A stretch of 64,000 nucleotides of DNA from Amoebidium appalachense. Its lineage: Eukaryota > Protista > Ichthyosporea. The position numbers were made by a program, and so were the translations under genes. The stretch lies in the NCBI GenBank assembly GCA_963693365.1, contig CAVNZM010000008.1:9732293-9796292 (forward strand), in the 5' to 3' direction. The notes beneath the pieces were generated by a model. The model was given only the letters and a program-made list of their open reading frames with translations, had not been told where the DNA came from and ran no database searches. Position 1 is the first letter of the stretch. Each line of letters starts with the position of its first letter. This document shows positions 1 through 64,000 of this stretch, piece after piece.

Positions 1-401
1 AGCTGTGTGGTCACCTTGGAATCGGGTTCGGCCATCGAATTGCTCAGGAGCACATATTCATCCTCCACTCTACCGCCCGCATCTCGGCTGTATCCACCCA
101 TCCCCGCCTGCACGTTACCCCCGTCTGCCCCCATGCTCACGGCTGCCCGACGTGGAACCCTCCCTCACGGTAGTGGCCGCGTCTGCGCCTGCCGAACTGC
201 ACCCCCCACGCCCTGCTTGTTCTGCTGTCTCTGCGCATTTGCCTGCTCTCCCCCTTCCACAAAGGCCTTCATCTCGGCGTAGATCTTGGCCCGGGACCCG
301 GAGTACGGGGGCATGCGGGCGTGCCGGGCGTGCGCGACGCACGCCGCCCGTCGCTGTCTGAACCCCGCGTGGCCATTAGTGAGTCCCACCATTTTATTGG
401 A

Positions 402-1845
402 TCAACCAGCTCCCAGCAGCAGCAGCACGAGCGCCACCGCGATCACCAGGCCCCAGTACGCCGCGGCGTTCGCGTGCGCCCAGGCGCTTGCCGACCCCAG
501 TGGTGTTGGGGCAGGCTGTGTCGGCACAGGCGGCGCAGGCGGGTTCTGCGAGTCCTTTCCAGCCTCCCCAGGCACACCGGGTACGGCCGGAGCCCCGGGC
601 TCTGAGGGCTTGTTGTCGGGGTTGGTGTTGGTGGTGGTGGCACCCGACTCCTCCTTGCCGATCTGCATGAGGCACTGCTGTACCTGCGTGGCCTGGATCT
701 TGGCGTCAGTGTTCTCCGTGACCTCCATGGCCTGGTTGCAGATCTGCACGTTGAGCGCCGTGCACTCCTCGTTCTCCATGTCGCGCGTCTTGTAGCCCTG
801 CACCTTGCACACGGCGTGGTGGCACTGCACGCTCCAGCCGAACTTCTTCTTGAGTGTGGCGTGGTCCATTCCCGCCGGCAGCGGCGCAAAGCACCCGCAC
901 GTGGGATCATTGACCCCGGCCTCGGTCTTGCAAAAGAACTCGGCATATGCATTCACAGCGCTGTCCTGTGTTGCCGGGAAAAGGTAGTTCTTGTCCATGC
1001 GAGCCTGGTCGTGCAGCGGAACCACCGAATCGTCCCGCCCGCGCGAAAACTCGAGGAGGTCGCGCAGCCGCAGCGGCCTAGCGGTGTCCCAGTTCTGCTC
1101 TCGCTTGTAGTCAAACTTGTACAGCAGGTAGCGGTCGTGCATGCGCAGGAGGCTCACGGGCCGCATGGTGTGGTCGTTTCCCTTGGCCAGCTCGCCGCGG
1201 TACTGGACTCGCAGCTTGGACTGCTGCAGGGACACAAGGTGGCGGTGCGGGGCGCGCAGCCAGTAGTCCGGGTTCCAGTACTTCTGGTAGTCGTCCCACT
1301 TCCAGTCCTGGTTCTTCCTGGAGGCCGAAGGGGCGCACATCTTGTCGCCGGGGTTGTACGTGGGGAAGGCCGGTTGGTCGCTGAGCGCCACGTAGTCGGC
1401 CGGGCACGTGAGCACCTTGAGCCGGGTGGCGTTCTGGCGGGTGCTGGCCGGGCACCCAACGGCCTGTGCGTCCTCCTGGATGTCTGCCAGGCTGGGGGTG
1501 TAGCAGAATCGCGGGTCGTCGTAGATCAGACACACCAGGTCCGAGTCGACGGGGTTGTACTCGGGGTCGCCGTGGTTTCGCCTGCAGCCGGCGGGGTCCT
1601 CTGCGGTCGCACACGAGGCCCACGACACAAAAGAGACGGCCTTGTATTTCGGGAACGCAGGGTGTGGCAGGGGGGAACTGGAGCTTGAGCGAGGGCATGC
1701 GCCCACCGTGGTGCGCCCACTCGTTGCCGAACTGCCAGTCCCACAGTTGCTTTCGGTACTCGTCCCAGCGCACGAACTTCCACGGGTAGTCCGGGTTCTC
1801 CTTGAGACGCTCGATGTCGTCCTTTCCCCAGGTGATGTTGGCCAT
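402..1845 (-). CDS. Cys-rich membrane protein of the poxvirus G9/A16 entry-fusion family; one +1 frameshift in a homopolymer at ~1650-1655
   Basis: C-terminal motif FC..DPTCGC...CHHAVC..GYK......C......CNQ, then a Pro-rich linker and a terminal TM helix. ORF 1111..1845 (MANITWG...QFP) joins ORF 402..1706 (LPHPAFPKYK) on removing one C. Confidence 0.75.
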
Positions 1846-2599
1846 CAGTTACCATCCTCCCCATTAATTTGTGCACGCCGGGCCTGCAGCCAAAGCAGCG
1901 CGCGGGCGGCCAGGGCACCAGCCACGCCGCCCAGCAGGGGGCCCCAGGAAGAAGATCCACAGGTGCTTGAGGTCGTGGCTGTCGCCAAACGTGGCCGCCG
2001 CAAGGCTGCGTGCGGGGTTGATGGAGCAGCCGGTGACAGTGACCAACAGCATGTGCATGAGAAACACCACAGACCCGATGGCGAGAGGGGGAAATGACGG
2101 GCGCGACGTCCTCAAGCTTGGGATGCTTGCATGCCAGCGACACCGTAAACACCAAGAACGCCGTGGCGAGCAACTCCATGGCCAGGGCCTCGGCCTGGGT
2201 GGTCCCGCCGACAAGCCCGTTTGTTCCGAACGAGCCGTGGAGGGCGGGAGGCATGCCGGCCCGCAGCAACGCCGTGCCCACGATACCTCCGGTAAACTGG
2301 GCGGTGAAGTAGAGCGGGAGAAGCACGGGGTCCAGCCAACCGGCGGCAACCATGCCCAGAGTCACCGCCGGGTTGACGTGGGCACCCGACACGGGGCCCA
2401 GCACGGCCACCAGCCCCCCAACAACACCCCCGAACCCGGCGGCCACAGCAAGGACGTCAGCGGCCGATGATGCACCGTGTGAGGTTTCACCCGTGGCCAT
2501 GGCGATGCCGATGGCGGTGAAGGTGAGCAGGGCGGTGCCGCAGAACTCGGCGATGAAGGTGGGTGCGTTGTGCAGGAGGAAGGACTTCACGCTCTGCAT
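1845..2599 (-). CDS. Aquaporin (MIP family), two homopolymer frameshifts (~2090, ~1938)
   Basis: AEFCGTALL, SGAHVNPAVTLG, YFTAQFTGG and TGCSINPARSLA: both NPA motifs present across ORFs 1526..2614 and 1864..2349. Corrected C-terminus LGPLLGGVAGALA...EDGN*, with TGA overlapping the next ATG. Confidence 0.9.
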
Positions 2600-2634
2600 G
2601 GTTGAGTGTGGCACACATTTTGTGGGGTGGTGGT

Positions 2635-3465
2635 TTATTTGGACTTTTTGAGGATCTCGCGGGGGCGCTCTACCAGCATGCCAAGGGAAGTGTGTGGGGG
2701 GACCAGGTGGATGATCTCGGTGGCGCTCTCCGTGGTGTTGTACGGCTCGCTTAGGAGCACCACGGAGTCGTACCCACGGGCCCGGGCCTCATTGATGAGG
2801 TCGAAGTCGTAGAAGTCAAAGTAGCCCGTTCCAACAATGGAGCTGTAGTGCGCGCCGCTGCGCATGAGCTCGACGAGTCTGTCCACCTCGGCCACGTAGT
2901 GCTTCTTGTTCTGCGTTTTGGAGAGCACCTGAGACACGAAGTACTGGTCGCCCGGATGGAAGGACTCTTTGGTCAGTCGGTTGTGGAAGTTCCAGTTTAG
3001 CTGCACCAGCGCGTCCAGCTTGGTTTTGGCCACCAGGGGGTTGGCCAGGTTCAGGTACAGGGCGGTGGTGTCTGGGGCGGCATAGTAAAAGGTATAGGTG
3101 GGGCCATTTGGTGCCTTGCGTACGTCACTGGCCCGTCCGAACCGCATGACCTCCACGTACCCCCTGCTAAACGACTCCAGTTTGGGAAACGGCCGCGTGG
3201 TGCACGTCGTCGAGGGCTCACGGTACAGCTTGTCCCGCCTACAGAATTTTGGCGGGTTTTTAAGAAGGAAGTAAGCGTTGCGCCTGCGCAGGTCGAATGG
3301 GCAGCTGTCGGTCTTGTGCACGGCCTTCATGTAGTGTGGGTTGCAGCGGCTGGCCTTGAGCTTGTCGTAGCTGAAGACGCGCTTGCGGGCGCTGCTGTTG
3401 AACAGGTGCTTGTACTCGGTGATGGGCCGTAGCGGCCTGCGCTCACGCGTGCTGGGTGCGTCCAT
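2635..3465 (-). CDS. Hypothetical viral protein
   Basis: Long ORF from ATG at 3465 with GC3-rich codons; stop codon sits within AATAAA. Confidence 0.65.
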   Translation of the reverse strand: MDAPSTRERRPLRPITEYKHLFNSSARKRVFSYDKLKASRCNPHYMKAVHKTDSCPFDLRRRNAYFLLKNPPKFCRRDKLYREPSTTCTTRPFPKLESFSRGYVEVMRFGRASDVRKAPNGPTYTFYYAAPDTTALYLNLANPLVAKTKLDALVQLNWNFHNRLTKESFHPGDQYFVSQVLSKTQNKKHYVAEVDRLVELMRSGAHYSSIVGTGYFDFYDFDLINEARARGYDSVVLLSEPYNTTESATEIIHLVPPHTSLGMLVERPREILKKSK

Positions 3466-3472
3466 CGTGTTG

Positions 3473-3682
3473 TCAGTTGGCCTTCTTTTTTTGCTCGGGG
3501 GCCACCGCAGCCGCCTTGGCACTGCGCGACCGGAAAATCTCCTCGTACATCTTCTCCATGGACGGCCGCGGGGTCTGCTCGGTCACCTCCCTGCCGTTGA
3601 GCTGCAGGTACGTGATCAGTTGGGCAGTGGAAAGGTGGTCGGCCAGACCCACGTGTGGGGACGTGCGGGCGTGCTTGCGCAT
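3473..3682 (-). CDS. Small basic hypothetical protein
   Basis: 69-aa ORF tiling exactly between co-oriented neighbours. Confidence 0.5.
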   Translation of the reverse strand: MRKHARTSPHVGLADHLSTAQLITYLQLNGREVTEQTPRPSMEKMYEEIFRSRSAKAAAVAPEQKKKAN

Positions 3683-3712
3683 GTTCTACAGGAGGGGGAA
3701 CAATTTACAACT

Positions 3713-4096
3713 TTACTCAAGCACCCGCCCGGGGTTCAGCAGCACCAGGGCCTCCTTGGGCCCGCCCTGGGCCTTGCTGCCCCGCACGTACCAGCCGTCC
3801 ACGCCGAACGCCTGGCACAGCGTGCGTGCGCGGCGCTGCTGCACGGCCGTCAGCTTCGTGCGCTGCGAGAGCGCCAGCAGGAGCTGCTTCTCGGGGCTGG
3901 GCTGCCCGAGGTCGGGGAGGAGCAGCGTGATGTCGGTCTTGACGGTGTACTGGACGGCATGGACGCCCCTCTTCGCGAGGTGCGTGCCGTTGCTGAGGAT
4001 GCGGGCGCCCTTACGGATAGCGAGGGTGACGTTGCCGTTGAAGTGGCGGGAGTTGCACATCTTGCGGTCGAGACACAACCCGTTCGGTGCGGGCAT
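3713..4096 (-). CDS. Hypothetical protein
   Basis: 127-aa ATG ORF with GC3-rich codons. Confidence 0.55.
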   Translation of the reverse strand: MPAPNGLCLDRKMCNSRHFNGNVTLAIRKGARILSNGTHLAKRGVHAVQYTVKTDITLLLPDLGQPSPEKQLLLALSQRTKLTAVQQRRARTLCQAFGVDGWYVRGSKAQGGPKEALVLLNPGRVLE

Positions 4097-4226
4097 TTAC
4101 GAGGGGCTTGCATTATGTGAGGTGCTTTCGGCTTGGCACGCTGCGGCTGTTGGTTTTTGCACTTCAAGGGCTTCCTGGCGAAGGTATAAAAGGCCAACAC
4201 ACTCCCACAGGAGCTCAGTCTGCAAC

Positions 4227-5447
4227 ATGGCACTCCCTCCACCTTCATCTACTCTGACCTCTACCCTGGGGCCCAAGGCTGCACTGCTCGGCGAGTTCGC
4301 CAAGTTCTGGGACCTGGACGGCGACATCGACGAGCTGGCCATCAACGAGGAGCTGAGCGGGGCCCGTGTGGGTGCGCTTATTTATGACTTCAAAGAAGAG
4401 AGAGATACCAGGAAAAGGATCATCCGTTCTCTTCGAAGCATGCCCTGTCTTGTCTATGACATCGACTACAAGACCACGGAGGTCACGAGGTATGAAATCT
4501 TGCATAGGGAGGAAATTTTATCAAATGGGAATTCGCGACCCGTTGGTCGCAAACTAACAATCGATAACAAACATGCATGACATTCTTGTTTATTTGATTT
4601 AAACAGGTTTAATCCAACAACCAAGTACCGGGACCCGAAAGTCCCGGTTTTTGATTAGTCGACGAATGTATTAAAATTTAACTTCAATTAACCAGTTTAC
4701 CACATTCACAGGTCCTCAAACCGCGGCCCTACCCCCTTGGAGGTTTTCATGAACGTGAGGTCCTTCAAGCTGTTGGTTATGATGGTGGAGACATCAGTTG
4801 GTCAGGCTGTGCGTAACTACTACTTGACTGTGGAGCAAGCCTTCAAGGTACTGCACCGCCAGAACCGTGCGCAGGTCGAGGCCGCTCTGGCCGAGGCAAC
4901 CGCGCGTGCCCTTGAGCACGAGACCCGCACCATGCAGCTGTCCAACAACCTGGAGAAGATGGAGCAGTGGTACACGCAGACGGCAGAGCTTCTGGACTCC
5001 GCCAACGAGCGCCTGGCAATGCACGAGTGCGACGATGACCACCCCCAGCGCATCGTGTCCCTTCCCCCTGGAACAATCCCTGCGGCTCGCTGCATGGAGA
5101 CCGACTACGGGAGAGAGCTGGCCCGCAAGGTGTTCCATGACGCAGCCATAGTGCTGTGGCGCAACCACGAGGAGTTCGAGCACCGGTTTGACCCCAGCTA
5201 CTGGAACACGTTCATCAAGTGGCACATGAATGTGGACGTCGATCAGGGCATGTACCGCTCGCACATCAACGTGTACACCGCCATGTGTAAGGCCGCAAAC
5301 GTCCTGCACGGGGTGCCCAAGATTACCCACCTGACCTACACCCAGCTCTATGATGTGCTGCGCCGCCTGGTGCAGATGGACTGCGGCCTGGTGCAGAAGA
5401 CCGAACTCGAGTTGGTGTTCGGTGACCAGATCTACATCCCTCTTTAG
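4227..5447 (+). CDS. MSV199/antirepressor-like DNA-binding protein with coiled coil; 2 exons (4227-4489, 4712-5447)
   Basis: Removing the AT-rich GTATGA...CACAG segment 4490-4711 gives in-frame DIDYKTTEVTR-SSNRGPTPLEVFMNVRSFKLLVMMVETSVGQAVRNYYLTVE, with the FK..M..T..G..VR.YY..E motif. TATA motif at 4182-4191. Confidence 0.7.
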
Positions 5448-5555
5448 AGGGTTCGGGGGGGGTCGTGTTAATTTTTAGCCATTGGCTTGAACCATTTTTG
5501 ACACCCGTGGGTGTAGAAATTCTGATGATTTGATTGGTCCGTATTGTCTCACTTC

Positions 5556-5684
5556 TCAAATAAAGTACCCGTTCAGTTCGTTCAGCAGGTTCAGCAGCAT
5601 GGCCGCAAACAGCACGAACGTGGCAATCAGTCGCGCGTACTTGAGCTTGTAGTCAAACGTCCATTGGTCGGGCAGGAGCTTCAT
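5556..5684 (-). CDS. 42-aa single-TM microprotein (not in ORF track)
   Basis: MKLLPDQWTFDYKLKYARLIATFVLFAAMLLNLLNELNGYFI*, with viral-type codon usage. Confidence 0.5.
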   Translation of the reverse strand: MKLLPDQWTFDYKLKYARLIATFVLFAAMLLNLLNELNGYFI

Positions 5685-5733
5685 GTTGCTTCAGCCCCAT
5701 ATTTTATTGCCTGGTTGCCCCGTCCCCACCCCC

Positions 5734-6840
5734 TTACCCCTCCTTCGTCTCCTTGCCCTGGTTCAACATCTCCGCCAGCCTTCGCTTGCGCGCCTGCATG
5801 CGCGTGCGCGTCTCCTGGTCCACGTAGTCGTCGTCGTCCGAGGTCTCGACGTCCTCGCCGGCCGCCCGGCGTGACTCGCGGTCGGTGACGTAGGCGCCGT
5901 AGAGGTCCGTGATGACCCGTGCGTCCTTGTTGATGGGATGCGGGAACCCGGCCACCAGCTCCGGCAGCCGCGGCGTGCACTTCTGCACGCGCACGCGCAC
6001 GTACTGCACGCGGAGCATCTCGTAGCGCGCGAGCAGCGTCTCGTGGTCGTCCTTGAGCTTGTTGAACTGGATCTCCTTCTGCTGCAGCGCGGCCACGCGG
6101 GCGTTGAGGTGGCGGATGTGCTCGACGTAGCGCTCGCACTCGGGGTTGCTGCGCTTCATCTTCTCCAGTTGGTCCTTGAGCAGCTCGTTCTCGCGCTTGG
6201 CCGCGTGCAGCTGGCCCTTGTCCTCCACCGTCTCCTTGAGCGACTTGTAGTTGGCCCGCAGCTCCACCAGCTCGCGGTTGTTGGTCTCGGCGTTCTGGAT
6301 GGACTCGCGTGCCTCGCGCAGGTCCAGCATGATCGCACGGGCGGTGGACTCGTCCACGCCCTTGCGCTGCAGCGTGCTCTGGTCGCCGATGCCCTGCAGG
6401 ATGTGCACCAACACGTTGGCAATCTTGCGTGTGAGCGCGCCGTTGCTGCGGTTGGTCCCGTTCAGCTGCTCGCGGAACCGGGACATGTCAATGGGCAACT
6501 TCCACACGACCTCCTTCGAGTCCTTGTTTATATTCCCGTCCTTGTCCAAAGTGGGCATGTCCGAAAACGCCAGCTCCACAGCCATTGTAGCAGTGGAGTT
6601 GTCACTGGCAAATGATTGCAGGGCAGTTTCGATGGCCGGCGGGAGTTTGTTGTAGATGTCGCCGATCACTTTCTGGTGGCTCGAGATGACGGCGTTGTTT
6701 TGGTTCAACAGCTTGGCGATCATATCGGTTACACTCTTGATGTCCTGTGTTTGCACGATGCCACTCGGCCCTCCACCCCCAAACTTCAATTTCGTGAGGA
6801 TCTCTATAGCCCTGTTAAGATCATCCTGGCTCATGCTCAT
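5734..6840 (-). CDS. Coiled-coil hypothetical protein
   Basis: Long ORF with a heptad-rich C-terminal half; AATAAA downstream at ~5703. Confidence 0.75.
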   Translation of the reverse strand: MSMSQDDLNRAIEILTKLKFGGGGPSGIVQTQDIKSVTDMIAKLLNQNNAVISSHQKVIGDIYNKLPPAIETALQSFASDNSTATMAVELAFSDMPTLDKDGNINKDSKEVVWKLPIDMSRFREQLNGTNRSNGALTRKIANVLVHILQGIGDQSTLQRKGVDESTARAIMLDLREARESIQNAETNNRELVELRANYKSLKETVEDKGQLHAAKRENELLKDQLEKMKRSNPECERYVEHIRHLNARVAALQQKEIQFNKLKDDHETLLARYEMLRVQYVRVRVQKCTPRLPELVAGFPHPINKDARVITDLYGAYVTDRESRRAAGEDVETSDDDDYVDQETRTRMQARKRRLAEMLNQGKETKEG

Positions 6841-6903
6841 TTGCTCTTGCCCCACATAATGCAGCTTTGGCCACACCCCACCGCATTATTCCCTTGGTCA
6901 ACA

Positions 6904-7134
6904 ATGTCCGTGCTCGCCAACGTGATGATGTTTGTCTTCTGGGCGCTCGCCGTCGGCTCCATGGCCGGGTTCATGAGCCTGTACAGCGCCATGACGAAGG
7001 AGAAGTGCGTCGAGGCCGCCGTGAAGAACAGGTACGAGGCCTCGAACACTGCCGTGATGGTGGCCCTGGTGGTCACCGTGTTTGCGTACCTCATCTACGG
7101 CGTGTACGCGTCGGCCTCCTCCGCGCAGGTATAA
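6904..7134 (+). CDS. Small two-TM membrane protein
   Basis: MSVLANVMMFVFWALAVG...VMVALVVTVFAYLIYGVY: two hydrophobic helices. Confidence 0.6.
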   Translation: MSVLANVMMFVFWALAVGSMAGFMSLYSAMTKEKCVEAAVKNRYEASNTAVMVALVVTVFAYLIYGVYASASSAQV

Positions 7135-7171
7135 AGGGAGCTCGTCCGCAATTGTTGCGCCCAGTCTCAGT

Positions 7172-7564
7172 ATGGGTGCCGTCGCCTCGCAGCCCATCGT
7201 GTGCGCGCCGGTGCAGACCTTCTTCGTCACCACGGACGCCGACTGCTCGCCCGTCCTGGTCACCAACCGTCTCATGGGCACGCTGACCGTGGACTCGACC
7301 CGCGTGACCGTGTGGGCGTCCACGCGCCCGCTCTACTTTCTGCCCACCACGGGCCTCAAGGCCATGCCCCCGGACCAGTACCTGCCGGCGGCCGTGCAGC
7401 ACGGCTGCGACGCACTGCTGGCGAACCGGCTGGTGCTGGGGGGCGACCCCGAGTCGCTGGGGCTCGTGCGCCTGGCCGACATGACGCCGCGCGAGTTCAA
7501 GCAGTACCGGCCGATCTTCGTGTCCGGCACCGTCACCACGTCCATCACCGTGCCGCAGCTCTAG
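7172..7564 (+). CDS. Hypothetical protein (MGAVAS start, possible myristoylation)
   Basis: ATG 36 nt after AGGTATAAAG (7127-7136); GC3-rich codons. Confidence 0.6.
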   Translation: MGAVASQPIVCAPVQTFFVTTDADCSPVLVTNRLMGTLTVDSTRVTVWASTRPLYFLPTTGLKAMPPDQYLPAAVQHGCDALLANRLVLGGDPESLGLVRLADMTPREFKQYRPIFVSGTVTTSITVPQL

Positions 7565-8219
7565 GCGTCATAGTCTCGCACCACGCCAGGTCCTTGAGGA
7601 ACAGCCCCATGTTGAAGTACTGCACCAGGCTGTTGAGTCCCGCCAGGAACGGCCGCCGAAACATCGGGTTGCCGGCCATCCCCGGCACCGGGTGGTTCCA
7701 GCGCGACTTGAGCGCCACCTCGAACACCTCGTCCGCGAGGAACCACTGCATGTTGCGCTTCTCCAGGAAGTCGTACTTGACGCGCAGCGTGCCGTCGCGC
7801 ACCTCTGTCGACCCCGGCAGAGCCAGCTGGCCTGCCGACAGCGCCTGGCGCGCAGCCCGGAACCGGTGCGGCAGGTGCGGGTCAAATGGGATCTGCACCA
7901 TATACGTAATAAAGTAGCGGTTCTGACCGGCCGCTCCCGCAAACCTGAGCACGTACGCCCGGTCCCGCAGGATGCCCTCGAGCATCGGGCGGGGGATCAC
8001 AGTGTCCAGTGTCTCCTCGTAGAACTCCATGACCGTGGTCTCCTCCACGGTCAGGCCCGCCTTGAGCCTCCCGCCAAACACCCCGTACCTCCCGTCACTG
8101 TCCTCCTGTCCGAGGAGGAACAGCACGCGACGGTCGTGCACGGCGTAGGGTAGTACGCCGGCGCCGATGATGCGACAGTCATCGTCGTGGTAGGGGATGC
8201 ACATGTCCAGGACCTTCAT
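7545..8219 (-). CDS. Nudix hydrolase (NCLDV type)
   Basis: GAGVLPYA...FLLGQE...FGGR.....VEETTVMEFYEET: variant Nudix box. Confidence 0.8.
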   Translation of the reverse strand: MKVLDMCIPYHDDDCRIIGAGVLPYAVHDRRVLFLLGQEDSDGRYGVFGGRLKAGLTVEETTVMEFYEETLDTVIPRPMLEGILRDRAYVLRFAGAAGQNRYFITYMVQIPFDPHLPHRFRAARQALSAGQLALPGSTEVRDGTLRVKYDFLEKRNMQWFLADEVFEVALKSRWNHPVPGMAGNPMFRRPFLAGLNSLVQYFNMGLFLKDLAWCETMTPRAAAR

Positions 8220-8299
8220 CAAGTGGAGGGGAGATAATCTGGGGTGGGGTCGGTGCCAAACTCACCAGAAACTTGGGGGCGAGCGCGCCCGGCCGGTCT

Positions 8300-8790
8300 G
8301 GGTGAATATCGGGTGAACCAGGGTGGCTTCAGCGCGAAGGGGTCAAAAAACGGTCAAAGCAGCGCAGGTTTGGCCAATATCAGGTGAAGCTAGCGCGAAG
8401 TTGGTGAATATTCAATGAAGAGGCAGGTGCACGGTTCTCCAATAAACGGTCAAAGCAGCGCAGGGTTTGCCAATATCCGATCGACCAAAAACAAATCCTC
8501 GGTCAATATCCGGTGAACCCCAATTCGTGTACGACGAAAATCCTAGTAAACACAAAACTAAATTGGCGCCATCCCCGGCCAATATCCAGCGAACCCAAAA
8601 ACGAAGTCGCGCGACCCCCAGCCAATATCCAGTGAACCCCAAAATGATGTCGCGCGATCCCCAGCCAAAATCCGGTGAACCCCAAAACGATGTCGCGCGA
8701 TCCCCAGCCAAAATCCGGTGAACCCCAAAATGATGTCGCGCGACCCCCAGCCAATATCCAGTGAACCAAAACAGAACCTCAGTCAATATC
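8300..8790. repeat. Tandem ~43-bp repeat array plus a block shared with 31788-31870
   Basis: Unit like CCCAGCCAATATCCAGTGAACCCCAAAATGATGTCGCGCGATC, about 5 good copies plus degenerate ones. Confidence 0.85.
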
Positions 8791-9194
8791 GATCGATCCA
8801 CGGAGCATCCCTTTCAATAATGCTTGAATCAGATTCACCCGCTATTCGATCTGATTGGTCGAAAACGGCCAAGATCAATCGAGCCCGGGATTCACACTCT
8901 GACCAATCAGAACGCGCAGAAATTCAAAGCCAGTGCTCCGATGTTTCAGCCAATCAGAGCGCCCCACATTAGATCACGAGACCCAGCCAGTCTGTTTCAA
9001 CTCATTCGCAAATATCTTTATTTATTTTGAGAGTGGCTAGGTGCGCTCCAAATAAAAAAAATGCAATGCAATCCCGTTGGACCAAACTTGCATCCCGGGC
9101 CCCGAATTTTACACACCTGGCCAGCCAGATGATACAAAACACACCCGAACCCGCCATCCCCACAGCAGCCCTGCCAATTGTTGGGGATGACAGG

Positions 9195-10127
9195 CTAACC
9201 CAGCACGTGCTTCTCCAGGAAGCGCACGGGGTACACCTTGACCGGGCGCAGGTCCCCCTGCACCATCTTCAAAGTCTCCTCGGGCTCGCAGCCCTCCTGC
9301 TCGCGCCACGTGCGTGCGAGCATCCGGCCGACCGTGCTGCTGGACCTGTCGGTGATGCCTCGGTCGACGAGGAACTTCCCGACGGTCACGTACCCGCCGA
9401 TCGCAGACTCCTCGATGGCCGCACGCTCGCCGGCGGGCACGAGCACGTTGGCCACGGCGTCGTTGAGCAGCATGCGCATGCGCGGGTCCCTGTCGAGGCC
9501 GAACTCCTCGAGGAGGCTGCGGTAGCTCTTGATGTTCTCCACACGCATGCGCCCGTTCTCCTCCTTCATGCGCTCGTTCTCAATGTGCATGCGCTCGACC
9601 TCGGCCTCCTCCCGCTTCACGCGCAGCCGACGCTCCTCCTCCAGCTCCTCGCGGCGCCGCTTGCGGTCGGGGGTCTCGTCGGTGCCGTTGCGGAAGAACT
9701 CACGCTCCTCGGGGGTGCTGGCGTCGTAGCGCGCCTCAATCTCGGGGATGAGGGAGACGTCGCCGGAAAGCAGCCGGGCTATGTAGGTGGCACACGTCCT
9801 GCGGAACTCGTGGGCGCGCTTGCCGGGAAGCAGGAAGATGATCTCGAGGAGGACACGGAAGGGGGCCACATCAGTCTCGTTGCCCTTCCCGTTGATTTTC
9901 AACCCGTGAGTCTGCCTCACGAGTTCACTCACGGGTGGATCCTTGGTATCCCTCAGGGCCTTCCAGGCTTGGCGAGCAGCATCACGGTTTCCCAGAACAA
10001 TTGTTGCTGTATCCAACACACTTGCCATCTTGGTACCTTCGTCAACACGTAGGACACTGCCCTTGAACTGGGGGAACTCCTTCCAGAGCATCGACATGTC
10101 GCCTTTTTTGTTCTGCTCGCCAGCCAT
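9195..10127 (-). CDS. BRO-N/KilA-like viral DNA-binding protein
   Basis: SVLD...INGKG.ET.VAP....EIIFLLPGKRAHEFRR..A..I.R.L.GD.SLI.EIE; N-terminus nearly identical to that of 23081..24691. Confidence 0.75.
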   Translation of the reverse strand: MAGEQNKKGDMSMLWKEFPQFKGSVLRVDEGTKMASVLDTATIVLGNRDAARQAWKALRDTKDPPVSELVRQTHGLKINGKGNETDVAPFRVLLEIIFLLPGKRAHEFRRTCATYIARLLSGDVSLIPEIEARYDASTPEEREFFRNGTDETPDRKRRREELEEERRLRVKREEAEVERMHIENERMKEENGRMRVENIKSYRSLLEEFGLDRDPRMRMLLNDAVANVLVPAGERAAIEESAIGGYVTVGKFLVDRGITDRSSSTVGRMLARTWREQEGCEPEETLKMVQGDLRPVKVYPVRFLEKHVLG

Positions 10128-10319
10128 GCTGTGTCCGACTGGCCTCCTCTGCCGGGCGCTGCTCTTTTATACCTTCAGACCAGGAGAACGGGAGCCCCGA
10201 CGCTCGGCACGGTTGGTGTCGGCCTCCCAGGCTGCCAGCCGCTTGTCGTAGAGTAAACTGCATCAACACGGAAAGTGCGCCGGACGTGCACATGTAGCAA
10301 TCTTTTTGGGGTCCCGGGT

Positions 10320-12461
10320 ATGGCGAATATTCTGGAGGATCTGGACTTGGTGGAAAACATGGAGGACGAGGACACGGACAGCATGGAGGACGAGGGCACG
10401 GACAGCATGGAGGACGAGGACACGGACCCCTTCTCAGATGCGTATTTTGAAGTCCTGGAAGCTGCAGGGGTTGTTGAGCCTGGCACGACGGTCGACGAAT
10501 GGTTCTGCGCCGACCCGGCAGACATAAGTGCGCTCCGGACAGGTAGAAACTGGTGGCCGAACAAGCGCGCGGTTCAGGAGGCCGTGGACAACGGCACGGT
10601 GCAGCGGGCGATTGAGCGCCTGCAACAGCAGGGCCTGGAAATGCCCGAAGGACGGGGGATGGAAGACCTAATAATTGAAACGCTGGTGTTCATGCGCGTG
10701 GCCCGCCAGGCACTCTCCGAGTCTGGGATGGTGCGAAAGGTGTCAACCTTGTGGGGCGGGGAGCCTGAGAACCGCGACCCCTACATACGCGAAAATCTGG
10801 AAGATCTGGTGAGCCCCGCCGTGCGCGAAGAGGTAAAGGCGGCCAAGCGCAATGGGGACGAGAATGCCATTCAAAATATTATGGATGATCCGGAAATCCG
10901 CGCCCAGATCACAGACGCGCTGTGGTGCAGGGCTGCTCGCAGGGCCAATCGTCTCAAGCGCCTGGAAACAGCTCTGTACATGTCCGAGGGGCTCACCAAG
11001 AGAGAGTACATATTCAGGTACGCAGATGAGTTGTTTCCCTCGTACGCCGCGGCACGGATACGTAATATACCAATGGGTGATAACGAAGCATGGGAAAGGG
11101 CCGTCGAAACTGAAATGCTAGACGAAGCTGTGGTGGAGGAAGTCCGGAAGAAACTTATGAAACGCGCCACCAGTATTGGCGGCAAATATGTCGGAATCTT
11201 CCAGTTGGCTCTCAACGAGATGATAGCAAGCCACGGTGGCGTCATTCCAAACATGCAACAACGTCCCCACAATGGCGATGTCGAAATGGCTGTAGAACCC
11301 GAAGCCCCGGATTCGGATTCGATGCCCCAGGCTCCATCTGGTAGCACTGCACCGGTGTCCGGGTCTGCCATGGATCTTTCGCACGCGGAGGGCGATGAAG
11401 ATGATGCGAACATTTTCGAATGGACCGCACAAGGCCTTGTCAAACTATTCGCTACGTTGACCGCTGACTCTCCGCACCAGGCGAATCGGCTTTGTTATGA
11501 GCACAAGTGGGAGCTTGTTGACAAGTTTGAGTTGTTCGCGCGCGGTGCGCTCGAGATCGCCAGACGACGTCAAATGAAAGAAGATTTGGGCAAAATGCTG
11601 AAGGCAGATTTGGACGCAGAAGAGGCAGACGCTAAAGACGAAGAGGACGAGGAGGACCGCGCGTTTGTGGTCCCTGATGACGACCCAGAGGTGCAGCCAC
11701 CAGACAACAATGCACCCGACACCCTTTCCGACGAGCTCCGCGACCTGAGGGCTGCGGTACAGATTGCACAACCCGAGACCAGGATCGAAGCCGTGAGGCA
11801 GGTTCTTGACTGGCTGGCGAGACAGCCGAACGGGGTGTACCACCCACCGCCGCCACGGATGCTGTTCCACAGGTTGCCGTCTCCATTGGACCTGTCAGAC
11901 TGGCTCACCCGGACGATTTCTCCCATGGATGAAGAGGACATGAGGATCCCAGAAGGGGTTTACAACGCGCTGCAGAAGTGGATCAGGTACACGAAACTTA
12001 GACGCCTAGAAGCCCTGCGCGCAAATTTCAGACCGGCCCCGTCGACCGCGGAGTTAGAGGCATACGTAGAGAGAATGTACAGGGCGATCAACGGCTTGCT
12101 CCCGGATCGCTTCCACAACCACACTAATGATTGGACGGGACGGTTTGATGCCTACCCCAGCGAAACAGCAGCCATCATGCTCCTTTCTGGGGCAGAACCC
12201 CGGGGGGATCCATTGGCGGCGGCAGACGGCGACCCCATATTTGCGAGGATGCTCATCATCGCCGCAGGGGTCCAGGGATTGCACGATGCAGGGGTTTTTC
12301 AGTTTACAGGTGTGGAGTCGCCGGTTAGACCGGTGGTTGAAGACTTGCCATTAGGACCGGCTGGCAATACCCGGTGGACGCGGTCTGGAACAACGCATGC
12401 CCTGAGGACCACCAAAAGGCAAAGGAGACAGCTCAGGCATTACAGGCCACCCGGGCAGTAA
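10320..12461 (+). CDS. Large acidic hypothetical protein with 3x MEDE(D/G)TD repeat
   Basis: Uninterrupted ~713-codon ORF. Confidence 0.8.
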   Translation: MANILEDLDLVENMEDEDTDSMEDEGTDSMEDEDTDPFSDAYFEVLEAAGVVEPGTTVDEWFCADPADISALRTGRNWWPNKRAVQEAVDNGTVQRAIERLQQQGLEMPEGRGMEDLIIETLVFMRVARQALSESGMVRKVSTLWGGEPENRDPYIRENLEDLVSPAVREEVKAAKRNGDENAIQNIMDDPEIRAQITDALWCRAARRANRLKRLETALYMSEGLTKREYIFRYADELFPSYAAARIRNIPMGDNEAWERAVETEMLDEAVVEEVRKKLMKRATSIGGKYVGIFQLALNEMIASHGGVIPNMQQRPHNGDVEMAVEPEAPDSDSMPQAPSGSTAPVSGSAMDLSHAEGDEDDANIFEWTAQGLVKLFATLTADSPHQANRLCYEHKWELVDKFELFARGALEIARRRQMKEDLGKMLKADLDAEEADAKDEEDEEDRAFVVPDDDPEVQPPDNNAPDTLSDELRDLRAAVQIAQPETRIEAVRQVLDWLARQPNGVYHPPPPRMLFHRLPSPLDLSDWLTRTISPMDEEDMRIPEGVYNALQKWIRYTKLRRLEALRANFRPAPSTAELEAYVERMYRAINGLLPDRFHNHTNDWTGRFDAYPSETAAIMLLSGAEPRGDPLAAADGDPIFARMLIIAAGVQGLHDAGVFQFTGVESPVRPVVEDLPLGPAGNTRWTRSGTTHALRTTKRQRRQLRHYRPPGQ

Positions 12462-12512
12462 ACAAGCGAACACAATCGAAGCCACCAAAGTTTTGGGGTG
12501 TTGAATCTATAG

Positions 12513-14022
12513 ATGGCACACGGGCGAGGGAATGATGTAGTGGAAAGATTTCCCGTGAAGCCGCGCTGCTTTTTCAGGTTCGTAAAGAAAAATGCAGAAC
12601 ATTTTGTGGAAGAAACGCCGGTCTCCCCCAGCACTCAGACGTACGCATGGACACCGGAAAACGGTTGCCTCTCCCTCTCCCTGGAAAGCACAGAACCCGA
12701 CACGATCCCGGTGTATCTTGCCTGTGTTAAACGTCTCCGGTTCGATGCGCAACAGGATGGCTACTCCGTGAATATCGAATTCGAGTACCAAGATAGTCCT
12801 GGGATACACACCTTCGACACAACTTACGATTCGGTTCGAAACTTCATGTTGGACAAGAGGGGCAATGCTTTCAAGGAGATCATGGTGAAGCACGCCCCAT
12901 ACCAGATCGAGGAGTACAAAAAGAGTACCATCCCTGGGAACCCAACACCCCCATATTTGCAGGAGGATTCGGTAGCAGACTTCTTGTTTGACAAACTGTA
13001 CCGCGGGGCCCAACACATTTCGGGGTCCATAAAAGATTTGATAGGGGTGGGGTCTGTGTGGACTTCGCCTGCAGTAGAGGGGAGAACCAATACTATAGTA
13101 ATGCTACAGACATATCTTCCGAAGTCCACAATTTTCGCCCCCGGAGAATTGCTCCGTACACAACCCAACAACGAGTCAATGACTGTCCAGCAATCGTTTA
13201 GGAATCAACTCAGGAATGATGGCTTCATGACCACCATATCGATGCCTAAATGGAAGTTCTTTTTTAGGAACGAACTCGCGACAATGTTGTTCCAATGGCT
13301 GACTGACCCCCAACGGGTGCCCTACTTTATTATATACACCGGTGAAGTGCACCATGCTTCTGTCATCATACTCGTTTCAGGTGACAAGTCGAGTATAGTT
13401 CTGGAGTTCTTCAATGTCCATGCCCCGAGTAGCACGTTGACAAAAGCCCTTGTCTCATTCATGAGAAGCGCTGATCCCACAGGCAAGCTGAAAGACATAC
13501 TTCGATCCCTCAAACCCGAAAGGGTTTGCACTGATTTGCAAAATCTTCATGGAAAAAGGACATTGTACGACGAATTGTTTGACAGAGACGAGGTGGTCGA
13601 TGGGGCCTGTGCGTCTTGGTTGAGTATTTATATACTGCTGCGGACTTCACAAGCCGACTGGTCGTCCATACCGGGTGCGGATGGGCACACCATAGGCGAG
13701 CGGATCTGCAACTTCATCAAGACGAAAATCGCAAGGGATGGGGGATTCCAAGCGGTCTATAAGGTCGGGGGGAACGATCGCGATGTACGGAAAGCGCCTG
13801 ATCGAACTCTACGGGGCTAAGATGTATCAAACTGCGGATTGGTGGGCGCAAGACGGCGTCAATCAACAGGAGCGTTACCGAGAGGTCGTGGACATGGTGC
13901 TTTCCAAGAAAGTTCTCGTATTGACCGATGCCGAGCTTAAGGATGCAGGACTGCCAACACGCAAGGACGGCGAGCAACTTGTGAACGAGGTCCGAGAACA
14001 AGCGGCGCGCCTCCTCCCCTGA
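12513..14022 (+). CDS. Ulp1/adenain-like (clan CE) cysteine protease; +1 frameshift in G-run at ~13786-13792
   Basis: HASVIIL...LEFFN...DLQ...GACASWLSIYILLR (H-N-Q-C order). Removing one G restores VGGTIAMYGK, collinear with paralog 20759..22270. Confidence 0.65.
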
Positions 14023-14064
14023 GGGCACCAAAAGGTCAAGAATTGAGGTGGATTGATCCCTGCC

Positions 14065-14430
14065 TCAGCGGAGGACCTCCCTTCTCAGCGCAGCGGCCAG
14101 CCGCGCGAGCCAGGCGGTGCGGTCGTCGCCCAGGCGTGTGGCAAAGTCGGCATAGGACATCTGTGCCGAGAACCATTGACCCTTCTCCTCGTTCCAGTAG
14201 CGCAGGCCGTTAACATTGGAAACTTCCATACGCGGGCACCGGCCGCATTCGCCAAAACGGGCTGTGTCGGCCTCCCAGCCCGCGGCCAGGCGCTTGTCAT
14301 AAAGCAGGGCGGCACAGGCGGGTGCGTCGCAGGGCGGGTCACGACCGAACACCGTGCGCACCGCATCTCGCAGCGCAAGCGCAAGCAGGGTGGTCACGCA
14401 GAGGGCCATGAGCAGGAGTACCAGCTGCAT
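14065..14430 (-). CDS. Membrane-anchored or secreted hypothetical protein
   Basis: N-terminal hydrophobic stretch and Cys pairs. Confidence 0.6.
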   Translation of the reverse strand: MQLVLLLMALCVTTLLALALRDAVRTVFGRDPPCDAPACAALLYDKRLAAGWEADTARFGECGRCPRMEVSNVNGLRYWNEEKGQWFSAQMSYADFATRLGDDRTAWLARLAAALRREVLR

Positions 14431-14478
14431 TGTTACGTCACGGGCGCATTTTGTGCCGGCTTAATCTTCCTGTAGTGC

Positions 14479-15066
14479 ATGCACATCACGCACGGCGACC
14501 GCTTCGTCAGCCGCAACCTCGCGCTGCTCAGCTGCCCGGTGGAGTGGCCCGAGGACCTGGCCAACACGAGGCACACGGGCATGGGCCTGCGGTGGCGGCG
14601 TGACGGCGACAAGGTCACCGCCATGCTCGGTGAGACACGCATGTACTGGAGGGCGCTGCCCGAGGCCAACGTCGTCACGTTCACCGATGACCCGGCTCAG
14701 GCGAGCTCTTTTGGGTTCAGCGACTGCCCGCTCCCGCAGCCCAACCACGTTCCCGACACGGGTCTGGCGGGCGTGCGGGTGCGTCTGCACGACAAAGACC
14801 TGCCGGCTCTCCCCCCACCTAGCGCACCGCCCCAGGGCCGCGTGGAGCTCGGCGTGGCCTTCTCCATCGGCGTGCTCGGCGTGGGGCCCCTGCCCATGCC
14901 CTCGTGGTTTGTGTCCTCGGTCGCAGACACGAGCCCCACCATGCAGTATGGGTTCCGCGGCGTCAACCTTGCGCTGTGCCTGCTGCACGTGTGGCGCGTG
15001 CACGTGTGCGTGGACCTGTTCCCGTTCCCGGGCCTGACGCTTTTTCTGGCGCTGCTCGAGCTCTGA
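14479..15066 (+). CDS. Hypothetical protein
   Basis: 195-aa ATG ORF with GC3-rich codons. Confidence 0.6.
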   Translation: MHITHGDRFVSRNLALLSCPVEWPEDLANTRHTGMGLRWRRDGDKVTAMLGETRMYWRALPEANVVTFTDDPAQASSFGFSDCPLPQPNHVPDTGLAGVRVRLHDKDLPALPPPSAPPQGRVELGVAFSIGVLGVGPLPMPSWFVSSVADTSPTMQYGFRGVNLALCLLHVWRVHVCVDLFPFPGLTLFLALLEL

Positions 15067-15086
15067 TATTTTGTAGCCATCTATCA

Positions 15087-15482
15087 ATGCGTGCGCTGCT
15101 CCTGTGTCCCCCCCTGCTTGCACTGGTCCTTGCGGCCCCCGAGTGCCTGGTGTTTGCGAGCTCGGCAACCCTTGCGGCAACCACCGCGCACGTGCCGCCC
15201 AGCTCCACTGCCGAAACAAAGACGTGGTGGGCGACCCTGACGCACGTGGAGACCGTTGCAGCCACCACCACAGCCGCCGCTTCGATTCAAACCATCGAAA
15301 CCACCTCGGCCTCGGAAACTCCCACCGAAACGGACACCGACGTATTCGAGATCCCCACCTCCATCACTGAAGGCGACCCAACCGACGAACCCATGCCCAC
15401 GATGCCCGTGGACCCGCCCGCACCACCCGCCGGGGTGAACGCATCCAACTGGGAGTGCCGTTGCACGCTCATCAGACGTTAA
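15087..15482 (+). CDS. Secreted Thr/Pro-rich (mucin-like) protein
   Basis: Signal peptide MRALLLCPPLLALVLA followed by a T/P-rich body. Confidence 0.6.
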   Translation: MRALLLCPPLLALVLAAPECLVFASSATLAATTAHVPPSSTAETKTWWATLTHVETVAATTTAAASIQTIETTSASETPTETDTDVFEIPTSITEGDPTDEPMPTMPVDPPAPPAGVNASNWECRCTLIRR

Positions 15483-15562
15483 TCATTTCTCGGAAAACCA
15501 GAGTTGGCCTGTCCATTCTTTGTTTTGTTCAGCCACGCCAGCTTTTAATTTGCGCAAGAAGA

Positions 15563-16066
15563 ATGGACTTGTCAAATGCGATTGCCTTAATCATTCTAAT
15601 GCTTACTATCGGTGTGTTGGCATGGGCATACATCAAGTACGAACCCAAACCTGCCCCTGGCAAAAACGACAGTACCCCTAAGCCTGGCCCCGGCAAAAAC
15701 GACAGTACCCCTGCAGTCGCACGGACACAGTGGTATGCTTTCGACCAAGTGGGGGACCACAGCACGGACAACACGTTTAACGACTGGCAAGACCCGGTGA
15801 ACTATGGGTACACGTCGGCCAGTCAGTGCATTAACCGATGCCAATCTATGAGCGGATGCCAACAGGTGGGCTATTCGCCATGGCAGGATATGGACGGGAA
15901 GCGGCCAAAAGGCTATTGCTACATGAGAAAAGCCGTCAAGAAATGGCCGTTGGATCCGTGGTCAAACAAGTCCGGTGTGGCTGCATCGGAATCGCAGGTC
16001 ACGTATGTGATGGCCGCACAAGTGCCGGAGAGCGAGAAGCAACATGGCAAGCTGGTTGAGTTCTAG
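15563..16066 (+). CDS. Type II membrane protein with PAN/apple-like Cys domain
   Basis: N-terminal TM, 2x PGKNDSTP repeat, then QCINRCQSMSGCQQVGY...GYCYMRK. Confidence 0.6.
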   Translation: MDLSNAIALIILMLTIGVLAWAYIKYEPKPAPGKNDSTPKPGPGKNDSTPAVARTQWYAFDQVGDHSTDNTFNDWQDPVNYGYTSASQCINRCQSMSGCQQVGYSPWQDMDGKRPKGYCYMRKAVKKWPLDPWSNKSGVAASESQVTYVMAAQVPESEKQHGKLVEF

Positions 16067-16244
16067 CATGAATCAGATGAACAAATGTAAGAAAGGCTGG
16101 CATTTCCATTGCCCCCTGGTTTGGGTGCACGCTGCTACAAAGATATTTGGCAACCTTGTTTTTCTTTGTCGTGTATATGGCCAATTTGATGGCTGTTTGA
16201 TCTTGTGTCTAGAGCTGGCTTCTTTTTTATTGTGCCCCAATGTA

Positions 16245-17602
16245 ATGTCGCATGCGCGCTCCCGCATCCTTGACGACATGGCGTCCCACATCGATTTCTC
16301 GGCAGCCGTGGCGCGCCGGGCAGCGTTCCCGCACGGGCCAGCCCTGCCCTCGGCCCCCCGCAGCGTGTCGGTGCCGAGCGAGGCGCCCCCGCGTGTCGAG
16401 CCCCCGCAGCCGCCGCAGGGCCAGTGGCGCTACCACTTCGTGACGGGCGGGTCCGAGTGCCGGCCGCTGCAGGTGGAGTTTCCCGCCACCCAGTCCGTGC
16501 ACGGCATCCGTGTTGAGGGCATCAAGGCGCACAGCGTGTACGACGTGTGCGAGGGCGCCAACAAGCTCACGCTGTCGCTGTCGTACCTGGACTCGCCCGA
16601 CGGCCGGCCCCCAGGCATGTGGGTGAAGGCGTCCACCGACGTGTACCTGCCTGTGGGCAACTACACCCTGGACACCCTGTGCGCCGAACTCGAGATGCGT
16701 CTGGACGCCGCCATCGCCGCATGCTTCAACCCCAGCTACAGCCCCGAGGAGGTGGCGGACATTTTGGAGATGTACCCGGACACGCTGCCCTACTACGCCA
16801 GCGTCACACACACGGAGCGGTTGCGCCGGGACGCCGAGCGCAACGGCGAGGCGTGGACCAGGCACCAGGACTTTGTGTGCAAGACGCGGTGGGCGCCACG
16901 CCGGCAGGGCCCGCGCGACGAGATCGCATTCGAGGCGCTGATGCTCGCGCAGCTGTACTACAGGGAGAACGCATGGGCGTGGCGTGAGCTGGCCAACGAG
17001 CGTGACACCCACGGGCGCATCCAGTGGCCGTTCCACAACACGCTGTACAACCTCATGACGCCCTCGAAGCTCGCGCTGCCCGGGCGACTGGTCATCAGCA
17101 TCCACCACCGCAAGAACATGGACCCGGACACCATGAAGCACTGGCTGCCGTATGCGTCGGTGCCGACGTTCTCGCTTGACGTGTGCCGGGGGCTCGGGAG
17201 CGTGCTGGGAATGGCGGCCGGCGCGCACGTCAGCCACAGCCTGACAGCGGGGCTGCCTCCGCTGGCCCGCTACTTCGACGGGCGAGACCATGCGGCCGTG
17301 GAGGAGGGCGACCAGCAGCTGCCGTGCCAGGGCGACAACATCCAGTGCGTGTTTGGGACGGATGCACCCCTGGGCCCGCGGGGGCGCTCATGGTGCACGT
17401 CATGCAGGGCGAGACGAACCTGCAGGGGCGCATCATGGCGCCGGGCGTGCAGGGGGCGGCGGGCGGGGCGGTGGACGACATGCTGGCGAGCCCGCAGATC
17501 TTGGGGACGCTGGATCACGTCGACACGCTGCGACTGGTGGTGGTGGACGAGACCGGGACGCGTGTGACCGGGTGCTTCTCGGCGCTGGTCGCGATCAAAT
17601 AA
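16245..17602 (+). CDS. Minor capsid/penton-like single jelly-roll protein; frameshift at ~17380
   Basis: YDVCEGANKLTL...VYLPVGNYTLDTLCAELE and C-terminal VDTLRLVVVDETG..V...FSALVAI resemble NCLDV/Polinton penton motifs. Recognised by eye. Confidence 0.55.
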
Positions 17603-17789
17603 AGCAAAGTATCACGAAAGTGCAAAAACAACGCCTGCTCCCCCAATATTGGCAAACATCAAGTGCAGGACAGATCATGGTCTTCTCCCTTAATGTGAGA
17701 GAACACCCTCATGAAGTACAGGGCAGATCACGAGTTGTGGATGGGGCTCAGGGGGCATAAAAGGCAACACATCCCCCCCCACCCCCACA

Positions 17790-18465
17790 ATGCGTGTGGC
17801 CGCCATCTGTTGGAAGAGAGTCCGCGTGATAGGGCGCGCGCACCCGACGCACAAAAGAACAAACATACACATATTGTGGAGTGAGCGTAAGTCTGCACTC
17901 CAACACCATCGACGTCGGCTTCCTGAACCTGGTGGTGTGCGTGCTCAGCACCACCGACGACCCGCGCACCCCCTTCATCATCCACACGTGGGACCGCTGG
18001 CTCGTGGGCAACCCGGACACCACGGCCACGGTGCTGGTGGAGCTGCTGCTGCGCCGGCTGCACGAGGACCGCGCGCTGCTCGCGGACGTCGACATGGTTG
18101 TCATCGAGCGCCAGATGGTCACCAAGCTGAGCGTGCTGGCCCACGCGCTGCAGGCGTACTTCCTCACCCTCAGATTGACCAATGGCCACGGGCCCGGCGT
18201 GGTGCTGCAGCACGGCACGCGCAAGAACCAGTGCGGTGCGTGGCTCGCCCGCCACGGAATGGCTCCTGCGGAGACGGGCAAGGCGGCGTATGCGGTGTAC
18301 AAGCGGCGTGCGGTGGTCGACACGCTGCAGGCACTCAAGCTGCAGAGTGAGCAGGGGTGGCGGGACAAGTTTGGGCGGGAGGGCAAGAAGGACGACATGG
18401 CGGACGCGCTGCTGCACGGGCTGTGGTACCTGTTCTGTCGGACCCAGAAAGGGGGGTCACGCTGA
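17790..18465 (+). pseudogene. RuvC/A22-like Holliday junction resolvase disrupted by an insertion after codon 6
   Basis: Removing 17808-17910 gives MRVAAIDVGFLNL...VVIERQ...KKDDMADALLHG, which contains all RuvC acidic motifs. Confidence 0.9.
17808..17905. mobile_element. 98-bp solo-LTR-like insertion with 5-bp TSD CCATC
   Basis: Begins TGTTGGA and ends TCCAACA (TG..CA, 7-bp inverted termini); CCATC at 17803-17807 and 17906-17910. Confidence 0.85.
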
Positions 18466-18605
18466 GGGCATATGCAGGCAAACGGACAGTGTACAAAATA
18501 AAAAAAGCAATTCATCTCTTTATTTGTTTCTTATAGACCGGCTTCCAGTCCCATGCCGGAGGTATAGATTGGCCCGTTGGTTGTCTGTGTCTGAGCTTGA
18601 CTGCA

Positions 18606-18681
18606 TATCTGCACTGCAGATTTTCCCCTCCAACTTAGCAATGAGTTCCTTTGTCCCCTTCAACTTGTACCAATCAAACCA
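18606..18681 (-). pseudogene. KilA-N-like remnant, duplicated at 20624-20699
   Basis: Encodes WFDWYKLKGTKELIAKLE; a ~76-bp near-identical direct repeat flanks the 18847 gene. Confidence 0.55.
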
Positions 18682-18846
18682 GAAAATGTCTGCGCCCCCC
18701 ACCCCGGGCTGTCACAGTGGTACCTGTTCTGCAGGCCTGGGAGGTCGGGGAAGATGTAAGAATAAAGCGCTTTGTTTCATGGAGACTCAATGCTACACGG
18801 ATGACAATTTGCCTAGCTCAGGGTATGAAAAAGCATGCCTGAGAAA

Positions 18847-20403
18847 TCAACAGCCCAGTCTGGGCTGCACGCTGGCGGGGACCAGCCCCTCGTATGCGTT
18901 CCTGAACACCTGCGCCGTGTACTTGAACTCGGCAACCTCCGGGCTGTGGGGTACCTCCCGCTCCAGCCAAACCGCCGTGGCCAAGATGATGGTGTAGGCC
19001 TGGCGGGCAGTGATCTCGGTGGACATGACCGCACGTCCCCAGCCGAGTGCTGAGCGCAGCTTGATGGCGCGCTGGATAGCCATGTCAGCTCCGATGACCC
19101 CCACCACTGCCGTGTCGGGCTTGTCGGTGTAGATGTCCACGTTCAGCACCTCGAGTACATAGCGGCGCACGAGTCCAACAGAGCCCTTGGTAGACCCTCC
19201 AAACATGGCGGCGGTGACGCTGTGGGGAAGGTTGTACAGGCGGTCACGCAGGAAGGGGTTGCCTGTGCCACCGAGGGCGGAGCTGTCCGGGTCCTCGGGT
19301 AGGATGCGGGGGGTGAAGGCCTGGGCCGTGCTGTTGAGGGCGCTGGTGAGGCGGGCCACGTGGGACTTGCTGTACTCGATGATGAGCTGCTGCTGCTCAA
19401 TGAGGGTGTCCCGGTCTCGGATGGTCTTGTTGCGCTCCTCGATGGTAATGTTCCGGTCCTCGATTGTGCGCTGCATGTTCTGGAGCAGCGTCTGCCAGTA
19501 GGCAGCCCCGTGCTCCTCCGATCCCCCGGCACCCCCGTTCTCCACGTACTCCCCGAACAGGCGAGCGCCGCTGCCCTCGGGGAGGGAACCCTGAAGACGA
19601 CGGTTGGCGCGCACCTCGTCAACCAAAGTCTCGTCACCACCCAGGTAGCGCACGATGAGCTCAGCGGCCGCAGCCTTGAAAGCAGCAACCTTGGGACCGG
19701 TCAGGGCCAGGATGATGCGCACCAGCCCCTTTGCATCGGCGACCGGGCGGGGGTTCTGATGATCAACTGAGTCGGAATATCCGACCGAGTTAATCAAGGA
19801 CTGATCTGCGTCCATCACCTCCTTGAATTTGTCCTTGGGGTTGCCATAGCCAATCGCAACGAGCACATCAAACACATCCGCCTTCCGGGGCACGGTGTTG
19901 GTGCAGCGGATGGTCTTGCCGCTCCAGTCACCACCACCCTCTCCGAACTTGAACAGGGTCGCGGCCAGCCCGTCGCCGTCGAGGTCCATGCCCGGAACCG
20001 CCGTGGGCAGCTGGCGCATGGCTTCGGCAAGGGCCTTGTTGTCCGCCACCTTCCAGATGCTGATGGAGGGGTCGCCGAGTACACCACGCACGGAGGTGGC
20101 GTGCACCTGTTCACGCAGGCGGACGAGGGACAGGGTCTTGCCGGACGGCAGGGTGCGGGTGTCCTGGGCGACAACCCCAAATCGCTTGGTGTCGCCGAGG
20201 GCTGTGGCGGCACGCTCGTGCAGGTCGGTGTGGTCGGAGAGGAGCGCCCAGTAGCGGATGCGGGAGCGCTCGGGGTCAAGCAGAAGGGTGCGGATGGTGT
20301 CCTCAAGGGATGCGTTCTCCTCCATACTGTCGTCCGTGTCCATGCTGTCGATGTTGTCGCTCTGCATGTTGTTGTTGATGTCCATGTTCTGGGTTGTCTC
20401 CAT
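18847..20403 (-). CDS. Multidomain BRO-like DNA-binding protein with coiled coil
   Basis: IR...ADVFDVL...PVADAKGLVRIILAL.G.KVAAFK..AAELIVRYLGGDETLVDEVRAN; ATG 20403 follows the TATA motif at ~20449-20458. Confidence 0.75.
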   Translation of the reverse strand: METTQNMDINNNMQSDNIDSMDTDDSMEENASLEDTIRTLLLDPERSRIRYWALLSDHTDLHERAATALGDTKRFGVVAQDTRTLPSGKTLSLVRLREQVHATSVRGVLGDPSISIWKVADNKALAEAMRQLPTAVPGMDLDGDGLAATLFKFGEGGGDWSGKTIRCTNTVPRKADVFDVLVAIGYGNPKDKFKEVMDADQSLINSVGYSDSVDHQNPRPVADAKGLVRIILALTGPKVAAFKAAAAELIVRYLGGDETLVDEVRANRRLQGSLPEGSGARLFGEYVENGGAGGSEEHGAAYWQTLLQNMQRTIEDRNITIEERNKTIRDRDTLIEQQQLIIEYSKSHVARLTSALNSTAQAFTPRILPEDPDSSALGGTGNPFLRDRLYNLPHSVTAAMFGGSTKGSVGLVRRYVLEVLNVDIYTDKPDTAVVGVIGADMAIQRAIKLRSALGWGRAVMSTEITARQAYTIILATAVWLEREVPHSPEVAEFKYTAQVFRNAYEGLVPASVQPRLGC

Positions 20404-20758
20404 CTTGATGGTTGCTGCAGAATGATGAATTATGGTCTGGACTGCTCCTTTTATACCTTCAGGTCTAACCACCGATGGTGCCAAAATCGATGGTGATGGT
20501 GAGTTTGGGCACCAAACTAATGAACCCTGAATTTCAGGGATGATGATTATTGTCTCATTCGGATGTTGATCACAATTGTCGGACGACCCGACAACAGCGA
20601 ACACATATCTGACCGCACAATATTATCTGCACTGCAGATTTTTCCGTCCAACTTGGCAATGAGCTGCTTTGTCCCCTTCAGCTCGTACCAATCAAACCAC
20701 GCGTATCTGTCACATAATTAGTATGAAAGAGAAGCAAGCCAGAGATATCACAGATATA

Positions 20759-22270
20759 TCACACACTTGCATTCGGAGTTGTCGCTGCTGCTTTCGCGAT
20801 GTCTTCCACAAGCCGCTCTCCATCCCTGCGCCTCGGCAGTCCTGCGGCTTCAAGCTCGGCATCGGTCAACACGACCGTTTTCTTGGTTATTACCTCTCTT
20901 ATTACCTGTGTGTACCGTGGGTCATCAAGATTCGGCTGCACCACATTTATCTCTCCTCCATGCATCTTAGCCCAGTAGAGTTCGGTCAGTTGCTTCCCGT
21001 ACAGGGACAGCACGGCCCCGATTTTGTAGACTGCCCGGAATCCTCTGTCCACCTTCTCAAGCTTTGTCGTTATATGATTGCAGACCCGTTCCCCAATGGT
21101 GTTTCCATTGCCCGGTTGGGAACCCCAGTCGAAGCTTGACGTGCGCAGGAGTATGTAGACCATCAACCAGGAGGCACATGCCGAGTCGTGTATTTCGTTT
21201 CTATCGACAAGTTCCTCATACAAAACCCTCCTAAAACTTGTCTGAAGGCTCTTACATACAGATTCGTGTTGGTAGGTGCGCAGAACTTTCGAGCTTCCAG
21301 TGTAACCGGCCCCCTCAAGGAACATACAGAGGGCGTCAGCGATTAGCCCTGCCGGGGCAGACATGTTAAAGCACTCGACCACCTTGACTTGCGAATCGAT
21401 AATGACAACAGAAGCATGCTCTGGGCTCGACACATGCATTATATAGTAGCGCTCACGTTCTTGGCTTTTCAGCCATGAAGAGAGGTTCGACACGAATGCT
21501 TTCGGGCATCTGAAACCCCACTTTCCTGCTGACACCTTCCAAGTGGACATTTTACCATTGTCCGTCACAACACTGAGTGCTGGTGTGGACTTGGGGACAG
21601 CATCACTATTATGCTCTATTTTGAGGGATGTGCCAGGGGAAAAACGAACAGATTTTGGCAGATAGGTTTGCAGCAGTACGAAGGTGTTGTCCCGAGACCT
21701 GGCGCCACACCCTGCCACAGCCGGTGAGGCTTCAACGGAGCCAACCCCAATCAGCTCGGTCAGTGACTTCTGAAGATCAACGAGACCGTTGTACCAGTCA
21801 AATAGAAGTGGCCACGTTTTTTGTATGTCCTCCATCATGTCCGAGGGCGTAGGTCTTCCAGGGACAATAGCCTGTTTGTACTTTTCGGCCACGTAGGGAG
21901 CACACTTCACCACAATCGACCCGAAACGGTGCTTCCGCTGGTCCACGAGAAACCGGCTTTTTGAATCATACCTTACAGCAAACTTGTATTCCGTACCAGC
22001 TGTTTGACGCATACAAATAAACAACAATCTGTAGCCACCCAGCCCTGCTTCAAAAACCAGAGATGTAACACAGGTCAGACAGACTGGTTCGACATCATTT
22101 TGAGTGCTCCACAAGTTGATGGAGAGACAGACGTCCCCCATAGCCCACTTGTATGTCTGGGTGTTGCGGGGTTTCAGATGTGCGTCTTCCAACTTGAAAT
22201 GTTGGGTATTGCGTTTGACAAACTTGAAGAAGCAGTGGGGCTTTACCGACAATGTCTGTGTTGAAGCCAT
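20759..22270 (-). CDS. Ulp1/adenain-like cysteine protease, paralog of 12513..14022
   Basis: HASVVIID...VECFN...SLQ...SACASWLMVYILLR; full-length similarity to the paralog. Confidence 0.7.
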   Translation of the reverse strand: MASTQTLSVKPHCFFKFVKRNTQHFKLEDAHLKPRNTQTYKWAMGDVCLSINLWSTQNDVEPVCLTCVTSLVFEAGLGGYRLLFICMRQTAGTEYKFAVRYDSKSRFLVDQRKHRFGSIVVKCAPYVAEKYKQAIVPGRPTPSDMMEDIQKTWPLLFDWYNGLVDLQKSLTELIGVGSVEASPAVAGCGARSRDNTFVLLQTYLPKSVRFSPGTSLKIEHNSDAVPKSTPALSVVTDNGKMSTWKVSAGKWGFRCPKAFVSNLSSWLKSQERERYYIMHVSSPEHASVVIIDSQVKVVECFNMSAPAGLIADALCMFLEGAGYTGSSKVLRTYQHESVCKSLQTSFRRVLYEELVDRNEIHDSACASWLMVYILLRTSSFDWGSQPGNGNTIGERVCNHITTKLEKVDRGFRAVYKIGAVLSLYGKQLTELYWAKMHGGEINVVQPNLDDPRYTQVIREVITKKTVVLTDAELEAAGLPRRRDGERLVEDIAKAAATTPNASV

Positions 22271-22396
22271 CTACACAACAGCCGAATTTTTCGACATATG
22301 GGTGGTTCCCTGGGACAGTTTCGGATGGGTTCCCGCGCGGGGGGGGGGGGGGGGGGGGGATTGCGTCCATTCTGTGACCGATATATGCAAAAGAGT

Positions 22397-22804
22397 TTAT
22401 ATCCCTGCTGCACCGATGCCAGCAGGCTTGACGCAGCAGAAGTCCGGCGCGCACGGCATCGACGTGGCCCTGCGCCGCTTGCACCGCAGCACCCCGCCGG
22501 TCTTGGGGTCCGGTCGGTAGAGGTTGCAGCCCACAAACTGGTTGCACGGCACGAGCGACGGATTCTGCGGCACCACCGTGCGGCACAGCCACCCGCACCC
22601 CACCCCCGGCACCGGCACCTGCGAGCACACGGGCGCTGCGGTGGCCGTCTGCGCAACGAGCCGTGTGCATCTGGACAGTTGGGTGGGGGTGGGCGTCGGG
22701 GTGGTTGGCGCCGGCGTCGGGGGGGCCGTCACGGTCACGTAGCTGGCGGCGGCGGCGGCGGCTTGTGCAAGTAGGGCAACGAGCACGTACATTACCGTGT
22801 GCAT
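22397..22804 (-). CDS. Secreted Cys-rich small protein with Pro/Thr linker
   Basis: Signal peptide, PTPAPTTPTPTPT linker, about 10 Cys. Confidence 0.6.
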   Translation of the reverse strand: MHTVMYVLVALLAQAAAAAASYVTVTAPPTPAPTTPTPTPTQLSRCTRLVAQTATAAPVCSQVPVPGVGCGWLCRTVVPQNPSLVPCNQFVGCNLYRPDPKTGGVLRCKRRRATSMPCAPDFCCVKPAGIGAAGI

Positions 22805-22849
22805 GGATAATAGTTGTGGGGGCAGGGGGAGGGGGGGGAGGAGGGGGGG

Positions 22850-23040
22850 AGACCTTGTTGCTACAAGGTCCTCAACGGTCGGCTCCTTGCTTGCCTGCAT
22901 ATCAAACCATGCTGACCTTGCAGCATTTGACGAGCCAAGCACAATGGTAGTGGTATCCAGGACACTACCCTGTGCATCCTTGACCTTTCCATGGATCCTA
23001 TATTGGGCATCCTTGAACTGGGGGGACTTGATGTGTCTCC
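22850..23040 (-). pseudogene. Truncated BRO-like N-terminal remnant
   Basis: PQFKDA...SVLDTTTIVLGSSNAARSAW matches the N-termini of the 9195 and 23081 genes. Confidence 0.6.
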
Positions 23041-23080
23041 TCCTGTGCGAAAAAACGAAACTTTGAAGGTATGTCGTGGG

Positions 23081-24691
23081 CTACTGTGCTTGCTCCTGGC
23101 TGGCTTTCTTGAAGACGCTGATGACGAGGTCCCTTGTCAAGTCGTCCTCCATGTGCTCCCTCGCCATCTCCAGCATGGCCACCGCAAAGGTCACAAAGTC
23201 CACACGGAACAGCTCGCGCTCAACGTTCTTGTGTTTAAGCGCGGTGTGCAGACACTTCTCTGCAAGCGCCAGCTGCTCGGACGGCACGGGAAGCGCAAAG
23301 AGCAGGCGCTTGTTGGGCCCCACATGCCACGTACCGGCCTGCTTCATGCGGCCCTTCACGTCCTTCAGGCTCTGGCCGATCTTCAGACAGGGGGGGTCGC
23401 CATACTCGGACACAAACACGTAGATACCGGACTGCTGCTTGGTGCACACGTGGTTGGTGACCCAGCGCAGCTCATCACTGGCATCCTCGAATTCCGATGG
23501 AATGTGGTCCTGCTTGAGATTGTCTGTGGTCTGAAGTTCCAGAAGCCGACACTGCACCTCGAGTTTCAGGCGCTCCTCGCGAATCAGGGCGCGTTCCTCG
23601 CGCATCCTCACGATCTCTGTGTACTGGGAAGATTCTGCAATGCGCGCCTCCTTGTACAGACTCAGTGCAGTTTCCATCTCGGCCTGGTTGGTCATGAACT
23701 GGGTGATGTCTCCGAGCTTCAGTCTCTTGGGCTCCCTCTCGGGGGTGCCGGCCACACCCATTTTCCCCCTCACACTGTCGCGCATGAAAGCGTTGGGTCC
23801 TGACGGGTTGGCCGCTGCCGTGGCACGGTTACGCTCGATGTCTTCGACCAAGGTCTCGTCCCCACCTTCCAGGCGCGCTATGTCTCGGGCCCACTTGTCA
23901 ACGGGGGCAGATCCATAGCGCGAGCCGGATGCCATCTTGAAGGTCAGTTTCACCAACGATGAAGCAGGAACACCAATCGAGGGTCGCTTTGAATCGCCGA
24001 ACCTCAAAGGCCTCATGTTGAGGCCTTTGATTTCCTCTTCATTCTCATAATGTCGTCTGACATACTCAGCGGCCGCATGTCTGTCTAAATTGCGCACTAG
24101 CATTGCATAATCAACAAGACTGGCGTATTTAACACCTTCGGATTGAGCAACTCGCACTACATAGTCACCAATGCAGATGGTGTCGCCTTTTTTTGCGGCG
24201 ACCTCGTTTCCGGTCAATACCACATCTGTGTGTTCGGAATTCATAGTTTGGGAAACTGAGGTGTTGTCATGTGTGTTCAGTCCTTTTATACCTTCGGCCT
24301 CGCTCACATGGTTAACTTCGTTGGACATCAGGCGCTTGATATAATTGGCACAGATCCTTCGGAACTTGTGCGCGCGCTTGCCAGGGAGCAGGAAGATGAT
24401 CTCGACGATGAACTTGAAGGGAGCTACAGGTGTCAACTTGCCCCTTCCATCGATGCGGAGAACGTGGTGTCCCTCAGACACCATCTTCTTGATGTTGGAG
24501 TCTGTGGAATTCCTAAGGTCTGCCCATGCACACTTCGCTGCATTGGTGGTGCCTAGTACCAGGGATGCTACGTCCAGCACACTTGCCATCTTGGTATCTT
24601 GGTCAATGCGAACAGTAGCATCCTTGAACTGGGGGAACTCCCTCCACAGAAGCGACATGTCCACCTTTGAGTTGGTCTGTCCGGTAGCCAT
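23081..24691 (-). CDS. Tandem BRO-like domains plus C-terminal T5orf172/GIY-YIG-like domain
   Basis: Two BRO-like units, then GIYVF......LKIGQS...GRMKQ..T...EKCLH..LK......ELF. Confidence 0.8.
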   Translation of the reverse strand: MATGQTNSKVDMSLLWREFPQFKDATVRIDQDTKMASVLDVASLVLGTTNAAKCAWADLRNSTDSNIKKMVSEGHHVLRIDGRGKLTPVAPFKFIVEIIFLLPGKRAHKFRRICANYIKRLMSNEVNHVSEAEGIKGLNTHDNTSVSQTMNSEHTDVVLTGNEVAAKKGDTICIGDYVVRVAQSEGVKYASLVDYAMLVRNLDRHAAAEYVRRHYENEEEIKGLNMRPLRFGDSKRPSIGVPASSLVKLTFKMASGSRYGSAPVDKWARDIARLEGGDETLVEDIERNRATAAANPSGPNAFMRDSVRGKMGVAGTPEREPKRLKLGDITQFMTNQAEMETALSLYKEARIAESSQYTEIVRMREERALIREERLKLEVQCRLLELQTTDNLKQDHIPSEFEDASDELRWVTNHVCTKQQSGIYVFVSEYGDPPCLKIGQSLKDVKGRMKQAGTWHVGPNKRLLFALPVPSEQLALAEKCLHTALKHKNVERELFRVDFVTFAVAMLEMAREHMEDDLTRDLVISVFKKASQEQAQ

Positions 24692-25039
24692 CCTGTGTCA
24701 GACTGACCCCAGTTGGCTGTGTGTGCGCCTTTTATACCTGCGCGTGGCGCCCTCGGTCGTGCTGGGGGGGGGGGGTGGGTTGAAAGAACTTGAGGGATCC
24801 CCAAATCTCAAAAGCGTTTTATTTCTTCTTCGTACTGCGGCCCTGCGCGGGGGTGGGGGGCTGGGGGTGGCTGGGGGGGCTGGGGGTGCGCTTGTGCCTT
24901 GTGCGACTTGTGTACCTTGTGTGCATGCGTGCACGTGGGCCTTGGGTGCCGCGCATGCCTCGCGTGCCTCGCGTGCCTCGCGCGCAGGTGCATGGGGAGC
25001 GCTTGCATCCAGTGCAAAGTCCATTATTTGTTTACTTTA

Positions 25040-25189
25040 TTACTCAGGCAGAACAACCCGGTTTGCCACGCGGTATGCTTGCAAGAGGTTGTCGATGGTG
25101 CCTGGTGGGGTAGGGCCGACCCCAGAATACAAAAGGTCCAACGTAAAAATTTTCAGTTTGAGTTCCGGTGCAAGGGAAGACCACTGCAT
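25040..25189 (-). CDS. 49-aa micro-ORF with F-box-like N-terminus (not in ORF track)
   Basis: MQWSSLAPELKLKIFTLDLL...VLPE*, followed directly by AATAAA. Confidence 0.35.
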   Translation of the reverse strand: MQWSSLAPELKLKIFTLDLLYSGVGPTPPGTIDNLLQAYRVANRVVLPE

Positions 25190-25518
25190 CGTGCAATCAA
25201 CATACACAGCGGTTTACAGGCGTGTCAGGAACGAGCAGACTGTGTACGAGCTGGCATGTCCGAGGATTTTGGTTTGGGACCTGCTTGCTCTCCGACATTT
25301 CATTGGCTGCTGAAACTGTGCACTGGCATTGTATGACCGCGCCGCGATCTGATTGGACCATTAAAATGGGGCATCCATCGACTGCTCATGGTGGCGCTCG
25401 CGGGCTCGCGGGCAGGTGCCCGTGTGCCGGTGTGCCCGTGTGCACGTGTGCCCGCGTGCCTCGCGCGCTGGGTGGGTGTGTGTGTCGTGTTCGCGTGTGC
25501 CTTATGTGACTTGTGTCC

Positions 25519-25782
25519 TGTCATCTTGACATCTTGGTGTATCCGGTTCTGGGCCTAGGTTTTCCATGTCATAATTGTGTGCACTGGATCTGGGTGATCG
25601 TGTAAGGGTCTGATTCGCTTATTGTCATCTTGACATCTTGGTGTATCCGGTTCTGGGCCTAGGTTTTCCATGTCATAATTGTGTGCACTGGATCTGGGTG
25701 ATCGTGTAAGGGTCTGATTCGCTTATTGTCATCTTGACATCTTGGTGTATCCGGTTCTGGGCCTAGGTTTTCCATGTCATAA
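25519..25782. repeat. 104-bp tandem repeat, ~2.5 copies (degenerate copy at ~25940-25995)
   Basis: Identical units start at 25519, 25623 and 25727. Confidence 0.95.
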
Positions 25783-26158
25783 AGGTATGACTCGCTTATT
25801 CATCTTGATCACACCAATTCAAAGCATCATGCCAATGCCGGGCACAGCCTATGTTCGCATACGCGTTTCGACCCTTTCACTTTTTTCCTAATCATTAACA
25901 TTTATCATTCTAGCACACTGAATACATTCAATTCCATGCACATCTTGGTGTATTCGGTTCTTGGGCCTATTAGGTTTTCCATGTCATAGTTGTGTGGACA
26001 CAATGTCTTTGATGTAGCAACTCCTGGAAAAACACACATACGCTTCCAAAACAATCCAGAATACTATTCTGCCTGTTAGGGACACAGAAATCGCTGGTGT
26101 GATCCTGTTTGGGGAGGTCCTAGAGCTGGTTGTGTTTATTTATTTGGGGTCTGCAGAT

Positions 26159-26887
26159 ATGAACCGGCCGGTGGAAAAGAGGGTGCTGTCCAACCCCGAG
26201 GAACTGCAAGCCTTTGTCAACGACCCAACGTGGTTTCATCCCGCCGCGCTCGTTGCGGGTGGGGTCGAGACCCGAGCACTGGGTGTAGTCCGCATCGTCT
26301 ACCCAGAGCCGCCCGACTTTGCGGACGAATTCGGCACCATTCGCAGGGGCAGGAGGTCGGTGCTGACTGCCCCACTCAGGTTTGTGTGCAAGCACACGGA
26401 CTTCTCCGATTCCTGGTATGACCCTCCGCGGGTGATGGCCGACGGCCGCGCAACGGGCTTCTGGGGGTTTGTTATTGATGCGGGGGGTGACTGGGTTGAT
26501 GACAAGCTGCTCATGGTGACGTACAGCGCTGCACTGAATGTCTTTCAGTGGATGGTGGTCTTTAACCATCCGCCGGATTGGGTAGAAGTCATGCCCTACT
26601 ACACAGAGACCCCCACCTTGATCTTTGAGCGCCCGCTCCCCGGTGTCCCCACACTCGCACAGACAGTGTCCGTTGGGCTCATCCGAAACATGGCAGCCGA
26701 GCCCCATGTGCACAGCCGCTTCGGGATCCACAGAGGCTTATCGGCCGGGCTGGAGCAGTTGCTGTCCCATGAGGCCATCCAGACCATGCTAGGCTTCGGC
26801 AACACGCTCTACGGGCTGCTCGGCATCACCCCCGAGGGGGCTGCGTACATGGGCACCACCGACTGGCCCATCGACTACAGCGAGTGA
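26159..26887 (+). CDS. Hypothetical protein
   Basis: 242-aa ATG ORF with ordinary composition. Confidence 0.65.
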   Translation: MNRPVEKRVLSNPEELQAFVNDPTWFHPAALVAGGVETRALGVVRIVYPEPPDFADEFGTIRRGRRSVLTAPLRFVCKHTDFSDSWYDPPRVMADGRATGFWGFVIDAGGDWVDDKLLMVTYSAALNVFQWMVVFNHPPDWVEVMPYYTETPTLIFERPLPGVPTLAQTVSVGLIRNMAAEPHVHSRFGIHRGLSAGLEQLLSHEAIQTMLGFGNTLYGLLGITPEGAAYMGTTDWPIDYSE

Positions 26888-27412
26888 GGCCCTGCGCGTG
26901 GGGGGCTGTGGGGGGCTGTGGGGGGCTGGGGGTGGGTGGGGGCGCGGGTGCCTTGTGAGCGCGTGAGCGCGTGTGCCTCGCGCGCGGATAAATTGGCTAT
27001 TCACGCGCTTGTGCGCGCGCACGGGGCCTGGGGGCCTGGGGGGCTGGGGGTTCGTGTGCCCCTTTTATACCTGCACACCGCTTGACGTTGCCCATTGACA
27101 ATCACACCTCGCACCGACCTGGTCAGTGCGGCGTGGGTGGCTGGGGGGGGCTGGGGGGGGGCTGGGGCGGGGCTGCCGTGGCTGGGGGTGGCTGGGGCGC
27201 GGGTGCCTCGCATGCCTCGCGCGCCTCGCATGCCTCGCGTGCGCGTGGGTTCCGGCGGTTCGTTTATTGGTTCCTTGTGTGCCCCCCACAGCCACCCCCA
27301 GCCACCCAGGGCCCCGGGGGGGGGGGGTGCTCACCCCTCGCATGCCTCGCGCGCCTCGCCCGCCTCGCGGGGTGGGGTGTGTGTGCGTTTGTGTGTTTCT
27401 TCTCGGACAACT

Positions 27413-28080
27413 CTAATTTGCCATGATCTTGCTATACACTATCTTGTGGGCACGGGTGTGTCTGCCAGGTTTCCCTATAGAGACACGCTCTCCTGCGGGA
27501 ACAAACGACGACCCGCCCAAAACCCGTGTCAGCACCGTTCCCAGTCTCTTGATCCCCACCTCGCAATCGTCCAACATGTTTATATCAGCCCATTGTCGCA
27601 TGCAACCGGCCATCCCCGATGTCGTAACCCAGGTCCCATTCTCGATACCAAAGCTGTGTGTTCCGCGTGCGCCTGTCGCTATGTCCTTTAGAAAGTGTAT
27701 TTCGTTCGACTCCTGTGCCCTCTCCGTTGGTTTTGTCCGGGTTGTGCAGATGTCCCCGTGACACCCCCAAATTAGCCGCAGAGTGTCGGGCTCCACCGTC
27801 ACAAACACCCCAAGAGATTCTATGGTCTCAACGGCAACCCTATAAACCTCGATGGATGCGTAACCAAACAGGTGCACACGAGCCTGTCGACCAGGGTAGA
27901 AGCGTTGGTACGCCTGCACCTGTCCAAGCGCCGCCTTCCACTGCGCCACACGCTTGACCTCGATGACCTGCGTGTCCGTGAGCAGGTCGATTCGGCCGGC
28001 TGGCGTGACCACTTCGCACTTCCCCCCTCAATCCTGGCTAACCGATCTCTGACCGACCCTTCATCATACGATGCCATCAT
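27413..28080 (-). CDS. PD-(D/E)XK-like nuclease fused to a copy of the helicase C-terminal domain; frameshift at ~28022-28027
   Basis: EVVTPAGRIDLLTDTQVIEVKRVAQWKAALGQVQAY; C-terminal half FLKDIA...GI..G...TT.GMA..MRQWAD.N...RLG.VLT.VLG aligns to the 28757 gene end. Confidence 0.75.
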
Positions 28081-28179
28081 AATAGGGTACAAAAAAACAT
28101 GACTCATTTTTATATTATAAGCCAGTCGGGGTGTTATGAGTCCGATATAGCACCAATCACAACAACACCACCGACACAC

Positions 28180-28400
28180 CACCAACCTACCCAAGTTACC
28201 ACCAACCTACCAACAGTAATCGCGATTTCGATTAGTAGAATTAGACCCAAACATCGATTTCACTTATAAATAGTAGGTTGGGTAGGTTCAGTGGGTTGTT
28301 TTGGGGTTGAGTCGAGCTGGGGCAAAAACAAACGAACACCAACGATGTGTGTTTGGGGGGGCCCCTCCGAGAACCTACCCAACCTACCGAAGTTAAAAAA
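28180..28400. repeat. Iteron-like block A (CAACCTACC direct, GTAGGTT inverted) around an AT-rich core
   Basis: CAACCTACC at ~28183, ~28203, ~28380; GTAGGTT at ~28273, ~28282. Confidence 0.6.
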
Positions 28401-28756
28401 CCCCAACAACCAATGAAATACGCCCGTTAAACCAAGAAACCAATCGGATGGCTTTGTTAAAAACGTTTGCGCAAAACCCAAGCTACCACCAAGTGGCCGA
28501 AGTTACTGAAAGGAAGCTGGCGATCACTTATGCGAAAGTATCTTCGAGAACGAAACTCGATAAGCACGCGATGTCTTTGACACTGCCCCCACTACCACCG
28601 AGTTATCCCCGAAGCAGATTTGCAGTCCTCGGCACCATAGGCGATCGCATTCACCCTCGTACTCTTGACCTCCCCCAAAATGGCAGTGACGGCCATTCCA
28701 AAGTCTCGTTGTGTGGGTCTTCTGGACTTGTAGGTTGTGTTTCTCTCCCACCACAA

Positions 28757-30760
28757 CTATTTATATGCCTGTATCTGTTTGAAATCAATGGTATATGCAT
28801 GTGCCCTGTTGCTGGATCCATGGCTTTGTCCAATAACTATTTGGCTGGGATTGACGAGTTTCCGGGGTCCCAGAACCTTGGTCAACATTGAACCCAGCCT
28901 GTTGACACTGACAACTCTCCGGCCATCGTAACCGTTGGCATCTGCCCATTGACGCATATGTTCTGCCAACCCCTGCGTTGTAGCATGGGCCCCATCTCCG
29001 ATGCCAAGGTCAACTGCTGCATCACCAGCATTTGCAACGTCGCGGAGAAACTGGAGCTCCAAGGGCAAGCTCTTCTCCATTAGCTCTCGCCGGAGGCTTG
29101 TGTCGGGAGGGACTTCAAGAGTGGACTTCACGCCTGGTAGATCAACCAAGTAGTGGAAAAGTGCTTGTAGGACATCTGCTCGCTTGTAATACTCGATGAA
29201 TGCACTGTAGTACTCACGCTGCCCTATGCGCATTCCACTAGCCTCAAGGCACATGTAGCGTCGGTCACTCTGCTCAACTCGCACAGCCCAATCCTCGTTG
29301 GTCAAAAAGGCGTAGCGCTCGTAGGTGCGTGTGTGGACACCATCCACTCCCTTCTTCTCCAAGATGGCATCCTCTTGCGTGATGAGCGCTTTCAGTATGT
29401 TGTTGACTTCGTGACAGCCACCAAACGTACATTCATCGACAACCGCCAGAAGCTTGTGCATTAGATGTGCATTAAACTTGCTTGAAAGATGGTCTTTGTT
29501 TTTGATTGAGGCACTGTAATTCTCGCCAATTAAGCGTTGAACTACCTCAAACCACGTATTCTTACCAGCCCCTTGTGCAGACTTCACAAGGATCGCCGTG
29601 CCTGGTTTGGTAGCTGGGTACTGGAAGATATGAGCAGTCCAGCGTAACAGATACCAAAAAGCATCTTCGTTACCGTTTGCTAATATCTCATACGCATGGC
29701 GTACGAACATTTCAGCAGGATGTCCCGAATAGAGCCCATACTTTTCCAACAGCTCGTCAGTCATCAAAACCCCACTGCGATTCGGAAGGATGGGTGGTAC
29801 GATACATCTGGGTCCGGTGTAGTTGAATGCCGAGTCGTACTTGAACCGAAGACCTCGAAAAATGTTAAAAACTCGGCGTTCACCATGTAGATAGGCTTCC
29901 TTGACGAGGTTTGTTTTGGGGCTGGGTGATTCTGGATCAAAGACAGCCAAAACATAAGTTGGGATCTCGCCATTCATGAAGTCGACCCCCGTGTACCTTT
30001 TCTCCGTGTCCCGGTCAATATACTCCACACTAAACCGTTGAATCGAGTTTCGCATATCGTCCTTCGATAAAGTTCTGAGTTCATAGACCTGCCTCTCAGG
30101 GGACCATTGCTTCAGGATGTAGAGGCTTGTTCCGTTAACATATGCAGCCCATTTGCTCAGATAGGCGACCAGACCACTACGCCCCCAATCCGAACCAATG
30201 ATGCGTGGTAGAAACGGCATGCGGTCGGGGGGCTCGCTGTCCTCTCTTTCCAACTCGTCAAAGATGGATCGCTCGGGTGTAAAGTCCATCATGGTTGTGT
30301 CACATGTCGGAGAGGACTTGGCTTTAGTGGGTTGTGTCTCTTTGCCGTAGATGGACGTGAAGGCGCCGGCGGTGTTCCAACGCATCACACCCCCAGAGTT
30401 CCAATCACGAATGGGGTTGACGATAACACGGTTGGCCTTCGAAAATCTTTCGGACGCCCAGGCCGTCATGGCTGCTCGGTCAGGTCCAGGGGGCTGATGC
30501 CTTGCATTGCACTCCAAATGGGCAGTTTTGGTCCGCTTTGTCAAGCATGTGCGGATTTCACCATATGAGGTTCCAAATGTTGTTTGAATTGACTTGAAAA
30601 GATCGTCGTGGTCAAAAGGCTCGCCATCCACACGCATTTCTCGTTCACCAGTAGGGGCATAGACAGCAAGGTACCAATCCTGACAGCGCCGTCTCAGACT
30701 TGTTCCTTCCACAGCCTGCGGGGGAGGCTCGGCGCCTTCACAGCATACTGTTGGTTCCAT
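28757..30760 (-). CDS. Superfamily 3 helicase (D5/NrS-1-like, DUF5906 type) with C-terminal winged-helix-like domain
   Basis: Walker A SAQGAGKNT, Walker B LAVVDE, LKALIT, EKKGVD, motif C FLTN, arginine finger SDRRY. Confidence 0.9.
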   Translation of the reverse strand: MEPTVCCEGAEPPPQAVEGTSLRRRCQDWYLAVYAPTGEREMRVDGEPFDHDDLFKSIQTTFGTSYGEIRTCLTKRTKTAHLECNARHQPPGPDRAAMTAWASERFSKANRVIVNPIRDWNSGGVMRWNTAGAFTSIYGKETQPTKAKSSPTCDTTMMDFTPERSIFDELEREDSEPPDRMPFLPRIIGSDWGRSGLVAYLSKWAAYVNGTSLYILKQWSPERQVYELRTLSKDDMRNSIQRFSVEYIDRDTEKRYTGVDFMNGEIPTYVLAVFDPESPSPKTNLVKEAYLHGERRVFNIFRGLRFKYDSAFNYTGPRCIVPPILPNRSGVLMTDELLEKYGLYSGHPAEMFVRHAYEILANGNEDAFWYLLRWTAHIFQYPATKPGTAILVKSAQGAGKNTWFEVVQRLIGENYSASIKNKDHLSSKFNAHLMHKLLAVVDECTFGGCHEVNNILKALITQEDAILEKKGVDGVHTRTYERYAFLTNEDWAVRVEQSDRRYMCLEASGMRIGQREYYSAFIEYYKRADVLQALFHYLVDLPGVKSTLEVPPDTSLRRELMEKSLPLELQFLRDVANAGDAAVDLGIGDGAHATTQGLAEHMRQWADANGYDGRRVVSVNRLGSMLTKVLGPRKLVNPSQIVIGQSHGSSNRAHAYTIDFKQIQAYK

Positions 30761-30805
30761 TATCTATAGGATGAGAAAAAAAAAAAATCGGCAGGCAGTT
30801 GTAAG

Positions 30806-31045
30806 TGAACCACTTGAACCACCTGAACCACTGAACCAGGGGGTAAATCACCCCCTCCAGAAATATACTCGAGGTTGGTGTTTGTGTCTGTTCTCTGCTG
30901 GATTACAAAAACAGTGGTTCAGAGTGGTTCAAGTGGTTCACTCTATTAGAATTGGGTCAAAATGTCAAGTTTTAATATAAGAAATCGGAAAACCGCGAAC
31001 CACTGCGAACCACTGACCGGCAGTATGAAAAGATGTAGTGGTTCA
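30806..31045. repeat. Iteron-like block B (GAACCAC direct, GTGGTTC inverted) upstream of the helicase
   Basis: TGAACCA x4 at 30806-30838, GTGGTTCA x3 at 30914-30940, GAACCAC x2 at ~30997-31013, with an AT-rich spacer. Confidence 0.75.
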
Positions 31046-31203
31046 GCCCCTCTTTTTGTTATTATCAGTTACAATGATCAGCAAGTGTGGATCCGACCAA
31101 GAGAGAGTAGTAGTACAGACTGGCACCTTTTGGATGTGTTGCTTCCTTTTATACCTTTGAGGTGGGGTGTGAAAGTTGAGATTTTTTCTTGTGGCCTACA
31201 GTG

Positions 31204-31347
31204 ATGGCCACCTACAACGAGGCGTTCGTCAGAGACAAATTGGCACGGATCGAGGCGAACCCCACATCGGAAAGAACAATGGCGTACCATTTCAACAAAA
31301 GCAAGGTCTTGGACTTTGATGCAAATTGTCTGGTCGATGATCAATAA
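31204..31347 (+). pseudogene. Internally deleted nuclease paralog (47 aa)
   Basis: MATYNEAFVRDKLARIE matches the N-termini of the 27413 and 31416 genes. Confidence 0.55.
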
Positions 31348-31415
31348 ATGACCCCACCGAAGGGGCGGGGGGGGGGGCACGTGAGGCACGCGTATTTTTC
31401 TGCGCACTGTACAGG

Positions 31416-31772
31416 ATGTCTGCGGTAGGCTACGACGAGGCGTTCGTACGCGAGCGACTGGCCGAGCTCGAGGACGGGGTGTGCGGGGTGCCCACTCGGG
31501 CCGGCCGGATTGACGTGCTGACGAGCACGCAGGTCATCGAGGTGCAGCGTGTGTCGCAGTGGAAGACGGCGATCGGAAACGTGCTCGCATACAGCCACTA
31601 CTACCCCGACCGCCAACCGAGGATCCACCTGTTCGACTATGCGCCGGCAGACGTGTACAGGATTGCCGTGCAAACCATCACGTCGCTCAACATCACGCTT
31701 ACAACCGAAGAGGACACGTTGCAGCTGATTTGGGGGGACGACGCGGGCAAAGACGTAAAAGACGAAAAATAA
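31416..31772 (+). CDS. Stand-alone PD-(D/E)XK-like nuclease domain (catalytic K replaced by Q)
   Basis: GRIDVLTSTQVIEVQRVSQWKTAIGNVLAY; paralog of 27413..28080. Confidence 0.75.
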   Translation: MSAVGYDEAFVRERLAELEDGVCGVPTRAGRIDVLTSTQVIEVQRVSQWKTAIGNVLAYSHYYPDRQPRIHLFDYAPADVYRIAVQTITSLNITLTTEEDTLQLIWGDDAGKDVKDEK

Positions 31773-31867
31773 ATAAAGAAGCCATGGGCAAAAAGTCAAA
31801 GCAGCGCAGAGTTGGCCAATAAACGGTCAAAGCTAGCGCGAAGTAGTGAATATTCAACGAAGCTAGC

Positions 31868-33580
<1,713 letters not shown>

Positions 33581-33584
33581 CCCC

Positions 33585-33618
<34 letters not shown>

Positions 33619-33673
33619 TCCTCCCATCTACCCGCACAACCCCAACCCCACATTATATCGTGCACCGGGTAAC

Positions 33674-34066
33674 ATGGACGCTGGCGCACCCCTTCCCCCA
33701 CCCAGCCCATTCGCACCCCCTCCCCCGATCCGCACAAGCCCGCGCAGCACCCCCGGGCCCTCCCCCATCCTACTGGCCATCCTGGCCGGCCTGATCCTCT
33801 ACGTGCTCTGGGACACGTTCAGCCCACGTGTGCGGCGGCGCCTGGCGGTGCTCAAGTGCCAGCGCGCGTGCCCAATGTGTGCCAGCTGCGGCAGCTGCGT
33901 TCCCCGCTGCAAGTGTGCGCACTGCCCCCGCTGCCACGTGTGCGGTGCCAGCCCCGCCCGGTGCGCACAGTGCCCCGCATGCACGCGCTGCCCGCCCGAG
34001 CAGAAGTGCCCGGCGTGCCCCACGTGTGCGCATGCGCCTGCGGTGGTGATCAAGGAGCGCACTTGA
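33674..34066 (+). CDS. TM protein with CxxC-repeat (metal-binding-like) tail
   Basis: ILLAILAGLILYVLW followed by multiple CPxC/CxxC motifs. Confidence 0.7.
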   Translation: MDAGAPLPPPSPFAPPPPIRTSPRSTPGPSPILLAILAGLILYVLWDTFSPRVRRRLAVLKCQRACPMCASCGSCVPRCKCAHCPRCHVCGASPARCAQCPACTRCPPEQKCPACPTCAHAPAVVIKERT

Positions 34067-34102
34067 AGGGTTGGGTGAGCAGAGATTTTTGTGGCATAGA
34101 GT

Positions 34103-34363
34103 ATGGCGTACCGATGGGAGTACAAGCTGAAGGAGGAGCCCGGCAAGGCACCCGTGGTGCAGGCAACTATTGTGCCGACCGAGGCCACCACCCGGCGGAC
34201 GCAGATGGAGCAACGAGTATATGCACAAGAGCTTGCGGAAAAGGGCTATATAGATCTGCCCGATGAGTTGGCGGAGAAGTGTGGATTCAAGAAGTGGGTG
34301 CCCAAGAATCAACGACAGACAGCAATTGTACTGCAGAAGATGATGGAGCCTGAGGATGCATAG
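34103..34363 (+). CDS. Small hypothetical protein
   Basis: 86-aa ATG ORF with viral-type codon usage. Confidence 0.55.
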   Translation: MAYRWEYKLKEEPGKAPVVQATIVPTEATTRRTQMEQRVYAQELAEKGYIDLPDELAEKCGFKKWVPKNQRQTAIVLQKMMEPEDA

Positions 34364-34568
34364 AGACCTACACAAGCCAAAGGATGAATGGACTCACACC
34401 ACAAACATGGAAAATGTAAATGACGAGAGAATCTCCACAAACATGGAAAATGTAAATGACGAGAGAATCTGTTGGGATGTTTAATTTTGATGAGCTGGAG
34501 TCTATCTCCCCCCCCCCCTCCCCCTCCCCTACACCGTTCAATGAAAACTTGGTAGCATGTGTATCATT

Positions 34569-34880
<312 letters not shown>

Positions 34881-35297
34881 CAATGTACGTGCCAGTGTGC
34901 TCGTACACAGATTGAAAAGGAGACTTGGGGTATATTAAATGGAGTCTCTCCCGCTACCACGGGCAAATACATTCAATAGTCATTACGGAAACTTGGTACT
35001 GTTACCGGGCAAATACAATATACATGAAAATTTGGATAAGATTGAAGCAGATCACATTCGAATAAACATTACAGAAAACTTGGTATGAAAACTTTGTACC
35101 ACGTCTTTCCTCCACCACACCCATCACAAACCCTAAGTAAGATGTGAATGTGGGGCCTACCCGCCGCCACCACCACAACTACGTTTCCCCCACCGCACCC
35201 ACCACAAACCCTAAGTAAGATGTGAATGTGGGGCCTACCCGCCGCCACCACCACAACTACGTTTCCCCCACCGCACCCACCACAAACCATGTGTGGT

Positions 35298-35639
35298 CTA
35301 CCCACTCAAAAGCTCCTCCTCGAACTGCTCAAGCTCCTCCTCGAACTGCTCGATGTCAGCCTTGTACTTCTCTCTCAGCTTTTTCCACTGTGCATGGGAC
35401 ACCTGTGGGTTGATAGTTGGGTGTAAGTAGTAGTCCAGCCAGGTGATTTGTTTATGCAAGGCTCAGACATCACTGTATGCCATTACCTCAAACACACCCA
35501 CGCACCCACCAATACACCACCATGGCACACACCCACAGGAAACGAACTCCTACGTGTGGACCAGGTCAAGAAAAACTCTGCAAGGACTCAAAAAACCGTT
35601 TTTACGAACCCCTACATGTAATTGTGAATGCTAGGGCAT

Positions 35640-35697
<58 letters not shown>

Positions 35698-35741
35698 TGT
35701 TTTTTTGTTTGTTGTTTTTTTTGGTTTGTTTTTTTTGGTTT

Positions 35742-35781
<40 letters not shown>

Positions 35782-38322
35782 GGGGGGGGGGGGTACCTCG
35801 AAAACGAGTTCCCTGTCAGTGTAGCCACACGTGCATGCCGGGGGGGGCTTCTTGCCAGCGACCACAAGCCAGTTGACCGTGGCAAAATTTACCGCCTCGG
35901 CCAAGCTGCTACCAGCAGCATACCCAAAGTGGTATGCTCCAGGCAAGGTGCAGATGACCTCACCGGCGTGCTGAACCGTGCGCTGCACGGGGATGCCCTT
36001 CTTCATCAAATAACGGGGGTGGATGAACACAGACTGCCCCACCCAAATGTTAGTCATATGAAAACCCGGGTGGTCGTTTTTGTAAGTGCTTTTTTGGTTC
36101 TTGTTCTTCACGTCTGTGTCTACCACTTGTTCTTCACGTCTGTGTCTACCACTTGTTCTTCACGTCTGTATCTACCACTCCCTCTCTCCCTCTTCTTGTT
36201 CGTCCTCTGTTACTGTGTGTGTGTGGTCGTTTTTTTTTTATTGTTTTTTTTTTATTGTTTTTTTTTTTTTTTTTTTTTTTTTGGTGGGGGGGCCTACCTT
36301 ATGCTGTGTGACTTTCTTACAGATACCGGCCCCCCGAAAGCTCAAGTCTCTCGTGGATATCCTCGAGGATAGACGTAACCTGTTCCTCGTACTCTGCACT
36401 GATCACGAACCAGATTTTCTCTCCTGGCCCACGGACCATGATGTTGACACTCCCAAGTAGAAGGTCTTCTGTGTGGAGCACAATCGGACCCCCAGTCGTG
36501 ACACTGCAAAGAGGCATGGGATTAGTTGGGGCTAAAACAGTAATTACTTCCGACTAGATGTGGCCCAATACATTCCGAAAAGACCGACCCATACACACAC
36601 CCAGGATGGTTCTGTGAACATAAGGGGCGTTCTGCAAGCCTGCCTTTTTCCTTTGTTTAATTATTTGTTGTTTTTTTTTTGGGGGGGGGGGGGGCATACT
36701 TATAGAGCATCGGTGTTGAGATGCCCACACGATCTTTGAATTCTCTTGATACTATTGAGTCAAGCGTCTCCAAGCTGAACATGTAGTCGATTTCTTTCTT
36801 CACCACCTGTCCCTCCTGTTAGTGCCTTCATGTTCACCATTCAACAACACACAGCATGCCTACATATACCCACCACAGTGCATCAACACAACATACACTC
36901 TCCGCTGCACACCCACGCACGCACGCATGCCTACACAACATACACCCCACGCACGCACGCATCCCTACACAACATACACTCTCCGCACAAACACACGCAC
37001 GCACGCATCCCTACACAACATACACTCTCCGCACAAACACACGCACGCACGCATCCCTACACAACATACACTCTCCGCACAAACACACGCACGCACGCAT
37101 CCCTACACAACATACACTCTCCGCACAAACACACGCACGCACGCATCCCTACACAACATACACTCTCCGCACAAACACACGCACGCACGCATCCCTATCC
37201 CCCCCCCCCCCCACAACATACACTCTCCGCACAAACACACGCACGCACGCATCCCTACACAACATCCACTCTCCGCACAAACACACGCACGCACGCATCC
37301 CTACACAACATACACTCTCCGCACAAACACACGCACGCACGCATCCCTACACAACATACACTCTCCGCACAAACACACGCACGCACGCATCCCTACACAC
37401 ACGCACACATGCCTACGCAACATACACTCTCCGCACAAACACACGCACGCACGCATGCACAACATACACTCTCTGCACAAACACACGCACGCACACATGC
37501 ACAACATACACTCTCCGCACAAACACACGCACGCACGCATGCACAACATACACTCTCTGCACAAACACACGCACGCACACATGCACAACATACACTCTCC
37601 GCACAAACACACGCACGCACGCATGCACAACATACACTCTCTGCACAAACACACGCACGCACACATGCACAACATACACTCTCCGCACAAACACACGCAC
37701 GCACACATGCACAACATCACTCTCCGCAAAAACACACACAACATACAAATCTTCGCCGCACACATACGTACCTCACTGGGTGTATGGGTGTTTTTAAGAG
37801 GCTTCAGATCTGTTCCGTAAAGGAACATTGATTTTTCACCATCCGATAGGGAGTCCAACAACCTCCAAAACTCCTCCTCCCCCACCGGATCCCCCTGCCC
37901 AATCGTGTTAGCCCCTGTTCATGGTAACCACATCCTAGTGGTTGCAAATACGCACCTCTGGAATTTGCCCTATGATGTCCTCCCTATAAACGAGGAAGAC
38001 ATCCCTGATGGTGGTAGCCTCCACCCAAATCCGGGTGTAGGATTTTCTCACTCGTGTGGCCTGAGCAGCCTTTTTCAGCCCCTGCACTACCGGCTCGGGA
38101 GGCACGAACTTGACGGCACCAGCTGCCCGAAACTCGTGTTCTTTTTCGATTGACAAAACTATCTTCTCCAAGGAGAGCTTTTCTAGATGCATTTGGCGGA
38201 GATGTGCTACGGGTACCTCGTTGAACCCCGCCACCTCCCCAGTCTCAGTGTCTTGTTGTTGCCCCCTGTCCACCTCTCCCGCTTCTTGCTCTGTGTGTGC
38301 GTGCGTGTGTGTGCGTGTGTGT

Positions 38323-38358
<36 letters not shown>

Positions 38359-38448
38359 GTGGCCGAGTGCATACATGCGTGCAGGTGCCTTCCCGTGGTG
38401 TGTGTGTGTGTGTGTGTGTGTCATGCATGCGTGCAGGTGCCTTCCCGT

Positions 38449-38480
<32 letters not shown>

Positions 38481-38506
38481 ATGCATGCGTGCAGGTGCCT
38501 TCCCGT

Positions 38507-38538
<32 letters not shown>

Positions 38539-38564
38539 ATGCATGCGTGCAGGTGCCTTCCCGT

Positions 38565-38598
<34 letters not shown>

Positions 38599-38624
38599 AT
38601 GCATGCGTGCAGGTGCCTTCCCGT

Positions 38625-38663
<39 letters not shown>

Positions 38664-38689
38664 ATGCATGCGTGCAGGTGCCTTCCCGT

Positions 38690-38721
<32 letters not shown>

Positions 38722-38807
38722 ATGCATGCGTGCAGGTGCCTTCCCGTGGTGTGTGTGTGTGTGTGTGTGTATGTGTGTGTCATGCATGCGTGCAGGTGCC
38801 TTCCCGT

Positions 38808-38839
<32 letters not shown>

Positions 38840-38865
38840 ATGCATGCGTGCAGGTGCCTTCCCGT

Positions 38866-38897
<32 letters not shown>

Positions 38898-38923
38898 ATG
38901 CATGCGTGCAGGTGCCTTCCCGT

Positions 38924-38955
<32 letters not shown>

Positions 38956-38981
38956 ATGCATGCGTGCAGGTGCCTTCCCGT

Positions 38982-39015
<34 letters not shown>

Positions 39016-39183
39016 GGGGGAGGGAGGGGGGGGGGGGGGGTTTAGCCGAGTGCATACATGCGTGCAGGTGCCTTTCCGTGGTGTGTGTGTGTGTGTGTGT
39101 GTGTCATGCATGCGTGCAGGTGCCTCCCGTGGGTGTGTGTGTGTGTGTGTGTGTGTCATGCATGCGTGCAGGTGCCTTCCCGT

Positions 39184-39218
<35 letters not shown>

Positions 39219-39298
39219 ATGCATGCGTGCAGGTGCCTTCCCGTGGTGTGTGTGTGTGTGTGTGTGTGTGTCATGCATGCGTGCAGGTGCCTTCCCGT

Positions 39299-39336
<38 letters not shown>

Positions 39337-39362
39337 ATGCATGCGTGCAGGTGCCTTCCCGT

Positions 39363-39395
<33 letters not shown>

Positions 39396-39613
39396 GGGGG
39401 GAGCCAGGGGGGGGGGGGGTTTAGCCGAGTGCATACATGCGTGCAGGTGCCTTTCCGTGGTGTGTGTGTGTGTGTGTGTGTGTCATGCATGCGTGCAGGT
39501 GCCTCCCGTGGTGTGTGTGTGTGTGTGTGTGTGTCATGCATGCGTGCAGGTGCCTTCCCGTGGTGTGTGTGTGTGTGTGTGTGTGTCATGCATGCGTGCA
39601 GGTGCCTTCCCGT

Positions 39614-39646
<33 letters not shown>

Positions 39647-39863
39647 GGGGGGAGCCAGGGGGGGGGGGGTTTAGCCGAGTGCATACATGCGTGCAGGTGC
39701 CTTTCCGTGGTGTGTGTGTGTGTGTGTGTGTGTCATGCATGCGTGCAGGTGCCTCCCGTGGTGTGTGTGTGTGTGTGTGTGTGTCATGCATGCGTGCAGG
39801 TGCCTTCCCGTGGTGTGTGTGTGTGTGTGTGTGTGTCATGCATGCGTGCAGGTGCCTTCCCGT

Positions 39864-39908
<45 letters not shown>

Positions 39909-41415
39909 GGGAGGGGGGGGGGGGGGGGGATGGGGGGTGGGATAGGCCTAGGTGCATGCATGCGTGCAGGTGCCTTCCCGTGGTGTGTGTGTGTGGGGGG
40001 GGGGGGGGGGGGATAAGCCGAGGTGCATGCATGCGTGCAGGTGCCTTCCCGTGGTGTGTGTGTGGGGGGGGGGGGGGGGGGGGGGGGGGATAAGCCGAGG
40101 TGCATGCATGCGTGCAGGTGCCTTCCCGTGGTGTGTGTGTGTGGGGGGGGGGGGGGGGGATAAGCCGAGGTGCATGCATGCGTGCAGGTGTGTGATGGCT
40201 TCAATGTGTGGGTGATGGTGGTGTAGGTGGTTGGGTAATTGGGTGGTTGGTTGTGTGTGTGTGGGGGGGGGGGGGGGGTTACCTGGCTGGAAATCCCACT
40301 CTCCCCCTTCTCCCTCTCCTCTCCACTCTCCCCCTTCTCCCTCTCCAACCCCCTCTTCCCCTTCTCCCTCTCCTCTCCACTCTCCCCCTTCTCCCTCTCC
40401 TCTCCGCTCTTCCCCTTCTCCCTCTCCTCTCCACTCTCCCCCTTCTCCCTCTCCTCTCCGCTCTCCCCCTTCTCCCTCTCCAACCCACTCTCCCCCTTCT
40501 CCCTCTCCCTCTCCACTCTCCCCCTTCTCCCTCTCCAACCCCCTCTTCCCCTTCTCCCTCTCCTCTCCACTCTCCCCCTTCTCCCTCTCCTCTCCACTCT
40601 CCCCCTTCTCCCTCTCCTCTCCACTCTCCCCCTTCACCCTCTCCAACCCCCTCTTCCCCTTCTCCCTCTCCTCTCCACTCTCCCCCTTCTCCCTCTCCAA
40701 CCCCCTCTTCCCCTTCTCCCTCTCCTCTCCACTCTCCCCCTTCTCCCTCTCCAACCCCCTCTTCCCCCTCTCCTTCATCATCACTCTTGTGGACCTCCAC
40801 TTTTGCCCGCTTTTTCGGGTGGTTAATCGTCGGGGCCGGCAGTTTGACAGCAGGTCTGTCTGGAGGGCTGCGTGCAGCCCCATCCCACCACACTTCCCAT
40901 CCGAGCCTTTTGAATATCCAAAAAATTTGTTTCTCCCCCGGCAAAGAACCCGATACTTCAGGTATGTGACTTAAGTCGTGGCTGCCACTGAAAGTGGAAA
41001 GTCGACTGAGCATCGCCGCCAAACCATCCGAGTTTCCATGATAGCTGCCAAGATCGTAAACTCTCCATTGAGGGCCACCCCATTTCAGAATCCAAGCAAT
41101 AGTCGTATTGATACCCTTGTTGTTTTCGAGTTGTTGCAACTGATATTTGTTCCTGTGATACAGACGCCCGTCGTTGAGTTCAAACAAGAAGACCGAAACA
41201 TGATCTGAATCGTTGGGTTTCACAGCGTGTAATATTGGTGCCGTCTTCTTTCTTTGATAACGATTAAAACCCTGTGGTGTGAATAGCTCTTCACCCGTAA
41301 AAATGATTGTAGGATCAGTATGTTTCGAGAATATGAATGTTGGTGGGTTTGCTTGTATGCTACTCTGGAACGCATCATTGATGAGCGCCAGAAACTGTTC
41401 GTTGGTAGCAGCCAT
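35298..41415 (-). CDS. JmjN+JmjC histone lysine demethylase (KDM4-like), 7 exons: 41415-40283, 38290-37956, 37894-37772, 36806-36700, 36503-36298, 36033-35797, 35402-35298
   Basis: JmjN EVPV...AGAVKFVPP; EFW...YGTD; GISTPMLY; LHTED...SVN...GEKIWF; C...QHK; VQHAGEVICTLPGAYHFG...AEAVNFA...W; CTC. All introns are GT-AG and several have CTAAY branch sites. The model needs single-base corrections at ~40505 and ~36330. Confidence 0.9.
36870..37730. repeat. Intronic 43/39-bp minisatellite
   Basis: ACAACATACACTCTCCGCACAAACACACGCACGCACGCATCCCTAC-type units. Confidence 0.95.
38360..40190. repeat. Intronic minisatellite: constant CATGCATGCGTGCAGGTGCCTTCCCGTG plus variable (GT)n or poly-G
   Basis: About 30 units read directly. 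Confidence 0.95.
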
Positions 41416-41508
41416 GTTGTTTGTGTGTATTTTGTGTTTGATTGTGAGCTTTTTCTCGTCTGCGAGCGCGCTTGCTATGTGCTTGTGCCACTGCTGCGCT
41501 CGCGCTCG

Positions 41509-41567
<59 letters not shown>

Positions 41568-42454
41568 CTGCCTGTGTGCTTGTGCCACTGCTGCGCTCGC
41601 GTCTAGTCTACAATGTGTGTGTTTAAAATGTGTCGGGAAAAACGTGAAGGAAATTCTACGTGTCTGTATTCAAAGAAGAAAAGGCAGCTAAAAGCGCGAC
41701 GTGCACAGACTAACAGGTCTGTGTTCTCGTTCTTTGTTTTGACTCTGGCCTGCTTGCAACGTAAACAGTTTCAGCGCCGGGGTGCAAGTGACACGAACTG
41801 AAGTGGCGCGCTTCAATCATGTCATTGAAATGATAGCTGACCAATCAATAGTTTGTCCTGTTTGCCCAATTGCAAAATGGAATGTGTATTGGGCAATACT
41901 CGGCGCGCGTACGTGATAACTGGCCAATCAGTAAGATCGTTTCGCCGACCCGGCTGCCCCTCTGCGTAGCCAAATTTGTGGCTAATTAAGTGTTATAACT
42001 TAGCAATAAAAATAATATACCCAAAATGATTAATTTATATTTATTATGCAAATATTTGCTTAGAAATTTGTGTGGAAAGCGTTTTCTGAAACCAGTCTAC
42101 GAAAAGCCTTTAGGATTTGCAACATCGTATCAAATTGGCTAATCAGATCATGCCATGGCCGACACGCGTTTGCCCTTAGTACCAGTGCCCGATAGCCCCT
42201 ATCCAACAATCACTGAATGATTCGCGTGCATTTGGGAATATTCGCGCCCGTGATAACTGGCTTATCAACTCGGCTGCTAATTATAGTATTACCGCCCTTG
42301 CTCCCCAGGACCCTTCCGCGAAGCAATATATATCGCTAATATGTACCAATAAATACCAAAAGCACCAAAATAAATTGATTATACACTTTCTTAATACAAA
42401 AATTATGTGTGGAAAGCGTTTTGTGAATCCGGCATCTGAAGAGCCGATGGGGCA

Positions 42455-42775
42455 CTTGGCCAATCAGATTATGACATGCGCTGCCTGGAGTGCCAGTGCC
42501 CTATCACGTGGATCCAACTGTTATACACCAATCAGAGCACGGAGAAGTCCGCGAATGAGATGGCCAATCAGATTATGAAATTCGCTGCCTGGAGTGCCAG
42601 TGCCCTATCACTGACGTGGATCCAACTGTTATACACCAATCAGAGCACAAAGAAGTCCGCGAATGAGATGACCATTGGACAATCAGATTATGAAATTCGC
42701 TGCCTGGAGTGCCAGTGCCCGATCACTGACGTGGATCCAACAATCAGAGCACCAAGAAGTCCGCGAATGAGATGC
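42455..42775. promoter_or_regulatory. Three ~110-bp tandem units, each with (C)CAATCAG boxes, between divergent genes
   Basis: Repeated CCAATCAGA...GTGGATCCAAC...CCAATCAGAGC. The regulatory role is inferred. Confidence 0.5.
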
Positions 42776-42785
42776 TATTGGATAT

Positions 42786-42842
<57 letters not shown>

Positions 42843-43513
42843 GTGTGTGCGTGTGTGTGTGCGTGCGTGTGTGAGCTGTGTGTGCAAAAAGAGGGGAAAT
42901 AAGCGCTGCATACAAAAGCCCCGAAGTGGAGTATACGACAAACCCAGCGCCCAAGCTTCATACCCAAAGTGGATACAATAAAAAGACAGTTGCTGTGTGT
43001 GCAAAGCTGTGTGTGCAAAAAGAGGGGAAATAAGCGCTGCATACAAAAGCCCCGAAGTGGAGTATACGACAAACCCAGCGCCAGCGCTTCATACCCAAAG
43101 TGGATACAATATTTTACATCTCATGCACTACAAGGCTTGGCAAAGCTTGGTCCTCGGTCCTCAGTCCTCAATGGATCCCCTTATAAGAACATTTTGCTTC
43201 TAAAAATCATCGGTGATGGCCTTTTTGATCAGTTCACAGCCGCGTTTGCACATGAATGAATTTTGCTTTATTTTGGCTTTGTGTAAGAGGTTTTTTTCAG
43301 TTCACGGTGTGTTTGCACGCGATAGAATTTTCGTTTGCTTTGCTTTTTGTAAATAATTCAGTGACGACTTTTTTTGTTCGTATCTCTATTTCAGTGACGA
43401 CTTTTTTTTGTTCGTATCTTTTTTTTTTTGGGAAGAAGTGTCTGACTCTGACCTCCACGTTTTTCTAGGTAGTCTTTTCTATTTCACATTCCCCTCTTTT
43501 GAATTTGTGAACC

Positions 43514-44864
43514 ATGGATAGCGCCTCGCAAATGGTCGGGCAAAGCACAAACCCCGCCGACCCCACCGACCCCAAAAAGGGCACCCCCACCGACCCCACC
43601 GACCCCACCGACAAAAAGGGCACCCCCGCCGACCCCGCCGACCCCACCGACAAAAAGGGCACCCCCGCCGACCCCGCTGACCCCACCGACAAAAAGGGCA
43701 CCCCCGCCGACCCCGCCGACCCCACCGACAAAAAGGGCACCCCCGCCGACCCCGCTGACCCCACCGACAAAAAGGGCACCCCCGCCGACCCCGCCGACCC
43801 CACCGACAAAAAGGGCACCCCCGCCGACCCCACCGACAAGGACGTTTCTTCGGCTCCCATCGACCATAGACTTATGGAAGCACTACAGGCAGAAATGACA
43901 TTGCAACTTAGTCAGGCTTTAGCCTCACTTGGCGTGACATCTGTGCCTGCTACACCCACCACCGCCGCCACCACCACCTTACTCGAATACAAAGAGAAAT
44001 ATGAAAATGCGGAGAAAGCGTTGCAAACGGTGAAAGATGAAAACAAACGGTTGACAGAAACGATTAGAGAGGTCAAAGAAGCAGCAGTCAAAGATAAATA
44101 TACTGCTTCTGCAACGAACAACCTGTTGGCTGAGAGGGTTCAGGAACTCGAAGCTCGGCTCATTAGTGAGACGGCCGAAAAGTTATCCTTGCAGGATGAG
44201 GTGGCCTGGCAGAAGGAGGAAAATGCAAAAGTCGAGTCAGAGATGGCAGACCTGCAGAAAACCTATCGAAAGACAGTCAAGGAGAGCACACAAAAACTGC
44301 TTTTGGGCCTGAAACGCTCCCCCCATACATCCGACGTGGAGATACTCCCCCCCCCCCCCTCTAGCGCTACCCAATCCGGTCGTTCATCCGTTGCCCGCCC
44401 CCACCAACGTCCTATTCAGAGTGCCCCCGCTCGCATAGACCCCATGATGTCCAATCCCCACACACAAACATCCGACGTCGAGGAGATACTCCCCCCCCCC
44501 CCCCTCTAGCGCTACCCAATCCGGTCGTTCATCCGTTGCCCGCCCCCACCAACGTCCTATTCAGAGTGCCCCCGCTCGCACAGACCCCATGATGTCCAGT
44601 CCCCACACAAAAACCGGGCTCGGGCTGAAGAGGGGGGCGGATTCAGGTGGGAATGTGCCCAAACGGTTCCGGGGCGGAGAGAGAGAAAGGCCCAAGGAAT
44701 CAATAGATAAGATTCTCGACGAAGCAGCCAGAGAGGAGGATGAGAAGAAGCGGAAAGAAAGCAGTCGTGCAGGGCAGGGCAAGAAAGAAAGACCATCGGG
44801 CAAGAAAACGGTGCTCCGCACACGGAGGCCTGTGACTTCCAGTGACGATGACCATTCGGTCTGA
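43514..44864 (+). CDS. Repeat/coiled-coil protein (PTDKKGTPADPAD repeats, basic-acidic tail); +1 frameshift in C-run at ~44491-44504
   Basis: ORF 43514..44509 continues into 44589..44864. An internal ~140-bp duplication differs by one C. Confidence 0.7.
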
Positions 44865-44869
44865 AAGAC

Positions 44870-44917
44870 TTTGTGTGTGTTTTTTTTGTTTTGTTTTTTT
44901 TTTGTTTTTTTTTTTGT

Positions 44918-44952
<35 letters not shown>

Positions 44953-45048
44953 CTTCGACTATGTTACATGGCAGAGCCTAAGACGTTGGAGTGATGCCGT
45001 GTGAAATGTGGAAAAATATAGACTTGGCTATGAAACACGGAAAGCATT

Positions 45049-45087
<39 letters not shown>

Positions 45088-45282
45088 GGGGGGGGGGGGG
45101 GGGCTTCGACTATGTTACATGGCAGAGCCTAGGACGTGGGAGTGATGCCGTGTGAAATCTGGAAAAATATAGACTTGAAAGCATTGTTTTTTTTTTTTGG
45201 TTTTTGTTTTTTTTTTTTTTTTTTTTTTTTTTTGGGGGGGGGGGGGGGGGGGCTTCGACTATGTTACATGGCAGAGCCTACG
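44870..45282. repeat. 3 copies of poly-T/poly-G + GGCTTCGACTATGTTACATGGCAGAGCCTA
   Basis: Direct reading. Confidence 0.9.
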
Positions 45283-45411
45283 GTTTCTGTATAATGTATA
45301 GGTAGAAGTTTTGGGATTTCTCTTTACAATCGGTTGGAGATGGATTTTATAAAAAGAAATCCAGTGTTATCTGAATCTGTGCTTACCCCACATGCTTGTA
45401 TACACAGACGT

Positions 45412-46456
45412 GATGCACGTCTAAGTCCTTCACACACTCAAAGAGTCCCACCACCCACATGCACTAGCACTATTTCTCTCTTCCTGCTCTGTATCCCCCC
45501 TCCCCCCTTCATGCATGCACGTCTAAGTCCTTCAATCCCCATGCCATGCACACACTCAAAGAGTCCCCCACCACCCACATGCACTAGCACCATTTCTCTC
45601 TTCCTGCTCTATATCCCCCCCCCCCCCCCCCCCCCCCCCCTCCCCTTCCCCCTTCATGCATGCACGTCTAAGTCCTTCAATCCCATGCCATGCACACACT
45701 CAAAGAGTCCCCCACCACCCACATGCACTAGCACCATTTCTCTCTTCCTGCTCTATATCCCCCCCCCCCCCCCCCCCCTCCCCTCCCCCCTTCATGCATG
45801 CACGTCTAAGTCCTTCAATCCCCATGCCATGCACACACTCAAAGAGTCCCCCACCACCCACATGCACTAGCACCATTTCTCTCTTCCTGCTCTATATCCC
45901 CCCCCCCCCCCCCCCTCCCCCTTCCCCCTTCATGCATGCACGTCTAAGTCCTTCAATCCCCATGCCATGCACACACTCAAAGAGTCCCCCACCACCCACA
46001 TGCACTAGCACCATTTCTCTCTTCCTGCTCTATATCCCCCCCCCCCCCCCCCTCCTCCCTCCCCCCCCCCCTTCATGCATGCACGTCTAAGTCCTTCAAT
46101 CCCCATGCCATGCACACATTCAAAGAGTCCCCCACCACCCACATGCACTAGCACCATTTCTCTCTTCCTGCTCTATATCCCCCCCCCCTCCCCTCCCCCC
46201 TTCATGCATGCACGTCTAAGTCCTTCAATCCCCATGCCATGCATGCATTCAAAGAGTCCCCCACCACCCACATGCACTAGCACCATTTCTCTCTTCCTGC
46301 TCTATATCCCCCCCCCCCCCTCCCCTCCCCCCTTCATGCATGCACGTCTAAGTCCTTCAATCCCCATGCCATGCATGCATTCAAAGAGTCCCCCACCACC
46401 CACATGCACTAGCACCATTTCTCTCTTCCTGCTCTGTATTCCCTGCATGCACTAGC
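45412..46456. repeat. ~125-bp tandem repeat with variable poly-C, ~8 copies
   Basis: ATGCACGTCTAAGTCCTTCAATCCC...CACATGCACTAGCACCATTTCTCTCTTCCTGCTC units. Confidence 0.95.
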
Positions 46457-46591
46457 AGTGTTACTCGTTCATCCCAGCCCGGGCCAATGGTATGCAAAGT
46501 AACTGTATCGGCCGTGCAGCGCTGTCGTTGTGTGTTTATTTTCGTGTTTTCGGGTCGGTGCACGTGTGGTGTGGAGTACCATGTTTATTGC

Positions 46592-46972
46592 TTTTTGTAT
46601 CAGCGCTGGCGTGTACTCCACTTTTGTATCAGCGCTGGCGCTGTGATTGTCGTGTACTCCACTTTTGTATCAGCGCTGGCGCTGTGATTGTCGTGTACTC
46701 CACTTTTGTATCAGCGCTGGCGCTGTGATTGTCGTGTACTCCACTTTTGTATCAGCGCTGGCGGTACTCCACTTTTGTATCAGCGATGGCGTGTACTCCA
46801 CTTTTGTATCAGCGCTGGCGCTGTGATTGTCGTGTACTCCACTTTTGTATCAGCGCTGGCGCTGTGATTGTCGTGTACTCCACTTTTGTATCAGCGCTGG
46901 CGCTGTGATTGTCGTGTACTCCACTTTTGTATCAGCGCTGGCGCTGTGATTGTCGTGTACTCCACTTTTGTA
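46592..46972. repeat. 41-bp tandem repeat
   Basis: TTTTGTATCAGCGCTGGCGCTGTGATTGTCGTGTACTCCAC, with shortened variants. Confidence 0.95.
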
Positions 46973-46991
46973 GCGCGGTGTGTTAATTGAA

Positions 46992-47433
46992 TTAAAAGTC
47001 CGAGTGACTTGTTTGTCTCAGAGTGGTGTCGTACTCCGCAGCACCCGTCTTCTTATTGAAATAGTATATGACTGCATACACCAATGGTGTAACCAATAAA
47101 CATGTGAGGACAATAGCAGCGCTGACGTACACCAGATACATTTTGTTCACTTTCTCTCTAGCATTCGGTTCGGACTTCATTAAATTGTACCAGTGTATAT
47201 TTGCAACGACACTGCATATAGATATCACATAAAGAATGCCTGTGGTGACCGTGCTGTCGAACATGTACGTGTACCTCACAAAACTTTCAGTATCCGACGT
47301 GTTACACCCCAAAAGTGACCTCTCTGAGATCTTGCCTGTGGTACAAACTCTTGATGCCGTGTTGCTCTTGTGTTTTACCAGTACCCCTCTCTCCAGATGC
47401 CGAATTTAGATTGGAATTCGTGAATACACCCAT
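46992..47433 (-). CDS. Two-TM membrane protein; probable +1 frameshift at ~47385
   Basis: Two hydrophobic helices in ORF 46992..47312; ATG 47433 joins on removing one G. Confidence 0.5.
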
Positions 47434-47568
47434 GTGATTGGTCAGTGGTTTGGCACCAAGAGATTGATTGATATGCCATCAACCAGTCAACAAAAAGTAC
47501 TCGCTTTTACTTTTTGTCTCGCTTCACCCCAATCCAAGAACAGTGCACACCAAAACAAAACACTAGAA

Positions 47569-48052
47569 ATGGGAGACGCACTTTTGCGCCCCGATTCGGT
47601 TGACCCCGAACGATGCCCTGCATTTGCACCCTCAAAAAAAGCCCAGTGCAAAAACAAAAAAGAAAACATGCCCACACCACAAGGACGGCTTCAAGCCCTG
47701 GGTATGCTTTGCCCCTGCCACCGGTGTCCTCCTCTACAGCGACAACACCATCAACATCCTCCACCCCCACAAGGCCGGGGACTATGCTCATGCAAACCTC
47801 CTGCTGGACGACCTCCTGGCCGCCTTTACAGTCGCAGAAATGCAGCGCCCTCGCACCGAGCGCACCGGGGTACCCGCGCTGACTGTGTCCACTCCGGATC
47901 CACCCATGGGTGCACCACAGCCACCGGTTGCAGCTGCAGCGGTGGGTGTGGGCAGGGAAAATGGGTACTGCCAGGGCAAAACCAAGGCTGGCAATCCCTG
48001 CAAAAACAGGGTGAAATCTACGACCCATTGCCATAAGCACAAGCCCAAATAA
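47569..48052 (+). CDS. Protein with two C-x(9)-C-x(n)-C-x2-H zinc-binding motifs; frameshift in A-run at ~47655-47667
   Basis: RCPAFAPSKKAQCKNKK-TCPHH and YCQGKTKAGNPCKNRVKSTTHCHKH; stop codon in AATAAA. Confidence 0.6.
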
Positions 48053-48741
48053 AAAAACCACCCACACACCCCCACGTGCCAACATACACTATCCTCCCCG
48101 TGAGTAGCATGCCAGTCCCCCCAGCCCCCCTGCCCCCCAGCCCCCCAGCCCCCCTGCCCCCCTGCCCCCCTGCCCCCCTGCCCCCCTGCCTGCCGGAACC
48201 AGGCCCCCCAGTGGTGGCATTCCAACACGTGCATGCTAGAAGATCGTGCTACATGAACAAATGGTCTTAACTCAGCCATACATGGGGGATAGCCATGGTT
48301 CCCCCACTCTCCCCAGCCTCCTGTGCACGTGTGCCCTCCCCTGCCCCCCTGCCCCCCCTGCTGCCGGAACCACGGCCCCCAGTGGTGGCAGTGAGTGTCC
48401 CCCCTGCCTCCCCTGCACGTGTGCCCCCCCTGCCTCCCCTGCACGTGTGCCCCCCCTGCCTCCCCTGCCTCCCGGAACCACGCCCCGGCGCAGTGGCAGC
48501 TATTTTTAGATATAGAGATTCCATGGCCACATGGCCAGATGGCCAGATCATTTTGCTCACCGTTTTATCCCGTTTTATCCACCTTTTTCCACACACTGAA
48601 TTTGACCTGGCCATCTGGCCATCTGGGTAGAGACCGTTTTCTGTTCTGATATTGGAGAACTGTCTGATAGTGATAGCAAATGTCATTCGAAGAACAATCG
48701 GGAAACCCCGTGGTGTGACAACCAATCAGAATGAAGCAATA

Positions 48742-49028
48742 TTGGGATATTCGGGTTGGTTGTAAGGTTTTCCGGGTCGGGCCGAAGGCCCTAACGGGCC
48801 GCAGGCCCGTCTATTGGGCCATAGGCCCTAGGCCGCGAGGCCTGCTAACCCCCCCGCGGGCCGGGCCGGGCCGGGGGTGGCTCGCGGGCCGGGCCGGGCC
48901 CCCCGGTCCCCGGGGCCCCGGGCCCCAGGCCTCGCGGCCTAGGGCCTATGGCCCAATAGACGGGCCTGCGGCCCGTTAGGGCCTTCGGCCCGACCCGGAA
49001 AACCTTACAACCAACCCGAATATCCCAA
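48742..49028. repeat. Perfect 103-bp inverted repeat with 81-nt GC-rich loop (candidate viral hairpin terminus)
   Basis: 48742-48844 is the exact reverse complement of 48926-49028; loop 48845-48925. Confidence 0.97.
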
Positions 49029-50144
49029 GTGGGTTAGTGATGGTAACTTTAGTTTTTTATTTTAACCATACCATTGGTGGATTGTTTTGATCATTTTTTA
49101 CAAACCAAAGCTTGCCCGATGCCAGGGCTAAGCCGCTAGGTAGAGGCAAATTAGTACAGGTTAAGAAAGCATGCTACACGACAGATAAAGATATAAATTA
49201 CATACACCCACCTACTGTAAAAAGTTTCTTTTACGGCTTTCATTCTCTTCTCAAACAATATACAACCAGATACCAGACACATATTATACATCAATTTTAT
49301 AATGGCTTATAAACATACTGATTGGATTAAGATCACAGCATTATAAAGCTGTTCCGGTACACGGTTACGTATACCCTTCAGCTGTCGTGCTGCATATAAA
49401 ACAGATCTGCTGCGTCTTGTGCCTCAGTCGAAATACATCAAAACTTTGTAAGATCCCGCGCACCTTTATTTTTTTTTCTTTTTTTTTTTGCGATTCCTGT
49501 GTGCTTATACACATCGTCCGTGTATTAGAGGTTTGGTTTTCAGAAGAACTTATAATTTACATTTCTGTTTCTAAGATATGAACTTATTTACATTTCTGTT
49601 TCTAAGAGTTTCATTCGCCCGGAGCCAGGCCTAGACTTGGGTTTTGTTTTGCGCTTTCCATTTTCTGAGTCCTTCTGCCAAAAGCAATCTTCTTTTCACG
49701 GCCACAGAGGTAAGTTTGCCTTATACGAATAACTATTTGGGTATATGTAGCACTTACCGCTGCTTAAGCTGAATTCAATGTGTATATTATTTTGCGTATG
49801 TATACGTAGTAAGTGCAAGTTCGCTGAAGCCAGTCGCCATTGCCCTACATGGTAGAGCATTCAATCTAGCCCGGGACCCGCACCATGATCCCGAAAAACC
49901 TGGAAATTTTTAAACAAAATAATGATTTTCTTATTTTTCTATGTTGCATAGCCATGGATGTAGCTTTCACCAAGTTACCCGTGCCACTCACTCTATCACG
50001 TATATGAAGTATGCACAACTCCAGCTACAAAATATTCCAGTAAAGTTCATAATGTAAGAGACTGCTAAAGTTTAATGAACATTAACGGTTAGCGTCACAC
50101 TTGACCCCAGCAGACCTTTACCATACACCCGTCACCAATACGTC

Positions 50145-56475
<6,331 letters not shown>

Positions 56476-56627
56476 AGCAATTAACTAGTGGCCCAATGAA
56501 CTCGAAAGGTGTAAAACCAGCATGCTACTATCGGGAAATCTGGGTGAGAGTATCCGTTTTAAATAGATCGACACTCCATGCATCAGTGGGGTGGGGGTGG
56601 GGCTGTACGTGGGAGGGGGGAGGGGAA

Positions 56628-56674
<47 letters not shown>

Positions 56675-57034
56675 CACGCACAAGCCACTGATGCACAACC
56701 TGAGATTCGAGGATATCGATTAGTTTTAAATTTGTAAATATGCAGATTTTTTAATCAATTTTTGCGGATCCGGATTTCAAGCTGTCCCGGTGCCGGCACC
56801 TGGCAGCCTCGTTTTTAAGGCGTTTGTAAAAAGCCCCCCCCCCCCCCACACACACCCCCACCCTTGCCCCGGACCACTATCACCACTCATCCGGCTTCAA
56901 AAATGTATACAATGCACCTGCGGATCAAAAGGAGGCCAGGTGGATGGACTTGGTAGTGGCAGTTTGTGGTGTTGAACTTCTAGAACGTTGGTGATCGAAG
57001 GGGAGAATGGAGGGGCGGGGTGGCGGGGGCGGCA

Positions 57035-57072
<38 letters not shown>

Positions 57073-58676
57073 TCAGACGGAGGGGGGGGGGGGGGGGAAG
57101 TCATGCATATATGTGTGTGAGAGTGTATATGCGGGTGTGTGTGTGTGTGTGTGTGTGTGTGTCTTAGTGTGTGTTGGGGGGGGAGGGGGAGGGGGGAGGG
57201 GGAGGTGGGGGGGAGGGGGAGGAGGCATCATGATCGACGGGTCCCTTCGGTCCGGGCTTTGGATGTACAAGTAATGAATCATACTTAAAGAGGGTTTCTT
57301 TTAGCTTTTCGGGCCGGGCCGGGTCAGAGGGGATTCTAGCTATATGATTGGCGTGCTGCGCATCAGCTGCGCACCATCGTTTTGCCGGCAGCAAGGTACA
57401 TGTGATGCGCCATAATTCGACAATAAAGAAAAAGAAAAGAGAAAAGAAAGAATTAAAGAATGGAATTATATTAATAAAGCTTTAGGAAGATAATTGCAGT
57501 TCATATCATGGTTTATATGCTGAGTAAATGGCTTGACCCGAATGTGCTGGAATGGGGACAATTGATCGGCCTAAAAGAAACCCCCTTTAAGTGCCCTGGA
57601 ACAACAATAAAACAATAAAAAAACGAGGAATATCGTGCGTTGAATATTTTTTCTCTCTTCAACATCCCGGCTGTACACAGATTCAAAATTTGATTGTGAG
57701 GGGTTAGCCGACTTGAAAGATCTAGACATGTACAGCGACTTGCCACCAACTTTAACTGATCGACGTATCCCCTGGGATATGTGTCTCAGAAACCCCGCCT
57801 GCCGGGGGCATGTGATCTTACTCCAATCAGCAGTGGGCGCGAGCTCCTTGAACATTTCAATCTTACATTAAAGCCTGTAGGCTATTTATATCAGTGGCTG
57901 GATGCTTGACCAGCAAGCACATATGAATCCTCACAAATGTATAATAACTATGAAACAATAACTAAGTATGGTGGAAATAAATGGAATCCTTATAGAGTAT
58001 GGCAGCACACGCAGATGCGTCGCTCCTAATATGGAATCGTATAATACATAACTCACGATATAAGCACCACACGTGTACAAATCATTCATAGTGCATGTTT
58101 AAACAGTTTATATTATCATGGTTGTGTTTTGGTCATACCACACTGTAAATGTAAACAGTCGTACGTAAAAATGACGGAACATACAGCGTAAATCATTATC
58201 CAAAAGCACAAAGCTAATCTATCAGAACTGAGGTTTTGTGGTAGTACTTGCAAACTACGGGCCAAACATAAGAATATACAATAGATGCGCTATCTAATCA
58301 GATTCCAATGTTGAGTATTACAAGACACGACCCAAGGCAACGTGATTTGTTTATAATGTGCAACCAGTATAATTTAGCTGGCTTCATGATTTTCTAATTT
58401 AAAATCCCACAATTTTAAAATCCAAAATCGTGCATTTTTAAAACCCCCAACCCTGCAGTCGCCTATCTCTACAGCCCCTTGCAAAAGAGGAGAGAGAACG
58501 GAACTAGAAAGCCCTAGTAAAAGAAAGTAAAAAAAGAAACGGGCATTACCTATCAGTCTCCCAAGTCCCCAGTCCACAAAATCCACACACGCCCCGGTTG
58601 AACAAAACTTGAACAAACACACACACACACACAAGCCAAAGCCACATATTGCATACATCAAACACTTTCGTGCGTA

Positions 58677-58707
<31 letters not shown>

Positions 58708-58878
58708 TCTTCGCCTACCCACATACACACCCACCCACCCACACCAAACACACGCACACACACACACACACACACCTCCCATGTCCCGCCCATCAGAAGA
58801 AGAACTACCTCAGGGAAATCAGTCGTGTGAGGATAGCAGCCAGTAGCAGATGCGCACTAAAATATAACTAGGTGCAGA

Positions 58879-63780
<4,902 letters not shown>

Positions 63781-64000
63781 CTGGAGGGGTGGTGCGTGCG
63801 ATGGTCTGGGGGTGTGTGTGTGTGTGTGTGTGTGCATGTGCGTGTTGTGATTTGTGTGTGTGTGCATTTTTTGTGAGTTTTTGTGGGAAAGAAGGAGGTG
63901 GAATTCAGGGAAGTGAAAGAGATAAAGAGAGAGTGTAAATGTGTGTGTCTGTGTGTATGTGCACATACAGTGAGTGTACCTACTTTGTCACAATGTGGTA

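Follow-up and report, generated by a model that had tools for sequence, protein, structure and literature searches.

Organization of the Locus

The window (the whole 64,000-nt stretch of Amoebidium appalachense DNA that was analysed) carries, to the right of a region of intronless viral-type genes, a seven-exon JmjC gene on the minus strand, a GC-rich palindrome and a multi-exon gene of host type. The features around the JmjC gene are as follows:

1-34400, no strand assigned: gene-dense, intronless viral-type region with many orphans; the window begins inside it
1526-2599: aquaporin gene, within the intronless viral-type region
28757-30760: D5-type primase-helicase gene (DUF5906, E = 2e-19; PHROG primase, E = 7e-27)
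41841-42642, no strand assigned: CCAAT-box cluster upstream of the JmjC gene, likely a host-type Pol II promoter (predicted function)
43514-44865, plus strand: intronless orphan ORF with coiled coil, between the JmjC gene and the palindrome
47434-48052, plus strand: small orphan ORF(s) with Cys/His zinc-ribbon motifs
48742-49028, no strand assigned: GC-rich palindrome with 103-bp perfect arms and an 81-nt structured loop (z -25)
50200-56470, plus strand: multi-exon phospholipase D-like (PLD) gene of host type (PLDc_2, E = 7e-6, 26.3 bits against a cut-off of 27)

The aquaporin and the D5-type primase lie among intronless genes and are two markers listed for giant-virus insertions in Amoebidium, and they therefore support the reading of the locus as a viral cassette (Sarre et al., 2024; PMC11244446). 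Weak matches to MSV199, NUDIX and T5orf172 were also found in 1-34400. Capsid, PolB, A32 and VLTF3 genes were not recognized in the ORFs scanned, so that the assignment to a virus class rests on the primase-helicase, the aquaporin and the gene layout. None of 3185 candidates proved to be a close relative of the ORF at 402-1340.

The segment between 34.4 and 48.7 kb resembles the host flank in GC content (0.48, against 0.47 in the flank and 0.58 in the viral core), CpG observed/expected ratio (0.73, against 0.75 and 0.92) and density of simple-repeat tracts (4.25 per kb, against 4.74 and 0.04-0.55). The share of CG sites that stand in CGC/GCG context is 0.33 in this segment (99 of 302). It is 0.31 in the right flank (134 of 431), below the expected 0.41, and 0.49 in the viral core (1141 of 2336), equal to the expected 0.49; methylation of CGC/GCG has been reported for Amoebidium, and the depletion in the flank is therefore the footprint expected and points to an Amoebidium-like host. 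The host-like composition of the segment, together with the lack of any blastn match between it and the left region, counts against a viral cassette and favours an alternative that we regard as unlikely, namely that the gene resides in host DNA and adjoins the insertion, as a non-canonical KDM4 paralogue or as what an older, domesticated insertion has left behind, with the viral boundary at ~34.4 kb and the palindrome unrelated. What ties the right-hand ORFs to viruses is also only a weak lead (DUF5763 at 47434-48052, score 0.80, with DUF5763 on 15% of members), and a couple of KDM4-like genes have been described outside insertions with host genes on their flanks, whereas most such genes sit inside insertions (PMC11244446). 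Against a host paralogue, no conserved host gene was recognized from 34.4 to 48.7 kb, such a gene appearing only beyond the palindrome on its right, and poly-C and (CA)n tracts occur within viral-type sequence too, at 31.9-33.6 kb.

The coiled-coil ORF is flanked by inverted 34-nt repeats, at 43055-43088 on one side and in seven copies within 46631-46967 on the other. The intronless orphan and the Cys/His ORF before the palindrome, followed by the host-type PLD-like gene, support a viral cassette, and the latter gene indicates host DNA right of the palindrome. The palindrome is a candidate for the end of the element. No target-site duplication was seen in the palindrome flanks, and a search of Rfam over 41.4-50.2 kb, palindrome included, gave no match. 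The original prediction had placed the gene inside a viral terminal region; the intronless viral-type ORFs on its left and the palindrome on its right agree with this setting, but "terminal" is an interpretation, and the composition of the segment is host-like.

Gene Structure and Reading Frame

The gene was reconstructed from sequence as seven exons and six introns, as follows:

40283-41415, minus strand: exon 1, with ATG, an orphan domain of ~190 amino acids and then an acidic Gly/Glu linker
40296-40773, minus strand: exon-1 minisatellite with a 27-nt unit, encoding the acidic Gly/Glu linker
38291-40282, minus strand: intron 1 (1992 nt), with 58-nt and 77-nt (GT)n/poly-G minisatellites
37956-38290, minus strand: exon 2, divergent JmjN preceded by an acidic linker
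37772-37894, minus strand: exon 3, YGxD motif of the JmjC core
36700-36806, minus strand: exon 4
36298-36503, minus strand: exon 5, HTED, Asn, Lys, zinc Cys and His-Lys motif
35797-36033, minus strand: exon 6, third iron ligand His, AEAVNF motif and CxC zinc pair
35298-35402, minus strand: exon 7, stop after a short acidic helical tail

All six introns are of the GT-AG type (1992, 61, 965, 196, 264 and 394 nt), and a CTRAY branch-like motif lies 18-24 nt from the 3' end in four of them, with none in the last 60 nt of intron 1. As had been proposed, introns are filled with (GT)n, poly-G and minisatellites (units of 42-77 nt), and these were found in introns 1 and 3. An alternative 21-nt intron after exon 2 was rejected, since it yields a stop and the contigs splice a 61-nt intron instead.

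The reading frame is broken twice as assembled. In exon 1, one 28-nt unit (40502-40529) among the 16 measured units of the minisatellite shifts the frame, and in exon 5 one extra base at ~36330 would end the protein ahead of the third iron ligand. The latter base is absent from contigs otherwise identical to the window (run X1, record 1; run X3, record 10), and the exon-5 frameshift is therefore an assembly error, although two contigs of run X3 (depth 336 of 613) do carry the base; a hidden intron behind the shift was ruled out by the same one-base difference. With this error discounted, the catalytic frame is open. The join between exons 1 and 2 we infer from the donor site and phase. The claim of a reconstructable seven-exon gene thus stands for the exons and GT-AG introns, with the qualification that two frame breaks and this one join impose.

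Splicing and Expression

Four of the six introns (introns 2-5, the only ones that the contigs spanned) are skipped in public contigs from runs X9 and X14. The joint between exons 2 and 3 (37893-37955) is present in contigs of both runs, with record 11 of X9 showing no difference from the window across it, and the joins of exons 3-4, 4-5 and 5-6 were also seen. Run X9 is labelled "DNA?" and was taken as RNA solely because its contigs skip introns; none of the runs listed as matching the gene is on record as RNA. Run X12 returned zero contigs over the second queried stretch of the gene, which does not imply absence. The spliceosome-dependent expression proposed for the gene is borne out by these RNA-like contigs.

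Catalytic Domain and Relationship to KDM4

Exons 5 and 6 match the Pfam JmjC domain (E = 0.0015 and 2e-12, respectively). Alignment to KDM4A via P0001 located the Fe(II) triad HTE..H, which is intact (His 36473-36475, Glu 36467-36469 and third ligand His 35929-35931), and the Tyr of YGxD, Asn 36443-36445 and Lys 36416-36418, which are kept and which we take to have 2-oxoglutarate-binding roles; the triad and the Asn/Lys positions were thus found as originally predicted. Cys-His-CxC residues are likewise kept in the alignment and presumably form a zinc site of the KDM4 type. The JmjN domain fared less clearly: it is very divergent and gave no match to Pfam JmjN at E ≤ 1, but on a profile of 10 JmjN domains it scored 14.3 bits, a value that none of 1000 shuffles approached, the highest reaching 6.2. 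It sits shortly before JmjC without an ARID/PHD insertion. No PHD or Tudor domain was found, and the gene stops 34 codons into exon 7.

Several comparisons support an enzyme of KDM4 type, as judged from sequence. A His-Lys motif possessed by the query occurs in 32 of 33 KDM4-like and in none of 22 KDM5-like relatives, in a set of 151 proteins of which 90 were without one motif and six unassigned. Profile scores favoured KDM4 over KDM5 in the larger comparison (117.6 vs 105.9 bits), while in the first, smaller comparison the profiles failed to separate the two (95.7 vs 99.9 bits). The query fell outside the KDM5 clade in both trees (88/99 in the first; SH-aLRT 96 in the second, with 21 clade rows), in which groups were labelled from domains or profile rather than names, and formed a long branch without a supported sister. 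Human KDM4A-D and yeast Rph1 share with the query the JmjN near JmjC, YGxD, HxE..H, Asn/Lys, the His-Lys motif and the zinc site, whereas the query is only 26-38% identical to the KDM4s compared, has no PHD/Tudor and has altered active-site surroundings, for example an Ile at the position of the KDM4A Phe that precedes the first His by three residues. Human KDM4D is also without PHD and Tudor domains, and KDM4 enzymes hydroxylate methyl-lysine of histone H3.

The Orphan Exon-1 Domain

The exon-1 domain had no sequence match in Pfam, PHROG or PDB. Its single-sequence models (pLDDT 44 and 40) were too poor to use and gave no Foldseek match, and the domain was found within longer proteins in none of 527 candidates, which is weak evidence. 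A resemblance to SnoaL/NTF2-like proteins is a weak lead (feature score 0.93, with 126 of 256 features in common). A Ulp1-like identity was rejected, since the resemblance was by eye only and profile searches gave no match.

Copies and Their Divergence

Three sequence types of the gene occur in one DNA run, X1 (contig depths of ~520-600, 1070-1100 and 90-150), and the copy types, at least three in number, are roughly 88-93% identical. The gene is therefore not the single-copy host KDM4, which was the first half of what the original prediction had set as its own refutation. A canonical single-copy KDM4 would fit the intron-rich, spliced gene and its host composition, but hardly its several copy types, its long branch and an identity that does not exceed 38% with any KDM4 in the comparison, or its lack of PHD and Tudor domains, both of which the canonical Amoebidium KDM4 possesses (PMC11244446), and this explanation is barely tenable. 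Intron 4 is common to a sister copy; this and the host composition agree with the proposal that a host gene was taken up as genomic DNA, and copy types of this number and identity, one with intron 4, fit spread with sister elements better than the non-canonical host paralogue discussed above.

The amino-acid divergence between copies is near-neutral. Copy type B differs from the query by 12 synonymous and 32 non-synonymous changes (pN/pS 0.85, p 0.37), and copy type C gives a pN/pS of 0.98. These ratios would suit a virus-carried passenger or decaying copy that is transcribed when silencing lapses and has no present anti-silencing role, as would the exonic deletions of 2 nt and 1 nt in a transcript contig of X14 and the exon-1 frameshift of the assembly. 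However, none of the 57 coding differences counted creates a stop codon, and the catalytic His, Glu, Asn and Lys are unchanged, a small sample that is not significant alone; in addition, copy type B has no exon indels in ~370 nt against four indel rows in ~82 nt of intron 4, which suggests selection for frame upkeep. A mere passenger is accordingly considered improbable, more so than a host paralogue.

Wider searches brought up no close relative. Exon 6 was found within longer proteins in one of 70 candidates, a general KDM4, and searches of viral contigs with exon 6, the primase and the palindrome-arm pattern gave no close relative. The metagenome loci kept (80 of 177) and the cluster representatives listed (150 of 2367) were ordinary KDM4/KDM5, at most 60% identical over short stretches. 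Negative outcomes of this kind, including those for the exon-1 domain and the ORF at 402-1340, are no proof of absence. None of the sequences of the Amoebidium GEVE KDM4-like clade was among the search matches.

Origin and Possible Role

The gene is a reader-less, multi-copy, spliced gene of KDM4 type. On balance, it is probably carried in a cassette of host origin that forms one end of an endogenous giant virus in an Amoebidium-like protist, and its predicted role is anti-silencing. The near-neutral copies, the divergent active-site surroundings and the long branch of the query count against this explanation. Its source would be a host paralogue, which the virus would have taken up in the form of genomic DNA and would spread from one insertion to another. 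Host Pol II may transcribe it from the CCAAT cluster, and the Fe(II)/2-oxoglutarate centre would hydroxylate methyl-lysine of H3 (K9, perhaps K36), as KDM4 enzymes do. Without PHD/Tudor, the enzyme may act broadly or be guided by the orphan N-terminal domain, and the predicted outcome is that repressive histone methylation is stripped, which would leave viral DNA open to expression in the nucleus. A more elaborate and rather doubtful version makes the segment a hairpin-closed, host-derived viral end of 14 kb, in which the KDM4 readers were traded for a SnoaL/NTF2-like targeting or oligomerising domain and the copies diversified in an arms race; the last part cites the open frames and pN/pS near or above 1.

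Under the favoured explanation of a viral, host-derived cassette, a giant virus erasing host silencing marks by a captured, still-spliced enzyme would be a clear case of chromatin conflict. The locus supplies a checked gene model whose catalytic frame is open and whose transcripts are spliced, and the gene is thus a candidate for an enzyme assay; a demethylase assay is absent from the text seen of PMC11244446. The hairpin end, if it is an end, could define the mode of integration of such elements.

Comparison with Known Systems

The gene class and the anti-silencing hypothesis are already in print (PMC11244446). JmjC genes occur in 39% (52) of Amoebidium giant-virus insertions (Sarre et al., 2024; PMC11244446), as the original prediction had acknowledged in part, but the same paper also described their multiple exons and loss of readers, proposed the anti-silencing role and reported reactivation by demethylation, while no KDM4-like gene was reported from public giant-virus genomes (PMC11244446). 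Like the query, the Amoebidium GEVE genes are multi-exon among intronless viral genes, KDM4-derived and without PHD/Tudor, are present in several copies, some of them transcribed, and have an aquaporin and a D5 primase nearby (PMC11244446). The gene is likely one more copy of this enzyme family. The published genes are JmjC-only by Pfam, whereas the query has in addition a JmjN, though a divergent one, and, provided that exon 1 is part of the gene, an orphan N-terminal domain; the palindromic end of this window has no mention in the portions searched of the text and supplements (PMC11244446). The orphan domain, the near-neutral divergence between copies and the possible hairpin end are thus small additions.

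Medusavirus, to which the Amoebidium elements have been reported to be related, is a giant virus that depends on the nucleus, and 7 of its 461 genes have putative spliceosomal introns (PMC6450098). Punuivirus of Chlamydomonas, an endogenous giant virus as is probable here too, has spliced, intron-rich latency genes of a host-like kind, and its TET is a 2-oxoglutarate dioxygenase implicated against host silencing, but it resides in another host, its element is active and its TET targets DNA 5mC rather than histones (bioRxiv 10.64898/2026.10.09.758095).

Gene Structure, Splicing, and Copies

The demethylase gene is probably a host-derived KDM4 lacking reader domains that is carried by a virus, a reading that draws on its structure, its splicing, its kept residues, and the presence of several copies. 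The gene (35,298–41,415, minus strand) comprises seven exons and six introns (1992, 61, 965, 196, 264, and 394 nt for introns 1–6) with GT-AG borders in 6/6, and a CTRAY motif lies 18–24 nt 5' of the acceptor in four of the six. In agreement with the first account, (GT)n, poly-G, and minisatellites fill introns 1 and 3. That account also described a reconstructable seven-exon gene, without mention of two frame breaks that the gene contains as assembled: in exon 1, one of the 16 measured units of a 27-nt repeat is 28 nt long, and in exon 5 a surplus base near 36,330 would terminate the protein ahead of the third iron ligand.

Part of 35,790–36,860 is present in 20 of 24 listed sequencing runs, and read contigs from five runs were compared with the window. 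Over 36,283–36,860, the DNA run X1 (two contigs, all depth), runs X9 and X14, and two contigs of the DNA run X3 (depth 336 of 613) lack the base at 36,330. Apart from this missing base, X1 record 1 matches the window exactly, as does X3 record 10, and the extra base is therefore an assembly error. X9 is labelled "DNA?" and was taken as RNA on account of its intron-skipping contigs, such joins being absent from X1 and X3. Contigs of X9 and X14 contain the exon 3–4, 4–5, and 5–6 joins and skip the 61-nt intron 2, and the proposed check for spliced junctions therefore recovers four of six introns (introns 2–5) in RNA-like contigs; an X14 contig extends 39 nt beyond the start of exon 2, and the exon 1–2 join and intron 6 are predicted. 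X9 records 11, 14, and 16 show no differences from the window, and record 19 a single difference over 148 nt; splicing thus occurs in the window copy or in one identical to it. A spliced X14 contig of another copy type carries 2-nt and 1-nt exon deletions (window 38043 and 36399), not listed for X1; it either comes from a transcribed copy that is broken or is an artefact of the contig.

X1 contains at least three demethylase sequence types, with contig depths of ∼520–600 (window type), 1070–1100, and 90–150, depth not being equal to copy number; the two DNA runs share alleles and may come from strains that are not independent. The single-copy host KDM4 that the original prediction set against its own reading disagrees with this number of types, and a canonical host KDM4 is highly improbable.

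Protein Domains and Relationship to KDM4

Exons 2–7, with X placed at the frame break, encode 369 residues. JmjC is matched by Pfam in exons 5 and 6, but the JmjN half of the proposed JmjN/JmjC architecture was found with a custom profile only. When aligned to KDM4A via the protein P0001, every one of the YGxD, HTED, Asn, Lys, third His, His-Lys, and Cys-His-CxC zinc positions is occupied, in agreement with the Fe(II) triad and 2-oxoglutarate positions first reported. No PHD or Tudor domain was found in the protein.

Exon 6 matches KDM4 and KDM5 structures about equally. Among 19 relatives, the demethylase falls outside the KDM5 clade (88/99) with tied profile scores (95.7 for the KDM4 side, 99.9 for KDM5). 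In a second comparison of 55 relatives (both motifs in 61 of 151 proteins, six unassigned left out), His-Lys is present in 32 of 33 KDM4-like and 0 of 22 KDM5-like proteins, and the demethylase scores 117.6 (KDM4) versus 105.9 (KDM5). In the tree of this comparison, the demethylase again falls outside the KDM5 clade, on a long branch and with at most 38% identity. From its sequence, the enzyme is predicted to work like KDM4.

Pfam, PHROG, PDB, and longer-protein searches gave no sequence relative for the exon-1 domain; the lead from a language-model search is SnoaL/NTF2-like (0.93), with few features shared (folds unusable). Among the matches listed are two proteins of ∼1600 aa (P0002 and P0003) that match exon 6 in 15 and 19 stretches, which may be JmjC fragments in tandem or else artefacts.

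In the differences listed, the window copy differs from the sister copy type B by at least 12 synonymous and at least 32 non-synonymous changes (pN/pS 0.85, p 0.37) and from copy type C by at least 3 and at least 10. These include no stops and leave the catalytic residues unchanged, and copy type B has no exon indels and four indel rows in ∼82 nt of intron 4. The pattern fits either relaxed or diversifying selection. A decaying passenger, with the pN/pS ratio on its side and the unaltered catalytic residues and lack of stops on the other, is improbable.

The Adjoining Viral-Type Region

The intronless viral-type genes predicted beside the demethylase were found: positions 1–34,400 are gene-dense and intronless, encode an aquaporin and a D5-type primase-helicase, and give weak MSV199, NUDIX, and T5orf172 matches, with no capsid or polymerase recognised among 47 ORFs (Pfam) and 21 ORFs (PHROGs). 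By eye, the same regulatory-looking repeat occurs at 8330–8470 in the viral core and at 31780–31870, at the start of a poly-C/(CA)n array, and viral-type sequence therefore reaches at least 31.9 kb. Two paralogous orphan ORFs (12513–14007 and 20759–22270), without a library match, are 43% identical and contain His and Cys motifs reminiscent of a papain-like protease. Other internal paralogues lie at 9195–10127, 18847–20403, and 23081–24691, and 27419–28068 is an inverted partial duplicate, relative to 28757–31772, of the primase end and its neighbor. At 402–2599, the aquaporin adjoins a Cys-rich membrane-anchored ORF (DUF5773 below cut-off) that is reminiscent of viral entry-fusion proteins; both appear frame-shifted at base runs, and such assembly errors may therefore be common in the window.

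Composition and Boundaries of the Segment

The following features mark the segment at 34.4–48.7 kb and its surroundings:

8851–8957 (viral intergenic), 41922–42571 (upstream of the demethylase), and 48720: CCAAT cluster, 7 matches in the window versus 0.6 expected
Right of the demethylase: intronless coiled-coil orphan ORF between inverted repeats
Right of the demethylase: small Cys/His ORF with a weak DUF5763 lead
48742–49028: GC-rich palindrome with 103-bp perfect arms and an 81-nt loop containing smaller hairpins
50200–56470: multi-exon host-type phospholipase D-like gene, next to the palindrome on its right

The CCAAT boxes are of the NF-Y type. At 42874–47000, a 34-nt motif of a 131-nt tandem repeat (43055–43088) recurs inverted seven times (46631–46967), bracketing the intronless orphan ORF, and this may be a nested mobile unit.

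With repeats masked, the segment resembles the host flank and not the viral core in GC (0.48, against 0.47 and 0.58, respectively) and CpG observed/expected (0.73, against 0.75 and 0.92), and blastn finds no match between it and the left region. CG sites lie in CGC/GCG in 99 of 302 cases in the segment (expected share 0.425), 134 of 431 in the host flank (0.413), and 1141 of 2336 in the viral core (0.494); such sites are ∼70% methylated in Amoebidium (PMC11244446). This composition supports both a host origin for the segment and a host resembling Amoebidium, and is silent on whether the segment lies inside or outside the element. A host-resident paralogue beside the insertion, which this composition would equally suit and which has parallels in a couple of Amoebidium KDM4-like copies outside insertions (PMC11244446), is unlikely beside the virus-carried reading.

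The palindrome, originally called terminal, does lie right of the demethylase, but it has no flanking duplication and no match in the viral contigs searched. Because Ectocarpus elements have inverted repeats at an internal linearisation site as well as at one end (PMC13236599), one palindrome fixes no terminus; the present one may mark the end of an element or a site of linearisation, or be what is left of a small transposon. The boldest reading, a host cassette that ends in a hairpin and carries a retargeted, fast-evolving KDM4, is unlikely.

Comparison With Known Systems

If the KDM4 is virus-carried, the gene would sit inside the viral element and be transcribed by host Pol II, and its KDM4-like product would demethylate H3K9, and perhaps also K36, on viral DNA or close to it, to the benefit of the virus. 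This class of gene is already known: Sarre et al. (2024; PMC11244446), the one paper on these genes found in our literature search, found JmjC to be the domain most enriched in the giant-virus insertions of Amoebidium, with KDM4-derived, reader-less, multi-exon genes in 39% of insertions, four KDM4-like genes transcribed in culture, reactivation upon demethylation, and a proposed anti-silencing role. The present locus may be among those in its Fig. S6C and tables, and the text and supplements searched do not mention a hairpin, palindrome, or terminal repeat. Medusavirus has putative spliceosomal introns and is nucleus-dependent (PMC6450098). In Punuivirus, the latency genes are rich in introns, and a TET dioxygenase has been implicated in countering 5mC silencing (10.64898/2026.10.09.758095). 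The gene described here shares the testable features of the Amoebidium KDM4-like family (PMC11244446); an Amoebidium-like host and a position inside an element are presumed.

What the first reader, a model, noticed from the sequence alone, without database searches (positions are those of the whole stretch)
48742..49028. Candidate unfolded hairpin telomere of a giant virus preserved at the virus-host junction
Seen: two 103-bp arms that are exact reverse complements, around an 81-nt loop with only 6 A/T and repeated GGGCC/CCGGG pentamers. There is no flanking TSD (left CAATA, right GTGGG). Viral-type ORFs and subterminal repeats run up to the left arm, and AT-richer host DNA with a 5-exon gene begins after the right arm. 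Known: poxviruses, ASFV and chloroviruses have covalently closed hairpin ends, and poxvirus concatemer junctions are cut by the A22/RuvC resolvase, a homolog of which is encoded here. Inference: a linear genome with a closed hairpin end was nicked ~103 nt from the loop, opened and ligated to the chromosome. That would be a direct trace of how these elements integrate. A loop this GC-rich differs from the AT-rich poxvirus hairpins and looks more like a parvoviral ITR.
Basis: partly seen in the sequence, partly recalled or inferred. Interest (0 to 1): 0.9.

Follow-up and report, generated by a model that had tools for sequence, protein, structure and literature searches.

The report
Palindrome beside an endogenous giant virus
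A perfect 287-base DNA palindrome lies at the far end of a repeat-rich stretch next to giant-virus genes in a eukaryote's DNA, and it is most likely, though unproven, the virus's hairpin-sealed end that was cut open and joined to host DNA, which would be a rare trace of how such viruses enter genomes.

Summary
The palindrome is real: two exactly complementary 103-nt arms around an 81-nt, 93% GC loop, single-copy in the window, with no target-site duplication. New here: each arm carries three GGGCC-N3-GGCCC mini-palindromes; the left arm is built into its left flank (an imperfect palindrome is centred on its outer edge, with a second GGCC hairpin 120 bp further left); and the right arm stops one base short of that symmetry axis, as a site-specific nick would leave it. 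No homologue, second copy, empty site or reads could be obtained. Odds: opened viral hairpin end 0.40, foldback/MITE-type element 0.30, fold-back repair scar 0.22, artefact 0.06.

The parts
48742..48844 (+). Left arm, 103 nt, 64% GC: about 36 nt of unique outer sequence, then three GGGCC-N3-GGCCC mini-palindromes (48779, 48796, 48816; loops GAA, GCA, ATA) and a GGCC-N4-GGCC unit
   Evidence: folds better than shuffles on its own, z -2.45 and -2.91
48845..48925 (.). Loop, 81 nt, 93% GC, with an 18-nt direct repeat (48855, 48883), a 14-nt perfect palindrome and a G-quadruplex motif on each strand
   Evidence: folding and G4 content are what composition alone gives
48926..49028 (-). Right arm, exact reverse complement of the left arm; ends one base short of the symmetry axis at 48740/48741
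48699..48777 (.). Imperfect palindrome centred at 48740/48741, straddling the outer edge of the left arm (16 of 22 matches; 8-bp perfect core); includes a CCAAT-box-like motif at 48722; candidate nick site
   Evidence: 11 of 63,910 window positions reach 16/22; 7 of 2000 shuffles reach the alignment score; weaker as a fold, z about -1.9
48524..48627 (.). Second, smaller inverted repeat (about 20-bp stem of TGGCCA repeats, 52-nt loop)
   Evidence: (z -4.93, 0 of 200 shuffles)
48100..48500 (+). C-rich short tandem repeats directly left of the inverted-repeat cluster
47567..48052 (+). Last intronless reading frame before the palindrome; small protein with a C-terminal DUF5763-like zinc knuckle; no in-frame ATG before the conserved part
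   Evidence: E=0.46; 6 hits; 4 of 6 hits carry DUF5763; P0026, 29% over 145 columns
31801..48741 (.). Gene-poor, repeat-rich 17-kb zone between the viral core and the palindrome (candidate subterminal region, or host/transposon DNA)
35300..41415 (-). Multi-exon JmjC (KDM4/KDM5-like) gene ending shortly after the JmjC domain; exon structure read by eye
1..31800 (.). Dense intronless giant-virus-type gene block (MIP, MSV199, T5orf172, DUF5906 helicase, weak NUDIX and A22/RuvC-like matches)
17790..18465 (+). A22/RuvC-like resolvase gene, interrupted near its start by a 98-bp insertion (17808-17905)
49029..56475 (+). AT-rich upstream region and an intron-rich host-type gene with five candidate exons

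Best explanation
The palindrome is most likely the hairpin-closed end of a linear giant-virus genome that was probably nicked at a fixed site, opened into a double-stranded end and then likely joined to host DNA by end-joining repair. Shown: the two exact arms, the GC-rich loop, the GGCC iteron cluster, the absence of a TSD, the imperfect palindrome centred on the left edge, and the end of the repeat-rich zone at this point. Inferred: (1) the 31.8-48.7 kb zone belongs to the virus; (2) in the free genome the left and right arms paired as the terminal duplex, capped by the 81-nt single-stranded loop; (3) a nick on the bottom strand at the apex of the imperfect palindrome (48740/48741) primed synthesis through the hairpin, as terminal resolution does in AAV, leaving arm-loop-arm with a free end exactly there; (4) that end, one base trimmed, was ligated to a break upstream of a host gene without microhomology or TSD. 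The nicking enzyme is unknown; A22 is not needed by this route.
For: Left-right asymmetry: 16/22 imperfect palindrome centred on the left edge (11 of 63,910 positions reach this; two are this site), against 11/22 at the right edge, a level about 5% of positions reach. A second GGCC-rich hairpin lies 120-220 bp left (z -4.93) and the 200-nt windows richest in GGCC are all here. Complex tandem arrays: 6,769 of 16,941 bp (40%) left of the palindrome, 310 of 14,972 (2.1%) right, 676 of 31,800 (2.1%) in the core; vaccinia has tandem repeats between hairpin and first ORF (PMC8956199, passages). The multi-exon JmjC-only gene fits the KDM4-like genes found in 39% of Amoebidium giant-virus insertions, which keep their introns (PMC11244446, passages). 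The core's non-coding motif at 8341-8420 recurs at 31786-31862. The last 1.7 kb before the arm has no microsatellite or long homopolymer, like the core and unlike the right side, and encodes a zinc-knuckle protein with one near-full-length relative. No TSD, whereas a real insertion in this window keeps a 5-bp TSD. Hairpin ends are known in poxviruses, asfarviruses and chloroviruses and a Mamonoviridae relative is described as linear. AAV's nick site lies in a stem-loop (PMC2944168, passages).
Against: No second copy, other end, empty site or read was seen. CpG o/e is 0.69-0.70 in 31.8-48.7 kb, 0.91 in the core and 0.63-0.66 on the right; microsatellites and poly-C/G runs start at 31.8 kb, so the junction may be 17 kb to the left. 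Part of the repeat load looks transposon-like: inverted related motifs at 42924-43108 and 46612-46967, and inverted arrays at 33165-33315 and 33403-33559. The loop folds no better than shuffles (z 0.34 and 2.13; 410 of 500 shuffles are as self-complementary) and G4 motifs on both strands arise in 387 of 2000 shuffles. No significant sequence link between the arm and the viral core (best 23/36, tied with a low-complexity hit). The iteron motif is generic (21 viral and 89 metagenomic loci). The zinc knuckle also occurs in a fungal protein. Amoebidium and Acanthamoeba insertions are described as incomplete, and Acanthamoeba borders as not matching terminal inverted repeats. The left-edge palindrome test was made after seeing it, and part of the match is a CCAAT-box-like motif common in the window.
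Confidence: 0.4

Rival explanations
1. A short non-autonomous foldback/MITE-type transposon (two 103-bp TIRs with internal repeated binding sites) inserted between an ORF and the promoter of a host gene; it says nothing about viral integration.
For: Unique outer end plus iterated inner motifs is the usual anatomy of foldback TIRs (recalled). The neighbourhood holds other inverted-array cassettes. Both flanks are AT-rich and carry CCAAT-type motifs (48722 and 49318). Amoebidium insertions collect secondary transposons. A 14-nt match to the loop lies in host-type DNA at 57310.
Against: No TSD at any register, while the 98-bp insertion at 17808 has one. No other copy in 64 kb. The imperfect palindrome and the second GGCC hairpin tie the left arm to its left flank.
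Confidence: 0.3
2. A fold-back or template-switch repair scar: DNA broke or stalled in a GC-rich non-coding element (for example an internal origin), the end folded back, copied 103 nt and was joined to other DNA. The loop was never a natural telomere.
For: Inverted junctions from template switching have spacers of about 40-80 nt (PMC10766183, passages), close to the 81-nt loop. The loop has no selected fold. An older inverted duplication with a short spacer lies at 33165-33559. Explains the left-right asymmetry as well as the best explanation does.
Against: Gives no reason for the copy to stop one base from the axis of the imperfect palindrome, nor for the break to fall in the one iteron cluster of the window, at the end of the repeat-rich zone.
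Confidence: 0.22
3. An assembly or chimeric-read artefact.
For: A 93% GC loop inside a perfect inverted repeat is hard to sequence, and nanopore reads can fold back (recalled); no reads could be examined.
Against: No N in the window. A read through a hairpin would fold back for kilobases, not 103 nt, and a second chimeric join would be needed (inference). The right edge does not look random with respect to the left-edge palindrome.
Confidence: 0.06

Closest known systems
Hairpin telomeres of poxviruses (vaccinia), ASFV, kaumoebavirus LCC10 and chlorovirus PBCV-1 (PMC8956199, PMC7909422, PMC11814242; passages read)
   Same: Inverted arms around a cap of about 100 nt; tandem repeats between the last ORF and the cap (vaccinia); an A22-like gene in the element.
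   Different: Their caps are incompletely base-paired hairpins, 84-93% A+T in the two poxviruses cited; this loop is 93% GC and not self-complementary beyond chance. Here the structure is open, embedded in a chromosome, with only 103 bp of second arm.
AAV2 inverted terminal repeat and terminal resolution (PMC2944168; passages read)
   Same: GC-rich stem of similar size with iterated short motifs, and a candidate nick site within a separate stem-loop at the inner end of the stem.
   Different: No T-shaped pair of perfect small palindromes; no Rep/HUH gene among the ORFs scanned; attached to giant-virus-type DNA.
Giant endogenous viral elements of Amoebidium appalachense (PMC11244446; abstract, passages, sections 7 and 15 read)
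   Same: Intron-poor gene block with MIP and a D5-type helicase, multi-exon JmjC-only gene, secondary insertions, intron-rich host genes.
   Different: The paper's main text has 0 occurrences of 'hairpin' or 'inverted repeat' and treats integration as stochastic; no terminal structure is described there.
Phaeovirus EVEs of Ectocarpus (PMC13236599; passages read)
   Same: Integrated giant virus; a palindrome inferred to give covalently closed ends.
   Different: They integrate as circles through a tyrosine recombinase at CC-CC junctions, and their telomere site is internal. No recombinase hit among the ORFs scanned here, and the palindrome is at the apparent edge.
Foldback transposons and MITEs (recalled)
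   Same: Long perfect TIRs with inner repeated motifs, short non-coding spacer.
   Different: No TSD and no second copy in the window; left arm overlaps a palindrome shared with the flank.

Membership tests
Poxvirus/asfarvirus-type hairpin telomere | Terminal cap is an incompletely base-paired hairpin | tested here: not met
   Loop z 0.34 and 2.13; 410 of 500 shuffles as self-complementary
Poxvirus/asfarvirus-type hairpin telomere | Cap occurs in flip and flop forms | not testable with these tools
   One copy only; no genome or reads available
Poxvirus/asfarvirus-type hairpin telomere | Lies at the end of the viral genome, repeated inverted at the other end | tested here: inconclusive
   Repeat-rich zone ends here but composition changes at 31.8 kb; other end outside the window
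Poxvirus/asfarvirus-type hairpin telomere | Virus encodes an A22 Holliday-junction resolvase | tested here: inconclusive
   Sub-threshold Ydc2 and Pox_A22 matches; gene interrupted
   No dominant structure; centroid leaves most of the loop unpaired
AAV/parvovirus ITR | Nick site in a stem-loop next to iterated binding motifs | tested here: inconclusive
   Geometry fits; no nicking shown
AAV/parvovirus ITR | Rep/NS1 HUH endonuclease gene | tested here: inconclusive
   No such Pfam hit in the ORFs scanned; window holds only part of the element
MITE / foldback transposon | Terminal inverted repeats, short, non-coding | tested here: met
MITE / foldback transposon | Target-site duplication | tested here: not met
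MITE / foldback transposon | Many dispersed copies | not testable with these tools
   None elsewhere in 64 kb; no whole genome held
Amoebidium-type giant endogenous viral element (left part of window) | Dense intron-poor genes with giant-virus domains plus multi-exon JmjC-only gene | tested here: met
   compared
Amoebidium-type giant endogenous viral element (left part of window) | Core markers placing it near Mamonoviridae; all-context CG hypermethylation | not testable with these tools
   No capsid, A32 or VLTF3 hit among ORFs scanned; no methylation data
Structured RNA gene | Match to an Rfam family | tested here: not met
   only 24 bits against a cut-off of 80, on the small hairpin

The most novel reading that the evidence does not exclude
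Giant viruses of this lineage end in a GC-rich, iteron-bearing hairpin that is opened by a site-specific nick at an adjacent stem-loop, in the manner of parvovirus terminal resolution, and these resolved open ends are what gets ligated into host chromosomes. Endogenization would then be an end-on capture of a normal replication intermediate, needing no integrase, and insertion boundaries could be called to the base.
Probability: 0.25. Interest if true: 0.85.

Novelty: new variant of a known kind. Interest (0 to 1): 0.55.

Why it matters
How giant viruses without a known integrase get into protist chromosomes is open; the Amoebidium paper calls the process stochastic. A preserved, opened terminal hairpin at a junction would show that whole linear ends are captured, reveal the genome end of a lineage for which my searches found no terminal structure in print, and give a 100-bp probe to map other insertions and empty sites. 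If it is a MITE or a repair scar, it is ordinary.

Tried and rejected
Whole genome not held and no sequencing runs obtained, so copy number, empty site and reads stay open. Exact arm patterns: 0 hits in viral contigs and metagenomes; no blastn match in phages or plasmids; no look-alike among earlier findings. Motif scans: two-unit GGGCC-N3-GGCCC gave 21 viral loci, three-unit gave 89 metagenomic loci; all 89 were examined, most are simple tandem repeats, the longest perfect inverted repeat among them is 31 bp, and the best look-alike (L028, 82% over 66 nt) lies by a bacterial/phage HTH and Gp49 pair. Arrays at contig ends (L002, L011, L012) can be assembly breaks, so I did not count them as support. 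The small-hairpin motif gave 52 unrelated loci. Related viral loci via the helicase: none close. Homologue searches with the zinc-knuckle ORF and a JmjC exon found nothing; Atlas searches were uninformative; 9 of 9 window proteins looked up exactly are absent from the collection. G-quadruplex cap: rejected as evidence (387 of 2000 shuffles). A frameshift in the zinc-knuckle gene near 47660 is suggested by cysteine spacing by eye, but BLASTP of the upstream frame found no alignment. A mitochondrial-telomere (NUMT) origin was considered; the primary paper was not held, so it is untested. DUF5763 as a giant-virus family is recalled; the paper search found nothing. No supplementary files were read; insertion-boundary tables there may bear on where the junction lies.

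Full report
Observation. The arms at 48742-48844 and 48926-49028 are exact reverse complements of 103 nt around an 81-nt loop with 6 A/T. Among non-simple perfect inverted repeats with partners within 600 nt, the next longest arm in the window is 38 nt. There is no other copy in the window and no N. No TSD of 2-12 nt exists at 13 of 15 boundary registers; the two exceptions are 2-nt matches inside the arms.

Anatomy. Each arm has about 36 nt of unique outer sequence and then three GGGCC-N3-GGCCC units and one GGCC-N4-GGCC unit. All 7 matches of the first motif in the window lie inside the palindrome, against 0.31 expected. The arm folds better than shuffles by itself (z -2.45, -2.91), the loop does not (z 0.34, 2.13). 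The loop is no more self-complementary than its composition gives (410 of 500 shuffles reach its score) and its G4 motifs on both strands are matched by 387 of 2000 shuffles. So the cap resembles neither the incompletely paired hairpins described for vaccinia and kaumoebavirus (passages) nor the T-shape of AAV (passages).

The left arm is tied to its left flank. An imperfect palindrome (16 of 22, with an 8-bp perfect core) is centred at 48740/48741. Only 11 of 63,910 positions reach that level, two being this site, and 7 of 2000 shuffles reach the gapped alignment score; the right edge scores 11 of 22, reached by about 5% of positions. The right arm ends one base short of this axis. A second hairpin of TGGCCA repeats lies at 48524-48627 (z -4.93). 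This test was made after seeing the feature, and part of the match is a CCAAT-box-like motif that recurs in the window, so I weight it as moderate evidence. It says that the left arm is native to the left-hand DNA and the right arm is the copy, and that the copy ends at a structured site.

Setting. 1-31.8 kb is a dense intronless gene block with MIP, MSV199, T5orf172 and DUF5906 domains; the helicase's best relative is 58% identical and lies on a 183-kb contig labelled Daphnia sinensis. An A22/RuvC-like frame matches only below cut-off and is interrupted by a 98-bp TG...CA insertion with a 5-bp TSD. A multi-exon JmjC gene of KDM4/KDM5 type lies at about 35.3-41.4 kb. This gene set matches the giant-virus insertions described in Amoebidium, where JmjC-only multi-exon genes occur in 39% of insertions (PMC11244446; abstract, passages, sections 7 and 15). 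An ichthyosporean-like host is therefore my inference, not a result.

Where is the junction? The evidence is split. For 31.8 kb: CpG o/e falls from 0.91 to 0.69-0.70, near the 0.63-0.66 of the right side, and microsatellites plus poly-C/G runs rise from 0.09 to 6.1 per kb. Inverted arrays at 33165-33559 and inverted related motifs at 42924-43108 and 46612-46967 look like transposon cassettes. For 49.0 kb: complex tandem arrays cover 40% of 31.8-48.7 kb (16 arrays) and 2.1% on either side; the JmjC gene is a virus-associated type; the last 1.7 kb has no simple repeats and encodes a zinc-knuckle protein with one near-full-length relative and five knuckle-only hits, four of the six carrying DUF5763 and one named as fungal. 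I put about 0.65 on the zone being part of the viral element.

Relatives. None found. Exact arm patterns gave no hits in viral contigs or metagenomes, nor blastn in phages and plasmids. The iteron motif is generic: 21 viral and 89 metagenomic loci, mostly tandem repeats, none with a long inverted repeat. No genome or reads were available. Earlier AI notes on other genomes report branched or AAV-like caps at giant-virus ends; they are unchecked and only make a non-poxvirus cap less odd.

Mechanism. The most economical account of all features is a closed hairpin end, nicked at the apex of the adjacent imperfect palindrome, copied through to give an open arm-loop-arm end, and ligated to a host break upstream of a gene (0.40). 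Only the sequence geometry is shown; viral ownership of the flank, the closed end, the nick and the ligation are inferred. A foldback/MITE-type element (0.30) explains the arms and the neighbourhood but not the missing TSD or the left-edge palindrome. A fold-back repair scar (0.22) fits the 81-nt spacer (passages of PMC10766183) and the asymmetry but not the stopping point. An artefact (0.06) needs two chimeric joins.

Novelty. Hairpin ends are known in several giant-virus groups, and Ectocarpus insertions use a recombinase route. My searches showed no report, in the listings or the passages read, of an opened terminal hairpin at an endogenous giant-virus junction; the library lacks most subscription papers and I read no supplements. 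I rate it a new variant of a known kind, interest 0.55: easy to test and valuable if true, but resting on one copy.

Noticed in passing
window 17803-17910: 98-bp TG...CA insertion with short terminal inverted repeats and a 5-bp TSD (solo-LTR- or MITE-like) interrupting the A22/RuvC-like gene near its start.
   Followed up: partly
window 30804-30942: Inverted repeat of iterated GAACCAC motifs (19-bp perfect core, 101-nt spacer; further copies to 31038) directly upstream of the DUF5906 helicase gene; origin-like.
   Followed up: no
window 42874-46972: Roughly 4-kb cassette bounded by inverted, tandemly repeated related motifs (131-bp and 41-bp units), holding a repeat-rich coiled-coil ORF at 43514-44509; transposon-like.
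   Followed up: partly
window 31868-33559: Array of 50-bp units whose last copies are inverted (85% over 157 bp, short spacer): an older fold-back-like structure.
   Followed up: partly
window 49031-49037: A 7-nt match to the TTAGGG telomere repeat two bases after the right arm, in the polarity that telomerase would add; its complement opens the loop at 48845. Post hoc and weak.
   Followed up: no
window 57310-57323: 14-nt exact match to the loop's GGGCC repeat in host-type intergenic DNA, near a CCAAT-type motif.
   Followed up: no
window 8300-8990 and 31786-31862: Non-coding viral region with 43-bp repeats and CCAAT-type motifs; an 80-bp piece recurs at the edge of the dense gene block.
   Followed up: partly
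window 50146-56475: Host-type gene with a signal-peptide-like start and exons that by eye recall a phospholipase D-like domain; no Pfam hit for three single exons.
   Followed up: partly
P0001 (183,011-bp contig labelled Daphnia sinensis): Closest relative of the viral helicase (58%); the contig may be a related virus or insertion from an epibiont and its ends are worth inspecting.
   Followed up: no
L011:1-140 and L012:1400-1853; L002:1501-1644: Tandem GGGCC-N3-GGCCC arrays at both ends of one 59.9-kb viral contig and at one end of a 68-kb contig; may be true ends or assembly breaks.
   Followed up: partly
window 12513-14022 and 20759-22270; 9195-10127 and 23081-24691: Two pairs of paralogous viral ORFs detectable at DNA level (67-70% identity).
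   Followed up: no
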